In this document: piece after piece, positions 1-64,000 of the stretch
Layout of the letters: each line of letters opens with the position of its first letter
How positions within the stretch are numbered: the first letter of the stretch is position 1
Assembly (NCBI GenBank): GCA_031835245.2
Contig: JAVKOQ020000030.1
Coordinates: forward strand, 62,001 to 126,000
Length of the DNA stretch: 64,000 nucleotides
Direction of reading: 5' to 3'
DNA from: Balamuthia mandrillaris
Taxonomy: Eukaryota
Made by a program: the position numbers and the translations under genes
The notes under the pieces: model-generated
What the model was told of the DNA's origin: nothing
Databases searched by the model: none
Seen by the model: the letters and a program-made list of their open reading frames with translations, nothing else

Positions 1-194
1 CCAACTCGAAGCATACTTGCTCTTTCTTAAGAGGTTCTTTTTGGCGTTTCCCGCCCTCTTCTTTTCTCTTCTCTTCTGTTCTCTTCATCGTTCTCTTCTC
101 TTCTCTTCACTACACTTCATCGTTCTCTTCTCCACATATTAGACCTTTTATGCTCCCCTTCAGAGCGCAGGAGATGGTTGAAAGCAATTGAACT

Positions 195-1172
195 TTAATC
201 TTCGATTGTGGTGAAGAGGGTTCTGGGCATATGCACTAGAACGGAGAACAGGCCATCAGAAACACACTTGAACTTTTCCTTTACGCCTTCGCTGACAAAC
301 GCATCATCCGGAGCATATTGTGCTGAGAACACGCGTGTCCTATACCGGTAAACGGCTACGTGGACAGGTGGCCCAGCAGAAGGGCGTATGTCCTCTGTGC
401 CAGTAGCGAAACGGAGAGCAAGCTTTGGGCCTCGTGTCTTGAGGGATATGAGCCACCTGAGCAAATCATGTTGCTGGGGGTAGAAGTAAAACTTGTCCGT
501 GTGGGCGAACGGGTCCTGCTGCACCATCCTGTACTTTGTTGCTGCCTCCTTGTAAGCCTCCTTCATCTGTGCCTCCGAAAACAGTCCCGTGGGTTCTACC
601 ACTTCAGCAAGCTCCAATCCACTGATGAGAGGCAACTTGATGCGACCTAGCACCTTCTTCAAACATCCTCGCTCGAATCCCTCTTGTTGTGCCTGATGAA
701 GATACCAACGGTGAACCGCTTCAAAGACTTGCAGCTCTGACACCCCATCCAGTTTCGACTTCAGCACCTGAGACACTGCTTCTGGGCTTAACGACAGCCA
801 TTGTTGTTCTACCTGAGCATGATGTTGGCCTAACAGTTTCGCTCCACGAGTGTCCATGAAGCGACGCAGAGTATACAGAACTGCAGGGGCATGTTGGTGC
901 CGTGGGGGAGTTGAATGTAGGAAGTGCCTCTTTGAAGGAACCTTTCAGCATAGCACGGAAAACCGGAGAGCGCAGTGAAAGGATCAAATGACAGGCAAGC
1001 ACAGGGATCTTCTCCCGGCCTACGAGGAAGCGCACGTCCGCCAACTCAGGGTTGTCCACCAGCTGGGTGAGCGCTCGGCAGAGCGAGCGACCGCCTTGCT
1101 CTCCTTCGCGGTTGCTGGTCTCGTCCGCTGCATTCGTTTCACTCTTCTTTTCTTGGCGGCCATTTGTTCCAT
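195..1172 (-). pseudogene. BTB/POZ-BACK protein, frameshifted and internally deleted paralog of 2813-4030
   Basis: LVDNPELADVRFLVG...LSLRSPVFRAML (BTB N-half) joins HAPAVLYTLRRFMDTRG...EAVHRW...VEPTGLFSE (BACK-like) by a frame change near 900. About 100 codons present in the paralog are missing and there is no room for an intron. The ATG (MEQMAAKKRRV) is also out of frame with the BTB. Confidence 0.7.
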
Positions 1173-1205
1173 TTTCCTTCCTGGCTTTCGTGCGTGCCTG
1201 TGTTT

Positions 1206-1263
<58 letters not shown>

Positions 1264-1391
1264 CTCTCGCAAACCCAACTGGCAACTTGGCGAAAAGTTT
1301 TTCTGCAGAATTTTGGTCAATTGCCACGTCGACACAAATGCTGCCCTTGCCTATTGCTCTCTGCTGTTGAAAATATCACACGTATTTTTAA

Positions 1392-2132
1392 GGGGGCTTA
1401 TCCCTAATGACGTGGCGCTGACGTGGAATATCGTGTCGTCCTGAAATTTTGCTTAAGACGCTGTAAGACGCTGTTCTGTGTGTGTTTCTCTGCTAAAATC
1501 AGCGTCGACACCACATTGTGTGGGTTTCCCTGCTAAATGCCACCCTTCAAGAAGGTGGCATTTTTTGCGGACAGGGGCAACGAAAAACAAAACTGAAGAT
1601 GAAGCGAAGTCGAGCTGTGTACGAGCGGGAGCGACGAGCCAAAAAGAAACGAGAAAGGGAGGAGAAGGAAGCAGAGGAAAAGCGCCTGCGTGAGACGGAG
1701 GAAATTCGACGGAAGAGGGCTGCTGAGGCTCAACGGCGGTATCAAGCTCGAAAAAAATAACGCAAGTCCTGTGGACTTGTTTACAGCTTCCACCAATGCA
1801 GAACAAAGCGAAGAGGGAATAGCAAGTTCCGAGAAAGAGAAAACCACAGCCGATCTCTCCGTACCAAAGGTGACAACCATTGAGGAGGTAAACAAGCTGA
1901 GAGGAAGAGCTCTTGCGGTGCAAATCGCTCTCTATGGCCTGAAAAAACGTTACAACGGGGACAACACAGTTGAGGGCCAGAAGAAGCGGTTAGCAGCGTA
2001 CATCACGGACCCGAGCGTTCACTTTCTTACCGCAGCAAAACAAAGAGAGCTTAGTGAGCTGGGATTGTGCAGAAACTGAGCAACTCGGTTTTTTTTTGTA
2101 AACATCTTTATATTATGGGATAAAAAGCCCCC
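1392..2132. mobile_element. Non-autonomous TIR DNA transposon with TTAA target-site duplication (Kolobok-like termini)
   Basis: Left end TTAA|GGGGGCTTATCCCTAAT (TTAA at 1388-1391). Right end in reverse complement TTAA|GGGGGCTTTTTATCCCATAAT (TTAA at 2133-2136). Internal + strand ORF 1599-2079 is split at an A-run near 1751-1757. Confidence 0.65.
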
Positions 2133-2469
2133 TTAAGCGGTAAAGGGGGGGCCACCGGGGCTGGACCAAACCTTGCGCGAAGTGAAGCGAGATGGGTTGT
2201 CTAGTTTTGATAAAGATTTCGAATGCTTGTAAAACTTAACATAATCGGAATGCAGAATGTTCTTCTTTTTCTATTCCTATTTCTTTTTCTTTTTCGTTTT
2301 CTTTTTCTGTTTCCTTTCTTCCTTTGAAACGCACATGCAGAACAACGGAAGAAAGGAAACAGTCTCGCGTTTATTATTGGAATTTGTTATATGGGTGCTG
2401 TGCTGTCGCAAACGGCTTTCAACCCCTAATCTTCCTACAGCGACTTCGTCTGTTGTAGAGAGTACAAGT

Positions 2470-2546
2470 GGCTGCGGTGAAACCCTGACATGGGTGGCAG
2501 CCGTCCCGAAAGCTGCTTGCATTTGTACCTCCGAGAGCAGTCCGGT
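2470..2546 (-). pseudogene. Degenerate fragment of a third BTB-BACK family copy
   Basis: Reads TGLLSEVQMQAAFGTAATHVRVSPQP, matching TGLLSEKQLKEAFKIAATHVRIVVP in 2813-4030. Confidence 0.55.
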
Positions 2547-2812
2547 TTACTTGTTTGACCAAGGTAGTCACCGTAATTATCAACTGTTAGAGTACTTCTT
2601 TGTACCTTCACTATCCCCAAGGCACTGCTTGTCGCGCTCTTTCCCTTGCCAAGAAGCAACTTCTTCTTCCTCTCGTGTAGCTTCTTCTCACTGAGCCGTT
2701 CCATGCAAACTTAGGAACTCTCATGCTCACGTTGTTCAAGGAGTTGGCCCCCCTGCACTTTTGGCAGAGGAGAGAAGAGAGAGCAAAAGAGAGAATAAGA
2801 GAGAGCATCCAC

Positions 2813-4030
2813 CTAACTCTCGTTTATTGGAAGAAGTGGCCAGGAATATGCACAAGAATAGTGTATCTCTTTGCCTTCGGAGAGCAATTTAGATCTAATC
2901 CCCAACCATACGGCAATAGGTGGATTCTGTTGGAGAGCGTTCCTATTACTACCAACCGTCTGTTGCAAAAGAACTGCAATTGGATGCCACCAAATTCTAT
3001 CTGACATGGAGTGTCCGAAGAAGTATATGTCCATGTTGTCACCCAGCATTCCCAGCTGGATATACCACTGTAGCTTGTTGTGAGAGTGGTGATTTGTGTT
3101 CAATACTTTCGCTCCCTTATGGAACGGATTCTCCGGCACAACAATCCTGACGTGAGTGGCAGCTATCTTGAAGGCCTCTTTAAGCTGCTTCTCAGAGAGC
3201 AAGCCTGTGGGTTCTACCACTTCCTCCAGCTCTGCACCACTCATCAACTGCGTCTTCACTCCATCCAAGACCCCTTCCGTCAGAGCCTCCTTTTGTTCTG
3301 ATTCTGGTCTTTGAAGCCACCAACGATGAACCGCTTTGAAGATTTCCACTTCAGCAATGCCCTCCAAGTCCGCCTTCAGTACCTCAGCCACCGCTTTTGC
3401 ACTGAGGGCAAGCCATTGTGCTTCCACAATTTCATCCGTTCCTCCAAGCAGTTCTACTGCATTTGGCGCCATGAACTGAAGGAGAAGAGCCACCAGGTCC
3501 GGAGCTACAGCAATGCTCACCTCCAATAATGAAAGCACGTTTCGAGTGGTGAGAAGTGCAGGCAGCATAGATAAGATACAGGGTTTAACACTAAAGATCA
3601 TGAAATGGTCTGCCGCTGCATACAAGTGAACGAGCTCTTCTCTGTTGATGCTTTGTTCGTCACTCTCTTCTGTTTCAGGAAGTTTGTCGGTGTAGACGTA
3701 GTGAAGAAGTATTCGAAAAGTAGTAGGGCGCATTTCTGGCAGCTTTACTTCTGTCATTACGCGCCGAGAAGAAGAAGAAGAACAAGAAGAAGAAGAAGAA
3801 GAAAAAGAAGAAGAAGAAGAAGAAGAAGAACAAGGTGACGACGCAAAAGTGTTAGAAGCCTCTTTGAAGTGGCCAACGAACATAGCGTTAAACACCGGGG
3901 AGCGAAGCGCTAAATGTCCTCGGTAGGCGTACATGGGCACTTCCTCAGGGCCGACGAGGAACCTCACGTCCGCCCACTCCTCATTGTCCACCAGCTTCGC
4001 CAGCACTTGGCTCAACGTTAGCCCCTCCAT
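2813..4030 (-). CDS. BTB/POZ-BACK domain protein (intronless, poly-Ser insertion)
   Basis: ADVRFLVG...HLALRSPVFNAMF...FRILLHYVYTD...LYAAADHF, then BACK-like EIFKAVHRW. ATG at 4030, TAG at 2813. Confidence 0.85.
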   Translation of the reverse strand: MEGLTLSQVLAKLVDNEEWADVRFLVGPEEVPMYAYRGHLALRSPVFNAMFVGHFKEASNTFASSPCSSSSSSSSFSSSSSSCSSSSSRRVMTEVKLPEMRPTTFRILLHYVYTDKLPETEESDEQSINREELVHLYAAADHFMIFSVKPCILSMLPALLTTRNVLSLLEVSIAVAPDLVALLLQFMAPNAVELLGGTDEIVEAQWLALSAKAVAEVLKADLEGIAEVEIFKAVHRWWLQRPESEQKEALTEGVLDGVKTQLMSGAELEEVVEPTGLLSEKQLKEAFKIAATHVRIVVPENPFHKGAKVLNTNHHSHNKLQWYIQLGMLGDNMDIYFFGHSMSDRIWWHPIAVLLQQTVGSNRNALQQNPPIAVWLGIRSKLLSEGKEIHYSCAYSWPLLPINES

Positions 4031-4086
4031 TTGCGTGCGGTGAGTATTAATTATTTTCTTTTTTGTGGACAAAAGAGAAAAAAGAG

Positions 4087-4263
4087 CACCTTCGTCGGGA
4101 TTCGAACCCGAGTCTCCGCGCACTGCCAAGTTTTTGCCTCAAGACATGGTTTCCCCCCATTAGCGGCTCCCTCTTCATCACCGTCAGAGGAGAAAGAAGG
4201 AGTAAAGCATGAAACAATGGGGGAAACAGATACGCGGCATGCTGCCAACTGCACCACAAAGGT
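4087..4263 (-). ncRNA. tRNA-like Pol III-type RNA with a 112-nt structured insert in place of the anticodon loop
   Basis: Acceptor stem ACCTTTG/CGAAGGT plus G73; D arm GTGC-AGTTGGCA-GCAT; anticodon stem CCGCG/CGCGG; variable loop AGAC; T arm TCGGG-TTCGAAT-CCCGA; T6 run 3 nt downstream (4078-4083). Confidence 0.8.
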
Positions 4264-4390
4264 TTTTGTTTTTTGAACAGTGTTCAGGATAATGCTTTCT
4301 TCACAAAGGCGATATATCAACAGAACGAGTTGGACAGAGAAACCATTATGGGTGAATTGTTCACCGAAAGGTGAGAAGAAGAAAAGAGGA

Positions 4391-4732
4391 TTAGAAGAGA
4401 GAGAGCGGAGGAGTAGGGGGCACAAAGTTGACGTCGGTGAGAAGACCCAAGTAGCCATCAAAGTATTGGAGAGTGGCGTTCCGTAAACTGAATCCTATTT
4501 TTCATCACAGAGAGTGTTAGCGAAAGCAAAGTTAAGGAAAATGAAAAGCAAAACGAAAAGATAAATACCAGCAACAGTGGGGAGAGTAAAGGCGTTCTCT
4601 TTTAAAAAAGTGTTGACGAAAGGATTGAGCACCGAGTTGAAAACAAAGTTGAGCAAGAATTGCATCAAAGAGATATCTATCTTTCCAACATATGATTTCT
4701 ATAATTGAAAATGAGAAATGAGAAATGTTGGG

Positions 4733-4774
<42 letters not shown>

Positions 4775-4797
4775 GAGACAGAGAGAGAGAGAGAGAC

Positions 4798-4852
<55 letters not shown>

Positions 4853-7305
4853 TGGATAAAGCAGAGAAGCAAAGGAGTGTGAAAAGTTACCGCCAAACGG
4901 CTCTTGAAAGACTCAAATTGAACGGCTCCGCTGATGGTATCATTGACAAGCGACATCTACAAAAAGTAACAAAAAACGCGATACAAATCATATAAGAAAA
5001 AAACCAACCTGAAAATAAACACGAAAGAATAGAAAAAATGAACAGAAACAACGGAAGAGCACGTACAGCAGCGGCAGCAGTGAGATTGACGTGAATGACC
5101 ATGGCTGGTGTGACGGTGCCGTTGGAAAGGTTGATGTTCATGGTTAGTGCGATTTGAGTGCTCAAGTTGATGCCTGTTCTGTTCACAGGAGCGCCTGTTG
5201 ATGGCTCTGTTGAAATAAACACGGCGTTATTAATAGCAGAGAAGGAAATGGAAACAGAACGCCGATCAAAATAATGAGAAGAAGACAGAATAGGAAATAT
5301 CAAAAAGCTCTGGAGAGAGTGAGAAAGAGGAATTCGTACTACTGTCTCCCAAGATGGTGACATCAGGAGGGGCAATAATGGCAAGATTGAAGAAAAACTC
5401 ATCATCAGGGAATGCCTTGTAGATAGAAGGAATGATGGACTTGAAGATGTTGGTGTTGAATTTAATTGGCAACCAGGAAGGAAGATCCGCGTTGGTAAGA
5501 TTGAAGGACAACATGCCAGTCTCAAACAAAGCATAGGCAAGAGAATCGAACACGAAATCGTTAACAATGATCTGTATCATAGCTGAAATAAAATAAATGA
5601 GAATAGAACAAAAAGTGTCATGAGTACAAAAAGCCTAACCATTGTTTAGAGTATTTGGAATAGGACGCGGGGGGAATGGGGCTGTCTTGTCTTGATAATC
5701 AATTTCAGCTGTTGTTGTACTGGTTAGCATGCTTCAAACAATAAATTTAAAAAGTGAGGATGATGAGAAAAACCTTTCAACGGAAGCGCCAAGAAATCAC
5801 TTGTAATGACCGGAGCACTGGCAAGCGCAAAGTTACCAAAGAAACCTGGAGGGAATGGCTCTGGCAATGGGTAGTGGCTCAAGTGCAGATTCACAATGGC
5901 TTGGTTGATAAGAGTTCCACTTTTTAACACCAAATACAGTTAGAGAAGAGAAAGGCAACAAAGGCTAAAAGCAAGCTTACATGTCGGTTTGAAGAGCATC
6001 GGTGACAGCATTGTTGAAAGCGGATGCGATCTGAGACTTGAAGAGACTGATGAGAGCGTTGTACAGCCAACTGTATCATTCCAACAAAATCAGTTAATAA
6101 AAATCCACGGCCAGAAAGAAAAGAGGGCAAAGATGCGTACTTCGGAATGAGACCTTGACCTTCAGTGATTGTTATGTCTGAAAAGATAAAAAAGGAGTAT
6201 TAGCTTCTTCTTCCCTAACAAACTTCTCATTTTCCTCTTGTCGGGGAAAAGCAAGGAAGAGACGTGTACCTAAAGTTCCCATGTCAATTGTGACAGAACT
6301 GATGGTAAAGTTGATATTGTCATTTAACATTCCGATGCCAATCGTCAGATCGAACGTGCCGCCAGAGTTTTTGATAGTGGCTTTGCCTTTTCCAGATGTA
6401 ATGTCCCTTTTGTTTGCACAGCGATGTTAGCAGAAAAAAAGGAAGAGAGAATCGGAGGGAGAAGGAGGAGGAAAGCAGAAAAAAGGACAAAGAAAAAGGA
6501 ATGATACCTTGGGCTTAACACTTTGGCGTCAGCAAGCGGTGCAGCCGCATCTTCATCACCATAGGTAGGGTAAGATTGAAGAAGCTGACTTTGTTCTTCG
6601 GACGAGAGGGAGAGCGACCAAGCCCAATCTGTCGTGAAGTCTCCAGTACCTCCGCTGATCTGTATGCGAAGACCTTGGTTGGGCACCAATGTGACTACAT
6701 CCTTCTCGAAGCCAATGTTCACCACCTTTATGAGACAGAGTTGTTTGATCAGTTGGACGCAAGGTAGTGAGGAGCAAGGAAGCGAGAAGCGAGAAGCGAG
6801 AAGCGAGAAGCGAGAAGCGAGAAGCGAGAAGCGAGAAGCGAGAAGCGAGAAGCGAGAAGCGAGAAGCGAGAAGCGAGAAGCGAGAAGCGAGAAGCGAGAA
6901 GCGAGAAGCGAGAAGCGGAAGGAAAAGGAGAGAAACAGAAGAGAAGTAGAAGAGGAAAGCGGAGTAAAGAGAAAGAGTGAAGAGAGGAGAGGGGAGAACG
7001 AGAAAGGAGAGGAGAAGCGAGACGAGGGAAGCAGAGAGCAACGAGGGAAAAAACCTTTAAGTTGGAAATGTTGTAATTCACGGTCAACCCGATCACCTTG
7101 GTGCTGCCAGCGATAGGAGGGACGTTGAACGACTTGGCGAACCCATCCACAACGGAAGGTCCCAGCTGCTGACGAAGGTAATCCACCAGCCTGCTGGTGA
7201 TGGCGAAGGAGAGACCCGCCCCCGTGGAGCCAACCTTGTTTGCACCTCCCTTTTGTTGTTGTGCAGCTGAAAGAGATTTAAAAAATGAGCAAAGGGAAAA
7301 GATCC

Positions 7306-7350
<45 letters not shown>

Positions 7351-7551
7351 GACGGAAAAGATTAGACTACCCATTTCCTCAAAGATTGGAATCGAGATGG
7401 AGGGAGGCAAGTTTTGGGTCAACGTTTGCACAAAGGCCTGGAACTGAGGGTCCGCCAACACGTTGATGGGCTTGGCGGCCGCACGAAGGGAGCCAACGCA
7501 AAAGAAGAGGGCGGCGAGGAAGACCAAAGTGGCCGTGGGCTTGAGGTGCAT
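4391..7551 (-). CDS. Secreted BPI/LBP (TULIP) family lipid-binding protein, multi-exon
   Basis: Signal peptide MHLKPTATLVFLAALFFCVGSLRA; GLSFAITSRLVDYLRQQ; MIQIIVNDFVFDSLAYALFETGMLSFNLT; last exon GFSLRNATLQYFDGYLGLLTDVNF..., stop at 4391. Confidence 0.8.
4734..4850. repeat. (GA)n/(GACA) intronic microsatellite
   Basis: Read directly from the sequence. Confidence 0.9.
6781..6917. repeat. (GCGAGAA)n heptamer tandem repeat, intronic
   Basis: About 19 perfect 7-mer copies inside an intron of the BPI-like gene. Confidence 0.95.
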
Positions 7552-7987
7552 GGTGTTATTGTCAATTTTTTTATTTCTTTCTTTCTTTCTTTTTCTTTTT
7601 CGTTTTCTCCAATTTGTAAAAAAATTTTCGGAGGAATAAAAGAATCATCGGAATTTCTTCATTTCAGAAAACCAATGAAAAATCAAATCTCTAATTTCGA
7701 CGAAAAAATACAATTTTTCGGTTTGAAAGAACCAAAGCCAATGAAAAATCAAACCTCATCATGTCGACATTAAGCTATATCGAGACAAATTAACCGTAGT
7801 GACGTGGTAAATTTCTAAATTAGGTGACAGTTGGATGGTGACCTCAGCAGGCGTTCGCCATTGGCCCAAACAATAATAATAATTTAAAGGAAAACTTTGA
7901 ACGAAAATCAAAGAGAGAATTACCCATTTTTTTTTGTTATAGTCTTCGTTTCGTAAGGGGAAGAACAAACCTGCATCAGAGGAAAAC

Positions 7988-9423
<1,436 letters not shown>

Positions 9424-9742
9424 AAGAACAACAACCAGCGAACACCTCTTTTGTGTTATTTGTACGTGCAAAAAAAAAAACAAAAACAAAAACAAAAACA
9501 AACAGCAAGTCAATCTACTCTCTCTCTTGAGAGTCTTTGCGAGCTTATCTCTGAAAAGCGTCGTTGCATTACCACTATTCACATCTTTGTAAAACTTTTG
9601 AATTTAAAAAAAACACATTCACTTCACTCCCACCAAAGTGAGATAAAGCGAAAGCGAGAAGGAAGATAAGAGAAAAGAGAAAAGAGACGAGAAAAACAAA
9701 ATAAAGCGTAAAACAAAAACTTCATCACCATTCTTAACACCA

Positions 9743-10516
9743 TCAAGATAAAAACTTACGGTAAAAGTTATCCAAAGAAAGAGCAGGAAAGACAGGGCTC
9801 AACAAAGAAAGCGTTACCAACAGCGCAAACGGGAGGAAGCGCGGCGGGGGCAACAAAGGCTGCTGCGGCGTCTCGCTGTCATAGTACAAAAAGTTCATCG
9901 TAGACATGAAGGAGGAGCGAAGGGAGTTCGGCTGGTACTCGGTGAGATAGAGGATGAGAGCAAGAGAGAAGCCGGCCAACACGCGAAAACCCAAAGGGGT
10001 GCGCACGTCGAGCGCAGATGGGACGAGATGTTCGTTCTTGGCGGCGGCGCTGACCATGAGGCCGTGCAGCCCACGAGCAAAGAGGTAGAGCACGATTTGG
10101 TTGTTGACGCTCCCAGAGATGCCCTGGCTCGAGCCAAATGCTGTGAATCCTTTGTTGTTTTTAAGAAAGTGTTTGTCTGGCGTTAGAAAAAACAAGGACA
10201 GGAGACAAAGCAAAAGAGCGAATGGATGAAAACAACAGGAAACAACAAAATAGGAACACGAATGGAAAATAAGGCACCTCCTATGAAGCCAGCAATCCAT
10301 GACTCGAGGCCACCAGTGATGTTGAAGGGGGGCCGCCGCAGCACGTAACATATGGCTTTGTAAATGCCGACAAACATGCCCAAATTCTTGCCATGCTGTA
10401 TCATTTGTTTTACCACAAAGCTTATTTTTTGCCGAAACCTGCAGAAAGAAGGAAGCAATAGCATGGGATTAGAAGGAACAAGCTCAAGAAGGAGGAGGAG
10501 AGAAGAACAAGCAGCA

Positions 10517-10547
<31 letters not shown>

Positions 10548-10883
10548 AAGAAGAACAAGAAGAAGAAAAAGAAAAAGAACAAGAAGAAGAAGAAGAAGAA
10601 GAAGAAGAAGAAGAAGAAGAAGAACAAGAAGAACAAGAAGAAGAAGAAGAAGAAGAACAAGAAGAAGAAGAAGAAAGAAGAACCAAGGGTATGGAATGGC
10701 GTACCCTCCTTGTTGGAAGATGATGGCGTAGATGACGGCCTGAAAGACATACGGGAGCCGAATGCGAACGCCGGAAATGATGCCATTGCGGTAGCCCAAC
10801 ACCGCGCTCAACAGCCTCGCATGCCGTCTGTTCCAGTTGAAGTGAAATCCATGCGGTGGTGCCGCTACGCTGCTGCTACTCAT
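9743..10883 (-). CDS. PXMP4: Peroxisomal membrane protein 4 (PMP24, Tim17 family)
   Basis: RNGIISGVRIRLPY, QHGKNLGMFVGIYKA, SWIAGFIGG, SVNNQIVLYLFARGL. Confidence 0.8.
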
Positions 10884-11395
10884 CTTTTTATTTTGTTCCG
10901 ATTCAATGCAAAATGATTACTGGTTTTTTTTTTCAAAATTTCCAAGTGTATGTGCACACGAATCATGAGAACGGCAGGGGGCCAGTGCTTTTTTTATATA
11001 ACAAAGAGGGAGGAGAGTGGAGGGGAAAGCCAGCGCTGCACCTCCTCCCACGCCTGGCCAAAAGTGATTTCTAATCCGAAACCACTCCCAATTTTTTTTC
11101 GTTCTATGTTTTTTTATTTTCATGTCGTCTCGAGAATTAAAGTTTTGTCGACGTAAAACGAGATTGTCGACAATATTTTGGGCAACCTATTATCCTATTA
11201 GAATAATGAACAGGCAAATGAATTAAACGGCAATAAAGCTTTAGCTAGCAATCTATCTTCTTCGGCATTCCGCCCGAAGGTTATCCTCTCTTTCGGCCAA
11301 TGACTCCCCCGTGACCGACGATTGGGTCGGTCGAGTTTGCCGTTTTTGACTGAAAGAGACGAAGCAAAAAAAAAAACATAAAACATAAAACCCAT

Positions 11396-13707
11396 ATGGG
11401 GAGGTTCTTGCACGTCGTTTTGTTTCTGGTGGTTCTGGCCACCCGGCTTGCCCTTTGTTTTGGGGCGGTTTGTTCCTCCTTGGAAGCCTGCTCTCCTGCT
11501 ACCACCAATGAGTTGGAATTGGCCGGTTGTTACAGGTTTTGCGACCCATGGAAGGATACACCTCTGTATTGCGCGTAGGTCCTTTCTTCGGGGCAGCCAA
11601 GTTTATGCTTGTTATCATCCGTTGTTTGTTTGTTTATTTTTTTAACTTTTTTTTTGTTGACTTTGTTTGTAAACCAACTAGTTGCATCAACAACACCGTG
11701 CCGGTGTGTCTTGGTTGTATCCCATACATGCAGGAATTTAGTGGGTTTTATGAGTCGGAATACAGTTGCTCCAAATGTTCAGCGTGCAGCTCTTGGGGCT
11801 CTACCCAGTTCGCTTCATGCACGTTCTTTACTGCAACTACTGTATTTTTTTGATTCCTACCGCTGTCTGTTCTAACCTTCTCTTTTATTGCTCGCGACGT
11901 ACTGCTTCTTCTTCTTGTTCTTGTTCTTCTTGTTCTTCTTCTTCTTCTTCTTCTTCTTCTTCTTCTTCTTCCTTATCAAAGTGTGGTGCTACCAACAACA
12001 AAACTGCGAACTTAGTTCTGGTAACTGGCTATACAAGTACAATGAGGAACCGTTCTGTGTTTGTACTGCTGAACGTGGAGGAGCTGATTGTTCACTTGGT
12101 ATGTTTTCTTCCTTTTTATTCTCCTTCTTCTTGTGCGTTCTTATTGGTCCTTCTTTGTCAAAGCTCGTAAGGACGAATATTGTGAACCCGGTCAGCTTTA
12201 CGATGGTGGATGCGTTGACTCCTCTGCCTCATTCTGTGACCCTCATGAACAGTACTGTTTCTCCTTCTTCCTTCTTTTCTGTCTTCTTCTAATGGTGAGA
12301 GACAAAAATAGATGCACGGGCAATTCAGGTGTGTGTTTCATGGACCAGAGCACAAACATCCTCTGTCCCGGTGTAATTGCTAGTGATGGCGTTGGAGGTT
12401 CTACTGGCGGAGACGATTCCTCTGAGATATCAGGTCCTTCATCTTTGTTAAATTTTGCTCGTTCTTTTTCACCCTATTACGGTGATTCTTCTTATGGTTA
12501 TGATGGTTATGCTGATGGTTATTCTTCTTCTGCTTCGTCATCCTCATCTTCCGGTCCAACTTATTCGGATGGTTATTCATCTTCATCATCTTTTTCCGAT
12601 GCTTCTTCATCTTCTGGTCCTACTCACTCGGATTCTTCTTATTCGTCTTCATCTTCTGGTCCTACTCACTCAGATTCGTCTTCATCATCATCTGCTTCAG
12701 GTTCTTCTTCTTCCCCAGATGTTGACGAAAGCTGCGTCTCAATCGACTGTCTTCCCGATGTCCAGCGATGCACCTCCAATCAATACAGGTGCTTAGACGG
12801 CAGCTGCGTGAACGATCGTTCCAAATGCAGTAACAACGGCATCGCGCCTTCTCCAGTTCGTCCTGTGGAAGATACAGTCGATAATACTAAAGATTCCTCT
12901 ATTACTTTCACTGCGTTGAGCGGTGATGAAAACAACCAAAATAGAACTTTGGGAAGTCTGCAGGTGAAGAATGGGACGTTTGCTGCTCCGACTGTTATTT
13001 CGGTCAGCCCGGCTTCTTTTGCGAAACTTTACGAGCTGTTGGGAAAGAACTTCACTCGCTCCATTTTGTCGAGCGTAGTTTCTCTTCGGGCATTCTTTGC
13101 GGCGGATAACGATGGAGTTGGTGCTGAGCTTTCCGAAGGCGACTTTCTACAGCCGGTTCTTATCAGCCTTATTGTTGACCAAGTGGTATCTGAGGTGCGT
13201 TGCTTCTCTTTTCTATCTTTGTGTGTTCCTCCTTCTTTCTTACGTATTCGAATGAACATAAAACATAAAAAGGGAGAAGCATGCATGGCCTTCTTGGACG
13301 AAACCGAGAAAGTGTGGCGATGTCTTGCCGACACAACAGTCACCACAGTCGACGACTTCACCTCCTCGTTCTCCGCATTCACCCCTCACTTCACCGACTT
13401 TGCCGTCCTGCTCGCCGAAGACACCTCCGATGGTGGGGATGACGGGGATGGGGACGATGGCACACTGGAAGATGGAGTCGTGGATGAAACGGCCAAGAAC
13501 GAAGATAAGGAGGAGGATGAAACGGATATCGGACCGATTGTTGGAGGGACTGTCGGAGGAGTGGTTTTTCTGGTCGTTATCTTCTTTGTGGGGGTGGCCC
13601 TCGTGTGGTACATTCGCAAAAGGTTGCAAGAGAGAGGCACCAGCAGCGACTTTCAAAGCAAAGTCGTCAACTTTGGAATGGACGAGGATGATGATTTATC
13701 ATTGTAA
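11396..13707 (+). CDS. Single-pass surface protein: Cys-rich/EGF-like N-terminus, Ser-rich linker, GAIN/GPS-like domain, TM, short tail
   Basis: Signal peptide MGRFLHVVLFLVVLA; CVCTAERGGADCS; SSSSSGPTHSDS repeats; CMAFLDETEKVWRCL...TPHFTDFAVLL; TM IVGGTVGGVVFLVVIFFVGVALVWYI followed by RKR. Confidence 0.7.
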
Positions 13708-13725
13708 AAAAAAACATGTCTTTAG

Positions 13726-13806
13726 AGAACAAAGATAAGGAGGAGGATGAAATGGATATCGGACCGATTGTTGGAGGGACTGTCGGAGGAGTGGTTTTAT
13801 GGTCGT
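13726..13806 (+). repeat. About 80-bp duplicate of the coding segment 13496-13577, just downstream of the stop codon
   Basis: AGAACAAAGATAAGGAGGAGGATGAAATGGATATCGGACCGATTGTTGGAGGGACTGTCGGAGGAGTGG is near-identical to the coding copy. Confidence 0.85.
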
Positions 13807-13909
13807 AAGAGAGAACATTTTGGAAACGAGGAAGGTCAACCTTCCACGTGATCGTCACCGGTACTCCCCCGCTTTAGTCCATTCAACCACATGTGAACAA
13901 TCATCGTTC

Positions 13910-14400
13910 AGGGCAGCGAAATAACAAGTGCCCGGACTCCAAGGGCAACCAAGGGTTTCCGCCACCCACTCGCCCTCGCCCATTTTAGCACCTCTAAATG
14001 GCCCCAACTTCCCAAGGACATCCATTTGCCCTCAACCACAGAAACCTCTCCCAGCTTAAGTTTCCATGCAACGCAATGCAAAGGCACAGACCTCTTTGCC
14101 AGGACAACAGTTGGTTCGCGTCCATTTAGCGACACACCAATGTCCCTGTCCCGCAGCAAAACCGAAAGCCTCTCCACGCCAAGGACCGCCCCTCTCTCTC
14201 ACCCACTTCAGCACTTCCGTTTTCTTTGTCGCCGACACCGCTCCACCTGTTCCAAGGACGTCCGTTTGTTCTCCCCCACCTCAGCGCTCAACAATCGCCA
14301 AAATAGGGGGGAGTTAACAGTTTCGGAGGCGGCCCTACAAGACAGCGTTCACGTGCAACGGGGGGTGAGCTCCTTGGTCGGCGGGCAGGGATAAAACCTG
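13910..14400 (-). pseudogene. Degraded ankyrin-repeat gene of the GHLEVLKWAR type
   Basis: Fragments in different frames: EVLKWVRERGGPW, FAAGQGHWCVAKWTRTNCCP, WGHLEVLKWARASG. Confidence 0.6.
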
Positions 14401-14643
14401 TTCTTGTTGAAAGCAAAGTTCAGCGTTCCTCCTCTCCTCTCCTCTGTCTCTTTCTCCTTCGTTTTCCTTCTCGCTTCACTCTTCTGCTGGCACAGAGGTT
14501 GGACGTGAGTCTCATCCGGTTGGATGGGATCGTGCTATGGGTTTCATGTGTGTTTGTTGAAGCAGGAGAAAAAAACGATTACACAACTTTTTGTTTAGAT
14601 GAGATAAGTTTTTTTTTTTTTTTGCTGTGTGAAGGTTGGTTGT

Positions 14644-15363
14644 TTAATAGTTGACCTTCTTGATCCTCTCTACAACCTCATCCTCGGTGAGCTCGTTGAT
14701 ATCAGCGGTCTGAATCTCCAAAGCGAAGTCCCTGAAGATGGACTTGACGCTGGCCTTGTGCACGCTCATGTTGCCCTTCTTGAGGATGGAGGCCTCGGGG
14801 CCGGCGTAGGCAAAGAGGGCAAACTTGGTCCTCTCGGTGTCATCGGCGGCCTTGAAGGTCACCCTGAACAGACCGTAGTAGCACTCGTTGGGCTGGAGGA
14901 GGGCGGTGGCCTCGTTGATGCCGCCAGTGCCGGTGCCGATGACCTTGAGCTTGTTCCTGCCTTCGTAGCCCAACACAATCCTGTTTCGGCGATTCGAAAA
15001 GCGGGTTTAGAAGAAAGAAAGAGAAATTTAAAAAAAAAAAAAAAAGGGGAACAGAAAAACTCAAAACTAGAAGAAGAAACAGAGATATTTTTTTGCAACG
15101 GTGAAAAACTGATCAACAAAAAACAAAACGAGTTTTGTTCGGTCGATTGGTTTTTTGAGTTGACTTGGCGAAAGAATCGAAAAAAAAAAATCAACTCTCG
15201 ATCCAAAAAGTTTGACGAACACGAACGACTTGGCGAGAAACAAAAAACCCCTCACCAAGGGAGGAGAGAGAATATAAAATTACCAGTTGATGCTGCTCTT
15301 GTCAGCGATGTTGGAAATCGCCCTGTAGGACTCGGCAATCTGGGGGTCAGAAACGTCGCACAT
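14644..15363 (-). CDS. Coactosin-like ADF-H domain actin-binding protein (2 exons)
   Basis: MCDVSDPQIAESYRAI...INW|IVLGYEGRNKLKVIGTGTGG...RTKFALFAYAGPEASILKKGNMSVHKASVKSIF. Confidence 0.85.
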
Positions 15364-15660
15364 TTTGGAGGGGAGTGGTGTGTGTGTGTTGGGGTGTGTG
15401 TGAAGGGCACAGTTGATTATTTTTATGGGCGACAAAAAGAAAAAAGAAAATGTTAATTTGTGGAGTACCTTAAAAAAGGGAGAAATTACCCCTCGAGCAA
15501 CATCCTTAATTTATGTAACCAATCACGAATCAACATTATGCGAAAATTGGGTGAAAACTCAGCCTTTTTGAATTTCTATTGGTCAATTAAATTGCCACCG
15601 ATTAATAAAACAAGAAATCGTTTTCTTTTTCTTTCTCGTCTTTTTTTTTTTTCATGTCGC

Positions 15661-17576
15661 TTAGTGCTTGGGAGTATGGTTGGCTTGCGACAACAAGGCG
15701 ATGACCGAACGCGATGCCGGCACGCCACACAGCTCCATCGACTCAAGCGCCTCCCTCTCCTCCAGCGATGGCCGATAAGAGTAGTTGGCCATGACCCCAA
15801 AAGACTCGCCCATTCGCCACTTGGAAAGATCGGCTCGCCAGTTCAAGCTCAGCACGTGCGCTTTGTTGTGGCCCACGTGAAAGTTGGCCACTGGATCCAA
15901 CAAGTGTTGTTGTTCTTTGTTGTGGTTATTGTTGTTCTTTGGTGTTGCTTTCTCTTGAAGGATGTAATGGGCGCAGAGAGGCATTAGCTTGGATTGAAGG
16001 TCAGCACATAGCGTTTCGTTAGTGAACCAATCTTCTGTTTCTAAGGCTTTCTGTAGTTTTGCAAAACATAAGCAACAAAAACGAATGCTAAAAAGAAGAG
16101 CAATATGCAAACCAAAAGATTTTCGTGTTGAAGATGGTTGGTTCTTTGCTCGCGAAGCCATTGACGGAAGCCAGGAATAGGAGAGAGTGTCGCAAACCGC
16201 CAGAGAGCTTCAGTAGAAGTGGTCAGAAGCGTTCAAGAGAAAAAGGAGAAAGAGAAAGATAAATGGATTACCGTTTAGTTCTTCACTGAGAGCAGTTGTT
16301 GCTGCTTTAATCAGCATGCCACCCAATGGCATGCCTTTCAGACCTACACTCACGTTAATAGCAACGTTCAGAAAGTTCGAAAGAGAAGGGTCAGAGGTAC
16401 CTGGTTGCGTTGTGTGAATAGAATAAAATACAGCGGCTTCTGCTTTTTTCTCATCCTCCATTTCACACTTTTGCTTGAAAATAGTCTTCACACAAATAGA
16501 TGAAATCTTTTAGCACAAGAAGAAGAACAATAGAACAATAGAAAAAGAGTGGCAAGAAAGCAAAGGAGAAGAAAGCATCAACAAGAAGAAGAGAACCTGC
16601 ATGTCGTGAACAACATTTGGATGAAGTGAAGCATGCACGAATGCCAAAGGAAGGTTTGGCAATAAAGGATGAAAGAAAGCAAAACACCGTTTACCGACAC
16701 CTAGCCTCCTTTGAAGTTCTTCCATGCGTTCCATTGGGTGAACCAAATCTGCTGTCATTACCTATTCATCCTATTTGTTACTTATTGTTGAAATCTTTGC
16801 TGCTCTGCTCTTCTTCTTTTTGTTCTTCTTCTTCTTCACTCTCACTAGTATCTTACCTGTGAAAGGACAGGAGAAGGAGAGGTAACGGTAAGTCGTTCCA
16901 ATTTCAGGTCCTCTGGCCGCAACCTTGCGAACAAAACTCGTCTCACCCCATCCTCCACTTCCTCCAAATATCGCCTTGTCACAACTCTTTGCTTAGCGTC
17001 TCCAGTTTGTTCTGCTGCTCGGTTCTGTCGTTGTAGTTCCTGTTGAAGAGCATCAGTACAGAAGTGAGAGACAAGAGAAGAGAACGATGAAGAGAAGAGG
17101 GAAGAGAGAAGAGAGAAGCAGCAGAAGAGAAAGAAGGAGAAAGAGTATACCAGCAAACGCTGTCTGCATCCGATCAAAAACGGCAAAGCGTTTTCCCTTT
17201 GGCAAATGGCCTCCAGGATGCTTTGTCGCGTGCCGGTTTGCTGCTCCTTGGAACCGCCACACCCTTGCAAATAATGCTCCCAAAGCGAGCCTTTTCGCTT
17301 CCCCTCCTCCTCCTCCTCCTCCTCCGCTGCTTGTTCGTTCCCTGCAAGAGTGTATTCTTTGACCGCTGCTATCGCTTCCTCTGCGACCGCGTGGTTGGCT
17401 TCCTCTTCGACTGCGGTTTGACGAAGCTGACAAAACGACCGAACGAACGAGGAAAAGGCGGTGAAAGGAAGTGGAGGAGGTTGTGGTTGCCTGTGCACAC
17501 TAACGAACGGTAGAGCGGTGCGTTGCTTTGCGGCTCTCCCAACCGCCGCATCGAACCAACCTTTTCTTCTTCTCAT
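15661..17576 (-). CDS. MLYCD: Malonyl-CoA decarboxylase
   Basis: VHPM...RRLGVGKRCFAFFHP...PLAFVHASL; AVFYSI..TQPGLKG..LG..LIK; LLDPVANFH...LNWRADLS...SFGVMANY. Confidence 0.9.
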
Positions 17577-17621
17577 TTTATTTTTTCTTTCTTATATTTT
17601 GATCGTCGATCATCTGATGAA

Positions 17622-17696
17622 CCAATCAAAATTCAAACAAAAGAACTAGACCAATCGAAATTCAAATATTTGATTCTTTTTTTGAATTTTTATTGG
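17622..17696. promoter_or_regulatory. Three copies of CCAAT-VR-AAA-W-TCAAA upstream of MLYCD
   Basis: Copies at 17622(+), 17651(+) and 17681-17696(-). The same motif occurs at 7672, 7738, 15567-15582(-) and 35671. Confidence 0.55.
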
Positions 17697-17717
17697 TTAT
17701 ATTTTGATTATGGAATC

Positions 17718-20496
17718 TCACCAATGTCGAATGGAACAAAGTTCCACTCTCCACCGAACGCATTCCAACTGTTGCAACCTTCTTCTTCTTTCTTCTGCTT
17801 CTTCTCCTCCTTTTTGTTGTTGACCTCCTGCTTCGTTCTTCTCTTGTCCCATTGACACATCCCTCATCACCCATTCCGAAAGTTTGCGACAACGTCGGCC
17901 CAGGCGACGGCTGGAATGAAGCCCCATGAACTGATACTTCCTCTCGTCCTTCAACCCGGTGCCGTCACAGGCTTTGCACTTTTGCCGCTTCTCCTTCAAC
18001 AGCATCTGCTTTTGTTGGTGCCTTTGTTGGTGCTTGTTCTTTGTCTTCTTCTTGTTCTTGCTCCTTTGGAGAAGGTTGCTCTGCTTTCCACAAACGCGAC
18101 AGAGCACGTATTTGCTGCTATAGAGCATTCGAATGGATTGGGTGGTGGTGAACATCGTCATGTCAAAGAGCTCCTCCAACGCGTTTTGACTGGTGATAAA
18201 CTCTGGAAGGCGAGCATTGTTGCTGACTGTTTCGTTTTGTTGTTCCTCTTTGTCTTCATTTTGAGCTGAAGAAGAAGAAGAAGCAGGAGGAGGAGGAGAA
18301 AAGTGTTGAATGAGTTGGCGGATGCAACGTTTGTGCTGGTCTTCGTTGACTAGGAGGTTGGGCCACACAAAGTGGAAGCCGTACTTCCAGTTGACCTGCG
18401 GTCGATGGCTGTGAGTGAACGGGCCGCTTGTTCCACTTAGCGAAAACACTGATGGATCATTCAAGTCTTCTTCTTCCTCTTCTTCCGTTTCTTGTTCTTT
18501 TTGTGCTTGTGATAAAGGTGAAGAAGAGGAAGAGCAAGGTGATGAAGCAGAACTAGACAGTGAAGAAGACAAGAAGAGCTGAGAGACAATCGAAGTAATG
18601 CCTGGGATAAAGTGAGCGATAACGTCGGATAAAGGAAACGGCTGAAAGGAGGATGAAGAGGAGGCGTCCTCGATGTTGAGCGATGGATGACTGCATTTGA
18701 TGTCGAGGTCTATGTAGAGACGATAGAGAGGGCTGCTTCGTTGTTCCACCACCCAAAGCTGTTCTCCTCTTACGACAGCTTTTGTGTACTCGCTAAAGAG
18801 TTCATCTTCGAAAGCTCAAGTTAGTCAAGATAACGCTCAGAGGAAAGAAGAAGGAGAAGAATAAGGAAGAAGAGAGGAAGCAGGAGGAGAATAAGAAAAA
18901 GGAGGAGGAGAAGAAGAAAGAGGAAGAGAAACCTTTAAGCGAAGCATCTATTGCAAACTGAGGCTTATCGCCAGAAGTCCACCAAAGGTGAGTGGTGCCC
19001 TCCGCCATGCCTTTGTTGATCTCTCTTTTGTGCCTGTTGTTGGCTCGGAACCACGACAACATGTCCGTTTCGGTATCAATGTCGTACCACGTTAAAGATG
19101 GTTTGATCCTTTCCTCTTCATTCCCTTCAATGAACGTTGGTTGGGTATGGAGGAAAGTGAGAAACCGGCAAAGAAGGAAAGAAGCGATAAGCAAGAAGGA
19201 AGCGAGAACAAAGAAACAGAAACAAGCGACAAAGCAAGAAAGAAAGAAACGCCAAGAAAGCGGCAGGAAAGCAAGTAAACCTGAATTGAGAATATCTTCT
19301 TCAAAGCGCATGAGTTGGCGAAGAAAGCTGGAGTTCGGCCGAATGAAACTTCTCTTCCTCTTCAGGGCCACATACGCGTCCTTCAGGCTCATCCTTTCCT
19401 CTTCCTCCCTTGCGCTCTTCATCTCTCCAAAATAATAATGCACAACATAAGCCAAAACGACCGCCACCGAACGACTCTTTCCCAACGCGCAATGCACTAA
19501 CACCTTGTTTCTCTTTGGTTGTAGTCGTCGTTGCTCGCTTTCACCTTCTTCACCCTCGTTTTGGCGTGCTGCCTCGTCGATGAATGCAAAAGCATCCGGC
19601 AGAAAGCGAAGAAGATTCTCTTTGACGTCGTCCATCATCATAAGCTGCTTGTAGCCTCCTCGAAGGACTCCATCATATCCTTTTCCTTCTTGCCTTTCTT
19701 CTCTCTCGTCTTCATCGTTGTTTTGTGTGCCATTAGCAGAAGAAGATGAAGAGTGAGGACGAGGACGACGAGCAGGCCAGTCTCCAGCGACGTTGAGGAT
19801 GTGGGTAATGCCTTGTTGCAGCAGCGCAGCGTCATCCTCGGCATCCGCCCCGCTGCCAACGTACAAGAACCCAGGCAACACCTCGGTCATTCCTCTTGGT
19901 AACTTGTTCAACTGAAGCAAACGTTACCAACGAAAATAAAAGAGAGAGGAGAAAACGAGGAGAAGCGCGAAGGCGCAGAGACGCAGAGAAGAAGAGCAGT
20001 GCAAAGAGAGAAGTGAAGAGAAGCAGAGACGCAGAGACGTGTGAAGAGAGAAGCATACAGTTTTCTGCCATTTTTTCGACAGGAAAGGCGCGGCGGGCTG
20101 TTCAGACGAAGAAACAGCGTTGACCTCATCCTCTTCCTCCTCCTCTCCGCTCGTGTCCTTCTCCTCCGTCGCCGAGCTTTTCTCTCTTTCGCCGACTGGT
20201 ATTAGAGGAGCCCCAGAAGAAGAAGCGAGCAGCCAAACGGTTTTCTTGCCTTTCTTCTTGCGTTGGACCACCCCCTCCTTCACCAACTGCCGCAGCAGCC
20301 TGTTCACGTCCTGCGCCGTCATCCTCCGTCCCCTCTGCTTGCCTCCCTCGCCGTCCGCCGAAGAGGAGAGCTCGCTATTATTGCAGGCGAGCAGCAGGCT
20401 GGTTTTGTCGTGCGCGGCAGCCGCAGTGGCGCCCAACACCCGCACGATGCGCTCCTTTTGCCACGCGGCGGCCACCGGTGTTGCTCCTTGGCTCAT
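17718..20496 (-). CDS. Zalpha-like wHTH / dual-specificity phosphatase / NCLDV-type AEP primase-like fusion (about 782 aa)
   Basis: Exons 20496-20059, 19911-19281, 19124-18933 and 18805-17718 (438+631+192+1088=2349 nt), all GT-AG and in frame. Motifs: DVNRLLRQLVKEG...VW; VHCALGKSRS; LYIDLDIK, GFHFVWP, LFD, SIRMLYSSK, CRVC...CKAC. Confidence 0.8.
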
Positions 20497-20807
20497 CTAC
20501 CCTTGAGACGTGTGGGAGGGCGGTTCCTCTTTTAAAAAAAAAACAAAATACCCTGAAAGGTTTGTTGTGCTCGTCGTTCTCCTCCCGCAGTGCGTGTTGT
20601 TCCTCCTTCTTCATTACCACTTCAGCGAAAAAAAAAAAAGAGCCTTTGAAGAAAAACCAGAGAAAGCCATTCTCCCATCCACCAAACTTGGCCTTGTCGT
20701 ATGATGATGTCCTGCTCCTATAGTGGTGCGTCGCTTCGCTCATTTGTAATGATTTTTCGTTCCAATTTCACAATTAAAATTCCACAAAAAAAATAAAATA
20801 AAAAATG

Positions 20808-20843
<36 letters not shown>

Positions 20844-20899
20844 AGAAAAAAAAAAAAAAAAAAAACAAAAAAAAAAGAGAAAAAAAAAAGAGAAAAAAA

Positions 20900-21288
20900 A
20901 TGGAGGAGGAAACAACGATTCAACACAACAAAGAGGAAGCAGAGGGAGGAGGAGGAGGAGGACGGAGAAGAAGGAACACAACGTCTCACTACGACGACCA
21001 CGACCACGACCACGGCGCAAAGAGCAAGGTGGTGGAGCGCATCGTGGTGGCGGGCTTTCACCACAAGGTGGGACCCAGGGTGGAGTTCCTGTGGCCGCCC
21101 CTGAGCCCCGAGGAGGAGGCCCTGCACCCCAAGGACGAGGCCACGGGCTTGCCTGCCCCCTGGAGGCAGCTCCCCTTCCTGGCCTTGCCTGACGGAGTTC
21201 ATCAACAAGGTTTAAACGACCTCTCTGCTCTTCTTTATTCTCCTCTCTCTCTCTCTCTCTTTCTGTTATGCTCACTTCTCTTCTTTCT

Positions 21289-21319
<31 letters not shown>

Positions 21320-21597
21320 AAAAAAAAAGATGAAGATTATGCGTTCTTTCGGTTGCCTTCTCTTCTTCGATCTGCTGCTTCTACATCGTCTTCGTCTCCC
21401 TCTCAACAACAACAACAACAACAACGGAGCGCGTTGGGAAAGGAGGCGGAGGAGGAGGGAGCGGAAAGTTATTTGTGGGGAGTGTCTTGTTTCAGGCAGA
21501 TCCATGTCAGAGAGCTGAAGCGTGGATCGGATGACTACACGCGCCCTCAAGTCCAGAAAGCCGTCTGCGCTCTGACCAACGTTGTACGTTCTCTGCT

Positions 21598-21631
<34 letters not shown>

Positions 21632-21854
21632 CTCTTTTCTTCATGTTTGCTTCCCTTGGAACCAACAACAAACTGGTTTGAACAGCCACATCAGGGAGCA
21701 GTGTGGACTCGGCTTTCTCTGGTAACGCAAGCCTACTTTGAGCAAGGCGACTTTGAGCACACGCACTTGTTGCAAGAAATCTACGACCATCTGAACAAAG
21801 CTTTCACCGTCTCGCTCCTCGATGAATCCAGTCTCTACATCGGTTCGTCTTCTC

Positions 21855-21917
<63 letters not shown>

Positions 21918-23816
21918 CTTTGCTAGTTTGCTCTCTCCCATCCTTTGTTGAATTTTTAAATCAAAAAACGGTAGGACTCCATTTGAACCATTTCATAGAA
22001 GCATTTCAGAGGAAGTTGCTTCTTCTTTTCAAGCTTATGCTTTTGGAGCGACGAGTGATTGTCTACGGGCTCCCCGTAGGAGAGGTCTGCAACTTCATTA
22101 CCTGTCTCACATCGTTACTGCCCACGATACCTATATCTTGTTCTTCTTCTGCTGCTGCTGCTTCCAGTCCTTCTTCTTCTCCTCCTAGTACTTCAACAAC
22201 ACTGCTTCAACGAGAAGCTGCCCGACAACAAAGACGGATTTCGTTTGGTTTTCCGTATCCACTCTTTGACTTCCCTCCTTCCGCTCGGCAAACCACAACA
22301 AATGTTGAACGAGAAGAAGTTGAAAACACCAAGGAAGAACCAGAAGAAAACGTACAGGAAGAAGCCCACCAACCGCAACAAACGAAACATAAAACGAGAC
22401 AACATTCTCTCTTTCCGTACATCAATCTTCATCAATGGGAGGTACTCAAGCAAACCAAAGGATATCTTGCCGGTGCTAGTAACATGCTATTCTCTATGCC
22501 CGAACATACCAACTTGGATGCTCTTGTTCTTGTACATATGTCTTTACGCTCTCTCGCTCTCTCTCTCACTCTCTCTCTCTCTCTCACTCTCTCTCTCTCT
22601 CACTCTCTCTCTCGCTTCATCGCATGTTTTTTGATGAGGTTGTAATGACCATACATGTTTGTAATTGTTAGATGGATCAGGCGGAGGTAAAGCTGAGAGA
22701 TCCAGCTTTAGCTCGTCTAATAACACCAAGTGTGGATGACAAGAGGTTCATTGACAACATTCTTCAACACGTACACTCTTATTCAACTGGTATTGTCTCC
22801 ACAAACTCTATTTCTAATCTTTGTTTCTTGGCTTTTCAACTCATGAAACACACAATGAAACAGGAAGAAAGATGCAATGGGAAGGCAGCGAAGACTGGGT
22901 CAGAGCGCAGTTCTTGGCATACATGGAGAGTCTCCTTTGTGCCACTTTACATCTAAAGTTAGATGGCTCTGGTGATGATTGTACTCACTCCCTTCCACTT
23001 TCTCTCTGCCTCTCTCTCTCTCTCTCTCTCTCCTTTTCTTCTCTTTAGTTAGTGGTTGCCTCTCCACTTCTTCTCTTATCTTATTCTCTTCTTTTTCTTG
23101 TCCCTTCTCCCTGCTTGTTCTCTCTTCTGACGTTAAACGGCGCTCTATGACAGCATTCGTTAGCGAGTGGAATGTAGATTGGGTGAAAGCATGGATGCAA
23201 ACCACCAACTACAAAGCATGGCGGATGTCCATTGACCCAGCCAAAGTGATGCAATTGGCTGCTCCACAGTACGTTCTATTTCTTGTTCTCATCTTTGGCT
23301 TTCGTATGGCCTTAGACACTTATATCATTTTTTTCTTCAAAGGCATCCTTCAGGACCTGTCTCTGATATACTGGACGAACTATCCTCTAATGTCTATGAC
23401 TTGAGTGGCCGTTTTTCCAAGTACTTCTCTTTCCTCTCTTCTCTCTCTCTCTCTCTTCTCTCCCTCCTCCTCTCTCGTTCTCTTGTTCTCTTATTCTCTT
23501 TCTAACGCGAATGATAAACAACAAAACACAACACAACAGCAAAGTGACTGAACTGTCAGAAGCAATCGGCACAACTACTGGCCTCAAGGAACGGTTTGTC
23601 GGTGCAAAGGCCAACTTCCTGCGTGGTTGGAATCGTTGGGCACACTTTGCTCCTTCTTCTTCTTCTCCTTCTGCACCATTACCAAAACAACAACAACAGC
23701 AACAGCAGCCACAACAAAAGGAGCAACGGAAGAACAACAGAAATGAAAAGGAAGAGGAAGCAACATCATCGCCACTGCAGCAACAACCACCAGAGAGTTC
23801 TTCTTTATCGGCATGA
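20900..23816 (+). CDS. AVL9: Late secretory pathway protein AVL9 (DENN-like)
   Basis: IVVAGFHHKVGPRVEF, LPFLALPDGVH, GVSCFRQI, TRPQVQKAV, LLFKLMLLERRV, WEGSEDWVRAQF. Confidence 0.9.
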
Positions 23817-24031
23817 CCTCTCTCTTCTTTTTTACCACAAGAAAGTAAGAAAGAAAGTCCAACTTCAGTTCATGCTTTGAACCTAAACTCAACAAACACA
23901 GAGAAGGAGAGAAAGAGAGAAAGAGAGAAAGAGAGAAAGAGAGAAAGAGAAGGAGAGAAGGAGAGAAGGAGAGAGAGAACGTCGCTAAGGAAACGCCTCA
24001 AAAGGAAAAAAGCCAAGGGAAGAAAGAAGAA

Positions 24032-24538
24032 ATGGAAGACAACAACACGGCACCTCAACACGCCAAAGAGGAAGCAGAGGAGGTGGCAGCTCAACCGCAA
24101 CAGCAAGTCTATACCCACCAGGTAGACTTGCGCGAAACCATTCGCGCGTCCTCCACCGACGAGGCCGTTGCCCTCTTCCTTCAGGTGGTGTGGAGAGACG
24201 GCGGCGGGATGCCTGGCAAGGTGGTCATCGAGGAGGAAGGCGACCCTTCCACCATGGTCGGCAACCTTCGAAGGGTGGGCGGCGGCGTGCGGGAGCAGAT
24301 CTTGGAAAGGTGCACGGACGAGGTGCTCTACAAAGTGGTCTCCGGGATGATGCCCGTGAAGACCCACTTGGGCCGGGTGCGCTTCACGCAAAGCGAGAGG
24401 GGCGAGGAGGTTCTGGTGGAGTGGCGGTGCAGGTTCACGCCGTACTGGGGGTTGGGGTGGGCGGTGTCCTGGCTCATCTCCACCTCGTTGACGAAGATGC
24501 TGCAGACGCTGCGCGAGAGATCTGTTGTTACCGCTTGA
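24032..24538 (+). CDS. SRPBCC/START-like (polyketide cyclase-type) ligand-binding protein, intronless
   Basis: VGNLRRV...VREQIL...VLYKVVSG.MPVKTHLGRVRF...VEWRCRFTP with a C-terminal helix. Confidence 0.7.
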   Translation: MEDNNTAPQHAKEEAEEVAAQPQQQVYTHQVDLRETIRASSTDEAVALFLQVVWRDGGGMPGKVVIEEEGDPSTMVGNLRRVGGGVREQILERCTDEVLYKVVSGMMPVKTHLGRVRFTQSERGEEVLVEWRCRFTPYWGLGWAVSWLISTSLTKMLQTLRERSVVTA

Positions 24539-24727
24539 CCACAACAACAAACTATAACAAAGTTTCACGGAGCAAAACTGATCCCTTTCGGTCTCCTCTT
24601 CACGGAGGCGTGGGGAGAACGGACGGGATCCTCATGGCCATGATGTACTCGAGGGCCAGCAGCATGGAGCACAGTCAGCGACGGAGACAGCTGTGACAAG
24701 AGAGAGTTCATGAGCATTTGGTTGTCT

Positions 24728-26820
24728 TTAGAGTTTGGCCAACATTCTTTCTGCATCGTTCCAGGGGCAAGGCCCTTGCAAACGATACTGCGCTGCACAA
24801 ATGGGTCCTTTTTTGAGCTGTTCCATCACGCTTCTTTTTGCCTCTTCATTGGAAGAAGAAAGAGATGGAGAAGGGCAACATCCAATGTCTCTGGCCAAGT
24901 CATCCATGTAAGTCCAATAGGAGATAAAGAGCGGATATTTGGGTCTCGTGCTTCTCAACTTGGCTTTTCTTTGCTCTGCATCTTTCCGTCGTTGTGCCTC
25001 TGAAGGGAATGCTGAAGAAGAAGATGAAGGATCAAAGTACGCTTTCAGCAAATGAGCTGCCCATCGAGCTTGCATCTCTCCGACCACAAAAGCGGACCCG
25101 ATGGTATCCAATTGTCCAATGAAGCAGAGAGAAGGATAAAGCGGATGCATTACTCGTTTGTAGACATCCAATCGACCTTCCTCCAAACCAGGAGTCAAGT
25201 CACTAGACGAAGCAGAAGAAGACAAAAATGGAAAGCCCATGCGATAACCAGTGCAGAGAATGATGACGTCCACGTCCTCTTCTCTGCCATCGATGAACCG
25301 CACTGTGTGAGGAGAAGTGATGCTGTTGATGTCTGGAAAGATGCGGACCTTGCCGTCCTCTAAGAATTGGAGGTATTCGTTGTGTCGCTTCAGGATGCTG
25401 TAGGAGTTCTTTTGTACATTTGGGTGAGGCATCGGCATTCCTTTATTAGAAAGGAAGGGAGTTAGTGCTCACTAGACGAGAAAAAAAAAAAAGAAAAAGA
25501 GCGAAGGAAAAAACTAACCATGCCGAATGAAGGTTTGGGTACAGTGACCCGTCCATTGGGCAAAGCGAAGGGCAGCCTCGCTGGCTGGAAGGTGTTGGGT
25601 CTCTCTTGTGAGAAACTGACAGTCCAGTGGATCTCCGTTGTCATCAGCCACATTCAAAATAAGATGGCCACTAGACACCATAAGAAAATAAGGATGAGGG
25701 AAAAAAAAAAAAGAACAAGGAACTAGTTACTGAGCAGCAACGTACCTACGAGCAGAAAGAAGGACGCTTTTGGCGACGCCAACAAGTTCGGTGGAAATAT
25801 CGAGAGCACTGTTACCAATGCCAACCAACAACACACGCTTTCCTCTGTATGCCTCCTCTTTGCGATAATAGTGTGAATGGAGCATTACACCTTTGAACTT
25901 ATCTTGTCCTGTTGTTGAGATAATGTAAGTTAGAGAAAGGAAGAGAGAACAGCGAATAGAGAGCGAGAGCATGAAAAGTTGAATAGAGAAAAAGAAAAGA
26001 GAACAGGCAGAGGAGAGAAGCAGAGAAGAAAGCGAGAGAACGAGAGAACGAGAAGCAGAGAAGAGAGAACCGTACCAACAAAAGACGGGACGTTAGGGTC
26101 CCAAAACATGCCACTACAAACCATAACCGCATCGAACCTCTCCGTTTGAACCGCTTGCGACTGCCCATGTCTGGTGCTAACCATCCATTCTCCCTCCTCC
26201 TTGCCGCCGCTCTTCCTTTCGCTGTTCCTTCGCACCTCCAACACTCGAGTGTCCAGCCGAAGCATTGGCTGAAGGTTGAACGCCTGCACGTAGGCACGAA
26301 GGTACCGCATGATCTGTTCGTGCGTGGGAAAGAAGGGTCTGCTTACGCCTCTCCTTCTGCTTCGTTCCTTCGTTTGCTCCTCCTCTTCTTCTTCTTCCCT
26401 GACAAACGGAAAGTCTGAGAACTGGGTCAACAGAGAGGAGGAATTGGTGACGAGCGACTGGTAGCAGCTGGAATGAACGGTGAAATTGCGGTCAGGGCTG
26501 CTGTTCAGCGTGCTGAGGGCGTAGAGGCCGTCGGCATGGTCCCTGTACAGCCAGACGCCGCCAATGTCCGCCTCCTGCTCAAAGAGAGTGGGCCGAAAGC
26601 CCCTTTCTCCAAAACATTTTGCCGTCGCCAAACTGTGTTTTGTTCGTAAGAAGACGACGAAGAAGAAGACGAAGAAGAAGAACATAGGAAGGGTGGAGGA
26701 AAAAAAAAGAAGAAAGGGTTACCCGATAGGCCCACCGCCGATGACCGCCACGCGCATTCCACCACAAATCTCCACCGCTTCTTTCTTGCAGCTTTTTTGC
26801 TGTTTTTCTTTTCGTACCAT
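24728..26820 (-). CDS. Flavin-containing monooxygenase (FMO), C-terminal AKL
   Basis: RVAVIGGGPIG...FEQEADIGGVW; FKGVMLHSHYYR (FMO fingerprint); VGIGNSALDI; DVIILCTGY; EMQARW. Confidence 0.9.
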
Positions 26821-27361
26821 TTTTTCCAATTAAAGGCGGTGATGACGTCACATATATGCTTATTTGGAATAAATGACGTAAAGAAGGATCCTGTTGAGAA
26901 GAATAATTGTAGAACATGAGGACAATTGTCGACATTTTTGTCGAAATGACCACAAACGGAACACGATCCGTGCTCCTCCGTTCCTTTAAAAATTTTATAT
27001 ACAGCAAAGCAAAGAAAACAACGAAAAAGAGGAGAAGAAAGAAGAGACAGCGACGAAGGAGGAGAAGAAGAAGGAAGAGGAACCACAAATAAAAAGAGAC
27101 CCATTTATTTATTTTATTTTTTTGGAACCTCTATCTTGCGCGAGTCCAGCTCTTGCAGCTTTTCGAAATCTGCGAGAGGACCAAAAAAAAAAAACCAAGC
27201 CAGCAGCAAGGTTCGTTTTTTTGCTCCCTCACCCTCTTTTTTTTTATTCATGCTTTGATTTCCGTTTTTTTTTTGTTCAACCTTCGTTCTCTTCTTATCT
27301 CATCTCTTCTCTTCTCTTTTTTTTAAATCTTTAAAAAAAAACAAAGTAGCAGAAAAACAAA

Positions 27362-28162
27362 ATGGAGAGCGATTCCAGTGGTGGCCATGGCCTGACGCCC
27401 TACGCCCTTCTTGCTACCCTTTACGCACCTCTTTCTTCTCCTCCTCTCTCCTCCTTTGCTTCTTCTTCCTCACAGGCTTCTTCGTCTTCTCCTTCTTTCT
27501 CAGCTCCCACTCCTGCTGCCGCCTCACGACAGCAAATTCAGCTCTCTCCTCCAGCCTTTACTGTCCCTCCCTTTGTTCCTTTCTCCCCTCCCTCCTCTCC
27601 AACTCTCTCTGCTCGCTCTCGCTCTCGTCCTCGCTCTCGCTCTCCCTCTCGTTCAGCTTCTTCTTCTTCGTCCTCTTCTGTTGCTCCACAACAAGCAAAT
27701 CGAGGAGGACAGTCGACCACAACACCAACTGGAACTGTCTACAAACAAGCTCAATACACGACAACCGCTGCTTCAGCAAGACAACAGCAGCAACTGCAGC
27801 GTTCTCAACAACGCAACAGTTATAACAAACAACTTCAGCAAGAAAGAGAGCGAGAAAGGGAGAGAGAAAGAAAAATCGAGGAACGAAGTTCCGTGGAAGT
27901 GATAGTCGATGAGCTTTTGGAAGAGCTGTTGGGTCCTGCTGCCCTTGGTTCGTCATCCTCTTCGTCTTCTTCGCGAAACAAGAGCAAGGCGACAACAACC
28001 ACGATGAATAACGGTAACACTGATAAGAGCGTTGCAAATAATGGAAACGGCAGAGTGTCGAGCCAGTTGGTAGATCCGCCTGTGCGGCGACGAAGGCTTT
28101 CGATGAATTCGTCTACCGTTAGTGGCCTCTTCTGTCTTTCCTTGTTTCTTCTTTTATTAACT

Positions 28163-28193
<31 letters not shown>

Positions 28194-30759
28194 TTATGCA
28201 GGGGTCAGGAGGATGGCTATTTGTGAGCAAACACCCCATGCTCCGATTCTATCAGAAATGGGTTGTAATGCGCAACTCGCGTCTTTACTGCTACGACTCG
28301 GAACACCGGGGCAGCAACAATAACAACAACCAACGGAGAGAAAAACCAAAGATCTCTCCAGCAGGCAAAGTGCCGTTAACTACTGCTCTTATGCTATCCA
28401 AAGACTCCTATTCGACGACAGGAAAGAGACATTCTTTCACTATTTTATGCGGATTTCAACGGAAGAAGGTTTCTTCTGCTTCATCTTCGTTACGACAGAA
28501 ACAACTGAGAAAGCCAGTTGGAAATGAAAATAGCAGCAACGACGACGCAAAAGAGAAAGAAGAAAAGGGAAAGGAAAAATGCAACGATGAAAACGAGAGA
28601 AAAGAAAACGGAGAAGACAAACAATATAACCAAGAATGGCACTTTGTCATTTATCACTTTGCCACCAAATCAGCCAAAGAACTGAGCGAATGGGTGGAGG
28701 CCGTTGAGACCTGTTGTCAACAACATTGGCAACAACCGCCTCAACAACATCAACAAGAGGAGAGACAGTGGTTGATTCAAAAGATGCTTTCGCTGAAGGA
28801 GGAGTGGAAACGGAGTGGACAGACGTTTGTTTTGGAGGAGACCATGTCCCCTGCGACGAGAGCTCGTCGTTCCTCTTCTGCTGCTGGTTTTTCTGTTACT
28901 GCTTCTTCTTCCTCCGAACAAAACCAACCCAAAACGCTCGAAACACCGAGCACACAAGAAGCCAATTCTAAAGATGAGCAAAAATCGGAGAACGGAAACA
29001 ATTCAACGAGCAAAACAAGTGGAAGCAACATCGAAAAAGAGCCAATACAACAGAAAAAAGACCAACCCCAGAAAAAAGACGCTCGTGGAAGTATACCGAC
29101 AAAGGAGGTCATAACCCCTAAATTGAACGACTCTTCTTCCTCGTCGAAGCAAGTTGCATTGCGTTCATCGCAAAAGAACGAAAAAGAAAAAGAAAAAGGA
29201 GGAGACAGTTTTTCTGGATTGGTGGCCATGATAAATTCTGCCTTCATGAGCGATGAACAGGTCTCTTCTTGCTCCTTTTCCCTGCGTTGGCCTTTCTCCC
29301 TTCTTCGTTCTTACTCTTTCATCTTTATTATGCTTTCTCTTTCTCGTTATTCAAATTCACTTCGTTTTAGGCATATAAGAGCCACGATCAGGAATGGATG
29401 CGACAATTCGCGGCTGTAACGGAAGCAGAAACACATATCGCTTTGTTGACCGTTCATCTCAGCCGAGTATTCAAGTTAGATTCCGCTTATGCCTAACCTC
29501 AACATTTCTTCTATCTAATCTATTTTATCTTCTCTTATGTTTCACCCTATTCACGTTAAAAGGTTGAAGAAGCACCCATTAGGCAAATTTATGGTGCAAT
29601 ATGTGGCTCAGTTTAACGACAACAAGCAGAGCTACTACAAAACAGATCTTGGCACCAGCATCACTCAACTGGTCACCGAAGTTAATTCTTTTCTCGGTAC
29701 TTGTTCTTCTTTGCTTTGCTTCGTTTCATTTGAAATACTCATAAACACTTTGAAATAGAAAATATGGTGTTGACTATATATCAATATTTTGGAGCGATTC
29801 GACAATTGATGGATGAGAGTGACTATATCTACTATTGCAACGTCATTTGTGAGGAGTGTCTCTTTCATCAGATTTATCCCGTTCTGTTTGGTCTATACAT
29901 TAAACATGTACAGAGCTCTCTCTCTCTCTCTCTCTCTCTCTGTTCTCTCCGTCTGTTTCTCTGTTTAATTTATGTTTTACTGACGCCATTCACTTTAATG
30001 AATACAGCATGCAGACAAAGACAGAGAGTATGTTATGAAAGTTACAGAGTTATCCGATGTAAAGCCCAAAGACTTGATCGAGAATTCTTTGTTTTGGTTG
30101 GAGCATCCTCCAACCGATTCTTCTTCTGCTTCTTCTCCATTATCCTCTTATTCCGTTAAAGAACCTTATGCTCCAGCCATCAGGTAAACGTACTTCTCCT
30201 TGTTCTTTGTTCTTCTTGCTGCTTCGTGTTCGTGTTCTTGTGCTTGTTCTTCTTATTTTCTAACATTAAAAACAAATAGGATGTTGAAGACGTTACCAAG
30301 TAGAGAAACGCCAACGGCCAAACTGGAATGTTTGGTGGAGGTTACTCGTCTCATTTGCCAGAGCGTCACTGACTTTTGGAGTGCCACATCTCAACCCAAA
30401 AGTGTCACTGTGTATGTTTCTCTCTTTCTCCTCTTGTTCATTCTTCTCTAACTCCATTTTTTTTAAGTTCTGGGGACGATCTGCTTCCTCTATTAAGTTA
30501 TGTCATCATCAAGGCTCGACTTCGGGACCTTCACTCCCAAATCTGTTTCCTGCAGGACTTCATGAACGATGAGCAAACGTTGAAAATGGAGGGCTACTCT
30601 TTTGCAACCTTCCAAGCCGCCTCTGCTGCTTTGTCCTGTTTTCAAGTGGATCCTCATTCGGGAGGTATTGTCGTTCGTTCTTCTTCTTTCTCTTCCGCTT
30701 CGCCTTCTTCTTCCTTTGCCTCAACGGATGAGTTTGTAAAGGAAGAAAGTGAACTTTAA
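27362..30759 (+). CDS. PH + VPS9 domain protein (Rab5-type GEF)
   Basis: GWLFVSK...QKWVVMRNSRLYCY...EWVEAV (PH); TPTAKLECL, SGDDLLPLLSYVIIKA, EGYSFATFQAA (VPS9). Confidence 0.85.
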
Positions 30760-30869
30760 CAATGGTATGTTCAGTTTTGAAAAGGTGTGTGTGTTTTTTG
30801 TACATAACTTCATCAAAGAAGGAGAGAAGCAAGCAAGAGAGACAGACAGATATTCACAACGGAAACTGT

Positions 30870-33355
30870 TTAACCCAACATGCGGTGAAGCAGGCCACCT
30901 TTTGCGTCGCTGCTGTGAAAAGCAGGTAATATGGTATAGTAGAGAGGATGTATGCTGCTGTCTTTGTTTCTGTCGTTGCAATCTACGCGCCATTCATACT
31001 TCCACCTTTTTGTTTTGTTGTTGTAAAAGTTCAATATGAGGTGAGGGAAGAGTGGAGAGAGAGAAGAGAGAATGAGGCAAAAGGAAGGCGTGAAGAAAAA
31101 CGAACCGAAGAACTCTCCATGGCAAATCCACTCTTGCAATCTCTTTCAGGTCGGTATTAAAGTACTTAAACTGAACTCTCATTCCAAAAAAGTTGAACTT
31201 CTTTGCAAGCACTTTCTCCATTCCGTTTCGGTCACGGAAGATAAAAGTAGTATAAAAGCGATCCAAAAAGCGGAGAGCAGAAAGAAAAGAAGTTTCCTGT
31301 CTCAACTCTCCCAAAATGTTGTCTTTGCTGTCGGTAAAAGTGATCACCTCGGAGCAGGAAGCAGAAGTGGAAGAGGATTGTTGTCGTTCGTTCTCGTCAT
31401 AGTACGTCCGATGAGCTTTTAGCAAAAGGTTACCATCTGGATTGGAATATCTGTAAAGAAAAATAGAAGTAAGAAGGGTGTAGTAGAAGAACAAGACGAA
31501 CAAGAAGATCAACCACAACCACAACCACAACCACAACCACAACCACAACCACAACCACAACCACAACCACAACCACAACCACAACCACAACCACAACCAC
31601 AACCACAACCACAACCACAACCACAACCACAACCACAACCACAACCACAACCACAACCACAACCACAACCACAACCACAACCACAACCACAACCACAACC
31701 ACAACCACAACCACAACCACAACCACAACCACAACCACAAGAAGAAGAAGAAGAAGAACAAGAAGAAGAACAAGAAGAAGAACAAGAAGAACAAGAAGAA
31801 GGGCAAGAACAAGAACAGGAACAAGCACGAGCACAAGAACAAGAACAAGATCGAAGAACGAAGAACGAAGAACCAGAAAAACAAAAAGCCAATACTAAAC
31901 TAAAAAGATAAAACAGCCAACAGAAAAACAAAGATAACAAACCTCAAAACATTAGTCGCAGATTCCATAAGGCGTCCATGATACCCGTCCTCTCCAATAA
32001 CATCAAAGGAATGCCCATCCGTTATATTACCCGCTCCAAACCTCACACGCACCGCCACAGGCACCTCTGACAGAAGAAAGAATGAAGGAAAGGTCTCCTC
32101 TTCCAAGCTTTCCGCATGAGGAGTCCACCCTTTTGCTTTGTTCTCTCTTTCTCTCTCTTCTTCGCGCCTCCTCGCTTGTTGTTGTTGTAATAGCATTTGT
32201 CCCCACCGAAACATCTCGCGAAGGAATGCAGCGGGTCCGCTACCACTCGTGATGCCAGCGCCTGGTCCTCCAACGTTGCCGTGTACTTCTTTGGCAACGC
32301 GCGTTGCGTTTAAGGTTGCTTCAAAGAATTTAGACAACATTTGAAGAAGAGGATGGGAAGAGTAGTTGAGGTCTGATTGCTGGTCAGAGGAGAAGGGAGA
32401 GCGGCGACGTGAACGCCAGACAGTTTGAGTGGACTTGTGGTAGACGCGGCCAAACGGAGTGTCGTAAACTTCCCATCCGTTTGTGCCTTCTATTTTGCCC
32501 CTGTATGTTCCCTTTTTCGACAAACAGTTAGTTACAATCTTACTTCTGGCTGCTTGCTTTCTTCTTTCATTTTCTTCTTTTACTATGCGCATTCCTTTTT
32601 TTTTTTCCACACAAATGCGAAAAAAGTGAAGAAGAAACGATACCTGTTGTCTGGCTCTCCGTGTGATGTTCTCCATTTCCTTTTCCAACTCTCTGAAAAT
32701 AAAACTGTAATTTTGGCTGTACCACCGGAAAAAGTCGTCCACCTCTTGGTCTCTTTGTTGCTCTCTTTCTCGTTCTTCTCTTTCTCTTTCTCTCTGTTGC
32801 CGTTGTTGATATTGTTGGTATCTTTGATATTGCTGTCGTTGTCTTTGATAGTCACTATAATCCCAACTGGGTGATTGGTCCTCGTATTCATAGTAGTAGA
32901 ACGGGCCATAAGAGGAAGAACGTTGTGAGGAGGAAGAAGAGGGAGGAGAATAGGAGGTTCTTGTTCTGCCTTCACGAATTTCGTTGTAGGTTCGTCGTTT
33001 GGATTCATCTCGCAGAATCTTGTGAGAGATTGCGCGAGAAGAGAGAGAGAGAGAGAGAGAGAAGAGCGTGTACATGTGAGCAGAGAGGAAGAAGGAAGCA
33101 ACGCGAACGAAAGTAGGAGAAAATACCTCATAAGCATTAGTAACTTCCACGAATTTCTTTTGAGCAGAAGGATCGCCCTTGTTAAGATCAGGATGATACT
33201 GTTTCGCTTTCTGTCGACAGACAAGCACGCGTTAGAGAACGAAAAAATAGATGAAAGACGAGAGAAGGGACTAGGCATGAAAAGCAAAGGCCACAGCAAG
33301 CGGTGAGCACGGAAGAGAGAAGAGAGAAGAGAAGAGAAGCATAGAAGCAGAGACC

Positions 33356-33390
<35 letters not shown>

Positions 33391-33931
33391 CAAAGAGGAG
33401 AAAACAGAGAGTCAGGAAGAGAAGAGTTAAACAAACCTGATAAAAGGCGCTTTTTATTTCTTGTTGGGTGGCATTTTTGCGAACGCCAAGTATGCCATAG
33501 AGGTCTTTGGAGTACCAGTCCGTCGCTGCCATCAACCGAGAACAAAAAAAAAGTCGTCAACACACACCCACACAAAAAGCAAGAGAACACAAAGCTGTAT
33601 ACAAACCATAACCGCGAGCGCTAAAAAGGGTGGCGGTGTAAGGGGCAATCCCAACGAAGGAAGAAGAAGAGAGGAAGGAGGAAGGCGCAGATACCAGCGA
33701 TGGCAGCGCAAACGAACACCGTGCGAGGTTGTGGTGGTTGACGCTGCGACCCTCGCCTTTGCGGCCAAGAAGGAGATGAACTTTACGAGCAGAAGCAGTC
33801 GTTTTGGGCTGGAACGGGTGCCACCACCACCGCTGCTGCTGCTGCACCAACAACGAGCTTCTAAACAGTAAGAAACAACAACAAAAAATGATTAAGTCTC
33901 TCGGCCCGTAGCAGAGAAAGGATGGCATCAT
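30870..33931 (-). CDS. J-domain (DnaJ) protein with an Arg-rich N-terminal extension and a beta-rich C-terminal domain
   Basis: DLYGILGVRKNATQQEIKSAFYQ|KAKQYHPDLNKGDPSAQKKFVEVTNAYE|ILRDESKRRTY with the HPD motif intact. Start codon uncertain. Confidence 0.75.
31510..31740. repeat. (CAACCA)n hexamer microsatellite, intronic
   Basis: About 38 perfect copies within a DnaJ intron. Confidence 0.95.
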
Positions 33932-34217
33932 GCTTTGAGAAAGGAGGAGGGGAGGAGGAGGGGAGGAGGAAGGAGGGAGGAGGGTACTTGCCTTCTTCCC
34001 CACATTTGTTCGCTGCTTATTTTTCAATGGTGTTACCTTATTTTCATGACGACACGAACGTTTCAAAGAATGCAAGGAATGTGTAAGGGTGTCGACGTTA
34101 TTATAATTTGTCGACGACAATTTTTTTTTTGTTTCTTCGCAGCCATGCTTCGTTGAGGAGCAATGCCATGGCCACTCCTTCCCTGCTTCTTCTTCTTAAC
34201 TTTTTTGTTTTATTATT

Positions 34218-35627
34218 TCACAGCTTTGCGGGAAGTTGGTGCTGAGCGCCTGCACCTACAGCCCGCAAATGATGCCCCATCGGCAAGCACTCCTTGTCGA
34301 TGGCCTTTGGCTTCTTCTTGCCATTGCCTCCATTCAGGCGAAACACCTCCTCCTCGTACATTCCGCTCTCGTCCCACTTCCTCAGCGCCACCAACGCAGC
34401 CAGCCTCCCGATCTCGTCGGCGCTCTTGGCGGCCGCTCCGTTGCCGCCCACAGCAGCAACGATGCCCTCACTCACCTCTTGAATGATGGGCAGCCCCGAG
34501 GAGGTGTACGTCAGCGCGCAGTTGGCAGTGATGAAGGTTCCAGGCAGGAGGAACGGGTACAGCGAGCAAACGGTTTGCCACAGGCGTTGTGCTTCTGCAG
34601 CACCTGCAGTTCCTTCTTGGTGTTGCTTCTGCTTGAACCATTCTTTCTTGTCGGAAGGAGTGAGAAGAGGATGCGCAAAGTCGCCAGTGCCGATCTTGAG
34701 GTACCATCTGCCATCCGGATAAAGAACCGGTGGCAACAAGTAAACATCATAGAGGCTCGTTGCGTCCTCGGTTCCTACGCTTCCTTTGCTTCTAATGGCT
34801 TGAATGATGCTTGGCAGTCGGTTCAAGCCTGGGAGAGTATTGTTGCGTACGTGGTCAGTGACGTCTGCCAGAAGGACGGTCCGTCCTTGGACATGAAGCT
34901 TCATGTCCACGCCATCCAACAAAGCGGGTTCTGTGAAAGCTCCTGTCGCCACGATCACAGTTCGAGCATGGATGCATTGCCCAGAAGTTAACATCACTTG
35001 CCGTAACCCACGTTTGTTACTGTTCGCTTGTTGTTGTTCATGTTGAGCAACACGTTCAACGGAGGAAGGAATATGAACCACTCCTCTTTTCATAGCTGCT
35101 TTCAGCTGACACCGTACAAACGCTCTTGGGCTGATGTGTCCCGCTTGCTCGCTCTGAAAGAGTCCTACGCAGTCGACCGGAAGGTTCATGCAGGGAAACC
35201 TCTCCATCAGCTCCTCTCTGCCCAACCGTTGATACTCCACGGCAAACTCCTTGGCCGTTCTCTCCACCTGTTGGCAGTAGGGTTCGCTCTCCTGTGTGAG
35301 ACAGAGGAAGCCCGAGCCGGTGTAGAAGGGAAGACCGCCCTCTTGCTCAATGGCAGCGTAGCGACGGATGCTCTCGCGGGCCAGTCGGAGCCAAACGGGG
35401 TGAGCGTCGAGCTCGCGAGTGATGCGGCCTTCGTCGTAATGGCTGGCAAAAGGGCCGTCGTGGGAGAAAGCGTCTTTGGGGTCCGGTTCGTCGGGTCCGA
35501 TGATGGCGATGCGGTTGGGTCTATCGGTCGCATCGGAGAGGAGGTGAGAGAGGTGTCTCGCTGCGGAACTGCCTATCATGCCGGCTCCTACGATGACAAA
35601 GTCGAAGACTCTTCGTGGCTCCGCCAT
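34218..35627 (-). CDS. FAD-dependent oxidoreductase, sarcosine oxidase-like, intronless, C-terminal AKL
   Basis: VIVGAGMIGSSAARHL, SHYDEGRITR, AGHISPR, VIVATGAFT, LLPPVLYPDGRWYLKIG, GGNGAAAKSADEIG, ...PAKL*. Confidence 0.9.
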   Translation of the reverse strand: MAEPRRVFDFVIVGAGMIGSSAARHLSHLLSDATDRPNRIAIIGPDEPDPKDAFSHDGPFASHYDEGRITRELDAHPVWLRLARESIRRYAAIEQEGGLPFYTGSGFLCLTQESEPYCQQVERTAKEFAVEYQRLGREELMERFPCMNLPVDCVGLFQSEQAGHISPRAFVRCQLKAAMKRGVVHIPSSVERVAQHEQQQANSNKRGLRQVMLTSGQCIHARTVIVATGAFTEPALLDGVDMKLHVQGRTVLLADVTDHVRNNTLPGLNRLPSIIQAIRSKGSVGTEDATSLYDVYLLPPVLYPDGRWYLKIGTGDFAHPLLTPSDKKEWFKQKQHQEGTAGAAEAQRLWQTVCSLYPFLLPGTFITANCALTYTSSGLPIIQEVSEGIVAAVGGNGAAAKSADEIGRLAALVALRKWDESGMYEEEVFRLNGGNGKKKPKAIDKECLPMGHHLRAVGAGAQHQLPAKL

Positions 35628-35807
35628 GCCTGACAAAACGAGTTCTTGTTGAAAAGAGCTTTTCAAAGCACCAATCAAAAATCAAAATAAACTGTCGACA
35701 TTATCACTTACCCACGTCGTCCCGAAATAAAGTTGGTTGTTTCTCTCTCCTGTCCTCTCTCATGTCTTTTGAAATTGTTCGGTGTGTAAAGTTTTATGTG
35801 TTGACGG

Positions 35808-38243
35808 CTATATTTCGTTATTATAGATCTTTTGGCGTAGTTCTTTGAAGTAGTTGAGCATGAAATGGAGGTTGTGTAGCGTTGTGAGCATCAAGCCAAC
35901 GGGCTCATGAGCTCTATAAAGGTGATATATGTATCCCAAGGAATAATGTTGGCACCTGTGAATCGGCATTTGTAGATTGAAGAGAAGATATGTCAGAAAA
36001 AATACCAGCCATCAAAGGCAAGCACAGAGGAAAGGAAGAGAGAGAGAGAGAGAGAGAGAGAAGATACTAGCGAAGAGATAAACATAAAACGTACGTATAA
36101 CAAGTGCATCCAGGATCAATAGGTTCATCCACTCTATCCTTATTACCAGCCCGCAACACCGAAATCTTGCCCTCTTTTCTCGTGAACAACGTTCCATGCC
36201 GGCCCAGGCGAGTGGGATAGGCTGAGTCAAAAGTGTCGATACCCAATGGCGCCACGTCAGCAACGCTCTCCAGATCGCCGATGCCCAACAGGTGGCGAGG
36301 TAGGTGGTCGGGCAAAGTGGGAATCATCCATTGAAGAAGTTGGTGAAGATCCGATTTGTTTCTGCCAACACTTCCACCTTTTGAATTTAAAAAAATGACG
36401 AGAAGCCATAAGCGACAATAGATAAGAAGTGAGAGAAGACACAAAAAAAGGAAAAAAAAGAACGACAATAAAGAAAACGAGAAAGGAAATCGGTACCAAT
36501 GGCGATGCCATCAAAAGGCAAAGAGGTAAGATAGTTAATAGATAAGCTCCGCATGCCGCGATCCAAACCGCCGTGAAGCACGCAATACATGGCTTGATCT
36601 CGTGGATCCTTCAAGTGGGCTAACAATGATCTGCTCTCCCATCTGTACAAACATAGTTTTTCATCCTGTTATTTAAGAAGGAAGAGAAAGCAACGAAGGA
36701 AGAAGGAAGGGAGAAGAAGGAATGAGGCACCGATGCGTTCGATGCAAAGAAGCCAATAATCGGTCCGTGTCAGTGCAATCAAAGGGAGGCAGCTCATCAA
36801 ACGGGATGATGATATCAGCACCCAAAGCTTTCTGGACCTGAACGCTGGACTCTGGCGTCAATGTCACCATCTGACCATCCCGATAGGACTTGAACACAAC
36901 CCCTTCCTCTGAGATCTTCTTCACCATGCACTCGTAGCGATGCGGATGTTCTCCTTTCTTTCTTTTCTCTTTTTCAGGAGAAGATACATTCTTTCTTTGC
37001 TCTGGATCTCTGTTTTGTTGAAGTGATGTAGGGTTGGATGAGGAGTGTTCGTCTTTCGAGAGATATCGAGGCTCCATTACTTCTCGTTGTTCTTGAACTT
37101 GATTTTCTACGAACGAAGAAGAGGAAGGGGAAGATGAAGAAAAGGCAGAAGGATCAGAAGCATTGGCAGAAGGAGCGATGAGAGGTGCCATCATCGAAAA
37201 GACCTGAAAGCCACCAGAGTCAGTCATGATGGGGCCTCGATGGTTCATGAACTTGTGCAGCCCACCGGCTTTGGCCACTACCTCTGGCCCTGGATGAAGG
37301 AGGAGGTGGTAGGTGTTGGCGAACATGGCTTGAATGCCGCTCTCGTGGGCTTGCATGCTGGATACGTGCTTCAAGGAGGCGTTGGTTCCTACAGCCACAA
37401 ATCCTTTACGTTGTTGTTTGGTGTTAAGAAAACTGGAGAGAAGCAAAGAACCTGCAGCAAGGAGAAGGAGAAGGAGAAGGAGAAGGAGAAGGAGAAGGAG
37501 AAGGAGAAGGAGAAGGAGAAGGAGAAGGAGCAGAAGCAGAAGGAAGAAGGAGAAGGAGAAGGAGAAGGAGAAGGAGAAGGAGAAGGAGAAGGAGAAGGAG
37601 AAGGAGAAGGAGAAGCAGAAGCAGAAGGAGAAGCAGAAGCAGAAGCAGAAGCAGAAGGAGAAGGAGAAGGAAAGAACGGGAAAGAACGGGAAAGAACGGG
37701 AAAGAACGAAGGTAGAGAAGAGAAGATCGCAGCGAGAAGAATGAGGAGAGGAAGGAGTGCGTTACCCGGAGTGTCGATAACGCCATGGGGCGTGTGGATA
37801 CGACCCACCCTCGCGTTGGACTTGGTGGAGCGATGCAGCACCTCAAAGGAAAAGTAGGCAGAGGAGGAGTGCGAAGGAAAGGAGGCGGGAGCATAATGGT
37901 TCGGGTTGTCGCTGGTGGGCGGGGGTGGGGGATAGCGCCTCATGTCCACCTCCTCCAAGGAGAATGGTCTTCCCTCCGCGCTCTCATCTTCATAAATCTC
38001 TCTTTTGCGGCGGTCGAGCGCATCGGCGGCGTTCGATTCGATCGTCGTCGACGACGAGTGGTAGCTCGACTTGAAGCGTCGTTGAGGAAGAAGCAAAGAC
38101 AACGAGGATGACGCCCGATGTGCGTGACGCGAGGAGGGAGATAACGCGCCACCCAAGGCCCAAGGCGGCGGCAAGGCACCACCCCGCCGGCCGGAGAAGC
38201 CGCTTCCGTCCAAAGCGCGGTGGTAGCACGTCTTCTTTCGCAT
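35808..38243 (-). CDS. tgt: Queuine tRNA-ribosyltransferase (tRNA-guanine transglycosylase) with an N-terminal extension
   Basis: ARVGRIHTPHGVIDTP, NTYHLLLHPG, TDSGGFQVFS, LGADIIIPFDE, HLLGIG, GIDTFDSAYPTR, Zn motif CTCYTC...HN. Confidence 0.92.
37458..37670. repeat. (GAAGGA/GAAGCA)n intronic microsatellite
   Basis: Read directly from the sequence. Confidence 0.9.
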
Positions 38244-38500
38244 CTTTTTTTTTCTCTTCGTGTGAGAAACGAACGTTACGTCATGTTTTCCATAAATGAA
38301 ATATGTTGACGTCAATTTTTCCATAAAAGGAATTGATTTTACGTGTCGTTCTCTTAAAAAGGGAAGTCAAGATTGGTATTTCTGGCCACGTGCAAACAAA
38401 ATTTTTAAATTGTTGAAGTATAGTATATGTCCATTGAAAGCAGCTCGACTCTACATTTTAAACAAACAGTGGATGGTGGTGTTCTATGGATGTTTGGCAT

Positions 38501-41500
38501 TTATTCTGCGGTCAACGACCGAAGAATCTCCGCAAAGGTTGGCCTTTTCGTAATGCAAATCATGCGGTCAGAACGAGAGAAGGGGATGGGAAGCAAGGAA
38601 GGACGAACCGTTCAGCAGGAGAGAATGCCCAACAGGACAGCATCACGGTGCGAAGAATGGGAGGCGTGTCTTCTGGCGGCACCAACAGCGATGCCTTTTG
38701 TTGACAAACGCGAATGGCAGCGTTGACGGGGGACAAGCCATCATAAGGAACCGCTCCAAACGACGCTATCTCCCACAAACATACTCCAAAGCTTTTTTGG
38801 ATTAGAATAGAGATAAACGTAAACATTTTTAAAACAGGAGAGCATGACAGAGCGGAAAGCAAACCTCCAAACGTCTGACTTTTCAGAATAAACATGTTCT
38901 TCAATGGCCTCTGGTGCCATCCTGCATTTGTATCACAAAATATGAACAGTTTGTTTGTTAGACGCCTTTCGTTTGTTGCAAGAGGTAAGGTAAACAAACC
39001 ATTTGAGCGGTCCGACTTCTTTCGTTGTCTTTTGAATTCCTCCGATCTTCTCCATTTGTCTTGACATTCCAAAGTCTATCAACAATAGGTTTGCAATAGT
39101 GCGTTGTAAAAGAGCGTCAAAAAGAGAGGAGACTAAGAGAGAAAGCATACCAGCAACTTTGACTCGCAAGCGTTTGGTGAGAAGAAGATTTCTGGTGGCC
39201 AAATCGCGATGCGTTATTCCCTCTGAGTGCAGATGATGCATTCCACCTTTGTGTTTCAGAGAAGCGTTAAAAGAGGTGATAACAAAACGCGCAAAGCATA
39301 AACGAACTTGCAATATCGATGGCCCATCTGAACATGATGCCATGGTCGATCTTGGCGTGGTTGTTCAACAAGTAGCTGTTGAGGTCTCCCTGATGCATGA
39401 ACTCAGTCACAATGCAGAACGGTTTGTCCTCCTCACTCACAATGCCCAACAGTCGAATGACATTTCCGTGTGGGCGAACTGCTCTGTAGATGAGTTAAAA
39501 ACACGGCGCTGCGTAAGTATGAAACAACAAAAACAAAAGAAGAGTGTAACAGGACGAACTTGAGGGTCTGCGCTTCCAATTGAAGGTCGTTAAGCTGCTC
39601 TTCATCCATGGTGTGTAGTTTCTTGATGGCCACTGGAGAGTTCCTCCACATTCCTCTCCACACTTCGCCAGAGGCACTTTAACAAGAAACTCATCAACAC
39701 ACGAAAGGTCAAGAATGGAGGACAGTAAAGTACCCTTCGCCGATCTTTTCGATGAATCTCAGCTCGTCACATGCGATCTCCCATTGGTCTCTGACCTCCA
39801 TTTCTAGCCCCTCTTCGTCCGCATCGCTGTCTTCATCGGTGCGCTCACCGGATTCCAGTGCTTTAAACTGGGATGCAATATCCTCTTCTTTCGTCGCAGC
39901 GACCATCTGTAATCTTCTCCGTCTCCACCACACTCCGACTCCAATGGCAGTCATCAATACTAAGAGTAGCACTATCACAATCACAACGATTGGCACAATC
40001 ACTTTGGTCCGCTCGTCGTCACTGCTCTCTTCTTTATCTTCGTTGTTTGAACTTTCCTCTTCTGACGGTGTCAAGGAAAGGGTGAAAGAAGGGCTGCTGC
40101 TGTTCACCAAAGCATTCATGGCTGACTTAAGCATCAAAGTCACAGTTGGCTCTTCCTCTTGCTTCCTTTTCCCTCTCGCCTCTTCTACCCATGAGTGAGT
40201 CAGTCAGTTAAAACAGAACCAAAAAGGGAGAGAGATGACTGGTGAAACACAAACCAAACAATTCAGCAGGAACAAAGGCAGAGAGCTCAACAGAAGTGGA
40301 TGTCTGGTCTGGTTCAAACCTCAGAGGAGAAGAGGACAACACCACTACATCCTCCTCTGCAAGATTCGTTTCCACTTCAAACTCCACCTCAATGCCAAAC
40401 TTTGGTTTGGCTGACAGTTCCACCTCAAATGTGACCTTCAACTCCAGTGTTTGCTGTGTGCCTGGCTTGCTGTGCTCTTCCTCTTGTTCAACAAAAGTTG
40501 CTGCAGTGACAGTAATCCGAATGCCATCCATCACAAGAACGGTAAGACTCGCTACATAACATTGTTATAGGTTAAAACATGCGTCGAGAAAGTGAATGGC
40601 ACCAAAAAACATCAACCTCCTGAGCTATGTGCAAGGACAAGGTCCATAATGGAGTCGTCGTTGGCGTCAAGTACAGCAGCGGCCATGGCAGGGAAACCAG
40701 ACCCCACATTGTAATATGAATGTCCAGTAATGTTGCCGGTGTTGCCCAAAAACAAGAACCACACATGTCCTTTAAAAACAAGAGCGTCAGTACGTTGGTT
40801 GAAGAGCAAGGCAAAACAACATGAACAAAAGTACCGACCGTCCCCTTCTAGGTTAAGCACCAAATCAGGGAAATGGTCATTGTTGAAGTCAGCAGAAGAA
40901 AACCTTTCCTCTTCTGTCAAGGCCGCCTCGTTGCCCATGCTCTTTATCTTCCCTTCAAACCAACTGAAGCTGATCCTGGCCGGGTTATTGACGGCTTCCG
41001 AAGAGTGAACGCGAAAGTCTTTGACTCCGCCATCCGGTGTGAGAAACAAGATGAGTAGGTAGCCGTGCTTGCCTGATCGTGTTGTTACTGCCATGTCTGG
41101 TGTGTTGTCTCCATCCAAGTCGCCCAGCCCTGTTTGTATTTTGGACGCCCGTCTGATTATTAGAAACGACAGAACAAGAAGAAAAAGTGGTAGAACTCTT
41201 TTTAGAAGAAGAAGAAGAAGAAGAAGAAGAAGAAGAAGAAGAACAAGAACAAGAACAAGAACAAGAAGAACAAGAAGAAGAAGAACAAGAAGAAGAACAA
41301 GAACAAGAACAAAAAGAAGAACAAGAAGAAGAAGAAGAACAAGAAGAAGAAGCAGCAGCAGAAGTAGAAGAACAACAAGGAGATGAAGAAGAAGAAGAAG
41401 AAGAACAAGAAGCAGAAGAACAAGAATAACAATAAAGAAGTAATAGAGAAGGAAATACCTGTGATAGTGTTGGCAAAGTCGGACGCTTGAAATCCCAACT

Positions 41501-42424
41501 CATCCGGAGAAGCAAAAGCACGGGTAGAATTATCAGGAACGAGAGTAATGGTGCTGACGTTGAGCACGTCCAAACTGTCGTCCAAGAAAAGGATGTGAAC
41601 GGCTGTACCTTCATCTATTTGCCGTCGGTGGTCGCCCGTAACGGCGATGTCACCAACGCCGTTGTTGTCGATGTCACCGACATACCTGTTTGTTGTTTTG
41701 TTTTTATGGTTGTGAGACGGGGCGCCGTTGATGCTGTTACCAAGAAGACTTTGTAATAGGACGTACGTGACGGCGATTCCAAAGGCGTACTCGCTTGGCA
41801 GGGCCAAACCGGCGTTGTAGCGTTGTTGGAAAACAGGAAAACGGGACAACGGAGGCTGGTCAATGGCCAAGGTTATGAAGTGGGTGGTGTTGAAGAAGAA
41901 GTCCTCCGTCTGACTGCTTATGTACACTCTGTTTGGGCCTTTTTGGTCCGTTTCGTTAAACGTACAGTACAACGCGAATACAGCATAAAGCTTCAAAACA
42001 GATACTTACTCGCATCTTCTTCTTCTTCTCCAGTAACAGCTATTTCCAGCCGTCCATCTCCGTTCAAGTCCGTCAAAGGAGCTATCACAGCACCAACGGC
42101 TGGAATTTCAGCAAGGGATGAACTCCTGTTTCCCCAGGGGATGAACTCCTGTTGCTTCATCTCCTTCGTGGTGCCGTTGGCATGAAAGGAGAAATCATAC
42201 AAGGTGTTCCCGCGACACAAGGCGAGACGGGAGCCAGCAGAGGTAGGGTCGCTCTCTAAGGCGGCAAGCCCCGTCCCTGTCTGCTGCAGCTCCTTGTGCT
42301 GCAGCAGAAGCTTCTCCGCGACCAGGTAATTCCCCCATGCCACCTGGGCTTTAACCCCACCAGCCAGCACCGCCACCCACAACCACAACAACAACCACAA
42401 CGGCACTCTCCACGTCACCTTCAT
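38501..42424 (-). CDS. FG-GAP repeat receptor kinase, type A copy 1
   Basis: Signal peptide; DLNGDGRLEIAV, DIDNNGVGDIAV, DLDGDNTPDMAV, DFNNDHFPDLV; TM; IGEGASGEVW..VAIK..HRDLATRN..DFG..GPLKWMAPE. Confidence 0.85.
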
Positions 42425-42841
42425 CCGAACAGTTGTTCTCTTTCTTTGGTGCCTGCCGAGTCGCTGGTTGGTAGTTGCTCTGTCCGTTGTTCTTTGTGAT
42501 TCCAGGAATCTCTTCATACGTGCTATAATGAATTATGAGCAATTCCGCCGTTATAGCCACTCTTTAGATTTGTTTTCTTTATATGGGCTTTTTAAATAAG
42601 TTGAAATAGTGCTATTGGTGGTTCGGCCCACAATATGAACCGCTGTTTTTGCTTTTATGCGGGTTACCTATCATAACAGAACTTAAATTCCGTTAAGTGA
42701 GGAAGAGACAACCGACCGACACTCCCGTTCTTTCATATTTTAGAGGCGTCCTCTTTTGGGTTTTATTACAGTTCTCTTTCGTTCTTTTTGTTCAGAACAC
42801 CACAGTACCTGCACACACATACGAACAAACCCATCCACATT

Positions 42842-45800
42842 ATGCAGTCGCGCTTTGTTTGGGGACTGCTGCCGGTTCTCCTTCTGAGCCTCGCCCTGGC
42901 CGCCACAGGTAACCCCTTGTTAAGGGTCATAAAAAAATAACAAAAAACTAAACTCTGATATCCATTTTCATTTTTTTTTAAACAAAACGATGCCATAGTC
43001 CTTGGGCAGGCAGCGGGAGATGATATCTACAACAGGAACTATGGTATCGGGGACGTGCGCGGCATCGGCCCCGGCAGAAAAAACGGAATACCTGCAGATG
43101 AGGGTCTGTACTCATGGCCCCTGTCCCTCTGTTATCTTGGCCAAGTCGATGGTGACCTTCACGCCATCGCCTCTGGCCTTGGAGGCGCTGGTAACATTTG
43201 TCTCTCCTTTTTTTTTTCCTGTTGTTTGGCTCTCTTGTCTTTTTTCTCTAACATTTGTTTTGTGTGCAGACACTTCGGGTGGAATGCTGAAGCTACTCCT
43301 CAACGACTCCATCGAGGTGGACAGTTATGAGGTCATCGGTTCTCCCTATGAGGCCTACCATTTTTTTTATGGCTTCACGATCGTTTCCTTGACGGACCTT
43401 AACTCTGACGGCAAACTAGAAGTTGCAGTTGTGGCTCCCTCCGACCAAGGCAGCACCTATGGTTTGTTTTTCTTTGCCCTCGCATCTTTCCAGCCTTGTC
43501 TTTGTTCCGCCGCATCGCCTTTGACCTTTTATTAACATAACAAAACAGCGTATATCTACTCCATGAACTCGGACGGCAGTTTGGAGGACGAGCCTCGCCT
43601 TATGCTGTCTCCCACTGAACCTCCGTTGAACCAATTCTCTCCCTTCTCTGAGCTGGACTACTCGGAATGGTATAGGAATGGTGATGATGTTCCTCATGAC
43701 CTGACGTGCGTTCCTCTTGTTGCTTTCTTATTTGTCCAATATGCTTTCTTCTTATCTTGGTTATTCCTTTCCATCCATCTCGGTATGCAAGTTACTTGGG
43801 CGACTTGGATGGGGACGGCGTGGGGGAGATTGTGCTCAGCGGTCCGCGAAGGACGAACAATTACAGAGGTGAGATCTACGTGGTCTATATGAATGCTGAC
43901 CTCACCATCAAGGACGTGAAGACCATCACTTCCTGCCACAACTGTACGCCGGATTATCCGGACTACGGAGACGGCTACGATGGGGGCAGCAGTTGGTGGT
44001 TTGAACGAGAGGTTGATGTTGAAGACGAGATGCATCCCGACTCCATCTTTTTTGGCTCCAGTGTTACAGGTACCTGGTTTTTGTCTGCTCACATCTCATC
44101 TTTCTCTCTCATTCTAAGCCTCCACCCAATACACAGGACTTGGAGATCTGGATGGTGACAACATTCCTGATCTGGCAGTAGGAATGGAAGGAGCTTATTC
44201 CTTTCCCAAAGGCGCCATCTTTATTCTGTTCCTCAACAGCAACGCGACGGTCAAAGCCATGCAAGAGATCTCCATTTTTGAAGAGAGCTCTGGGTTGAAC
44301 CTTCCCTACACTGTTAGTCCTTATGGTGGGGTGGAAGTTATCATTGGAAACAGCACCTACTTTTGGTCTGGTTTTGGCGACCACATCCGAAACATCGGAA
44401 ACGAAGGAGCTCTGACGGAGGCCGAGCGGTTCGGTCCTTCCATGGACTGGAACCACGACCAAGTTCCTGATCTTCTTGTCACCTGGGGATTTCCAAGTAA
44501 GCCGCCTTCCTTGGTTGTCTTTAGCTTGTTCTAAGTCGCATTCGTCTTTCGTTTTTTGTTGTCCTTAGCATTTGTTTGGTTGATGTTGTTGAACCCGAAT
44601 GGAACTGTGAAGGGACTTGTGGACTTAACGACACCTGAGCTGTACGGAGAGAAAGTATCCCCTGCAGCTGACTTGAACGGTGATAACATCCCCGATTTCA
44701 TGATAACCAATTCTCATGCAAGTATGTGCCCCGCGTTCCTGTTTTCCTCTCTTGCTCGTTCTCTCTTGCTCACCCACTTTGTTAACATTCTCTTCTATCA
44801 GTTTCTGGAGGACCAGGCACAATAGACATTTTGTTGATGAGCTCCATCACTGTCAATGTGACTTCCACCTCCTTGAACCTCTCTTCCATTGATGCCAGAA
44901 AACGACAAAGCACAGGGTCAGCAAGCTTCCTGGTGGAGGTGTCCTCTGCACCATGGGAAGAGATCGTGGTTCCATTTTCAGTGGAGAGCACCTCTGGAAT
45001 CGACCCCAACACCATCAGCGTTTCTGTGGACAGTCCTTTGACCTTCCTCGGCGAGACCACCTCTGCAGTCATCGAAGTTACTTTCGAGTACCCAGAACAG
45101 TCAACAGAGGAAGAAGGGTTGCGAGTGGTGCTGGAGCAACCCAGGGGTGCGTATCTTCAACAAGGCCAAGGCTCATCCTTCCTTGTCGTGAATGAGGTCG
45201 AAGAATCACCCCTACAAGCAAAAGCAGAGGAGGATGACAAAGTTGGAGCAGAAGTGATCGCTCCAGTGGTGGTGGTGGGTGTGTTGCTGGTGGTTCTTGT
45301 GGTGGGCATCATTGTGGCAGTGCTGTTGGTCCGTTCTCGTCGTGCTCGCAAGAACATGGCCACTCGAGAGATGGACATGGAAGAAGGCCAAACCCATTAT
45401 TATCAAGCATCTGCCCTGGGCATGAAAGACAAAGCAGAGACCAAAAGAAGAAAATCCACCAAGAAGAACAATGACAAGGGAATGCAGAACTGGTTCATTA
45501 ACCGCAAAGAATTGGAGTTCATCGAAGAAATTGGACAAGGGTACGTTCTCTCGCTCTCTCTTTTTCTCCTCTTGATGCTCACTCAAATGTCATATATTAG
45601 CGCATTCGGAGTGGTGTGGAAAGGAGCATGGAGACAAACAGAAGTGGCCATCAAGAAGCTTCACACCATGGATGACGAACAGCTTGATAGCTTCCAACAT
45701 GAGGCACAACTCATGAGGTTCACCTCTCTCCGTAATGGTTTTTCAAAACAAAAACACTAAAAAAAACGTACATATACCCACAGAAACCTGAGACCACACC

Positions 45801-46777
45801 CGAATGTGGTGCAGCTGATGGGATTGGTGGAGGAGGATGGCATGCCGGAATGCATCGTGACGGAGTTCCTTGCCAACGGGGATCTCTTGTCTTATCTCCG
45901 CAAGCAAGACACCTTGCCACCGAAGAACTTGATTTCCATGGCCTTTGATGTCGCCGGTTTGTTGTTGTTGTTGTTTTTTCGTACGTGAGAGCTAATGAAT
46001 TTATTCTTCAAACCGATCAAAAATAAAGCTGGAATGGCTCATTTGCATGCAGAAGGAATCACGCACAGAGACTTGGCAGCCAGGAACCTGCTGATGACAG
46101 AAGACCTGAACATCAAAGTTTCAGGTAAACAACCCTTCCATTCTTCATTCAATCACCCATCTCGAATCTTACTAACCAACAACGGGATAATGCAGACTTT
46201 GGGTTGTCAAGAAAGCTGAAGCTGCAAGGAGCAGAGCAGAAGACCAAACAGGAAGTTGGCCCTTTGAAATGGTTCGCCTTTTTTTTTTTTGAATGTGCGT
46301 GTGTTTGTTTGCTCATCTCTGTTGTCTCCCATGAAACAGGATGTCTCCAGAAGCCATTCAAGAGAGCATTTACTCTGAAAAGTCCGACGTTTGGAGGTTT
46401 GTTTATTTTTCTTTTGTATTTGCACATCAAAGAAGCTAACATTGGAGTAACACAATGGCAGTTATGGCATCTGTTTGTGGGAGATCGTCACTTTGGGTGA
46501 AGAACCATTTGGTGATACCAGCGTAATGAAGGCTGCCGTCAAAATCTGCAATGAAGGCTGTTCGTATTTCTTCTTTCTTTCGTTGCTTCTTTGTTCGCAG
46601 CTTTCTCACTGCTGTTGTTCTCTTGTTCTTCGGACCAAAATAGGCAAGGCACTGCGCATTCCAAAAGGCACGCCAGAGGTCTTGAAGGAGATCATCTTGT
46701 CCTGTTGGCAGGTGGATCCCAAGGACAGACCCACTTTTGCTGAGATAACCAAAAAGTTGGAGTCAGCTTCGCTTTAA
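42842..46777 (+). CDS. FG-GAP repeat receptor kinase, type B copy 1
   Basis: MQSRF signal peptide; DLNSDGKLEVAV, DLDGDGVGEIV, DLDGDNIPDLAVG, DLNGDNIPDF; TM; IGQGAFGVVW..HRDLAARN..DFG..GPLKWMSPE. Confidence 0.85.
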
Positions 46778-46948
46778 AATTGGTAGCTCACCTGGACACT
46801 TGCAGTCGTTTGTAAATTATTTAGCAGTGGTTTTGATAATTAGTGTTTGCTGTGTTCCATTTGTTCCAACGAAAAAAAAAGTCAACACCGCTTTGTTGTT
46901 TCTTTGAGTGAGAAGAAAGAGAGAGGTTAGAGAAGCAGAGGAGAGCGC

Positions 46949-46979
<31 letters not shown>

Positions 46980-47089
46980 CAAAGAGGAGAGGCAACTACA
47001 GAAGTGAGCTAGGAACAGATAAACACATGGAATCCAATTCTTTTTGCAGTTTACTAAAATATACAAAAGGAATGTTTCAGCATGGATTG

Positions 47090-50000
47090 CTATTCTTCTT
47101 TTAAAGATTGAAGTATATCCTCAAAAGTTGGCCTGAACGAACCACATCAAAACAACCAATCAGTTCTCACATTCATTTACATGAAGGGAGGTTAGAGAAT
47201 CAGAGGAGAGCAATGGCGAAGAAAGAAGAAGTAAGAAAATGATAGGAATCAAAGACGAACCGTTCAGCAGGAGAGAACGCCCAACAGGACAACATCACTG
47301 TGCGAAGAATGGGTGGTATGTCTTCTGGTGGCACCAACAGCGATGCCTTTTGTTGACAGACGCGAATGGCAGCATTGACGGGAGACAAGCCATCATAAGG
47401 AATGGCTCCGAACGATGCTATCTCCCACAAACATACTCCAAAGCTTTTTTTGGATCAGAATAAATAGATAAACAAAAACATTTTTAAAACTGCAGAGCAT
47501 AGCAGAGCGGAAAGCGAACCTCCAAACGTCTGACTTTTCAGAATAAACATGTTCTTCAATGGCCTCTGGAGCCATCCTGCATTTGTATCACATTGTCCTA
47601 TGAGATGCCAATACCTTCTATTTGTTACAAGAAAAAAGGTAAAAACAAACAAACCATTTGAGTGGTCCAACTTCTTTTGTTGTCTTTTGAATTCCTCCAA
47701 CCTTCTCCATCTGTCGTGACATCCCAAAGTCTGGTGTCGTTGTTTCAGTTGTATAACAGAAATAGGATGAGAGGAAACCGTGAGACAGTAATTAAAATGA
47801 AAGCGAAGAAAGTAGAGTGTTACCAGCAACTTTGACTTGCAAGCATTTGGTGAGAAGGAGGTTTCTGGTGGCCAAATCACGATGTGTTATCCCTTCTGAA
47901 TGCAGATGATGCATTCCACCTTTTTGTTTGTTTGTTACAACAAGAAGACAAAGAAGACATAAACCCAACAAGAAAAGCACAAACGAACTGGCAATATCAA
48001 CGGCCCATTTGAGCATGATATTATGGTTGATCTTGGCTTTGTTGTTCAACAAGTAGCTGTTGAGGTCTCCCTGATGCATGAACTCAGTCACAATGCAGAA
48101 TGGTTTGTCCTCTTCACTCACAATGCCCAACAGTCGAATGACGTTTCCATGTGGGCGCAAAGCTCTATCATGAGAACAAAATTGATTAAAAAACTGAAAA
48201 GAATGATGATGTTTGATAAAAAAAACAAACTTGAGGGTTTGAGCTTCCATCTGAAAGTCTTGAAGCTGCTCTTCATCCATGGTGTGTAGTTTCTTGATGG
48301 CCACTGGAGAGCTTCGCCACATTCCTCTCCACACTTCGCCAGAGGCACTAAAGTAAACCACAAAAGAAAAAATATGAACTAAACAGATAAGCATAATGAA
48401 AGTGAGGTGCATACCCTTCACCAATCTTTTCAATGAACTTCAATTCTTTGTACATGATGTCCCATTGGTCTCTGGCCTCTATCACGAAATCCTCTTCTTC
48501 CCCATCTTCATCATCGTTGAAATCACCCCCTTCTAGTGCTCCATACTGTGATGCAATCTCCATTTCTGCTTTTGTGGCAGCAACCATCCTCTGATTTCTT
48601 CGTCGTCGCCACCACAAACCAACTCCGATAGCAGTCATCAATGCCAACAGAACCACCACCACTGTCACAACGATTGGCACAATCACTCTAGTTTGATCTT
48701 GTTCAGCATTGCTTTCTTCTGTCTGGTCTTTACTTGACGAGCTTTCTTCTGGTTTTATCAATGCCAACGTGAAAGAAGGGTTGCTATTGTTCACCAAAGC
48801 ATTCATGGCTGACTTCAGCACCAAAGTCACAGTTGGCTCTTCCTCTTGCTTCCTTTTCCCTCTACCTTGCTCTGCCCAGAGTGGTTGGTTGGTTAAATTA
48901 GTCACAAAACTTAAATAAAAAAAAGAAACAAACACAAACCAAACAATTCAACAGGAACAAAGGCAGAGAGCTCAACAGAACTGGATGTCTGGTCTGGTTC
49001 AAACTTCAGAGGAGAAGAGGACAACACCACTACATCCTCCTCTGCAAGATTTGTTTCCACTTCAAACTCCACCTCAATGCCAAACTTTGGTTTGGCTGAC
49101 AGTTCCACCTCAAATGTGACCTTCAACTCCAGTGTTTGCTGTGTGCCTGGCTTGCTGTGCTCTTCCTCTTGTTCAACAAAAGTTGCTGCAGTGACAGTAA
49201 TCCGAATGCCATCCATCACAAGAGCACTAAGACGTCCTATTATATAAATAAAGTGTTCATTAATAATGAACCAGCAGTTTCAGATAGATAAGAGAAAACA
49301 CACTAACCTATTGTTCTACCAACTATAACTACATCTGGAATGCTGTCATCATTTACATCAGCCACAGCTGACGCTGTTGCATAATATTGACTCCCCAGCC
49401 CATAGTACATATTACCAGTAATGTTCCCCATATTATTTAAAAACAATATCCATACATCTCCTACATAACAGGAACAGGAAGAAGGAAAAAGATGAAGAAC
49501 AACAAGGACAAGAGTAAGGAAAAAAATAATAAAAACAGCATTAAATAGAGGACCTTCTTCAGCATAGTACAGCACTAAATCAGGGCAATGGTCATTGTTG
49601 AAGTCAGCCGAAGAAAACCGTTCCTCCTCTGTTAAGGCCGCCTCGTTGCCCATGTTCTTTATGCTGGCACCAAACCAGCCAAATTGGGTGGCAGTGGGCG
49701 TAGATGGGCTGTATGCAGCGTCCGAAGAGTGAACACGATAGTCTTTGATGCCACCATCCGGCGTGAGAAACAAGATGAACAAGTAGCCAATCATGTTTGT
49801 TCGTGCTGTTACTGCCATGTCTGGTGTGTTGTCTCCATCCAAGTCACCCAGTCCTGTCGGTGTTTTTCACGCCAACAAAAGATCAGAACATTATCATGGC
49901 GCCACAACAAGGGTGAACATCAGTGGACTGAGGATGAACAAAGAATAACAAAGTAGAAGAAGAACAAGAAGAACAAAGATGAAGAATGAACAATGAAGAA

Positions 50001-51035
50001 CAAGAACATAGAAGCCAAACAAAGAAAGGAATACCTGTGATGGTGCTGGCAAAGGCACCTGCTTGGAATCCCAATTCAGCCGCCGAAGCAAAGGCAGGGA
50101 TGGTGTCATCGGGAAAGAGAGTAATGGTGCTGACGTTGAGAACATCCAAACTTTCGTCCAAGAAAAGGATGTGAACAGCTGAACCTATTGACGAGTGGTC
50201 TCCTGACTCAACTCTGTGGTCTCCTGTGATGGCGATGTCTCCCACTCCATTGCGATCGATGTCTCCAACAAAGCTTTTAAACATACATAGCTAAGCAAAA
50301 GAAAAACAGAGAGAAGAGAGAGAGAAAAAGAGAGAAAGAGAGAGAGAGAGAAAGAGAGAGAGAGAACGAAAGAGAGCGGAGAAAATAAGTACGTGATGTC
50401 GATTCCAAAGGCGTACTCGCTTGGCAGGGCCAAACTGGCATTGTAGCGTTGTTGGAAAACAGGAAAACGGGACAACGGAGGCTGGTCAATGGCCAAAGTT
50501 ATGAAGTGGGTGGTGTTGAAGAAGAAGTCCTCCGTCTGGCTGCTTATGTACACTTTGTTTGGGTCTTTTTGTGGTTGTGTATGTATATTTATTTGCGAAC
50601 CGTTAATCTTAAGAAGAAAACAACTAGGATGTACGTACAGCCTTGTGGCACCTCTCCAGTAACAGCTATCTCCAGCCGCCCGTCTCCGTTCAAGTCCGTC
50701 AAAGGAGCTATCACCGCCCCGAAGCCAGAAACACCTTCCTGGTCGTGCACGTACTCCTTGACCTCTCTCTCCGTTCCGTTGGGGTGATAGGAGACCTCAT
50801 AGATGGTGGTCGTGTGGAGCCGGCCTTCGCCTACAGCAAAACGGCAGCCCGCAGCGCCGGGAGCGCTCTCCAAGGAAGCAAGCCCGCTCCCAAACCCCAC
50901 AAACTGCGTGTTGGGCAGCACCAGCTCCGCAGAGACAAGATAGTTCCCAAAGGAAAACCTCTGGGCTTTAACCTCTACCTGCCAAACCAACAATAACAAC
51001 AACCACAGCAACAAAGAACAAGTTCTCCGCTTCAT
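47090..51035 (-). CDS. FG-GAP repeat receptor kinase, type A copy 2
   Basis: Paralog of 38501-42424 with a near-identical stalk and kinase. Confidence 0.85.
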
Positions 51036-51336
51036 TCGCCCCGTTCCCTCTGTTATTCGGTTGAGTTCGTTGTAGACCGTTGAACTCCGTTCTTTCGTCC
51101 AGCTTGCTTGTAAGTGGACCAAATGCAATTAATATAAGCGTTACATACGAGCGTTTATTGCTTAAAGCCACCCGATTATTGGCGGGTCTAAAGGCCTCAT
51201 GGTAAAGGAAACTTGCTTCGCCTTGTTACGCAGAGTGTTACTCCAGGCAACAAGCTGTGCTAATAACCAGTTTTATTTTTTTTAAAAAAAAAAAAACAAG
51301 TCCACAAGAGTCCACACCACCAACCAAAAACCCCAT

Positions 51337-54300
51337 ATGCAGTCACGTTTTGTTAGCAGGACGTTGTCGTTCCTCCTTCTGGGCCTGGTCCTTGCAGCCA
51401 CAGGTACCTCTTTCAAGTTTAGTGTTTTGGAGTTTGTTACCTTAAAAAAAATACCAAAACCGTTTTATTTTTGTTTAGTTAACGGGCAGGAAGAAGGAGA
51501 GAGCATCTACAACAGGAACTATGGCATCGGGGAGGTGCGTAACATCGGCCCCGGCAAGAACAACGGCATACCTGCAGCGGAGGACCTGTACATATGGCCA
51601 CAGTCCCCCATTTACCTCGGCAGAGTCGCCGGTGGCTCTCACGCCATTGCCACCGGTATCGGCAGCGTCGGTAAGGCTCGGGCCTGTTCTGTTTGTCTCC
51701 TGGATTTTTTTTTGTTTGTTTGTACTAAAGACTTTGCCCTCTTTGTTGAACAGACTATGACTATTCCGGCGGGGTTATGACCCTCCGTCTGAACGACTCC
51801 CTCCACGTGGAGAGTTATGAGTTCATGGCTTCGCCCTATGACGACTACTCACTTGACTTTGGTGAAAGCTACTTTCGATACGGCACCACGCTTGTACCCT
51901 TAACGGACCTCAACTCCGACGGGAAACTGGAAGTGGCTGTCGTGGCTCCCTCGGATGAACGCAGCAGTTATGGTTTGTTTTGTCGCCCGCTGTTTTTCCA
52001 TCCCATGAAACTCTCCATTCACCTTTCCTTGGAAAAACACGCAAAACAAAACAGCGTTCGTCTACTCCATGAACGCAGACGGCACCTTAGAGTCAGAGCC
52101 TCGCCTCACTCTGTCTCCCACTGAACCACCGTTGAACCAATTCCTTCCCTTCTCTGAGCTTGATGATGATGAATGGTACTATCCTGGCTCTGATGTACCT
52201 AATGACCTGACGTGCGTTCCCTCATCTTTCCTCTTACTTCTTTCTTCTTTCTTCTTACTTTTTTCTTCTTTCTTTATTGTTTTATCGTTCTCCTGTGTAC
52301 CCTTCTGTTTTGTGCTTAGTTATTTGGGAGACTTGGATGGAGACGGAGTGGGCGACATCGTGCTGAGCTGTCCCTGGCGAATCGGCAACACGCGAGGAGA
52401 AGTCTTTGTGGTCTACATGAATGATGACTTCACCATCAAGGACGTAAAGAGCATCTCGTCCTGTAGCAACTGCCCCTGGGGCGCTGCTAGACGTGGTTAT
52501 GAAAGAGAAGTCGATGTGGAAGACCAGATGCCTCCTGACTCCCGCGACTTTGGTTCCAGTATCACTGGTACATTCATTTACTACATCTCTCTCTTTCTCT
52601 CTCTCTCTCTCTCTTCTTTCCCTTACCACCACAAAACCAGGGCTAGGAGACCTGGATGGTGACAACATTCCCGACCTGGTAGTAGGAATGGAAGGAGCTC
52701 GTTTCTCTCAGGGCGCCATTTTCATTCTGTTCCTCAACCGCAATGCCACGGTCAAAGCCTTGCAAGAGATCTCCATTGTTGAAGAGAGCTCTGGGTTGAA
52801 CATTCCCTACACTGTTGATCCTTATGGTGGGGTGGAAGCTATCATTGGTAACAGCTCCTACTTTGTGTTCGGGTTTGGTGAACACGTGCGAAACATCGGA
52901 AACGAAGGAGCTCTGACGGAGGCCGAGCGGTTCGGTCCTTCCATGGACTGGAACCACGACCAAGTTCCTGATCTTCTTGTCACCTGGGGATTTCCAAGTA
53001 AGTTTAGCTTTCCCGTTGTTTGTCATTGCTTGCAAATGGTTTAATGCAGTCCTTGTTTCTTTTTCCAAAGAATTCGTTTGGTTGGTGTTGCTGAATCCAA
53101 ACGGAACTGTGAAGGGACTTGTGGACTTGTCCAGAACTGACCAAGGAATGATGTATGGTGAAGCAATTGTCCCTTCTGCCGACTTCAATGGAGATGAAAT
53201 CCCTGATTTTATGGTTTCTAATTCCCACGGTGGTACGTTCCTCACTTCTTCTCTCTTTTACTTGCTCTTCAAAGGTTCTTCTTATGCTTCTTCATCTGTT
53301 TCCTCATTCTTCCAATGTTCTCATATCTTAAATAAACTCTTTGTCATCAACAGATATAGGAGGACCAGGCACTATCGACATTTTGTTGATGAGCTCCATC
53401 ACGGTCAATGTGACCTCCACCTCCTTGAACCTCTCATCCATTGATGCCAGGAAACGACAAAGCACGGTGTCAGCAAGCTTCCTGGTGGAGGTGTCCTCTG
53501 CACCATGGGAAGAGATCGTGGTTCCATTTTCAGTGGAGAGCACCTCTGGAATCGACCCCAACACCATCAGCGTTTCTGTGGACAGTCCTTTGACCTTCCT
53601 CGGCGAGACCACCTCTGCAGTCATCGAAGTTACTTTCGGTTATCCAGGTACTTTTCTGTTTGTTCTTTGTTGTCGGCTCCTTCTCTCATACTGTTTTGCA
53701 ACATGTGCTCTCTACCTCAGAGAATTCAACAGAGGAAGAAGGTTTGCGAGTGGTGCTGGAGCAACCCAGGGGCGCGTATCTGCAACAAGGCCAAGGCTCA
53801 TCCTTCCTTGTCGTTAAAGAGATCGATGAACCTGTCGAACCCGAACAACAAAAAGGGTCCAGTGAAGATGAAGTGGGAGCAGAAGTGATCGCTCCAGTGG
53901 TGGTGGTGGGTGTGTTGCTGGTACTTCTTGTGGTGGCCATCGTTGTGGCAGTGCTGTTGGTGAGGTCTCGTCGTGCTCGCAAGAACATGGCCACTCGAGA
54001 GATGGACATGGAAGAAGGCCAAACCCAATATCAAGCATCTGCCCTGGGCAAGAAAAACAAAGAGGAGACAGGCGATAGAAGAACGTCTAGCAAGAAGAAG
54101 AACAATGACAAGGGAATGCAGAACTGGTTCATCAACAGAGAGGATTTGGAGTTCATCAAAGAGATCGGACAAGGGTTCGTTCTCTCGCTCTCCGTCCCCA
54201 TTTCTCTCCCTCTCTCTCCCTCGCTCTCTCTCCTCCCTCTCTCCCTTTCTCTCTCCCTCTCTCGCTCCCTCCTTTCCCTCTTGCTAGGGCTAACAGGAGG

Positions 54301-54725
54301 AATGTGTTGCAGAGCATTCGGAGTGGTGTGGAAAGGAGCATGGAGACAAACAGAAGTGGCCATCAAGAAGCTTCACACCATGGATGACGAGCAGCTTGCC
54401 AGTTTCCAACATGAAGCGCAACTCATGAGGTCCGCCTTTTCTTTGTTTTTTTTGTTTTTCTTTGTGGTTTTGTTCTTGCTTTTTATCTACCACAAAGGAG
54501 CACTTACACTTTAAAACAAAAAAATAAAAACAACTCACACACAACAGAAACCTGAGACCACACCCGAATGTGGTGCAGCTGATGGGATTGGTGGAAGAGG
54601 ATGGAATGCCGGAATGCATCGTGACCGAGTTCCTTGCCAACGGGGATCTCTTGTCTTATCTCCGCAAACAAGACCAATTGTCTGAAGAGAGCATGATCGC
54701 CATGGCCTTAGATGTCGCTGGTTTG

Positions 54726-54763
<38 letters not shown>

Positions 54764-55642
54764 TCTTTGTTTGTCTCTCTTCTCTCTCTTGATACAAGGA
54801 GATAAAAGGATTGATTGTTTTTCTTATCAAAAATAAAGCTGGAATGGCTCATTTGCATGCAGAAGGAATCACGCACAGAGACTTGGCAGCCAGGAACCTG
54901 TTGTTGACGGAAGACTTGAACATCAAAGTTTCAGGTGAACACCAGCTCCTTATCACATTCACCCATCCCAGCTTGCTAAAAGAGTCATACTAACCAACAA
55001 CGGGTAATGCAGACTTTGGGTTGTCAAGAAAGCTGAAGCTGCAAGGAGCAGAGCAGAAGACCAAACAGGAAGTTGGCCCTTTGAAATGGTTCGCTTTTTT
55101 TTGGTTTTTTGAATGTGTGTGTTTGTTTGCTCATCCTGTTGTCTCCCATGAAACAGGATGTCTCCAGAAGCCATTCAAGAGAGCATTTACTCTGAAAAGT
55201 CCGACGTTTGGAGGTTTGTTTTGTTTTTCTTTTGTATTTGCTCACATCAAAGAAGTCCTAACACCTGAGTAACACAATGACAGTTATGGCATTTGTTTGT
55301 GGGAGATCGTCACGTTGGGGGAGGAACCGTTTGGTGATACTCACATCATGAAGGCCGCCGTCAAAATCTGCAATGAAGGCTGTTCGTATCCCTTTCGCCT
55401 CTTTCTCTCTCCGCCTCTCTCTTCTCCCTCTTTTGCACGCGCTCTCTCTCTCTTTCGCTCCTGTGCTCCGCCTCCTGTTGTTGCTGGAATGCTAACAGTT
55501 ATAAACAGGCAAGGCATTGCGCATTCCGAAAGGCACGCCAGAGGTCTTGAAGGAGATCATCTTGTCCTGTTGGCAGGTGGATCCCAAGGACAGACCCACC
55601 TTTGCGGAGATTACCAAAAAGTTGGAGCCAGCTTCGCCTTAG
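51337..55642 (+). CDS. FG-GAP repeat receptor kinase, type B copy 2
   Basis: Paralog of 42842-46777; carries one extra intron at 53648-53720. Confidence 0.85.
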
Positions 55643-55729
55643 AATTGGTCCTTGCACCGCGAAATGTATTGTTTTGTTAATTATAGGTTTATACAAAGTT
55701 CTCCAATCACGGAAGTAACGCAGGTGAGG

Positions 55730-57696
55730 TCAGTCTTTTTTTGGACTTCTCTGTCCACTTTCATCAGACGAAGCACCACTGTCTCTTTCTGTCGTGGTCA
55801 CCCTTCTCGCCTCCCCTTCTTTCAATGCAGATGCAAGGTCCGCTGAAATGCTCTTTTCTCTCCGCATTAATTGCTCCGCTCCTTGCCTAAACGTCCGGAA
55901 CATGATCTCGCTTCCCGTTTTCCGTCGTTGTCTCTCTTCTTCCTTTTCTTCGTCTTTCTCTTCCTCTTCTTCTTCGTGGTTGTGTTTCTGCTTTTGTTGT
56001 TTCTTCCCATCATCAGATGAAACGATGAGAGCTTGGCTGGAACCTCTGCTCATCTGGCGATACAGAAGAAAAGTTCCTCTATCTTCTTCTTCTCTTTCTT
56101 TCAGCTGCTGTTCTTTTTCTGCTTCATTTCTTGGTGCTTTTATAGTTGGTGCTTTTGTATCCGCAGTGTTTGTGGTTGATGTTATTGTCGGTTGTTTCGG
56201 TGTTGTTGCTGTTATGGCATTCTTTCTCGTATCTTTCAGTGCGACTTTGGAATAGCTCAAATCTAACATGTTCTCTTCTTCCAAATGTTCCATGATTCCT
56301 CTCTTCAACGCTTCCGAAGGTTCAAAACGTTGCTTGTTCTTGTTTATATCTTCATCTTGATTGTTGTTATATTTTAGGATCGAGGAGGTTAATGGGGAAT
56401 GTCGATTGATGGAATGCAACGAAGAATGGTCAGGGGAAGATGGTTCATTGAATGTTTTGTAGTTTTGAAGAACTTCAAGCTTGTAACTCTTTTGCACTTT
56501 TGTGATGAATTCATCCTTGTTTTTGTTTGTTTGTTTGTTTGGGTTAGTATGTTAATATGAACGTGAGTAAAGGTAAGAAAAAAACCTGAAGAAGGTCATC
56601 AGCAGAAGCACGTTGGTTGACGTCCTTTTGAAGACAACGAGAAAGAAAAGAGTGAAAGGATGGACTCCATTTTTCTTTGTTTTCCAGTTGAGGCGGTTCG
56701 TTCTGCATGATCTTCATCATCGCCTGCATTAATTGGGAAAACAAAGAAGGATATCATCAGAAGTAATAAAGAAAGAAGAAAGGAAAATAATAAAGGAAGC
56801 AGTGGGAGGACAGAGGAGACGGCCAAGAGAGAAGAAGAAGCGAGAAGCACAGAAGAGAATGACGAGCGAACCCTTCCAAAATGGTCTTGGTAATAAGGCG
56901 GTGTGCCTTCAGCCATGTGAATGGCGGTAATGCCAAGCGACCATATATCAGCCTTGAACCCGTATGTCTCTCCTGAAACTGCTTCCGGGCTCATATACAA
57001 CGCTATTCAAGCTATTTGTTAAAGAAAAAAAAAATACCCTTGGAGGAAGAAAGCAAGTCATAAAAGAGAGAGCGAGAGCGAGAGAGCAAAAGAGAGAGAA
57101 AAGGATACGAGTTCCAACAAAGCTTTTGAAACCGTGATTGATGCTTGCTATATCAGCTAACATTGAAGCTGTCCCAAAGTCAGCTGAAAAACAACCATAT
57201 AAGCCAAGCGAAGATATAATGATAAGAATAGAATACAAAAAGAACGAATGTACCAATTTTGGGGACTCCTTTTTCAGTGCAAAGAATGTTGTGTGGTTTC
57301 ACGTCTCTGCAAGTTGTCAGGTTGTGTGTTACAAAGGAAGGCAGAACGAGAAAAGGAAGAAAGAAAAACGTACCGATGAATGATGTTGATAGAATGAAGA
57401 TACTTGAGCGCCATCAAAACGCATTTCAGGATAAAAGCAATGTCATCTTCACAGAGTGATTGAACTCGAGCCACCCGCATCACATCTTGAATGCTTCCCA
57501 GTCCGCAACATTCCATTAAAATCTGTTGTTTTGGTTTTGAGCAACAAAAGAAGCAAACAAAGCAAAGCGAAGGGTTGACAAAACAAGAAACACAAAGATA
57601 AAGAAAGAAAGAAACGAAATAAAAAAAGAAACCTACCCATAAAGAACATCCTCTGAAGCAACAACCATAATAACTTGCAATGTTGGGACACCTTAA

Positions 57697-57739
<43 letters not shown>

Positions 57740-58137
57740 TGAACAATAAGCATATGACAGAGAAATAAAGAAAGAAAGAAAGAAAGAGAAAAAAGGCAAC
57801 AGTAGTATAACAGGTAAGAAACATTACCTGCATTTGCTGAACGTTTTAAGTTCGTTTCGTAGAGCTTTCGCTCCTTCCCAGGCTTTTCTTTGAACATCAA
57901 CTCCAATAACATCACCCACGTTTTCTGTCGGTGAAGGCGATGATGGAAAACAAAGTGCGGGTGGCACCGGAATGGCTTTGATGGCCAATACGAAACCTGT
58001 TGCTTTGTGTATGGCTTTGTAGACCTTGCCTGATCCTCTACAAACAAAGGCAGTAAAAGAGGAAACAAAATATAAATAACAACAAAAAAAAGCCAAAGAC
58101 AAAGACAAGCCAAACAAAAGAAACAGAGAGCAAGAGT

Positions 58138-58178
<41 letters not shown>

Positions 58179-58293
58179 AAATTACCCATATCCCAAACAT
58201 GAAATGAGATGGAATTCATTAGCAGGATCTCCGGCTCCAATTGAACGCCATTGAAAGTCCAACTCCAGTTCATTCTTTGAACCTAAAGTCAAC

Positions 58294-58331
<38 letters not shown>

Positions 58332-59361
58332 AAACGTACAGCCTCGTTCCAACTTTTTGAAGGAGGAGTGGAAACAATTACAGACCCGCCAATCCATTCG
58401 TTCTCCGTCTTTCTATCTTCGAGTGCTTTCTTGTCATTCGCTCTCTGTTTTGTCATTCCAACTCTGATTCTTGGCCCGTCTTCTTCTTCTTTGCTTTTTT
58501 CTTTCTTAACATTCGTTATTATTCGTCTAGCTCGTAACTTCCGAACAACTCCTTTCTGCCAAGTTGCTTTCTTCTCTTCTGGTTTGTTAGTCTTCTCTCC
58601 CGTTTGTTGCAGATGATTCGCAACTGCTTTAAACAATCCGACCATGTTTTCGTCTTCTTCGTCGTCATCATCATCCTCTGTCTCCGTTTCTTCTTCCGTT
58701 TGTTCCTCTTCGCTTTCTTTTTCTGTTTCTGTTTCTTTTTCTCTATTTCTTTCTCTTTCTTTTTGTTCTTTCTCCTTCTGTTCCTTTTCCGCTTTCTCTT
58801 TCTTCTCTTTCTCAATACTTTCTCTTAACGCTCTTAACGTTGACTTTCTTGGTGGTTCTTTTTCTTTTTCTTCTTCTCTTTCCGCTTCTTCTTTTTGATC
58901 TTCTTCGCTTTCTGCTTCGTTCTTCTTCTTCTTTGCTTTCTGTAGTTGGTGTTGAAGCTGTATTTCGTCTGTTTTACTTTTCGGCATTCTTTTCACCACC
59001 ACTTTATCTTTGCTCTTCTGCAGCTCGAACAGCAAAGCGGTTGTCTTCTTCTCTTTCCCATGTTTCTCGTTGTTCGCTTTCTTCTTCCTTTTGCCCGCTG
59101 TGCGTTTGCTCTTTGGAGCTTTGAGTAGAATTTGTGATCCCTTTGTGCGATACCTGCTCTCTATCTTTTTGTTTGTGAAGTACTTTGTTGGGGTTGGCTG
59201 AAGCGTGTTATTGTTTCTGTGGATGTTTTTGTGGTTGCTGTGCTTGAGACGGTGTTGGGACTTGTTGAGCTCCATGTCGATAACGATGGTGGAGTGGGAT
59301 TGCAGCATTAGATTCTCAACGAACAAAGCTATTTCTTCTTTCTCTTTCTGTTATTTTTGTT

Positions 59362-59411
<50 letters not shown>

Positions 59412-59898
59412 TTAACAAAAACAAAGCCTGAGAAGACGAAAAGAAACACCGAGATAGAGAAGAATGAACGCGAGAGAGACAAAGAGCGAAACCACACGGA
59501 AGAAAAAAGAACAAGACAGAAAGAGGAAAGTAGAGAATGCTTACTTCAGCCTCTTCCCCATCTTCTTCGACCCAGTCCTCCTCCTCGCAGTCCGAGATGT
59601 GCCAGGGGCTCATCATCGATATAGCAGCTATAGGGGATAGAGGTAGAACGGGCGCCGTGACGCTCCTTCCCTTTTGCACGTCAAGCTGCTCCTCTTCGGA
59701 GGACTCTGACGAGACGTTTACTGCATGAGGTTGGTCTTGGCTGTTTCGGCGTCGTTTCTGTTCTTCCGAAGAGGAGCCGGCCGCAAAGGTTGTCCTCCTT
59801 CTCGGATGAGACACCTCCGAGGAAGGAGAGGAAGAGGAGCTCGAAGCGGAGGCCGCTCCTTCGCTCTTTTTCCTCCTATGACCTTTGAGAGTTTTCAT
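55730..59898 (-). CDS. STE20-family Ser/Thr kinase with a long charged N-terminus
   Basis: [73 protein letters not shown]. Confidence 0.85.
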
Positions 59899-60204
59899 CC
59901 TTTTGCCAGAGTTAACAACGACCTCGCGGAACGAAACGTGCGCGTCCTCTCTCTCTCGTGTTGGCGTAACGCTTGTTAGACCGATTTTAAAAAATATAAA
60001 TATTCATAAATTAAATAATAATAAACTTTTTCCAAATATAGGAATCAATTTGTTTAAAGATCTGAATGACGTCATCATCTGTAAATTTAGCTCAATTTTC
60101 GTCGAACTTTCACTCCTATTAATTAATTCAAGTGTCGACAAAATTCATAAACAAAAGAAAAGAAAAGAAAAGAAAAGAAAAGAAAAGATTTGTTTGCACA
60201 CACC

Positions 60205-61748
60205 ATGTTTTCAAAGCTTGGACTAACCGGCCTTCTGCAGGGCGCTTTCTTTGGTACTACTCTTTCGAGAATGAACATATGTGTCAAAACAAAAAACCAT
60301 CCTCGCTGAATGATTTCATAAAATAAACACCAACAAAAAAAATTAAAAAGGAGTGGCTTTGGACAAAGGGGATGTCGCCGAGCCCAAAGTCATCCGCGAC
60401 CAGCTCAAGTTCAAACAAATGACCATGCTGAAGATGTTCCTCAGCGCTGTGGCATCGGGCACCCTCGTGGTGGCCGCCATGAAGTATATGGGCCTCTACC
60501 GTAGCGTGGAGATCGATCGGGTGGAAGTAGTGGCGCAGCTCCTGGGAGCGCCCTTGTTGGGGGCCGGCATGTACGTGGCTGGCGCTTGCCCTGGAACGGT
60601 GTTTGCTCAGCTGGGGGGAGGCGTGCAAAGTGTACGTTTTGCTCTTCTTCTCCTCTTTTCTCTTTGCTTCTTTTAAAAGTCGTTAAAACAGGCGCCATAC
60701 ATTCTGGCCGGTGGGTTTTCGGCCTCTGCCCTGTATGCGCTGCTCTACCCGTGGTTGCTGCGGACGCCTATCTTCACCAAAGGCGTTTTCGAAACGCTCA
60801 CCCTGCCCGAGCTCACTGGCATTCCTCATTGGATACTTGTACGCTCGCTTTCCATGTTGTTTTGAGTCCTAGCTCCTCATCCCCCTTATAATTTCTTCTT
60901 TCTTCTTCGGCGGTTTTAATAGGCATTGAGCATGTCTGGAATGGTGGCTGGCCTTCTTTACGGGGTGGAACAATTTTATCCAACTCCCAAAGCGAAACCG
61001 GAAGGCGCCGCTCGTTCCATCTCCACTCTTCACCGCATCACCACTTGGTCGCCTTACCTTAGTGGCCTTATTGTAGGCCTCTTAGAAATACCTTCCATCT
61101 TCTTTGTAAATGCAATGCTGGGTACCATTTCTCTTACTGTATTTATTTTTTTTGCTTTTCTGTTTGTTTGTTTCGTTTTTTTCTGACGCAACAAAAAGGA
61201 ACGAGTACAGCGTACACCACTCTATTGGGAGAAGGCCTGGCGTTGGTCTGGCCGTCTGTGAAGAGCAACGCCTTTATTGCCAAGAGCACAGGTCATCCTT
61301 GGCACTATTGGCAAATTGCATTGAACACAGGTTCGCCTGCCTTTCCTCTTTCTCTGTCGTTCTCTTCCTCTCTTTCCTCGTTCGTTCTGCTTTCTTCGCC
61401 TCTCTTCACTCATTTGTCAACAACAACTAAACAGGAATCGTATTGGGTTCCTTCGCCAGCGCCTATCTCTCCGGCAAAAGACATCACAACCAACAACCGA
61501 GCCTCGCCCTCTCTCCCTATGGCAAGCTGACATCATTCCTTGGCGGCCTGCTGCTTCTCTTTGGAGCTCGTTTAGCGGGTGGCTGTCCCAGCGGGCATGG
61601 CATCTCGGGAATGTCTCAGTTGGCGTTGTCAGCCTTTGTGGTCGTGCCCGCCATGTTTGCAGGGGGCATGTTGGCGGCTTGGTTGTGGCCTGACTTGGAC
61701 AAGTCCGCATATGTTGCACAGCACAAGGTGGAAGAGAAACGAGAGTAA
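60205..61748 (+). CDS. YeeE/YedE-family sulfur-compound (thiosulfate) transporter
   Basis: First exon MFSKLGLTGLLQGAFFG spliced to VALDKG; GAGMYVAGACPGT and FGARLAGGCPSGHG motifs; several TM helices. Confidence 0.85.
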
Positions 61749-61929
61749 AATGAACCAAGATGCCGTCGAGCATCCAAGAGGTACTGAACGGTTTTTCTTA
61801 TGAAAATGAGAAACTAAGCATTTCTTTTGACCTAACAGACGAAAAACGAAAGAGTTGGATGGAAGCACTTGGGTTTTTTTAAATATCAACACAAAAAAAG
61901 TGCTCCTTCTTCGTGGGACAAAGAATTAT

Positions 61930-62130
61930 TTATGACGACGCTGTACGCAACAGTTTGGTTATTTCAGCAAAGGTGGGTCTGTCCTTGGGATCCACCTGCC
62001 AGACAAGATGATCTTTCTCAAGACCTCTGGTGTGCCTTTTGGAATGCGCAGTGCCTTGCCTGTTTGTTGTTGTTTTTTACAGTTAGCAACAACAGGAAGA
62101 AAACATGAGAGAGAGAGGGGAAGAAGAGGC

Positions 62131-62170
<40 letters not shown>

Positions 62171-64000
62171 GAGAAATACGAACAGCCTTCATTGCAGATT
62201 TTGACGGCAGCCTTCATGACGTGAGTATCACCGAATGGTTCCTCCCCCAACGTGACGATCTCCCACAAACAAATGCCGTAGCTATGAGACCATTTGTTTT
62301 GCATGAGCATGAGGCAAGAAACGAACAAAAACAGCGAAAACAAGCAAAAAACAAAACAAACCTCCAAACGTCGGACTTTTCAGAGTAAATGCTCTCTTGA
62401 ATGGCTTCGGGAGACATCCTGTTTCATGGGAGACAACAGGGATGAGTAAACAAAGCGCAACAAGGTAGAATACAGGCAAAACGAACAAGCACATTCAAAA
62501 AACAAAGCGAACCATTTCAAAGGGCCAACTTCCTGTTTGGTCTTCTGCTCTGCTCCTTGCAGCTTCAGCTTTCTTGACAACCCAAAGTCTGCATTATCCC
62601 GTTGTTGATGAGGACGTTTGCTTTAGCACATGAATGTGGCGGAACGGGAAGGGTTGTTTACCTGAAACTTTGATGTTCAAGTCTTCCGTCATCAGCAGGT
62701 TCCTGGCTGCCAAGTCTCTGTGCGTGATTCCTTCTGCATGCAAATGAGCCATTCCAGCTTCATTTTTGATGAGAAAAACAATCAATCCTTTTATCTCCTT
62801 TTATCAAGAGAGAGCGAAGAGAGAGAGAGAGAGAGAACAAACCGGCCACATCAAAGGCCATGGCGATCATGCTCTCTTCAGACAATTGGTCTTGTTTGCG
62901 GAGATAAGACAAGAGATCCCCGTTGGCAAGGAACTCGGTCACGATGCATTCCGGCATTCCATCCTCTTCCACCAATCCCATCAGCTGCACCACATTCGGG
63001 TGTGGTCTCAGGTTTCTGTTGTGTGTGAGTTGTTTTTATTTTTTTGTTTTAAAGTGTAAGTGCTCCTTTGTGGTAGATAAAAAGCAAGAACAAAACCACA
63101 AAGAAAAACAAAAAAAACAAAGAAAAGGCGGACCTCATGAGTTGCGCTTCATGTTGGAAACTGGCAAGCTGCTCGTCATCCATGGTGTGAAGCTTCTTGA
63201 TGGCCACTTCTGTTTGTCTCCATGCTCCTTTCCACACCACTCCGAATGCTCTGCAACACATTCCTCCCGTTAGCCCTGATACAAAAGAAAAGCAAATGAC
63301 AAAGAGGAGAGCGAGAGCGAGAGCGAACGAACCCTTGTCCAATCTCTTTGATGAACTCCAAATCCTCTCTGTTGATGAACCAGTTCTGCATTCCCTTGTC
63401 ATTGTTCTTCTTGGTGGATTTTCTTCGTTTTGTCTCCTCTTTGTTTTTCTTGCCCAGGGCAGATGCTTGATAATACTGGGTTTGGCCTTCTTCCATGTCC
63501 ATCTCTCGAGTGGCCATGTTCTTGCGAGCACGACGAGACCTCACCAACAGCACTGCCACAACGATGGCCACCACAAGAAGTACCAGCAACACACCCACCA
63601 CCACCACTGGAGCGATCACTTCTGCTCCCACTTCCTCATCCTCCTCTGCTTTTGCTTGTAAGGATGGAACCTCTTTAACGACAAGGAAGGATGAGCCTTG
63701 GCCTTGTTGCAGATACGCGCCCCTGGGTTGCTCCAGCACCACTCGCAAACCTTCTTCCTCTGTTGACTGTTCTGGGTACTCGAAAGTAACTTCGATGACT
63801 GCAGAGGTGGTCTCGCCGAGGAAGGTCAAGGGATTGGCCACAGAAACGCTGATGGTGTTGGGGTCGATTCCAGAGGTGCTCTCCACTGAAAATGGAACCA
63901 CGATCTCTTCCCATGGTGCAGAGGACACCTCCACCAGGAAGCTTGCTGACCCCGTGCTTTGTCGTTTCCTGGCCTCGCTGGATGGGAGGTTCAAGGAGGT
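61930..64000 (-). CDS. FG-GAP receptor kinase type B copy 3 (3' part; 5' end lies outside the window)
   Basis: Stalk, TM and kinase near-identical to B1/B2; ends PTFAEITKLLRTASS*. Confidence 0.85.

What the first reader, a model, noticed from the sequence alone, without database searches (positions are those of the whole stretch)
4087..4263. tRNA-scaffolded RNA: intact tRNA body carrying a 112-nt structured insert instead of an anticodon loop
Seen: all four tRNA stems pair, and A box (TGGTGCAGTTGG), B box (GGTTCGAATCC) and a T6 terminator are present. The anticodon stem extends (CCGCGTA/TGCGCGG, then CTG/CAG) into an insert with a long helix GTTTCCCCCATT/AATGGGGGGAAAC. Read as a canonical 105-nt intron (4226-4122), splicing would give the loop TA-TCT-GG, a nominal Arg(UCU) anticodon that lacks the invariant U33 and has G37, so it is unlikely to decode. 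Inference: the tRNA body works as promoter and processing scaffold, and the insert (possibly excised, linear or circular) is the functional part.
Basis: partly seen in the sequence, partly recalled or inferred. Interest (0 to 1): 0.8.

Follow-up and report, generated by a model that had tools for sequence, protein, structure and literature searches.

The report
Expressed tRNA-shaped gene with long insert
A transfer-RNA gene of a eukaryote carries 105 extra bases at the usual tRNA intron site, has several similar copies in the same genome and is transcribed with the insert still in it; cutting the insert out in the usual way would leave an anticodon loop that likely cannot read codons, so the RNA probably persists as a tRNA-shaped molecule rather than an ordinary adaptor.

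Summary
On the minus strand, 4263..4087 is a complete tRNA body with A box, B box and a T6 run. A 105-nt insert (4226..4122) sits at the canonical 37/38 intron site.

It is not a lone oddity. DNA contigs of the same organism hold at least four versions, each carrying an insert. Flanks diverge at the tRNA ends, and the downstream flanks seen carry their own T-runs.

Raw RNA-seq reads from three runs cover only 4108-4243, as short fragments that cross both exon-insert borders. No exon-exon joint and no circle joint was reported.

The centre of the insert is not conserved between copies. The tRNA body, the anticodon-loop letters and the insert's base are conserved.

Only the canonical cut sites have a splice-site-like structure. 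They would give the loop UAUCUGG (A33, G37 next to UCU), which breaks universal rules.

Best reading (0.45): a tRNA-derived polymerase-III RNA family that stays insert-bearing or is poorly spliced, not a normal decoder. Main rival (0.33): an ordinary long-intron tRNA-Arg(UCU).

Insert length lies within the known range (6-133 nt).

The parts
4227..4263 (-). 5' exon, tRNA positions 1-37. It holds the acceptor 5' strand (4263-4257), U8 G9, the D arm (4254-4239), G26 (4238), the anticodon-stem 5' strand (4237-4233) and loop letters U32 A33 U34 C35 U36 G37 (4232-4227).
   Evidence: Sequence and helix table. Identical in an X1 DNA unitig. No RNA variant of 5% or more at 4223-4237.
4245..4256 (-). 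A box TGGTGCAGTTGG, the internal polymerase III promoter element by consensus.
   Evidence: Read. The consensus itself is recalled, not tested.
4122..4226 (-). 105-nt insert at the canonical 37/38 intron site.
   Evidence: This is the only cut-site pair with a proximal pair (U32-A4124) and 3-nt bulges.
4215..4226 (-). 5' strand of the basal helix of the insert (UUUCCCCCAUUG).
Evidence: Fold.
4149..4162 (-). Conserved in all paralogs seen apart from position 4154.
4163..4214 (-). Variable CU-rich/GA-rich apical part of the insert. It includes a chance CUGA-N3-UGAUGA motif at 4187-4175.
   Evidence: A paralog contig has 8 listed substitutions between 4171 and 4198 plus indels at 4181, 4186 and 4190. 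Other paralogs diverge completely beyond 4167/4170.
4126..4149 (-). 3' segment of the insert (CCAUGUCUUGAGGCAAAAACUUGG), a weak hairpin. Paralogs differ only at 4128, 4129 and 4137.
4087..4121 (-). 3' exon, positions 38-73. It holds G38, the anticodon-stem 3' strand (4120-4116), the 4-nt variable loop, the T arm (4111-4095), the acceptor 3' strand (4094-4088) and discriminator G4087.
4098..4108 (-). B box GGTTCGAATCC.
   Evidence: The only exact match in the window.
4078..4083 (-). T6 run, a predicted polymerase III terminator 3 nt after the discriminator.
   Evidence: Paralog downstream flanks carry T10 and T8 runs (loose ends).
4025..4089 (-). 65-nt GT..AG interval skipped in one long contig of run X3. 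Its donor lies inside the tRNA acceptor 3' strand. This belongs to a read-through polymerase II transcript, not to the tRNA-type RNA.
   Evidence: table 5 and record 11.

Best explanation
This is one copy of a several-copy family of tRNA genes with polymerase-III-type promoter boxes and T-run terminators that carry a roughly 105-base insert at the usual tRNA intron site and are transcribed with the insert in place; the RNA likely stays a tRNA-shaped, insert-bearing molecule, or is spliced only poorly, rather than becoming a normal codon-reading tRNA.

Shown:
- The cloverleaf, the promoter boxes and the terminator.
- At least four sequence versions in the genome, all with an insert.
- Short RNA fragments that cross both exon-insert borders.
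- Conservation of the tRNA body, of the 'anticodon loop' letters and of the base of the insert, against a fast-changing insert centre and unrelated flanks.

Inferred:
- The internal A and B boxes drive polymerase III, and the tRNA body gives end-processing and stability.
- The letters that would be the anticodon loop are selected as one strand of a continuous extension of the anticodon stem: U32.G, A33-U, bulged U34, C35-G, U36-A, G37-C. This buries the 3' cut site.
- The endonuclease therefore acts poorly or not at all.
- Whatever is spliced has loop UAUCUGG and is unlikely to decode.

The job of the insert-bearing RNA is not known. Its conserved candidates are the basal helix and the 3' segment of the insert, 4170-4126.
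For: (1) Intact tRNA body with A box, B box and T6. ARAGORN finds 1 real hit against 0 in 30 shuffles.

(2) It is a family. In X1 DNA contigs, 4 listed versions overlap 4088-4142:
- the window version (records 1 and 2);
- record 3, 7 differences;
- record 4, 6 differences;
- record 5, covering 4113-4237, with 14 differences and 4 gaps.
There are also 5'-side pieces: record 6 (4212-4265, 4 differences) and record 8 (4238-4285, 0 differences and 1 gap). Three further records are not shown.
Summed word depth is 253-326 over the exons and insert ends, 143-160 over the insert centre and 31-39 in the flanks. As a rough reading this suggests about 7-9 copies, though the tool warns that depth is not copy number.
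Flanks diverge at 4088/4080 and 4265/4285. Two downstream loose ends carry T10 and T8 runs.

(3) Expression, from 3 raw-read RNA runs:
- 270, 380 and 83 reads were laid from about 3-5% of each run.
- Depth reaches about 217, 306 and 64 (both directions summed) in 4142-4175.
- Depth is 0 over 3700-4073 and at most about 5 per direction upstream.
- Adapters abut the fragments, so the inserts are shorter than 150 nt.
- Fragment ends pile up at 4107 (G53) and 4236 (C28), inside the exons.
- The only joint reported is the mRNA intron 4493-4568.

(4) All subfamilies are transcribed. At 4154 the paralog letter is 190 of 251 reads in X16 and 244 of 348 in X17. By depth it is about 74% of the DNA, if records 3 and 4 also carry it, which is an inference.

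(5) The loop letters are fixed. There is no variant of 5% or more at 4223-4237 in RNA. None is listed there in record 5, but table 3 lists only differences about 40 nt or more from a contig end, so 4199-4237 of that record is not directly seen.

(6) The loop breaks two rules.
- A33 replaces the near-universal U33. That rule is recalled knowledge.
- G37 lies next to U36. [quoted passage not shown]

(7) The splice-competent fold is costly. It needs the proximal pair U32-A4124 and both 3-nt bulges free. It costs -53.8 against -65.1 kcal/mol for the extended helix. In Drosophila reporters, over-tight anticodon-intron helices reduce splicing (PMC6614914, passages read).

(8) There are paired changes in a paralog.
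- 4198 with 4171 turns U.G into A-U. The double change gives -67.2, the singles -64.0 and -62.8, and the window sequence -66.7 kcal/mol.
Against: - Standard RNA-seq libraries rarely capture 72-nt, heavily modified mature tRNAs. The lack of spliced reads therefore says little, and unspliced precursors are expected in such data.
- The canonical sites do have a proximal pair, 3-nt bulges and 3 of 4 central pairs. A real intron would have these too.
- Insert length is inside the known range of 6-133 nt (PMC4090602, section 5).
- Conserved exons, semi-conserved intron ends and a variable intron centre is also the usual pattern of ordinary tRNA gene families.
- The 4222/4154 double change is compensatory in only one of two possible registers. 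It lowers the predicted stability (-61.7 against -66.7 kcal/mol).
- Linking those changes to one paralog rests on equal read counts and on unlisted contig differences.
- No function for the retained RNA is shown.
- No orthologue from another species was available.
Confidence: 0.45

Rival explanations
1. It is an ordinary nuclear tRNA-Arg(UCU) gene family with an unusually long canonical intron. The precursor is spliced at 37/38 by the tRNA splicing endonuclease, and the product decodes AGA despite A33 and G37.
For: - The tRNA body and tertiary letters are perfect.
- The canonical site has the proximal pair U32-A4124, 3-nt bulges and an outer stem with 5 of 5 pairs.
- Intron length is within 6-133 nt (PMC4090602, section 5).
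- Multi-copy, with unrelated flanks and its own terminators.
- Precursor reads are expected in RNA-seq.
- G73 and the D arm resemble eukaryotic Arg-UCU tRNAs. This comparison is recalled, not tested.
Against: - A33 is present in every copy seen.
- G37 stands where ANN decoders carry t6A37 (PMC8887486, abstract).
- The U32.G38 and A33-U pairings favour a fold that buries the 3' cut site by about 11 kcal/mol.
- No spliced joint was reported. This is weak evidence.
Confidence: 0.33
2. It is a transcribed relic: a family of tRNA pseudogenes or a SINE-like tRNA-derived repeat. The copies still fire polymerase III, but the RNA has no use.
For: - Aberrant anticodon loop.
- Several dispersed copies.
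- Two copies are identical over 4087-4267. The unitig depth there is 69 against 31-39 in the flanks.
- An earlier scan note on a fungal look-alike reached this kind of verdict. It was not tested here.
Against: - No A-rich or simple-repeat tail. Homology stops at the tRNA ends and each copy has its own trailer and T-run.
- Acceptor pairing across a 105-nt insert and all tertiary letters are kept.
- The exons and the insert base are far better conserved than the insert centre and the flanks. Neutral decay would not produce that contrast.
Confidence: 0.1
3. One reading: the tRNA body is only a promoter and processing scaffold, and the excised insert, linear or circular, is the functional product, as with tricRNAs.
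For: - The insert is structured.
- Its basal helix and 3' segment are conserved among paralogs.
- Long metazoan tRNA introns are known to give stable circles (PMC4536317, abstract in a search listing).
Against: - Reads cross both borders, and fragment ends lie in the exons at 4107 and 4236.
- No back-joint was reported at about 60-100x cover of the insert.
- The insert centre is not conserved. The CUGA-N3-UGAUGA motif is destroyed in a paralog.
- Rfam gives no match.
Confidence: 0.07
4. Non-canonical splicing restores a normal loop. Examples are ARAGORN's Cys(GCA), cut at 33/34, or Gln(CUG). Either uses a shifted or 6-bp anticodon stem.
For:
- The loops AU-GCA-GU and AU-CUG-GU would have U33 and a purine at 37.
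Against: - None of these cut pairs has a bulge-helix-bulge. Outer-helix and central-helix pairs are mostly absent.
- They need 2 nt between the D and anticodon stems, or a 6-bp stem.
- G73 does not fit Cys or Gln identity in eukaryotes. This rule is recalled.
- ARAGORN scores of all spliced candidates are alike, 110-124.
Confidence: 0.05

Closest known systems
Nuclear intron-containing tRNA genes of eukaryotes (canonical 37/38 intron, cut by the Sen/TSEN endonuclease)
   Same: - Same insert position.
- Internal A and B boxes and a T-run.
- Proximal pair with a 3-nt bulge at the 3' site, and 6 nt from position 32 to the end of the 5' exon.
- A multi-copy family whose introns diverge faster than its exons.
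- Length inside 6-133 nt (PMC4090602, section 5; PMC6614914, passages).
   Different: - The loop left after excision has A33 and G37 next to UCU.
- The most stable fold continues the anticodon stem through the cut site.
- No spliced product was seen.
Drosophila tRNA-Tyr long introns and tricRNAs (PMC4536317; PMC6614914)
   Same: - A structured intron of about 100 nt in a tRNA gene.
- A helix at the base of the intron that matters for processing.
   Different: - No circular joint in three RNA runs.
- The host tRNA there is a normal decoder.
- Here the centre of the insert is not conserved.
Engineered 'tRNA scaffold' RNAs (anticodon arm replaced by a cargo helix; recalled, no paper read here)
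   Same: Same architecture: an intact acceptor, D and T body with the anticodon stem continued into a foreign helix.
   Different: - Those are man-made.
- Here it is a natural multi-copy family.
- No cargo function has been identified.
tRNA-like non-decoding RNAs (mascRNA/MALAT1, herpesvirus tRNA-miRNA units, the trypanosomatid SRP tRNA-like RNA; recalled)
   Same: tRNA-shaped RNAs that use tRNA processing or promoters without decoding.
   Different: - None has a complete cloverleaf interrupted at 37/38 by a 105-nt three-way junction.
- The Rfam mascRNA match here is chance-level: 15.5 bits against a gathering score of 42.5, E = 2.8.
tRNA-derived SINEs
   Same: tRNA-related polymerase III promoter and several dispersed copies.
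   Different: - The B box and the acceptor 3' strand lie after the insert and close a full cloverleaf.
- There is no tail.
- Each copy has its own trailer and T-run.

Membership tests
Eukaryotic nuclear tRNA gene with canonical intron | Cloverleaf with 7/4/5/5-bp stems and the conserved tertiary letters | tested here: met
   ARAGORN with introns allowed gives 1 hit against 0 in 30 shuffles.
Eukaryotic nuclear tRNA gene with canonical intron | Internal A and B boxes and a downstream T-run | tested here: met
   A box 4256-4245, B box 4108-4098, T6 4083-4078. Paralogs carry T10 and T8 runs.
Eukaryotic nuclear tRNA gene with canonical intron | Intron between 37 and 38, with a proximal (A-I) pair and a 3-nt bulge at the 3' site | tested here: met
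   U32-A4124, bulge G4123 U4122 | G4121, and 3 of 4 central pairs. This fold is about 11 kcal/mol worse than the extended helix.
Eukaryotic nuclear tRNA gene with canonical intron | Mature 7-nt anticodon loop with U33 and a fitting purine at 37 | tested here: not met
   The loop is UAUCUGG, with A33 and with G37 beside U36. It is the same in all copies seen.
Eukaryotic nuclear tRNA gene with canonical intron | Intron is removed in vivo and the product is charged and used in translation | tested here: inconclusive
   No exon-exon joint in 3 raw-read RNA runs. Such libraries seldom capture mature tRNA. Charging and decoding are not testable here.
Rfam tRNA (RF00005) | Match at gathering score | tested here: not met
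   0 matches, and none at E up to 10 in 3900-4450. This is expected, because the model does not span a 105-nt insert. The spliced form could not be given to the tool.
Non-canonical (bulge-helix-bulge) tRNA introns, as in archaea, red algae and nucleomorphs | Two 3-nt bulges around a 4-bp helix at cut sites that yield a sensible tRNA | tested here: not met
   The best strict motifs lie inside the insert and give no tRNA. The cuts that would restore U33 have no motif.
tricRNA-producing tRNA gene | Circular intron joint in RNA | tested here: not met
   No back-joint reported at about 60-100x cover of the insert. These are not RNase R or small-RNA libraries, so the test is weak.
tRNA-derived SINE | tRNA-related head, unrelated body, A-rich or repeat tail, target-site duplications | tested here: not met
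   The cloverleaf closes after the insert. Flanks diverge at 4088/4080 and 4265/4285, and T-runs rather than tails follow.
Box C/D guide RNA inside a tRNA intron (archaeal tRNA-Trp type) | Conserved C/D and C'/D' boxes | tested here: not met
   There is only an internal CUGA-N3-UGAUGA at 4187-4175 and no terminal boxes. In the paralog it is destroyed by changes at 4176, 4178, 4185 and 4186. Rfam gives no significant match.

The most novel reading that the evidence does not exclude
A natural 'tRNA scaffold': a conserved, multi-copy family of polymerase III RNAs in a protist. A complete tRNA body carries a three-way-junction arm in place of the anticodon loop. The former anticodon letters are fixed as one strand of the extended stem. 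The RNA is never, or only rarely, spliced, and it acts as a stable tRNA-shaped non-coding RNA. It might, for example, use tRNA processing, export or synthetase binding for a job outside decoding.
Probability: 0.4. Interest if true: 0.75.

Novelty: new variant of a known kind. Interest (0 to 1): 0.55.

Why it matters
U33 is one of the most constant letters in biology. Here a gene family keeps a perfect tRNA body, its own polymerase III signals and an A33 'loop' in every copy seen, and it is expressed.

That leaves two possibilities. Either it is a decoder that breaks the U-turn rule, or it is a natural tRNA-shaped RNA whose anticodon arm has been turned into something else. Both would interest tRNA biologists.

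The case is cheap to settle with a Northern blot and a tRNA census of the genome.

If instead it proves to be an ordinary long-intron tRNA, it still shows two things. Pre-tRNAs with roughly 100-nt introns can dominate the tRNA signal in standard RNA-seq. And default tRNA finders miss such genes: the tool's ARAGORN run and Rfam both returned nothing.

Tried and rejected
- No whole genome is held for this window. A genome-wide tRNA census and direct reading of the paralogs were therefore impossible.
- The look-up of sequencing runs: no RNA holder is listed. The RNA evidence comes only from laying raw-read runs X16-X18.
- Organism B runs X14 and X15 cover only positions above 4309/4336, the 3' end of the upstream gene. 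They have no cover of the tRNA gene, so they give no cross-species information.
- X10 contigs do not cover the gene.
- The metagenome scan with the 3'-exon pattern gave 1 locus, L001. It is an unrelated tRNA-like gene.
- The genome-contig scan with the conserved insert segment gave 0 matches. The viral-contig scan with the 5' exon gave 0 matches.
- The window holds no second copy of any part of the gene. Self-BLAST gave only matches of 18 nt or less.
- Earlier scan notes hold nothing for this genome or this sequence.
- The protein atlas, tried for a rough taxon, failed twice. The taxon was left undetermined, and 'amoeba' is not confirmed here.
- ARAGORN scores of 55 programmatically spliced candidates were all 110-124. 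They could not pick a splice site.
- The hammerhead and box C/D ideas were dropped. Rfam gave no hit and the motif is not conserved.
- An A-rich 12-mer both upstream (about 4276-4264) and downstream (about 4062-4050) was considered as a target-site duplication. It was rejected because the near-identical second copy shares 4080-4285, which does not fit those bounds.
- Literature searches found no paper describing such a family. These five word searches do not show that none exists.

Full report
**What is there**

On the minus strand, 4263..4087 folds into a complete tRNA.
- Acceptor stem: 7 bp.
- D stem: 4 bp with an 8-nt loop.
- Anticodon stem: CCGCG/CGCGG.
- Variable loop: 4 nt.
- T stem: 5 bp with loop UUCGAAU.
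- Discriminator: G.

All the usual tertiary-contact letters are present. The A box (4256-4245), the B box (4108-4098, the only exact match in the window) and a T6 run (4083-4078) are in place.

Between positions 37 and 38 lie 105 nt (4226..4122). The default tRNA finder and Rfam see nothing. ARAGORN with introns allowed finds the gene, and finds none in 30 dinucleotide shuffles of the window.

**It is a gene family, not a single oddity**

No genome is held for this window, so I used public runs. In DNA contigs of run X1:
- A unitig equals 4087-4267 exactly, at about twice the depth of the flanking unitigs (69 against 31-39).
- Further contigs match 4088-4142 with 6 and 7 differences.
- One contig matches 4113-4237 with 14 differences and 4 gaps.
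- One contig matches 4212-4265 with 4 differences.
- One contig matches 4238-4285 with 1 gap.
- Three more records are not shown.

Summed depth is 253-326 over the exons and insert ends, 143-160 over the insert centre and 31-39 in the flanks. The tool warns that this is not a copy number. As a rough guide it suggests 7-9 copies, about half of them with an alignable insert centre.

Similarity stops at the tRNA ends. Two different downstream flanks carry T10 and T8 runs. That is the signature of independent polymerase-III-type genes. It is not the signature of a SINE (no tail) or of segmental duplication.

A33 is not an error. The DNA unitig and the RNA reads agree.

**Expression**

Three raw-read RNA runs were laid, about 3-5% of each run. 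They gave 270, 380 and 83 reads.
- Almost all reads lie within 4108-4243.
- The downstream BTB gene has depth 0 in the part laid (3700-4073).
- The upstream gene has depth of about 5 or less per direction.
- Adapters abut the fragments, so they come from short RNAs, not from read-through transcripts.
- Many fragments end at 4107 (G53) and 4236 (C28), inside the exons. They therefore derive from insert-containing molecules, not from free insert.
- These ends lie next to G26 and in front of A58. That would fit reverse-transcription blocks at the usual m2,2G26 and m1A58, which is only a guess.
- No exon-exon joint and no back-joint was reported. The only joint is an mRNA intron at 4493-4568.
- Most reads are 90-95% alike and leave the window's sequence behind 4167/4170, so they come from paralogs.
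- The share of the paralog letter at 4154 is 76% in X16 and 70% in X17. This is close to its share of DNA depth, about 74% if records 3 and 4 carry it. All subfamilies therefore seem to be transcribed.

**What is conserved**

Conserved:
- The tRNA body.
- The letters 4223-4237, which include the would-be anticodon loop.
- The 5' strand of the basal helix.
- The 3' 49 nt of the insert, 4170-4122. Paralogs differ there only at 4128, 4129, 4137 and 4154.

Not conserved: the centre of the insert.
- One paralog has eight substitutions and three indels in 4171-4198.
- Others are unalignable there.
- A tempting CUGA-N3-UGAUGA motif at the tip (4187-4175) is destroyed in the paralog.

Two double changes in that paralog keep pairs.
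- 4198/4171 turns U.G into A-U. It is energetically compensatory.

This is modest support for the helices. It argues against a sequence-specific function of the insert's centre.

**Where could it be cut?**

I scored every cut pair for the bulge-helix-bulge geometry. I checked that geometry against the Drosophila rules: an invariant 3-nt bulge at the 3' site, and 6 nt from the proximal pair to the 5' exon end (PMC6614914, passages).

Only the canonical pair (5' exon ending at 4227, 3' exon starting at 4121) has all of these:
- a 5-of-5 outer stem;
- a proximal pair, U32-A4124;
- both bulges;
- 3 of 4 central pairs.

ARAGORN's Cys(GCA) solution, and every other cut that would restore U33, has no such support. 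Each also needs a shifted or 6-bp anticodon stem.

Canonical excision gives the loop UAUCUGG.
- It has A33 in place of U33. The U33 rule is recalled as near-universal.
- It has G37 next to U36. ANN decoders carry t6A on A37 (PMC8887486, abstract).

The splice-competent fold is about 11 kcal/mol worse than the fold in which U32.G4121, A33-U4122, C35-G4123, U36-A4124 and G37-C4125 continue the anticodon stem and bury the 3' site. Over-tight anticodon-intron helices impair splicing in reporters (PMC6614914, passages).

**Reading**

The pattern has three parts: selection on a polymerase III unit and on a tRNA body, fixed but rule-breaking 'loop' letters that pair with the insert, and insert-bearing RNA in cells.

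I think this most likely marks a tRNA-derived RNA family that stays insert-bearing or is spliced poorly, and that is not a normal decoder (0.45).

The main rival is an ordinary long-intron tRNA-Arg(UCU) (0.33). The insert length is inside the known 6-133 nt range (PMC4090602, section 5). Precursor reads are expected. Mature tRNAs are invisible to these libraries.

Less likely readings:
- A functionless relic family (0.10).
- Non-canonical splicing (0.05).

**Surroundings**

- The gene lies about 80 nt downstream of the end of a BPI/LBP-like gene (Pfam; RNA contig end at 4345).
- It lies 57 nt upstream of the ATG of a BTB/BACK gene.
- In run X3 only one record was laid and no paralog contigs appeared, so the run behaves like poly(A) RNA. 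There, a 2344-nt contig runs from the upstream gene through the whole tRNA gene. It then skips 4025-4089 (GT..AG) into codon 3 of the BTB reading frame.
- This is a read-through polymerase II transcript that uses a donor inside the tRNA's acceptor strand. It is a side observation and is not the source of the short reads in X16-X18.

**Limits**

- There were no orthologues, no small-RNA or tRNA-seq data and no genome-wide tRNA set.
- Paralog sequences are known only through difference tables.
- The taxon was not established.

Noticed in passing
window 4025-4089 and 4089-4400 (minus strand): A 2344-nt contig of run X3 reads from the upstream gene through the whole tRNA gene. It then skips 65 nt (GT..AG, with the donor inside the tRNA acceptor 3' strand) into codon 3 of the BTB reading frame, removing its ATG. 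X3 is labelled 'DNA?' but behaves like poly(A) RNA: one record was laid and no paralog contigs appeared.
   Followed up: partly
window 4175-4187 (minus strand): CUGA-CGG-UGAUGA at the tip of the insert hairpin looks like a box D'/C' K-loop. It is destroyed in the close paralog and there are no terminal boxes, so it is probably chance.
   Followed up: yes
window 195-1335 and 2813-4030 (minus strand): Two neighbouring BTB/BACK-type genes with similar C-terminal halves, a tandem duplication. Only the second has the tRNA-type gene in front of it.
   Followed up: no
window 44831-45760, 53660-54514, 63176-64000: Three paralogous receptor-kinase-like genes. Each has an extracellular part, a transmembrane stretch and a kinase start, and each is interrupted by short (CT)n-rich introns.
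   Followed up: no
window-wide, e.g. 6556-7186, 8092-8914, 30994-31884: Many (CT)n, (CAG)n-like and other microsatellites lie in introns and coding low-complexity runs. The CU-rich centre of the tRNA insert resembles this background.
   Followed up: no
L001 272-435: An unrelated metagenome contig holds another tRNA-like gene. Its two halves are separated by an insert of roughly 80-110 nt. ARAGORN calls it Trp(CCA) with an 81-nt intron and an odd variable arm.
   Followed up: partly
window 4107 and 4236: RNA-seq fragment ends pile up at G53 and C28 of the tRNA body. No read covers positions 1-20 or 54-73, although these are identical in several copies. This may reflect reverse-transcription blocks at modified G26 and A58.
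   Followed up: no

Follow-up and report, generated by a model that had tools for sequence, protein, structure and literature searches.

The main finding of this study is that a four-exon spliced gene of Balamuthia mandrillaris, confirmed here as a real amoeba gene, joins a wHTH (winged helix-turn-helix) domain, a dual-specificity phosphatase (DSP) and an AEP domain in one predicted protein. As judged from protein sequences, the DSP-AEP arrangement represents a family that spans three amoebozoan phyla and is new here. We propose, with an even chance of being right, that the Balamuthia protein would serve RNA break repair as a module that heals ends and adds nucleotides. The gene was found in a window of 64,000 nucleotides, the whole stretch of DNA analysed here, with the features listed below at their positions in the window.

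20059..20496, minus strand: exon 1 (aa 1-146), winged helix and acidic linker, seen in X1 RNA pieces
20227..20478, minus strand: winged helix-turn-helix (aa 7-90), three helices and a hairpin in the AF2 model
19912..20058, minus strand: intron 1, GT-AG, 147 nt, spliced in two X4 reads
19281..19911, minus strand: exon 2, phosphatase of the MKP/atypical-DUSP type (aa 147-355), from Pfam DSPc, PDB match and fold
19125..19280, minus strand: intron 2, GT-AG, 156 nt, spliced in the X1 contig and X5 reads
18933..19124, minus strand: exon 3, encoding the AEP's N-terminal portion (W-x-D-I, SW, THLWW), kept in relatives and aligned with viral TH[LFV]LLxGG
18806..18932, minus strand: intron 3, GT-AG, 127 nt, CTAAC at 18824-18820, gapless homology across the joint
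17718..18805, minus strand: exon 4, AEP core, stop codon at 17720-17718, from Pfam AEP_C962R
17967..18101, minus strand: CxxC-(Lys-rich loop)-CxxCxGxG ribbon, an insertion behind motif III (aa 656-700)
14644-17591 and 20900 onward: neighbouring genes for an ADF/cofilin-family protein, malonyl-CoA decarboxylase and an Avl9-family protein, and a polyketide-cyclase/START-like ORF

Our analysis bears out the gene structure proposed in an earlier sequence-only reading of this DNA: splicing of the four exons at GT-AG introns gives 782 residues with no internal stop, CTAAC lies in the last intron, and the predicted product exactly matches the NCBI model P0001 of Balamuthia mandrillaris. An in-frame stop lies immediately 5' of the exon 1 start codon, and pyrimidine content is 78-86% in the introns versus 40-48% in the exons, with intron 3 taken to an alternative acceptor at 18815. 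This second acceptor, 9 nt from the one at 18806, would give 785 instead of 782 residues; the acceptor at 18806 yields a gapless alignment to the relatives across the joint. The RNA check that had been suggested for the three junctions is positive for intron 2, whose joint (19123->19280) occurs in an X1 contig and 3-4 X5 reads, and for intron 1 by two X4 reads only, and it returned no intron 3 joint among the RNA joints listed, at low coverage and with 3-5% of each raw RNA run read. The prediction of intron 3 rests on homology and the NCBI model. The X1 contig, 633 nt long, starts within the phosphatase exon, includes its active site and ends at 18998 in exon 3. Because intron 2 is spliced out of this contig, one RNA carries the phosphatase together with the earliest conserved residues of the AEP, which agrees with the single spliced gene claimed earlier rather than with separate transcripts. 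Only the spliced form of intron 2 is present among the RNA forms listed; the intron is in frame and free of stops, and its retention would add 52 hydrophobic residues between the DSP and the AEP. Run X6 contains essentially nothing but repeat matches, and runs X2 and X3 contain the introns and behave as DNA from another strain.

The X2 contig and a second variant list also allow a comparison of strains, for which the domain boundaries were drawn manually; three sites are common to both lists. Among the 40 of 126 X2 differences that were listed, the domains have nine synonymous and one non-synonymous changes, the linkers have six and 13, and 11 fall in introns. The 24 in-gene rows of the second list include 11 synonymous and three non-synonymous changes in the domains and three and seven, respectively, in the linkers. 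The strain differences in the domains look like a purifying pattern. The adjoining genes are ordinary host genes, with the polyketide-cyclase/START-like ORF near 23849-24538, and the locus is therefore not regarded as a viral insertion. An intron of the neighbouring malonyl-CoA decarboxylase gene (~16758-16852) is spliced in X1. By tblastn, no separate kinase or ligase genes were found within the 64-kb window.

The phosphatase domain fits its earlier description as an intact dual-specificity enzyme in loop, acid and fold. The HCALGKSRS loop (CX5R) is intact at about 19494-19468 on the minus strand, D240 aligns with the MKP general acid, and fold comparison with the MKP/Slingshot type gives Z 21 and an rmsd of 1.4 Å over 142 residues. 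Pfam DSPc matches at 3.4e-20, the best PDB match is MKP-4/DUSP9 (3.7e-13), and the PDB fold matches of the full model are filled by this domain. The RNA phosphatases PIR1 and BVP are farther away (Z 12.9-13.3 versus about 21), a comparison of folds that does not reveal the substrate. From sequence and model, the DSP appears closest to MKP/Slingshot-type protein phosphatases. NCBI labels P0001 as 'tyrosine protein phosphatase yvh1 [Balamuthia mandrillaris]'. Yvh1 consists of a DSP followed by the Yvh1 zinc-binding domain. The match to yeast Yvh1 is limited to aa 229-351, and in P0001 the AEP follows the DSP in place of that zinc-binding domain; we therefore reject Yvh1 identity, and the name is a best-hit transfer from the phosphatase domain.

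The N-terminal module is predicted to be a generic winged helix. A single-sequence fold had a pLDDT of 41, and an AF2 model built from a 13-sequence alignment was used instead; it shows helices at 7-23, 31-40 and 61-73 and a hairpin at 77-90, with block pLDDT of 72-89. The DVNRLLRQ...TVW stretch lies in this fold, so the wHTH part of the earlier assignment stands. The same stretch had been read as a Zα-pattern domain, and this part fails. Zα determinants are NxxxY and pPxW (PMC11298590). The Balamuthia domain shares with the Zα proteins ADAR1, ZBP1 and E3L a winged helix, an Asn in helix 3 (N65) and a Trp in the wing (W88), but it differs from them in having R69 in place of the Tyr and no prolines ahead of W88, in scoring below the Pfam cut-off and in not being kept in relatives. 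Helix 3 reads NRLLR instead of NxxxY, its Asn not kept in the aligned relatives, and the wing reads KKTVW instead of pPxW, where the relatives end in TPFY or TPYY. Pfam z-alpha (PF02295) reaches 15.5 bits, below its gathering threshold of 21, with an E-value of 0.019, and ranks fourth among wHTH families; all Pfam winged-helix matches of the domain are sub-threshold, mostly to DNA-binding wHTH families. Two relatives have a positionally equivalent domain, a weak similarity with 28% identity and blastp E-values of 0.05-0.09, and neither matches z-alpha (0/2). A profile of the three N-terminal domains retrieved no Zα structure at E<=10. A winged-helix-type N-terminus was found in 3/10 relatives and is absent from most family members. 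With both determinants absent, the Pfam score below cut-off and two relatives lacking a z-alpha match, the Zα domain is rejected.

All catalytic motifs of the AEP domain are present. IDLD, GFH and LFD, previously assigned to motifs I-III, and CxxC are found in P0001, and the catalytic residues are D453/D455 (18710-18702), H565 (18374-18372), D635 (18164-18162) and R646. E441, H565, D635 and R646 are invariant in 45/45 aligned rows, and D453 and D455 are kept in 44/45. P0001 matches Pfam AEP_C962R (PF23162) at 1.9e-7 and 31.9 bits, above the cut-off of 23. With PPL4 (PF18188), P0001 scores 21.5 against a cut-off of 25, which 14/17 family proteins pass at 26-46 and one viral AEP passes at 26.6. 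The inserted ribbon is present in 13/16 family rows and 8/28 viral representatives. A UL52-like zinc finger motif occurs in 0/16 family rows (about half of these are incomplete or were trimmed where the AEP ends, and eight have their own complete C-terminus) and, as a pattern, in 21/28 viral representatives; likewise, PF03121 matches 0/17 family proteins and 5/5 viral AEPs scanned. In human PrimPol, primase activity requires the UL52-like finger, and polymerase activity does not (PMC4027207). Since all catalytic residues are kept and the PrimPol-type priming finger is missing, the AEP likely extends existing ends instead of starting primers, and the term 'primase' in the strict sense is not supported for it.

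The relation of this domain to giant viruses was considered with family profiles and a tree. In three family-profile PDB searches, C962R of ASFV is the only AEP match, and PrimPol is not listed at E<=10. The profiles also retrieved stand-alone AEPs on viral contigs, two of them beside the NCLDV markers capsid and capping enzyme. Alignment by hhalign with three viral-type AEPs gives 99.4% and E 2.8e-21 over 240 columns including the ribbon, and Foldseek finds a medusavirus protein at E 5.8e-7. Together with the PF23162 score, these matches confirm the likeness to stand-alone NCLDV AEPs suggested earlier, and homology to those proteins, not obviously to PrimPol, is supported. The tree comprises 45 rows (16 family, 28 viral and P0028) and 173 columns, with the ribbon excluded and short fragments omitted; the viral representatives were picked at 60% identity from 87 unique sequences. 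A 100/100 branch separates the 16 family rows from the 29 viral-type rows. In the phylogeny that had been called for, the family is thus separate from the NCLDV-type rows and not nested among them; the tree has no outgroup and no PrimPol or PPL4 sequences, and it gives no donor or transfer direction. The absence of the UL52 zinc finger and the separate amoebal clade lead us to judge that the AEP is not a recent viral insertion. Eukaryotic primpols are held to derive from an NCLDV-like source (PMC6222260). The amoeba family shares with A468R-like stand-alone NCLDV AEPs and with the N-terminal domain of ASFV C962R the TH pre-motif, KYGxH, motif III and RM, full-length homology and, in one viral subgroup, the ribbon; it differs from them in having no UL52 finger or helicase, in containing introns and in forming a separate clade. 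It differs from eukaryotic PrimPol (CCDC111), too, in having no UL52-like zinc finger. The ribbon-bearing subgroup of giant-virus stand-alone AEPs comprises L001, L018, L052, L055, L058, L060-L063 and P0028, and in L001 an mRNA capping enzyme is encoded near the AEP. In the 1.5-6 kb flanks of 122 viral AEP loci, neither a DSP nor a kinase or ligase was found.

The search for orthologs in other amoebae was productive. With exon 4 as the query, exhaustive phmmer retrieved 28 proteins (E<=0.001), with named members from Discosea (Balamuthia), Tubulinea (Arcella, Pyxidicula) and Evosea (Cavostelium). A DSP-like domain lies immediately N-terminal of the AEP in 10/10 distinct relatives with upstream sequence (P0001, P0002/L013-14, P0003/L015-17, P0004, P0006, P0011, P0019, P0021, P0023 and L012). 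CX5R is intact in 7/10 and degenerate in 3/10 (P0004, P0006 and P0011); these three have lost the DSP catalytic loop, as pseudophosphatases do, with AEP motifs and ribbon intact. In 3/10 the DSP-AEP pair lies between an AAA_33 P-loop kinase in front and an RNA_lig_T4_1, T4-Rnl1-type ligase behind. The kinase-DSP-AEP-ligase order is found in single proteins of Pyxidicula (P0019) and Cavostelium (P0023) and in ordered same-strand exons of a genomic locus (L012). P0023 has two HxT motifs of the 2H phosphoesterase type besides its kinase and ligase, and no other phosphatase was found in P0019, where the DSP is the sole candidate 3'-healer. P0001 has neither kinase nor ligase and groups with the short forms (97/89). 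An AU test of the long and DCX-bearing forms as one clade gives p 0.31.

RNA repair is favoured because of what the long relatives add, a P-loop kinase and an Rnl1 ligase, sometimes together with a 2H phosphoesterase; the kinase and ligase partners suggest that the ends on which the AEP acts are probably RNA. In the proposed mechanism, nucleic-acid binding would fall to the winged helix and to the basic loop of the ribbon; the DSP would strip a 2'- or 3'-phosphate, or bind or regulate through phosphate; and the AEP would add a few nucleotides to an existing 3'-OH, with no primer start. A kinase would then phosphorylate the 5'-OH and an Rnl1-type ligase would seal the break, both fused in the long relatives and presumably encoded by separate genes in Balamuthia. 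The DSP may remove a blocking phosphate, but its nearness to protein phosphatases and its degeneration in three relatives call for caution. AEPs in RNA-repair proteins are a known theme: divergent AEP families have been described in predicted RNA-repair multidomain proteins, primarily kinetoplastid (PMC5862659), and the heal-and-seal parts of Trl1 are a kinase, a 2H phosphoesterase and an ATP-dependent ligase (PMC6379707). Counting for RNA repair are the constant DSP-AEP pairing and its kinase and ligase flanks in 3/10, the 14 of 17 family proteins above the PPL4 cut-off, the missing UL52-like finger, the purifying look of the strain variants and the role of the DSP as only 3'-healer candidate in P0019; counting against it are the short form of P0001 and its place in the tree, the P0001 score below the PPL4 cut-off, the closeness of the DSP to protein phosphatases rather than to PIR1 or BVP and the degenerate CX5R of three relatives. 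More tentatively, it is possible that LigD-type end joining has an RNA counterpart in Amoebozoa, in which a finger-less AEP related to those of giant viruses, with its phosphatase, replaces nucleotides missing at breaks before a kinase and Rnl1 ligase seal them, Balamuthia having kept the phosphatase-polymerase half and a targeting winged helix.

Other explanations have to be weighed against RNA break repair. The winged helix could as readily point to DNA, and the short wHTH-DSP-AEP form might be a gap-filling or lesion-bypass DNA polymerase, with the winged helix serving for recruitment and a protein phosphatase for regulation. The weak matches of the N-terminal domain to mostly DNA-binding families, the DNA polymerase activity retained by a finger-less PrimPol core (PMC4027207) and the lack of an RNA ligase in the Balamuthia protein all speak for this. 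However, all other nucleic-acid enzymes fused to the family AEP are typical of RNA repair (Rnl1, 2H motifs, PNK-type kinase), and we consider a DNA polymerase somewhat unlikely. The MKP-like sequence and fold of the DSP, and the loss of its catalysis in 3/10 relatives while the AEP motifs remain invariant, would also fit a signalling protein phosphatase or pseudophosphatase scaffold, with the AEP making a nucleotide signal or tailing specific RNA and no break repair involved. This leaves unexplained why kinase and ligase are fused to the pair in two phyla and in L012, and we regard it as unlikely.

The sequence-only reading itself had suggested a Zα-type sensor of Z-nucleic acids coupled to a domesticated viral primase and directed against giant viruses. 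A wHTH fold with N65 and W88, the weak z-alpha match (E 0.019) and the homology of the AEP to NCLDV AEPs agree with it, but the domain has neither of the determinants named in PMC11298590, three other wHTH families score higher than the sub-threshold z-alpha, 0/2 relatives match z-alpha, no Zα structure was retrieved at E<=10, and most family members have no such N-terminal domain at all; this makes an antiviral Zα sensor very improbable. To an artefact of the gene model, or a recent viral insertion beside a host phosphatase, we give almost no credence. In its favour, intron 3 is missing from the RNA joints listed and intron 1 is seen in only two reads, but the spliced contig connects the DSP active site with exon 3 and the same fusion recurs in three phyla; against an insertion stand the 100/100 branch that sets the family apart from 29 viral-type rows and the ordinary host genes next to the locus.

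Setting RNA break repair beside known systems, we find no description in the literature searched of the DSP-AEP fusion or its amoebozoan family; Burroughs & Aravind 2016 may overlap. We take the RNA-repair prim-pols of that work to be Pfam PPL4 (PF18188) and PTP-SAK (PF22784). PPL4-type proteins resemble the amoeba family in placing an AEP within kinase/phosphatase/ligase polypeptides of microbial eukaryotes. The amoeba family differs in scoring barely over the PPL4 cut-off and usually higher to AEP_C962R, in its fixed MKP-type DSP and inserted ribbon and in being amoebozoan, whereas the predicted RNA-repair proteins are described as primarily kinetoplastid (PMC5862659). The long relatives share a P-loop kinase, an Rnl1 ligase and, once, 2H motifs with T4 Pnkp/Rnl1 and fungal Trl1; those systems differ in having no polymerase, and the Balamuthia protein in having no kinase and ligase. 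To our knowledge, the RNA repair systems characterised so far heal ends and seal them with no resynthesis of lost nucleotides. Bacterial LigD consists of an AEP, a phosphoesterase and a ligase. As an analogy only, it resembles the long relatives in coupling an AEP polymerase to end healing and ligation, and it differs in acting in DNA end joining and in having another AEP clade, phosphatase and ligase. The occurrence of an AEP in LigD is noted in PMC5862659. AEPs in RNA repair have so far been predictions, and this family makes the prediction directly testable in vitro, with single-chain kinase-DSP-AEP-ligase proteins from Pyxidicula and Cavostelium and a stripped two-enzyme form from Balamuthia on offer. 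It would, in addition, be a record of an ancient exchange between viruses and eukaryotes, involving an AEP lineage other than PrimPol and a shift from priming to the extension of ends.

A minor observation concerns a doublecortin/ubiquitin-like segment before the DSP in P0019, P0021 and P0023, and by similarity in L012, for which Pfam gives an E-value of about 7e-4 in P0021 only. In the long forms it sits between the kinase and the DSP. This segment might anchor the enzyme on microtubules, or it might simply be a module that binds proteins.

What the first reader, a model, noticed from the sequence alone, without database searches (positions are those of the whole stretch)
38501..55642. Duplicated head-to-head A/B pairs of integrin-alpha-like (FG-GAP) receptor kinases
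Seen: the order is A1(-) B1(+) A2(-) B2(+), and each pair shares a short divergent intergenic region (417 and 301 bp between ATGs). Both types have a signal peptide, several DxxxDG-type FG-GAP repeats, a beta-rich stalk, one TM and a kinase. They share a distinctive motif (GNE.ALTE.ERF...D.N.D..PDL). Established: FG-GAP repeats build the integrin-alpha beta-propeller; HRDLA(A/T)RN and PLKW..PE are tyrosine-kinase-type signatures; head-to-head receptor pairs occur in Dictyostelium tgrB1/tgrC1 allorecognition. Inference: co-regulated heterodimeric adhesion or recognition receptors with a built-in kinase, inherited as a unit.
Basis: partly seen in the sequence, partly recalled or inferred. Interest (0 to 1): 0.8.

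Follow-up and report, generated by a model that had tools for sequence, protein, structure and literature searches.

The report
Paired propeller receptor kinases, Balamuthia
Two neighbouring head-to-head gene pairs in the amoeba Balamuthia mandrillaris encode membrane receptors that join a predicted integrin-like propeller outside the cell to a tyrosine-kinase-type enzyme inside, and the two members of each pair likely work together, which would be an unusual way to couple surface sensing to phosphorylation.

Summary
Window 38501-55642 holds four intact, intron-rich genes of Balamuthia mandrillaris in the order A1(-) B1(+) A2(-) B2(+), with 417 and 301 bp between the divergent ATGs. Each encodes a signal peptide, an FG-GAP beta-propeller, a beta-sandwich stalk (predicted, Calx-beta-like), one TM helix and a kinase with tyrosine-kinase hallmarks.

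A and B are ancient paralogues: 25-32% identity in the propeller, 52-56% in the kinase, and nine intron positions shared with identical phase. The whole pair was duplicated as a unit. A further A/B pair sits on another contig (consecutive accessions), and the A and B trees mirror each other.

A1 and B1 are both transcribed and correctly spliced. A2 and the B2 5' part are nearly silent in the same RNA runs.

No ectodomain-collinear relative outside Balamuthia was found, and my searches found no paper describing an FG-GAP receptor tyrosine kinase.

Verdict: a new variant of a known kind (amoebozoan receptor tyrosine kinases). The heterodimer reading is plausible but untested.

The parts
38504..42424 (-). 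A1 coding region: 14 exons, 917 aa. Signal peptide, FG-GAP propeller, stalk, TM, kinase. Stop codon at 38501-38503.
   Evidence: Model built by projecting A2 splice sites onto A1 (12 of 12 acceptors AG and 11 of 12 donors GT at the projected places; exon-1 donor corrected to GTAAGT at 42009). No stop codons. 4 of its 13 introns are seen as RNA joints.
42425..42841 (.). Divergent intergenic region of pair 1 (417 bp between ATGs); presumed shared upstream/promoter region.
   Evidence: No similarity to the pair-2 intergenic region beyond chance.
42842..46774 (+). B1 coding region: 15 exons, 962 aa (= P0001, KAL6073276.1).
   Evidence: Public protein reproduced exactly with GT-AG introns. 9 of 14 introns are seen as RNA joints, and an RNA contig matches 43548-44496 with 0 differences.
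46778..47089 (.). Convergent spacer between the B1 stop and the A2 stop (312 bp); junction of the two duplicated units.
47093..51035 (-). A2 coding region (= P0007, KAL6073277.1). Corrected here to 14 exons, 920 aa.
   Evidence: The public model reads through an in-frame GT-AG intron at 49461-49553.
51036..51336 (.). Divergent intergenic region of pair 2 (301 bp between ATGs).
51337..55639 (+). B2 coding region: 16 exons, 966 aa (= P0003, KAL6073278.1).
   Evidence: It has one extra intron (53648-53720) that is precisely absent from B1 and B3.
61962..64000 (-). B3 (= P0002), residues 494-954 only. The gene runs off the window end. A 4-nt deletion in the last exon shifts the frame before the end of the kinase domain.
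   Evidence: An RNA contig carries the same 4-nt deletion and B3's 3' sequence (tables 4 and 7).
44397..44474 (+). Invariant ectodomain motif GNEGALTEAERFGPSMDWNHDQVPDL in B1. Homologous sites: A1 40861-40935(-), A2 49576-49650(-), B2 52898-52975(+).
   Evidence: Predicted as a short helix inserted in a blade, at low confidence.
44804..45217 (+). B1 stalk: predicted beta-sandwich between the propeller and the TM helix.
   Evidence: AlphaFold2 model with pLDDT 82.3 and pTM 0.74. The best Foldseek matches are Calx-beta domains and the integrin alpha thigh, at E 4e-4 to 2e-3.
45266..45331 (+). B1 transmembrane segment. Others: A1 39925-39990(-), A2 48609-48674(-), B2 53897-53962(+).
   Evidence: Hydrophobic run of 22 residues followed by R/K-rich residues.
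45533..46738 (+). B1 kinase core, GxGxxG to CW..RPxF, with introns. Others: A1 38534-39741(-), A2 47123-48422(-), B2 54167-55603(+).

Best explanation
The locus holds two tandem copies of a head-to-head pair of paralogous single-pass receptor kinases of Balamuthia mandrillaris, and the A and B members of a pair are likely co-expressed from their short shared upstream region and would act together as a two-subunit receptor. Shown: each protein has a signal peptide, FG-GAP repeats with cation-loop motifs, one TM helix, and a kinase domain carrying every catalytic motif and the tyrosine-kinase hallmarks. A and B are old paralogues, the pair was copied as a unit, and A1 and B1 are transcribed and spliced. 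Predicted: the FG-GAP region folds into a beta-propeller, followed by a Calx-beta-like beta-sandwich stalk. Inferred: the propellers bind an external ligand or surface in a Ca2+-dependent way. Binding would bring an A and a B chain (or higher oligomers) together. The kinases would then phosphorylate each other on juxtamembrane tyrosines (YYQA in B1, YQA in B2; SQYG in A2 and other A proteins), because the activation segment has no tyrosine. These sites would recruit SH2-type readers of the kind described in Acanthamoeba.
For: Architecture: Pfam PK_Tyr_Ser-Thr at 272.6 and 277.3 bits (against Pkinase at 185.9 and 178.6), and FG-GAP/FG-GAP_3 above their cut-offs. Motifs are present in 4 of 4 window proteins. 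All 60 listed PDB sequence matches are tyrosine kinases for B2 and for A2. All 56 PDB matches of the ectodomain profile are integrin alpha chains, best E 6.5e-8. All 43 listed Foldseek rows for the ectodomain model are integrin entries, E 3e-14 to 2e-11. The stalk model has pLDDT 82, and 7 of its 10 matches at E<=0.001 are Calx-beta domains. Paralogy: A and B are collinear, with 9 intron positions identical in column and phase, and the A/B split has 100/100 support. Unit duplication: the two units are collinear at 74-86% DNA identity over both genes, introns included, with similar overall Ks (0.49 for A1-A2, 0.40 for B1-B2). Linkage beyond the window: B1, A2 and B2 carry consecutive accessions, which calibrates accession order as gene order. 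B5 (KAL6059708) and the A-type P0085 (KAL6059709) are consecutive on the 136,111-bp contig. B4 and a fused A-A model lie two accessions apart on the 359,051-bp contig. Mirrored trees: the earliest-branching A (P0085, 97/95) is the neighbour of the earliest-branching B (B5, 92/93). All three pair lineages kept both types under purifying selection (omega 0.27-0.31). Expression: RNA joints match 4 A1 introns and 9 B1 introns. A1 and B1 both have depth in X7, X8 and X1, while A2 and the B2 5' part are near zero in the same runs.
Against: No test of A:B binding was possible. Segmental duplication alone would keep neighbours together without any functional coupling. The mirrored topology of three lineages has a 1 in 3 chance of arising at random. 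The orientation of the B5/P0085 pair is unknown. P0008 (A-type) has no known B neighbour. On the 359-kb contig two A copies are fused in one model and one unidentified gene lies between them and B4. B3's partner, if any, is outside the window. The two intergenic regions share no motif beyond chance (2 shared 9-mers against a shuffle mean of 1.4). Both kinases look catalytically complete, so there is no obvious division of labour. RNA depth is about 1x in the raw runs. Many of those reads are only 95-99% alike (63 of 98 in X7, 69 of 137 in X8), some coverage over the B1 kinase comes from B3 transcripts, and X1 was found with an A1/B1 query. The ectodomain model has only moderate confidence (pLDDT 65).
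Confidence: 0.45

Rival explanations
1. A and B are independent receptors. The head-to-head order is a relic of the inverted duplication that created them. Later segmental duplications copied both simply because they are 0.3-0.4 kb apart. Each type binds its own ligand and signals as a homodimer, and any co-expression reflects shared chromatin rather than a shared function.
For: Duplication tracts of about 8.6 kb necessarily carry both genes. Both kinases have complete catalytic motifs, so neither needs the other. The propellers are only 25-32% identical between types, which is compatible with different ligands. There is no conserved intergenic element. P0008 has no known B neighbour, and two A copies sit in tandem on another contig.
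Against: Both types were retained, intact and under purifying selection, in all three pair lineages, where independent genes would often lose one copy. The on/off state in RNA is shared within each pair: pair 1 on, pair 2 nearly off. A 25-residue motif is invariant in both types, which suggests a common partner or mutual contact.
Confidence: 0.38
2. This is a self/non-self or prey/host recognition system of the tgrB1/tgrC1 kind. A on one cell would bind B on another cell in trans. Copies would diversify in the ligand-binding blades, and matching pairs would be inherited together.
For: The genes are paired and duplicate as pairs, as described for the paired tgrBC genes (passages of PMC12745789). 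The N-terminal blades are the most diverged part between copies (A1-A2 Ka 0.38-0.46 in residues 1-114), while the stalk is homogenised (Ks 0.025-0.05).
Against: No sliding window has omega clearly above 1. The maximum is 1.03, in the acidic linker before the TM, and the N-terminal blades are at 0.36-0.48. No population data were examined. Balamuthia is not known to me as a social amoeba (recalled). The ectodomain fold differs from Tgr proteins (their domain make-up is recalled, not tested).
Confidence: 0.07
3. The kinase is not tyrosine-specific. It would be a dual-specificity or Ser/Thr kinase of tyrosine-kinase-like type, as in Dictyostelium and Entamoeba. This concerns chemistry only and is compatible with any of the readings above.
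For: The activation segment has no tyrosine in any of the four proteins and contains Thr/Ser instead. No phylogeny with TK and TKL reference sequences was made. The Atlas feature search lists TGF-beta-receptor-type and oomycete kinases at scores of 0.88-0.90.
Against: HRDLAARN/HRDLATRN, PLKW..PE and CW..P..RPxF are present in 4 of 4. These are hallmarks of the TK group by established kinase classification (recalled). No TKL kinase appears among the 60 best PDB matches of either type. Acanthamoeba, a relative, is reported to have metazoan-like PTKs distinct from the TKLs of Dictyostelium and Entamoeba (passages of PMC4053784). CSK, which also lacks an activation-loop tyrosine (recalled), is among the top matches.
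Confidence: 0.2
4. Pair 2 (A2/B2) is a decaying duplicate on its way to becoming pseudogenes.
For: Near-zero RNA depth over A2 and the B2 5' part in four runs.
Against: Both reading frames are intact across 14 and 16 exons with canonical splice sites. Omega is 0.27-0.31 against pair 1. Only a few growth conditions were sampled.
Confidence: 0.05

Closest known systems
Amoebozoan receptor-type tyrosine kinases (Acanthamoeba castellanii PTKs with a TM domain; Physarum single-TM TKs)
   Same: Type I membrane topology with a metazoan-like tyrosine-kinase domain in an amoebozoan. 7 of 22 Acanthamoeba PTKs and 3 of 4 Physarum TKs are reported with TM domains (passages of PMC4053784 and PMC4758236).
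   Different: Neither main text mentions FG-GAP (0 occurrences each), and their supplements were not read. The ectodomain here is an FG-GAP propeller plus a Calx-beta-like stalk, and the genes come as conserved A/B neighbour pairs.
Integrin alpha subunits, including the amoebozoan ITGA homologues of the integrin-adhesome preprint (10.1101/2020.04.29.069435)
   Same: Signal peptide, FG-GAP repeats with D/E-h-D/N-x-D/N-G-type cation loops, a beta-sandwich after the propeller, and one TM helix. Integrin alpha chains are the only solved structures matched by sequence profile (56 of 56), and integrin entries fill all 43 listed Foldseek rows.
   Different: No Integrin_alpha2 leg, only one stalk domain, and no GFFKR (0 of 10). 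The cytoplasmic part is a kinase of about 300 residues. The model fits six-bladed propellers best, and there is no evidence of a beta subunit. The preprint reports no ITGA in Acanthamoeba and loss from most Discosea (passages). It holds no occurrence of 'Balamuthia' (listing).
Bacterial FG-GAP/VCBS proteins with Calx-beta domains
   Same: The same two ectodomain modules. The nearest Atlas clusters by features (0.77-0.80, leads only) carry FG-GAP_3 plus Calx-beta. Metagenome propellers match at 22-31% identity over long stretches.
   Different: The bacterial proteins are mostly giant multi-repeat proteins (median length 1410 aa for the 147 new proteins; 9-29 matched stretches) without a kinase (146 of 147). 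None of the 69 metagenome loci matches the stalk.
Dictyostelium tgrB1/tgrC1 paired allorecognition genes
   Same: Two adjacent genes for single-pass surface proteins in an amoebozoan that duplicate and recombine as pairs (passages of PMC12745789). Their head-to-head orientation is recalled, not seen in the passages.
   Different: Tgr proteins have no kinase and no propeller (recalled) and are highly polymorphic. Here omega is 0.27-0.31 between copies, and no population data were examined.
Plant CRINKLY4-type receptor kinases
   Same: A beta-propeller ectodomain, one TM helix and a cytoplasmic kinase (abstract of 10.1101/2020.08.10.245050 seen in the listing).
   Different: The propeller is of WD40 type with a cysteine-rich domain, the kinase is a plant Ser/Thr receptor kinase, and no paralogue pairing is described in the abstract.
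Head-to-head plant NLR immune receptor pairs
   Same: Divergently arranged paralogous receptors that function as a pair (abstracts in the listing).
   Different: They are intracellular NLRs rather than membrane kinases. This is an analogy of gene arrangement only.

Membership tests
Protein tyrosine kinases (TK group; Pfam PF07714) | Catalytic loop HRDLAARN / HRDLRAAN type rather than HRDLKxxN | tested here: met
   HRDLATRN in A1 and A2, HRDLAARN in B1 and B2. That this motif defines the group is recalled knowledge.
Protein tyrosine kinases (TK group; Pfam PF07714) | P+1 loop P-x-[KR]-W-x-x-PE and subdomain XI CW..P..RPxF | tested here: met
   PLKWMAPE / PLKWMSPE and CWAFSPAERP / CWQVDPKDRP in 4 of 4. 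B3 loses subdomain XI through a frameshift.
Protein tyrosine kinases (TK group; Pfam PF07714) | Profile and nearest-structure evidence | tested here: met
   PF07714 at 272.6 and 277.3 bits against PF00069 at 185.9 and 178.6. The 60 best PDB matches are all tyrosine kinases for P0003 and for P0007.
Protein tyrosine kinases (TK group; Pfam PF07714) | Placement inside the TK clade, apart from TKL, in a tree with reference kinases | not tested
   No reference kinase sequences were available to the script machine.
Protein tyrosine kinases (TK group; Pfam PF07714) | Phosphorylates tyrosine | not testable with these tools
   Needs a kinase assay with phospho-amino-acid analysis.
Receptor tyrosine kinase architecture (type I) | Signal peptide, ectodomain, single TM, cytoplasmic kinase | tested here: met
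   Read from the sequence in A1, A2, B1 and B2. No dedicated signal-peptide or TM predictor was run.
Integrin alpha subunit | FG-GAP repeats with cation-binding loops forming a beta-propeller | tested here: met
   Pfam FG-GAP/FG-GAP_3. 3-4 relaxed cation motifs per protein, one of them strict. 56 of 56 PDB profile matches are integrin alpha. A propeller fold is predicted.
Integrin alpha subunit | Seven blades | tested here: inconclusive
Integrin alpha subunit | Thigh, calf-1 and calf-2 leg (Pfam Integrin_alpha2) | tested here: not met
   No such Pfam match at E<=0.05 in 2 of 2 full-length proteins. Only one beta-sandwich of about 130 residues lies between the propeller and the TM helix.
Integrin alpha subunit | Short cytoplasmic tail with a GFFKR-type motif | tested here: not met
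   0 of 10 family proteins have it. The tail is a juxtamembrane segment plus a kinase domain.
Integrin alpha subunit | Heterodimer with an integrin beta subunit | not testable with these tools
   No genome was held, so no search for a beta subunit was possible.
Calx-beta domain (PF03160) | Profile match | tested here: not met
   No PF03160 match in the exon pieces at E<=0.1 or in the full-length proteins at E<=0.05.
Calx-beta domain (PF03160) | Fold | tested here: inconclusive
   7 of the 10 Foldseek matches at E<=0.001 are Calx-beta domains (NCX1 CBD1, integrin beta4), but E is only 4e-4 to 9e-4 and the integrin alpha6 headpiece chain (thigh region by my reading) scores alike.
tgrB1/tgrC1-type allorecognition pair | Adjacent paired genes that duplicate as pairs | tested here: met
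tgrB1/tgrC1-type allorecognition pair | Diversifying selection or high polymorphism of the binding domains | tested here: inconclusive
   Between paralogues omega is 0.27-0.31 overall and at most 1.03 in a 60-codon window. No strain-level data were analysed.
tgrB1/tgrC1-type allorecognition pair | Heterophilic binding between the two products | not testable with these tools

The most novel reading that the evidence does not exclude
Balamuthia carries an ancient obligate two-chain 'integrin-kinase'. Two diverged propeller subunits (A and B), each with its own tyrosine kinase, are always inherited and switched on as a pair. They form a heterodimeric adhesion or recognition receptor that does in one complex what animals do with integrin alpha-beta plus FAK/Src. 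The several pair lineages, with diverged outer blades and a gene-converted common stalk, would give the amoeba a small repertoire of surface-recognition specificities for prey, matrix or host cells.
Probability: 0.25. Interest if true: 0.8.

Novelty: new variant of a known kind. Interest (0 to 1): 0.6.

Why it matters
Phosphotyrosine signalling and integrin adhesion are both central to the origin of animal multicellularity, and both are now traced to amoebozoans. Here the two modules, an integrin-type FG-GAP propeller and a metazoan-type tyrosine kinase, are fused in one chain. This occurs in a member of the Discosea, a group reported to have mostly lost integrins (passages). If the kinase is tyrosine-specific and the propeller binds surfaces, this is an independent and simpler solution for coupling adhesion to pTyr signalling.

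The conserved A/B pairing offers a compact natural system for asking why receptor paralogues stay linked.

The proteins are also candidate surface receptors, with a druggable kinase domain, in an amoeba that causes a usually fatal encephalitis. A tyrosine-kinase inhibitor is mentioned among screen hits against this amoeba (passage of 10.1101/2025.02.25.640156).

Tried and rejected
- **Complex prediction of the A2:B2 propellers.** Nothing was folded, so there is no verdict.
- **Whole genome.** None is held, so no genome-wide count or orientation survey was possible.
- **Shared promoter element.** The global alignment is poor, and 2 shared 9-mers compare with a shuffle mean of 1.4. Rejected.
- **Positive selection.** No window is clearly above omega 1.
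- **Word-based protein searches.** They miss distant relatives and did not return A1 itself, so absence there means little.
- **Metagenome scan.** It gave 69 loci, all propeller-only matches (long matches 22-31% identical). None of the 69 matches the stalk. Two of the 69 carry a distant kinase 3-6 kb from the propeller match. There is no close relative among them.
- **Exhaustive profile search.** It found 26,529 proteins at E<=0.001, but the list of 150 stops near 300 bits, so weaker collinear relatives in other organisms cannot be excluded.
- **Atlas.** The ectodomain hits are below 0.9. The cluster at 0.92 with Pkinase/PK_Tyr_Ser-Thr in 100% of members and FG-GAP_3 in 88% (99 members, taxa known for 4) may be the query's own cluster. 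It is a lead that the domain combination is wider, not evidence.
- **Earlier scan notes.** Nothing was found.
- **Filing the proteins as integrin alpha.** Rejected on the leg and tail features.
- **Literature searches for this architecture.** each found 0 papers. None of the 12 papers listed mentions FG-GAP.

Full report
**What is there.** The region is eukaryotic: reading frames are broken into short exons. A search with the largest B1 exon returned five proteins named by their source as Balamuthia mandrillaris.

Three of them map to the window: P0001 is B1, P0003 is B2, and P0002 is B3 (minus strand, residues 494-954 only, running off at 64000). A search with an A1 exon returned the A-type proteins: P0007 (= A2), P0008, and P0006, a 1482-aa model that fuses a partial and a complete A-type gene.

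B1 (15 exons), B2 (16) and A2 (13 as annotated) are reproduced letter for letter with GT-AG introns of 60-181 nt. A1 was not among the proteins returned, so I modelled it by aligning the A1 and A2 regions. All 12 acceptors and 11 of 12 donors were AG/GT at the projected places, and the remaining donor is a canonical GTAAGT at 42009.

Both A genes have a further in-frame GT-AG intron, 69 nt in A1 and 93 nt in A2, which the public A2 model reads through. The final models are A1 with 14 exons and 917 aa, and A2 with 14 exons and 920 aa, without stop codons.

The finding's coordinates run exactly from the A1 stop to the B2 stop. The ATG-to-ATG distances are 417 and 301 bp, and B1 and A2 converge with 312 bp between their stops.

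**Domain make-up.**
- Pfam gives PK_Tyr_Ser-Thr (272.6 and 277.3 bits) and FG-GAP/FG-GAP_3 above their cut-offs for a B and an A protein. It gives no Integrin_alpha2 and no Calx-beta match (exon pieces).
- All four window proteins have a signal-peptide-like N-terminus, one hydrophobic run of 22 residues followed by basic residues, and GxGxxG, VAIK, HRDLA[A/T]RN, DFG, PLKW..[A/S]PE and CW..P..RP. Each has three to four relaxed matches to the cation-loop motif, one of them strict.
- The activation segment has no tyrosine. A conserved juxtamembrane tyrosine (SQYG in A2; YYQA in B1, YQA in B2) is F in A1.
- The 60 best PDB sequence matches are all tyrosine kinases (Src/Abl ancestor, CSK, ABL, IGF1R/INSR, EGFR, Tec family, FES) for B2 and for A2.

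**Ectodomain fold.**
- *Whole ectodomain.* An AlphaFold2 model of the B1 ectodomain (618 residues, 5-sequence alignment) has pLDDT 65.2 and pTM 0.68 and is all-beta. Foldseek lists only integrin entries in its 43 rows (E 3e-14 to 2e-11). A sequence profile of five ectodomains matches 56 solved sequences, all integrin alpha chains (best E 6.5e-8, stretches of 35-167 profile positions).
- *Stalk.* Folded alone from a B1 exon with 7 relatives, the stalk gives pLDDT 82.3 and pTM 0.74. It is a beta-sandwich, and 7 of its 10 matches at E<=0.001 are Calx-beta domains. The alpha6 integrin headpiece chain scores alike (E 4e-4 to 9e-4).
- *Integrin membership.* No GFFKR-type motif occurs in 0 of 10 proteins. 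These are integrin-alpha-like modules, not integrin alpha subunits.

**A versus B.** The two types are collinear from signal peptide to C-terminus. Nine intron positions coincide in alignment column and phase, and three more lie within 4-5 columns in the same phase.

| Region | A vs B identity | A1-A2 | B1-B2 |
|---|---|---|---|
| Propeller | 25-32% | 68% | 73% |
| Stalk | 20-31% | 89% | 97% |
| TM/juxtamembrane | 22-33% | 61% | 78% |
| Kinase | 52-56% | 91% | 95% |

(All.) The motif G.E.ALTE.ER[FY]...D.N.D..[PR]D[LI] is present in 10 of 10 members and holds 12 of the 58 invariant ectodomain columns. In the model it is a short helix of low confidence inserted in a blade.

**History of the locus.**
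- Unit 1 and unit 2 are collinear at 74-86% DNA identity over both genes, introns included. The divergent intergenic regions do not align.
- Ka/Ks is 0.151/0.493 (0.31) for A1-A2 and 0.108/0.402 (0.27) for B1-B2.
- Ks is mosaic. It is 0.025 (A) and 0.046 (B) in the first half of the stalk, and up to 1.6 and 1.4 in the propeller. This points to localised gene conversion on an older duplication.
- B2 keeps an intron that is precisely absent from B1 and B3.
- B3 has a 4-nt deletion in its last exon that shifts the frame before subdomain XI.

**Pairing beyond the window.** No genome is held, so I used accession order as a proxy for gene order. B1, A2 and B2 are KAL6073276, -277 and -278, which matches their order in the window.
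- *Contig of 359,051 bp.* The fused A-A model is KAL6075743 and B4 is KAL6075745, with one unidentified gene between them.
- *Contig of 136,111 bp.* The exhaustive profile search listed 150 proteins, and four of them match nearly the whole ectodomain collinearly (P0004, P0006, P0007, P0085). Among the 147 that were new, only P0085 has a kinase. P0085 is an A-type protein with accession KAL6059709, next to B5 (KAL6059708) on this contig. Their orientation is unknown.
- *Trees.* In an 11-sequence tree A and B split with 100/100 support. P0085 is sister to all other A (97/95) and B5 is sister to all other B (92/93). {A1,A2} corresponds to {B1,B2,B3}, and the two P0006 copies correspond to B4.
- *Reading.* Three pair lineages with the same branching order is what duplication of an ancestral A-B pair as a unit predicts. 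For three lineages the chance of a random match is 1 in 3. P0008 (A-type, 78,262-bp contig) has no known B neighbour.

- *A1 and B1.* Listed joints match 4 of 13 A1 introns and 9 of 14 B1 introns. Contigs of X1 are spliced and match A1 (39734-40181, 40349-40768) and B1 (43548-44496) with 0 differences. A1 and B1 have depth in X7 and X8 (about 0.1-3 per bin) and in X1 (about 5-46).
- *A2 and B2.* Over A2 and the B2 5' part, depth is 0 in most bins, at most 0.77 in the raw runs and 1.27 in X1.
- *Caveats.* Depth is low and the libraries look unstranded. 63 of 98 (X7) and 69 of 137 (X8) reads are only 95-99% alike. X1 was found with an A1/B1 query. Part of the depth over the B1 kinase exons belongs to B3, whose transcript, with the 4-nt deletion and B3's own 3' end, is visible in tables 4 and 7. 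B2 beyond 52200 was not examined.

**Distribution and literature.**
- Long metagenome matches are 22-31% identical, uninterrupted, propeller-only. None of the 69 loci has the stalk, and 2 of 69 have a distant kinase kilobases away.
- The profile search finds 26,529 proteins at E<=0.001. The listed ones other than Balamuthia's are large multi-repeat FG-GAP proteins, and the list ends near 300 bits.
- The Atlas offers one lead: a 99-member cluster with kinase families in 100% of members and FG-GAP_3 in 88%, at score 0.92. It may be the query's own cluster.
- TM-bearing PTKs are reported in Acanthamoeba (7 of 22) and Physarum (3 of 4) (passages). Amoebozoan integrin-alpha homologues are described, with none in Acanthamoeba (passages).
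- Searches combining FG-GAP with tyrosine kinase or receptor tyrosine kinase found 0 papers. A recent Balamuthia genome preprint has 0 occurrences of integrin, FG-GAP or receptor in its main text. Supplements of these papers were not read and could list such architectures.

**Mechanism and verdict.**
- *Shown:* the gene structures, domain order, catalytic motifs, paralogy, unit duplication, a further adjacent pair, and transcription and splicing of A1 and B1.
- *Predicted:* the propeller and the Calx-beta-like stalk.
- *Inferred:* Ca2+-dependent ligand or surface binding, activation by dimerisation, tyrosine specificity, and above all that A and B act together.

I rate the architecture and unit inheritance as near certain, pair-wise co-regulation at about 0.6, and a physical A:B receptor at about 0.35-0.4. 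The main rival is that they are independent receptors kept together by segmental duplication. This is a new variant of amoebozoan receptor tyrosine kinases, not a categorically new system.

**Surroundings.** The flanking genes are unrelated: a queuine tRNA-ribosyltransferase (36.7-38.3 kb, minus strand), a Ser/Thr kinase (56.6-58.3 kb, minus strand), which explains a stray tblastn hit at 56878-56997, and a sulphur-transport-family membrane protein (60.3-61.7 kb, plus strand).

Noticed in passing
window 61962-62057 (B3 last exon, minus strand): B3 has a 4-nt deletion relative to B1 and B2 that shifts the frame and replaces the end of the kinase domain (subdomain XI) with ...ILSGRWIPRTDPPLLK. 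An RNA contig and reads carry the same deletion and B3's 3' sequence, so this truncated kinase is transcribed and is not an assembly error.
   Followed up: partly
window 49461-49553 (A2) and 40770-40838 (A1): The public A2 protein model reads through an in-frame GT-AG intron, inserting 31 hydrophobic residues into a propeller blade. A1, although expressed, was not returned by the protein searches.
   Followed up: yes
window 53648-53720 (B2 intron 8) against B1 near 45095 and B3 near 63771: This intron is precisely absent from B1 and B3 while A genes have an intron 4 columns away in the same phase. It is a clean intron loss shared by B1 and B3, which groups them against B2 in this segment.
   Followed up: yes
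stalk exons: A1 about 40255-40551 with A2 48940-49236; B1 about 44900-45080 with B2 53450-53647: Synonymous divergence drops to 0.025-0.05 in the first half of the stalk in both the A pair and the B pair, against 0.4-1.6 elsewhere. Gene conversion appears to have homogenised the same domain in both genes.
   Followed up: partly
window 41130-41458 (A1 intron 3): This 329-nt intron is filled with trinucleotide and low-complexity repeats (translated as poly-L/E/K/F runs in different frames). The homologous A2 intron is 181 nt. The read-laying tool skipped 41195-41440 as a repeat.
   Followed up: no
window 45910-46028 and 46396-46466: Two non-canonical RNA joints (AC..AA, and GT..AT with 4 extra letters) appear in the B1 kinase region. 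They most likely come from transcripts of a paralogue such as B3 laid on B1, but this was not resolved.
   Followed up: no
A1 residue about 625 (window about 39865) against A2, P0008, P0006 and P0085: The conserved juxtamembrane tyrosine of A-type proteins (SQYG) is phenylalanine in A1 (SQFK). No family member has a tyrosine in the kinase activation segment.
   Followed up: partly
proteins P0006 and P0085 (other contigs): P0006 fuses a partial and a complete A-type gene into one 1482-aa model. P0085 lacks a short conserved stretch before HRDLATRN and ends prematurely, so both public models probably need correction.
   Followed up: no
window 36676-38366(-), 56602-58282(-), 60347-61745(+): The flanking genes are a queuine tRNA-ribosyltransferase (TGT), a Ser/Thr protein kinase, and a Sulf_transp-family membrane protein, all unrelated to the finding.
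   Followed up: partly
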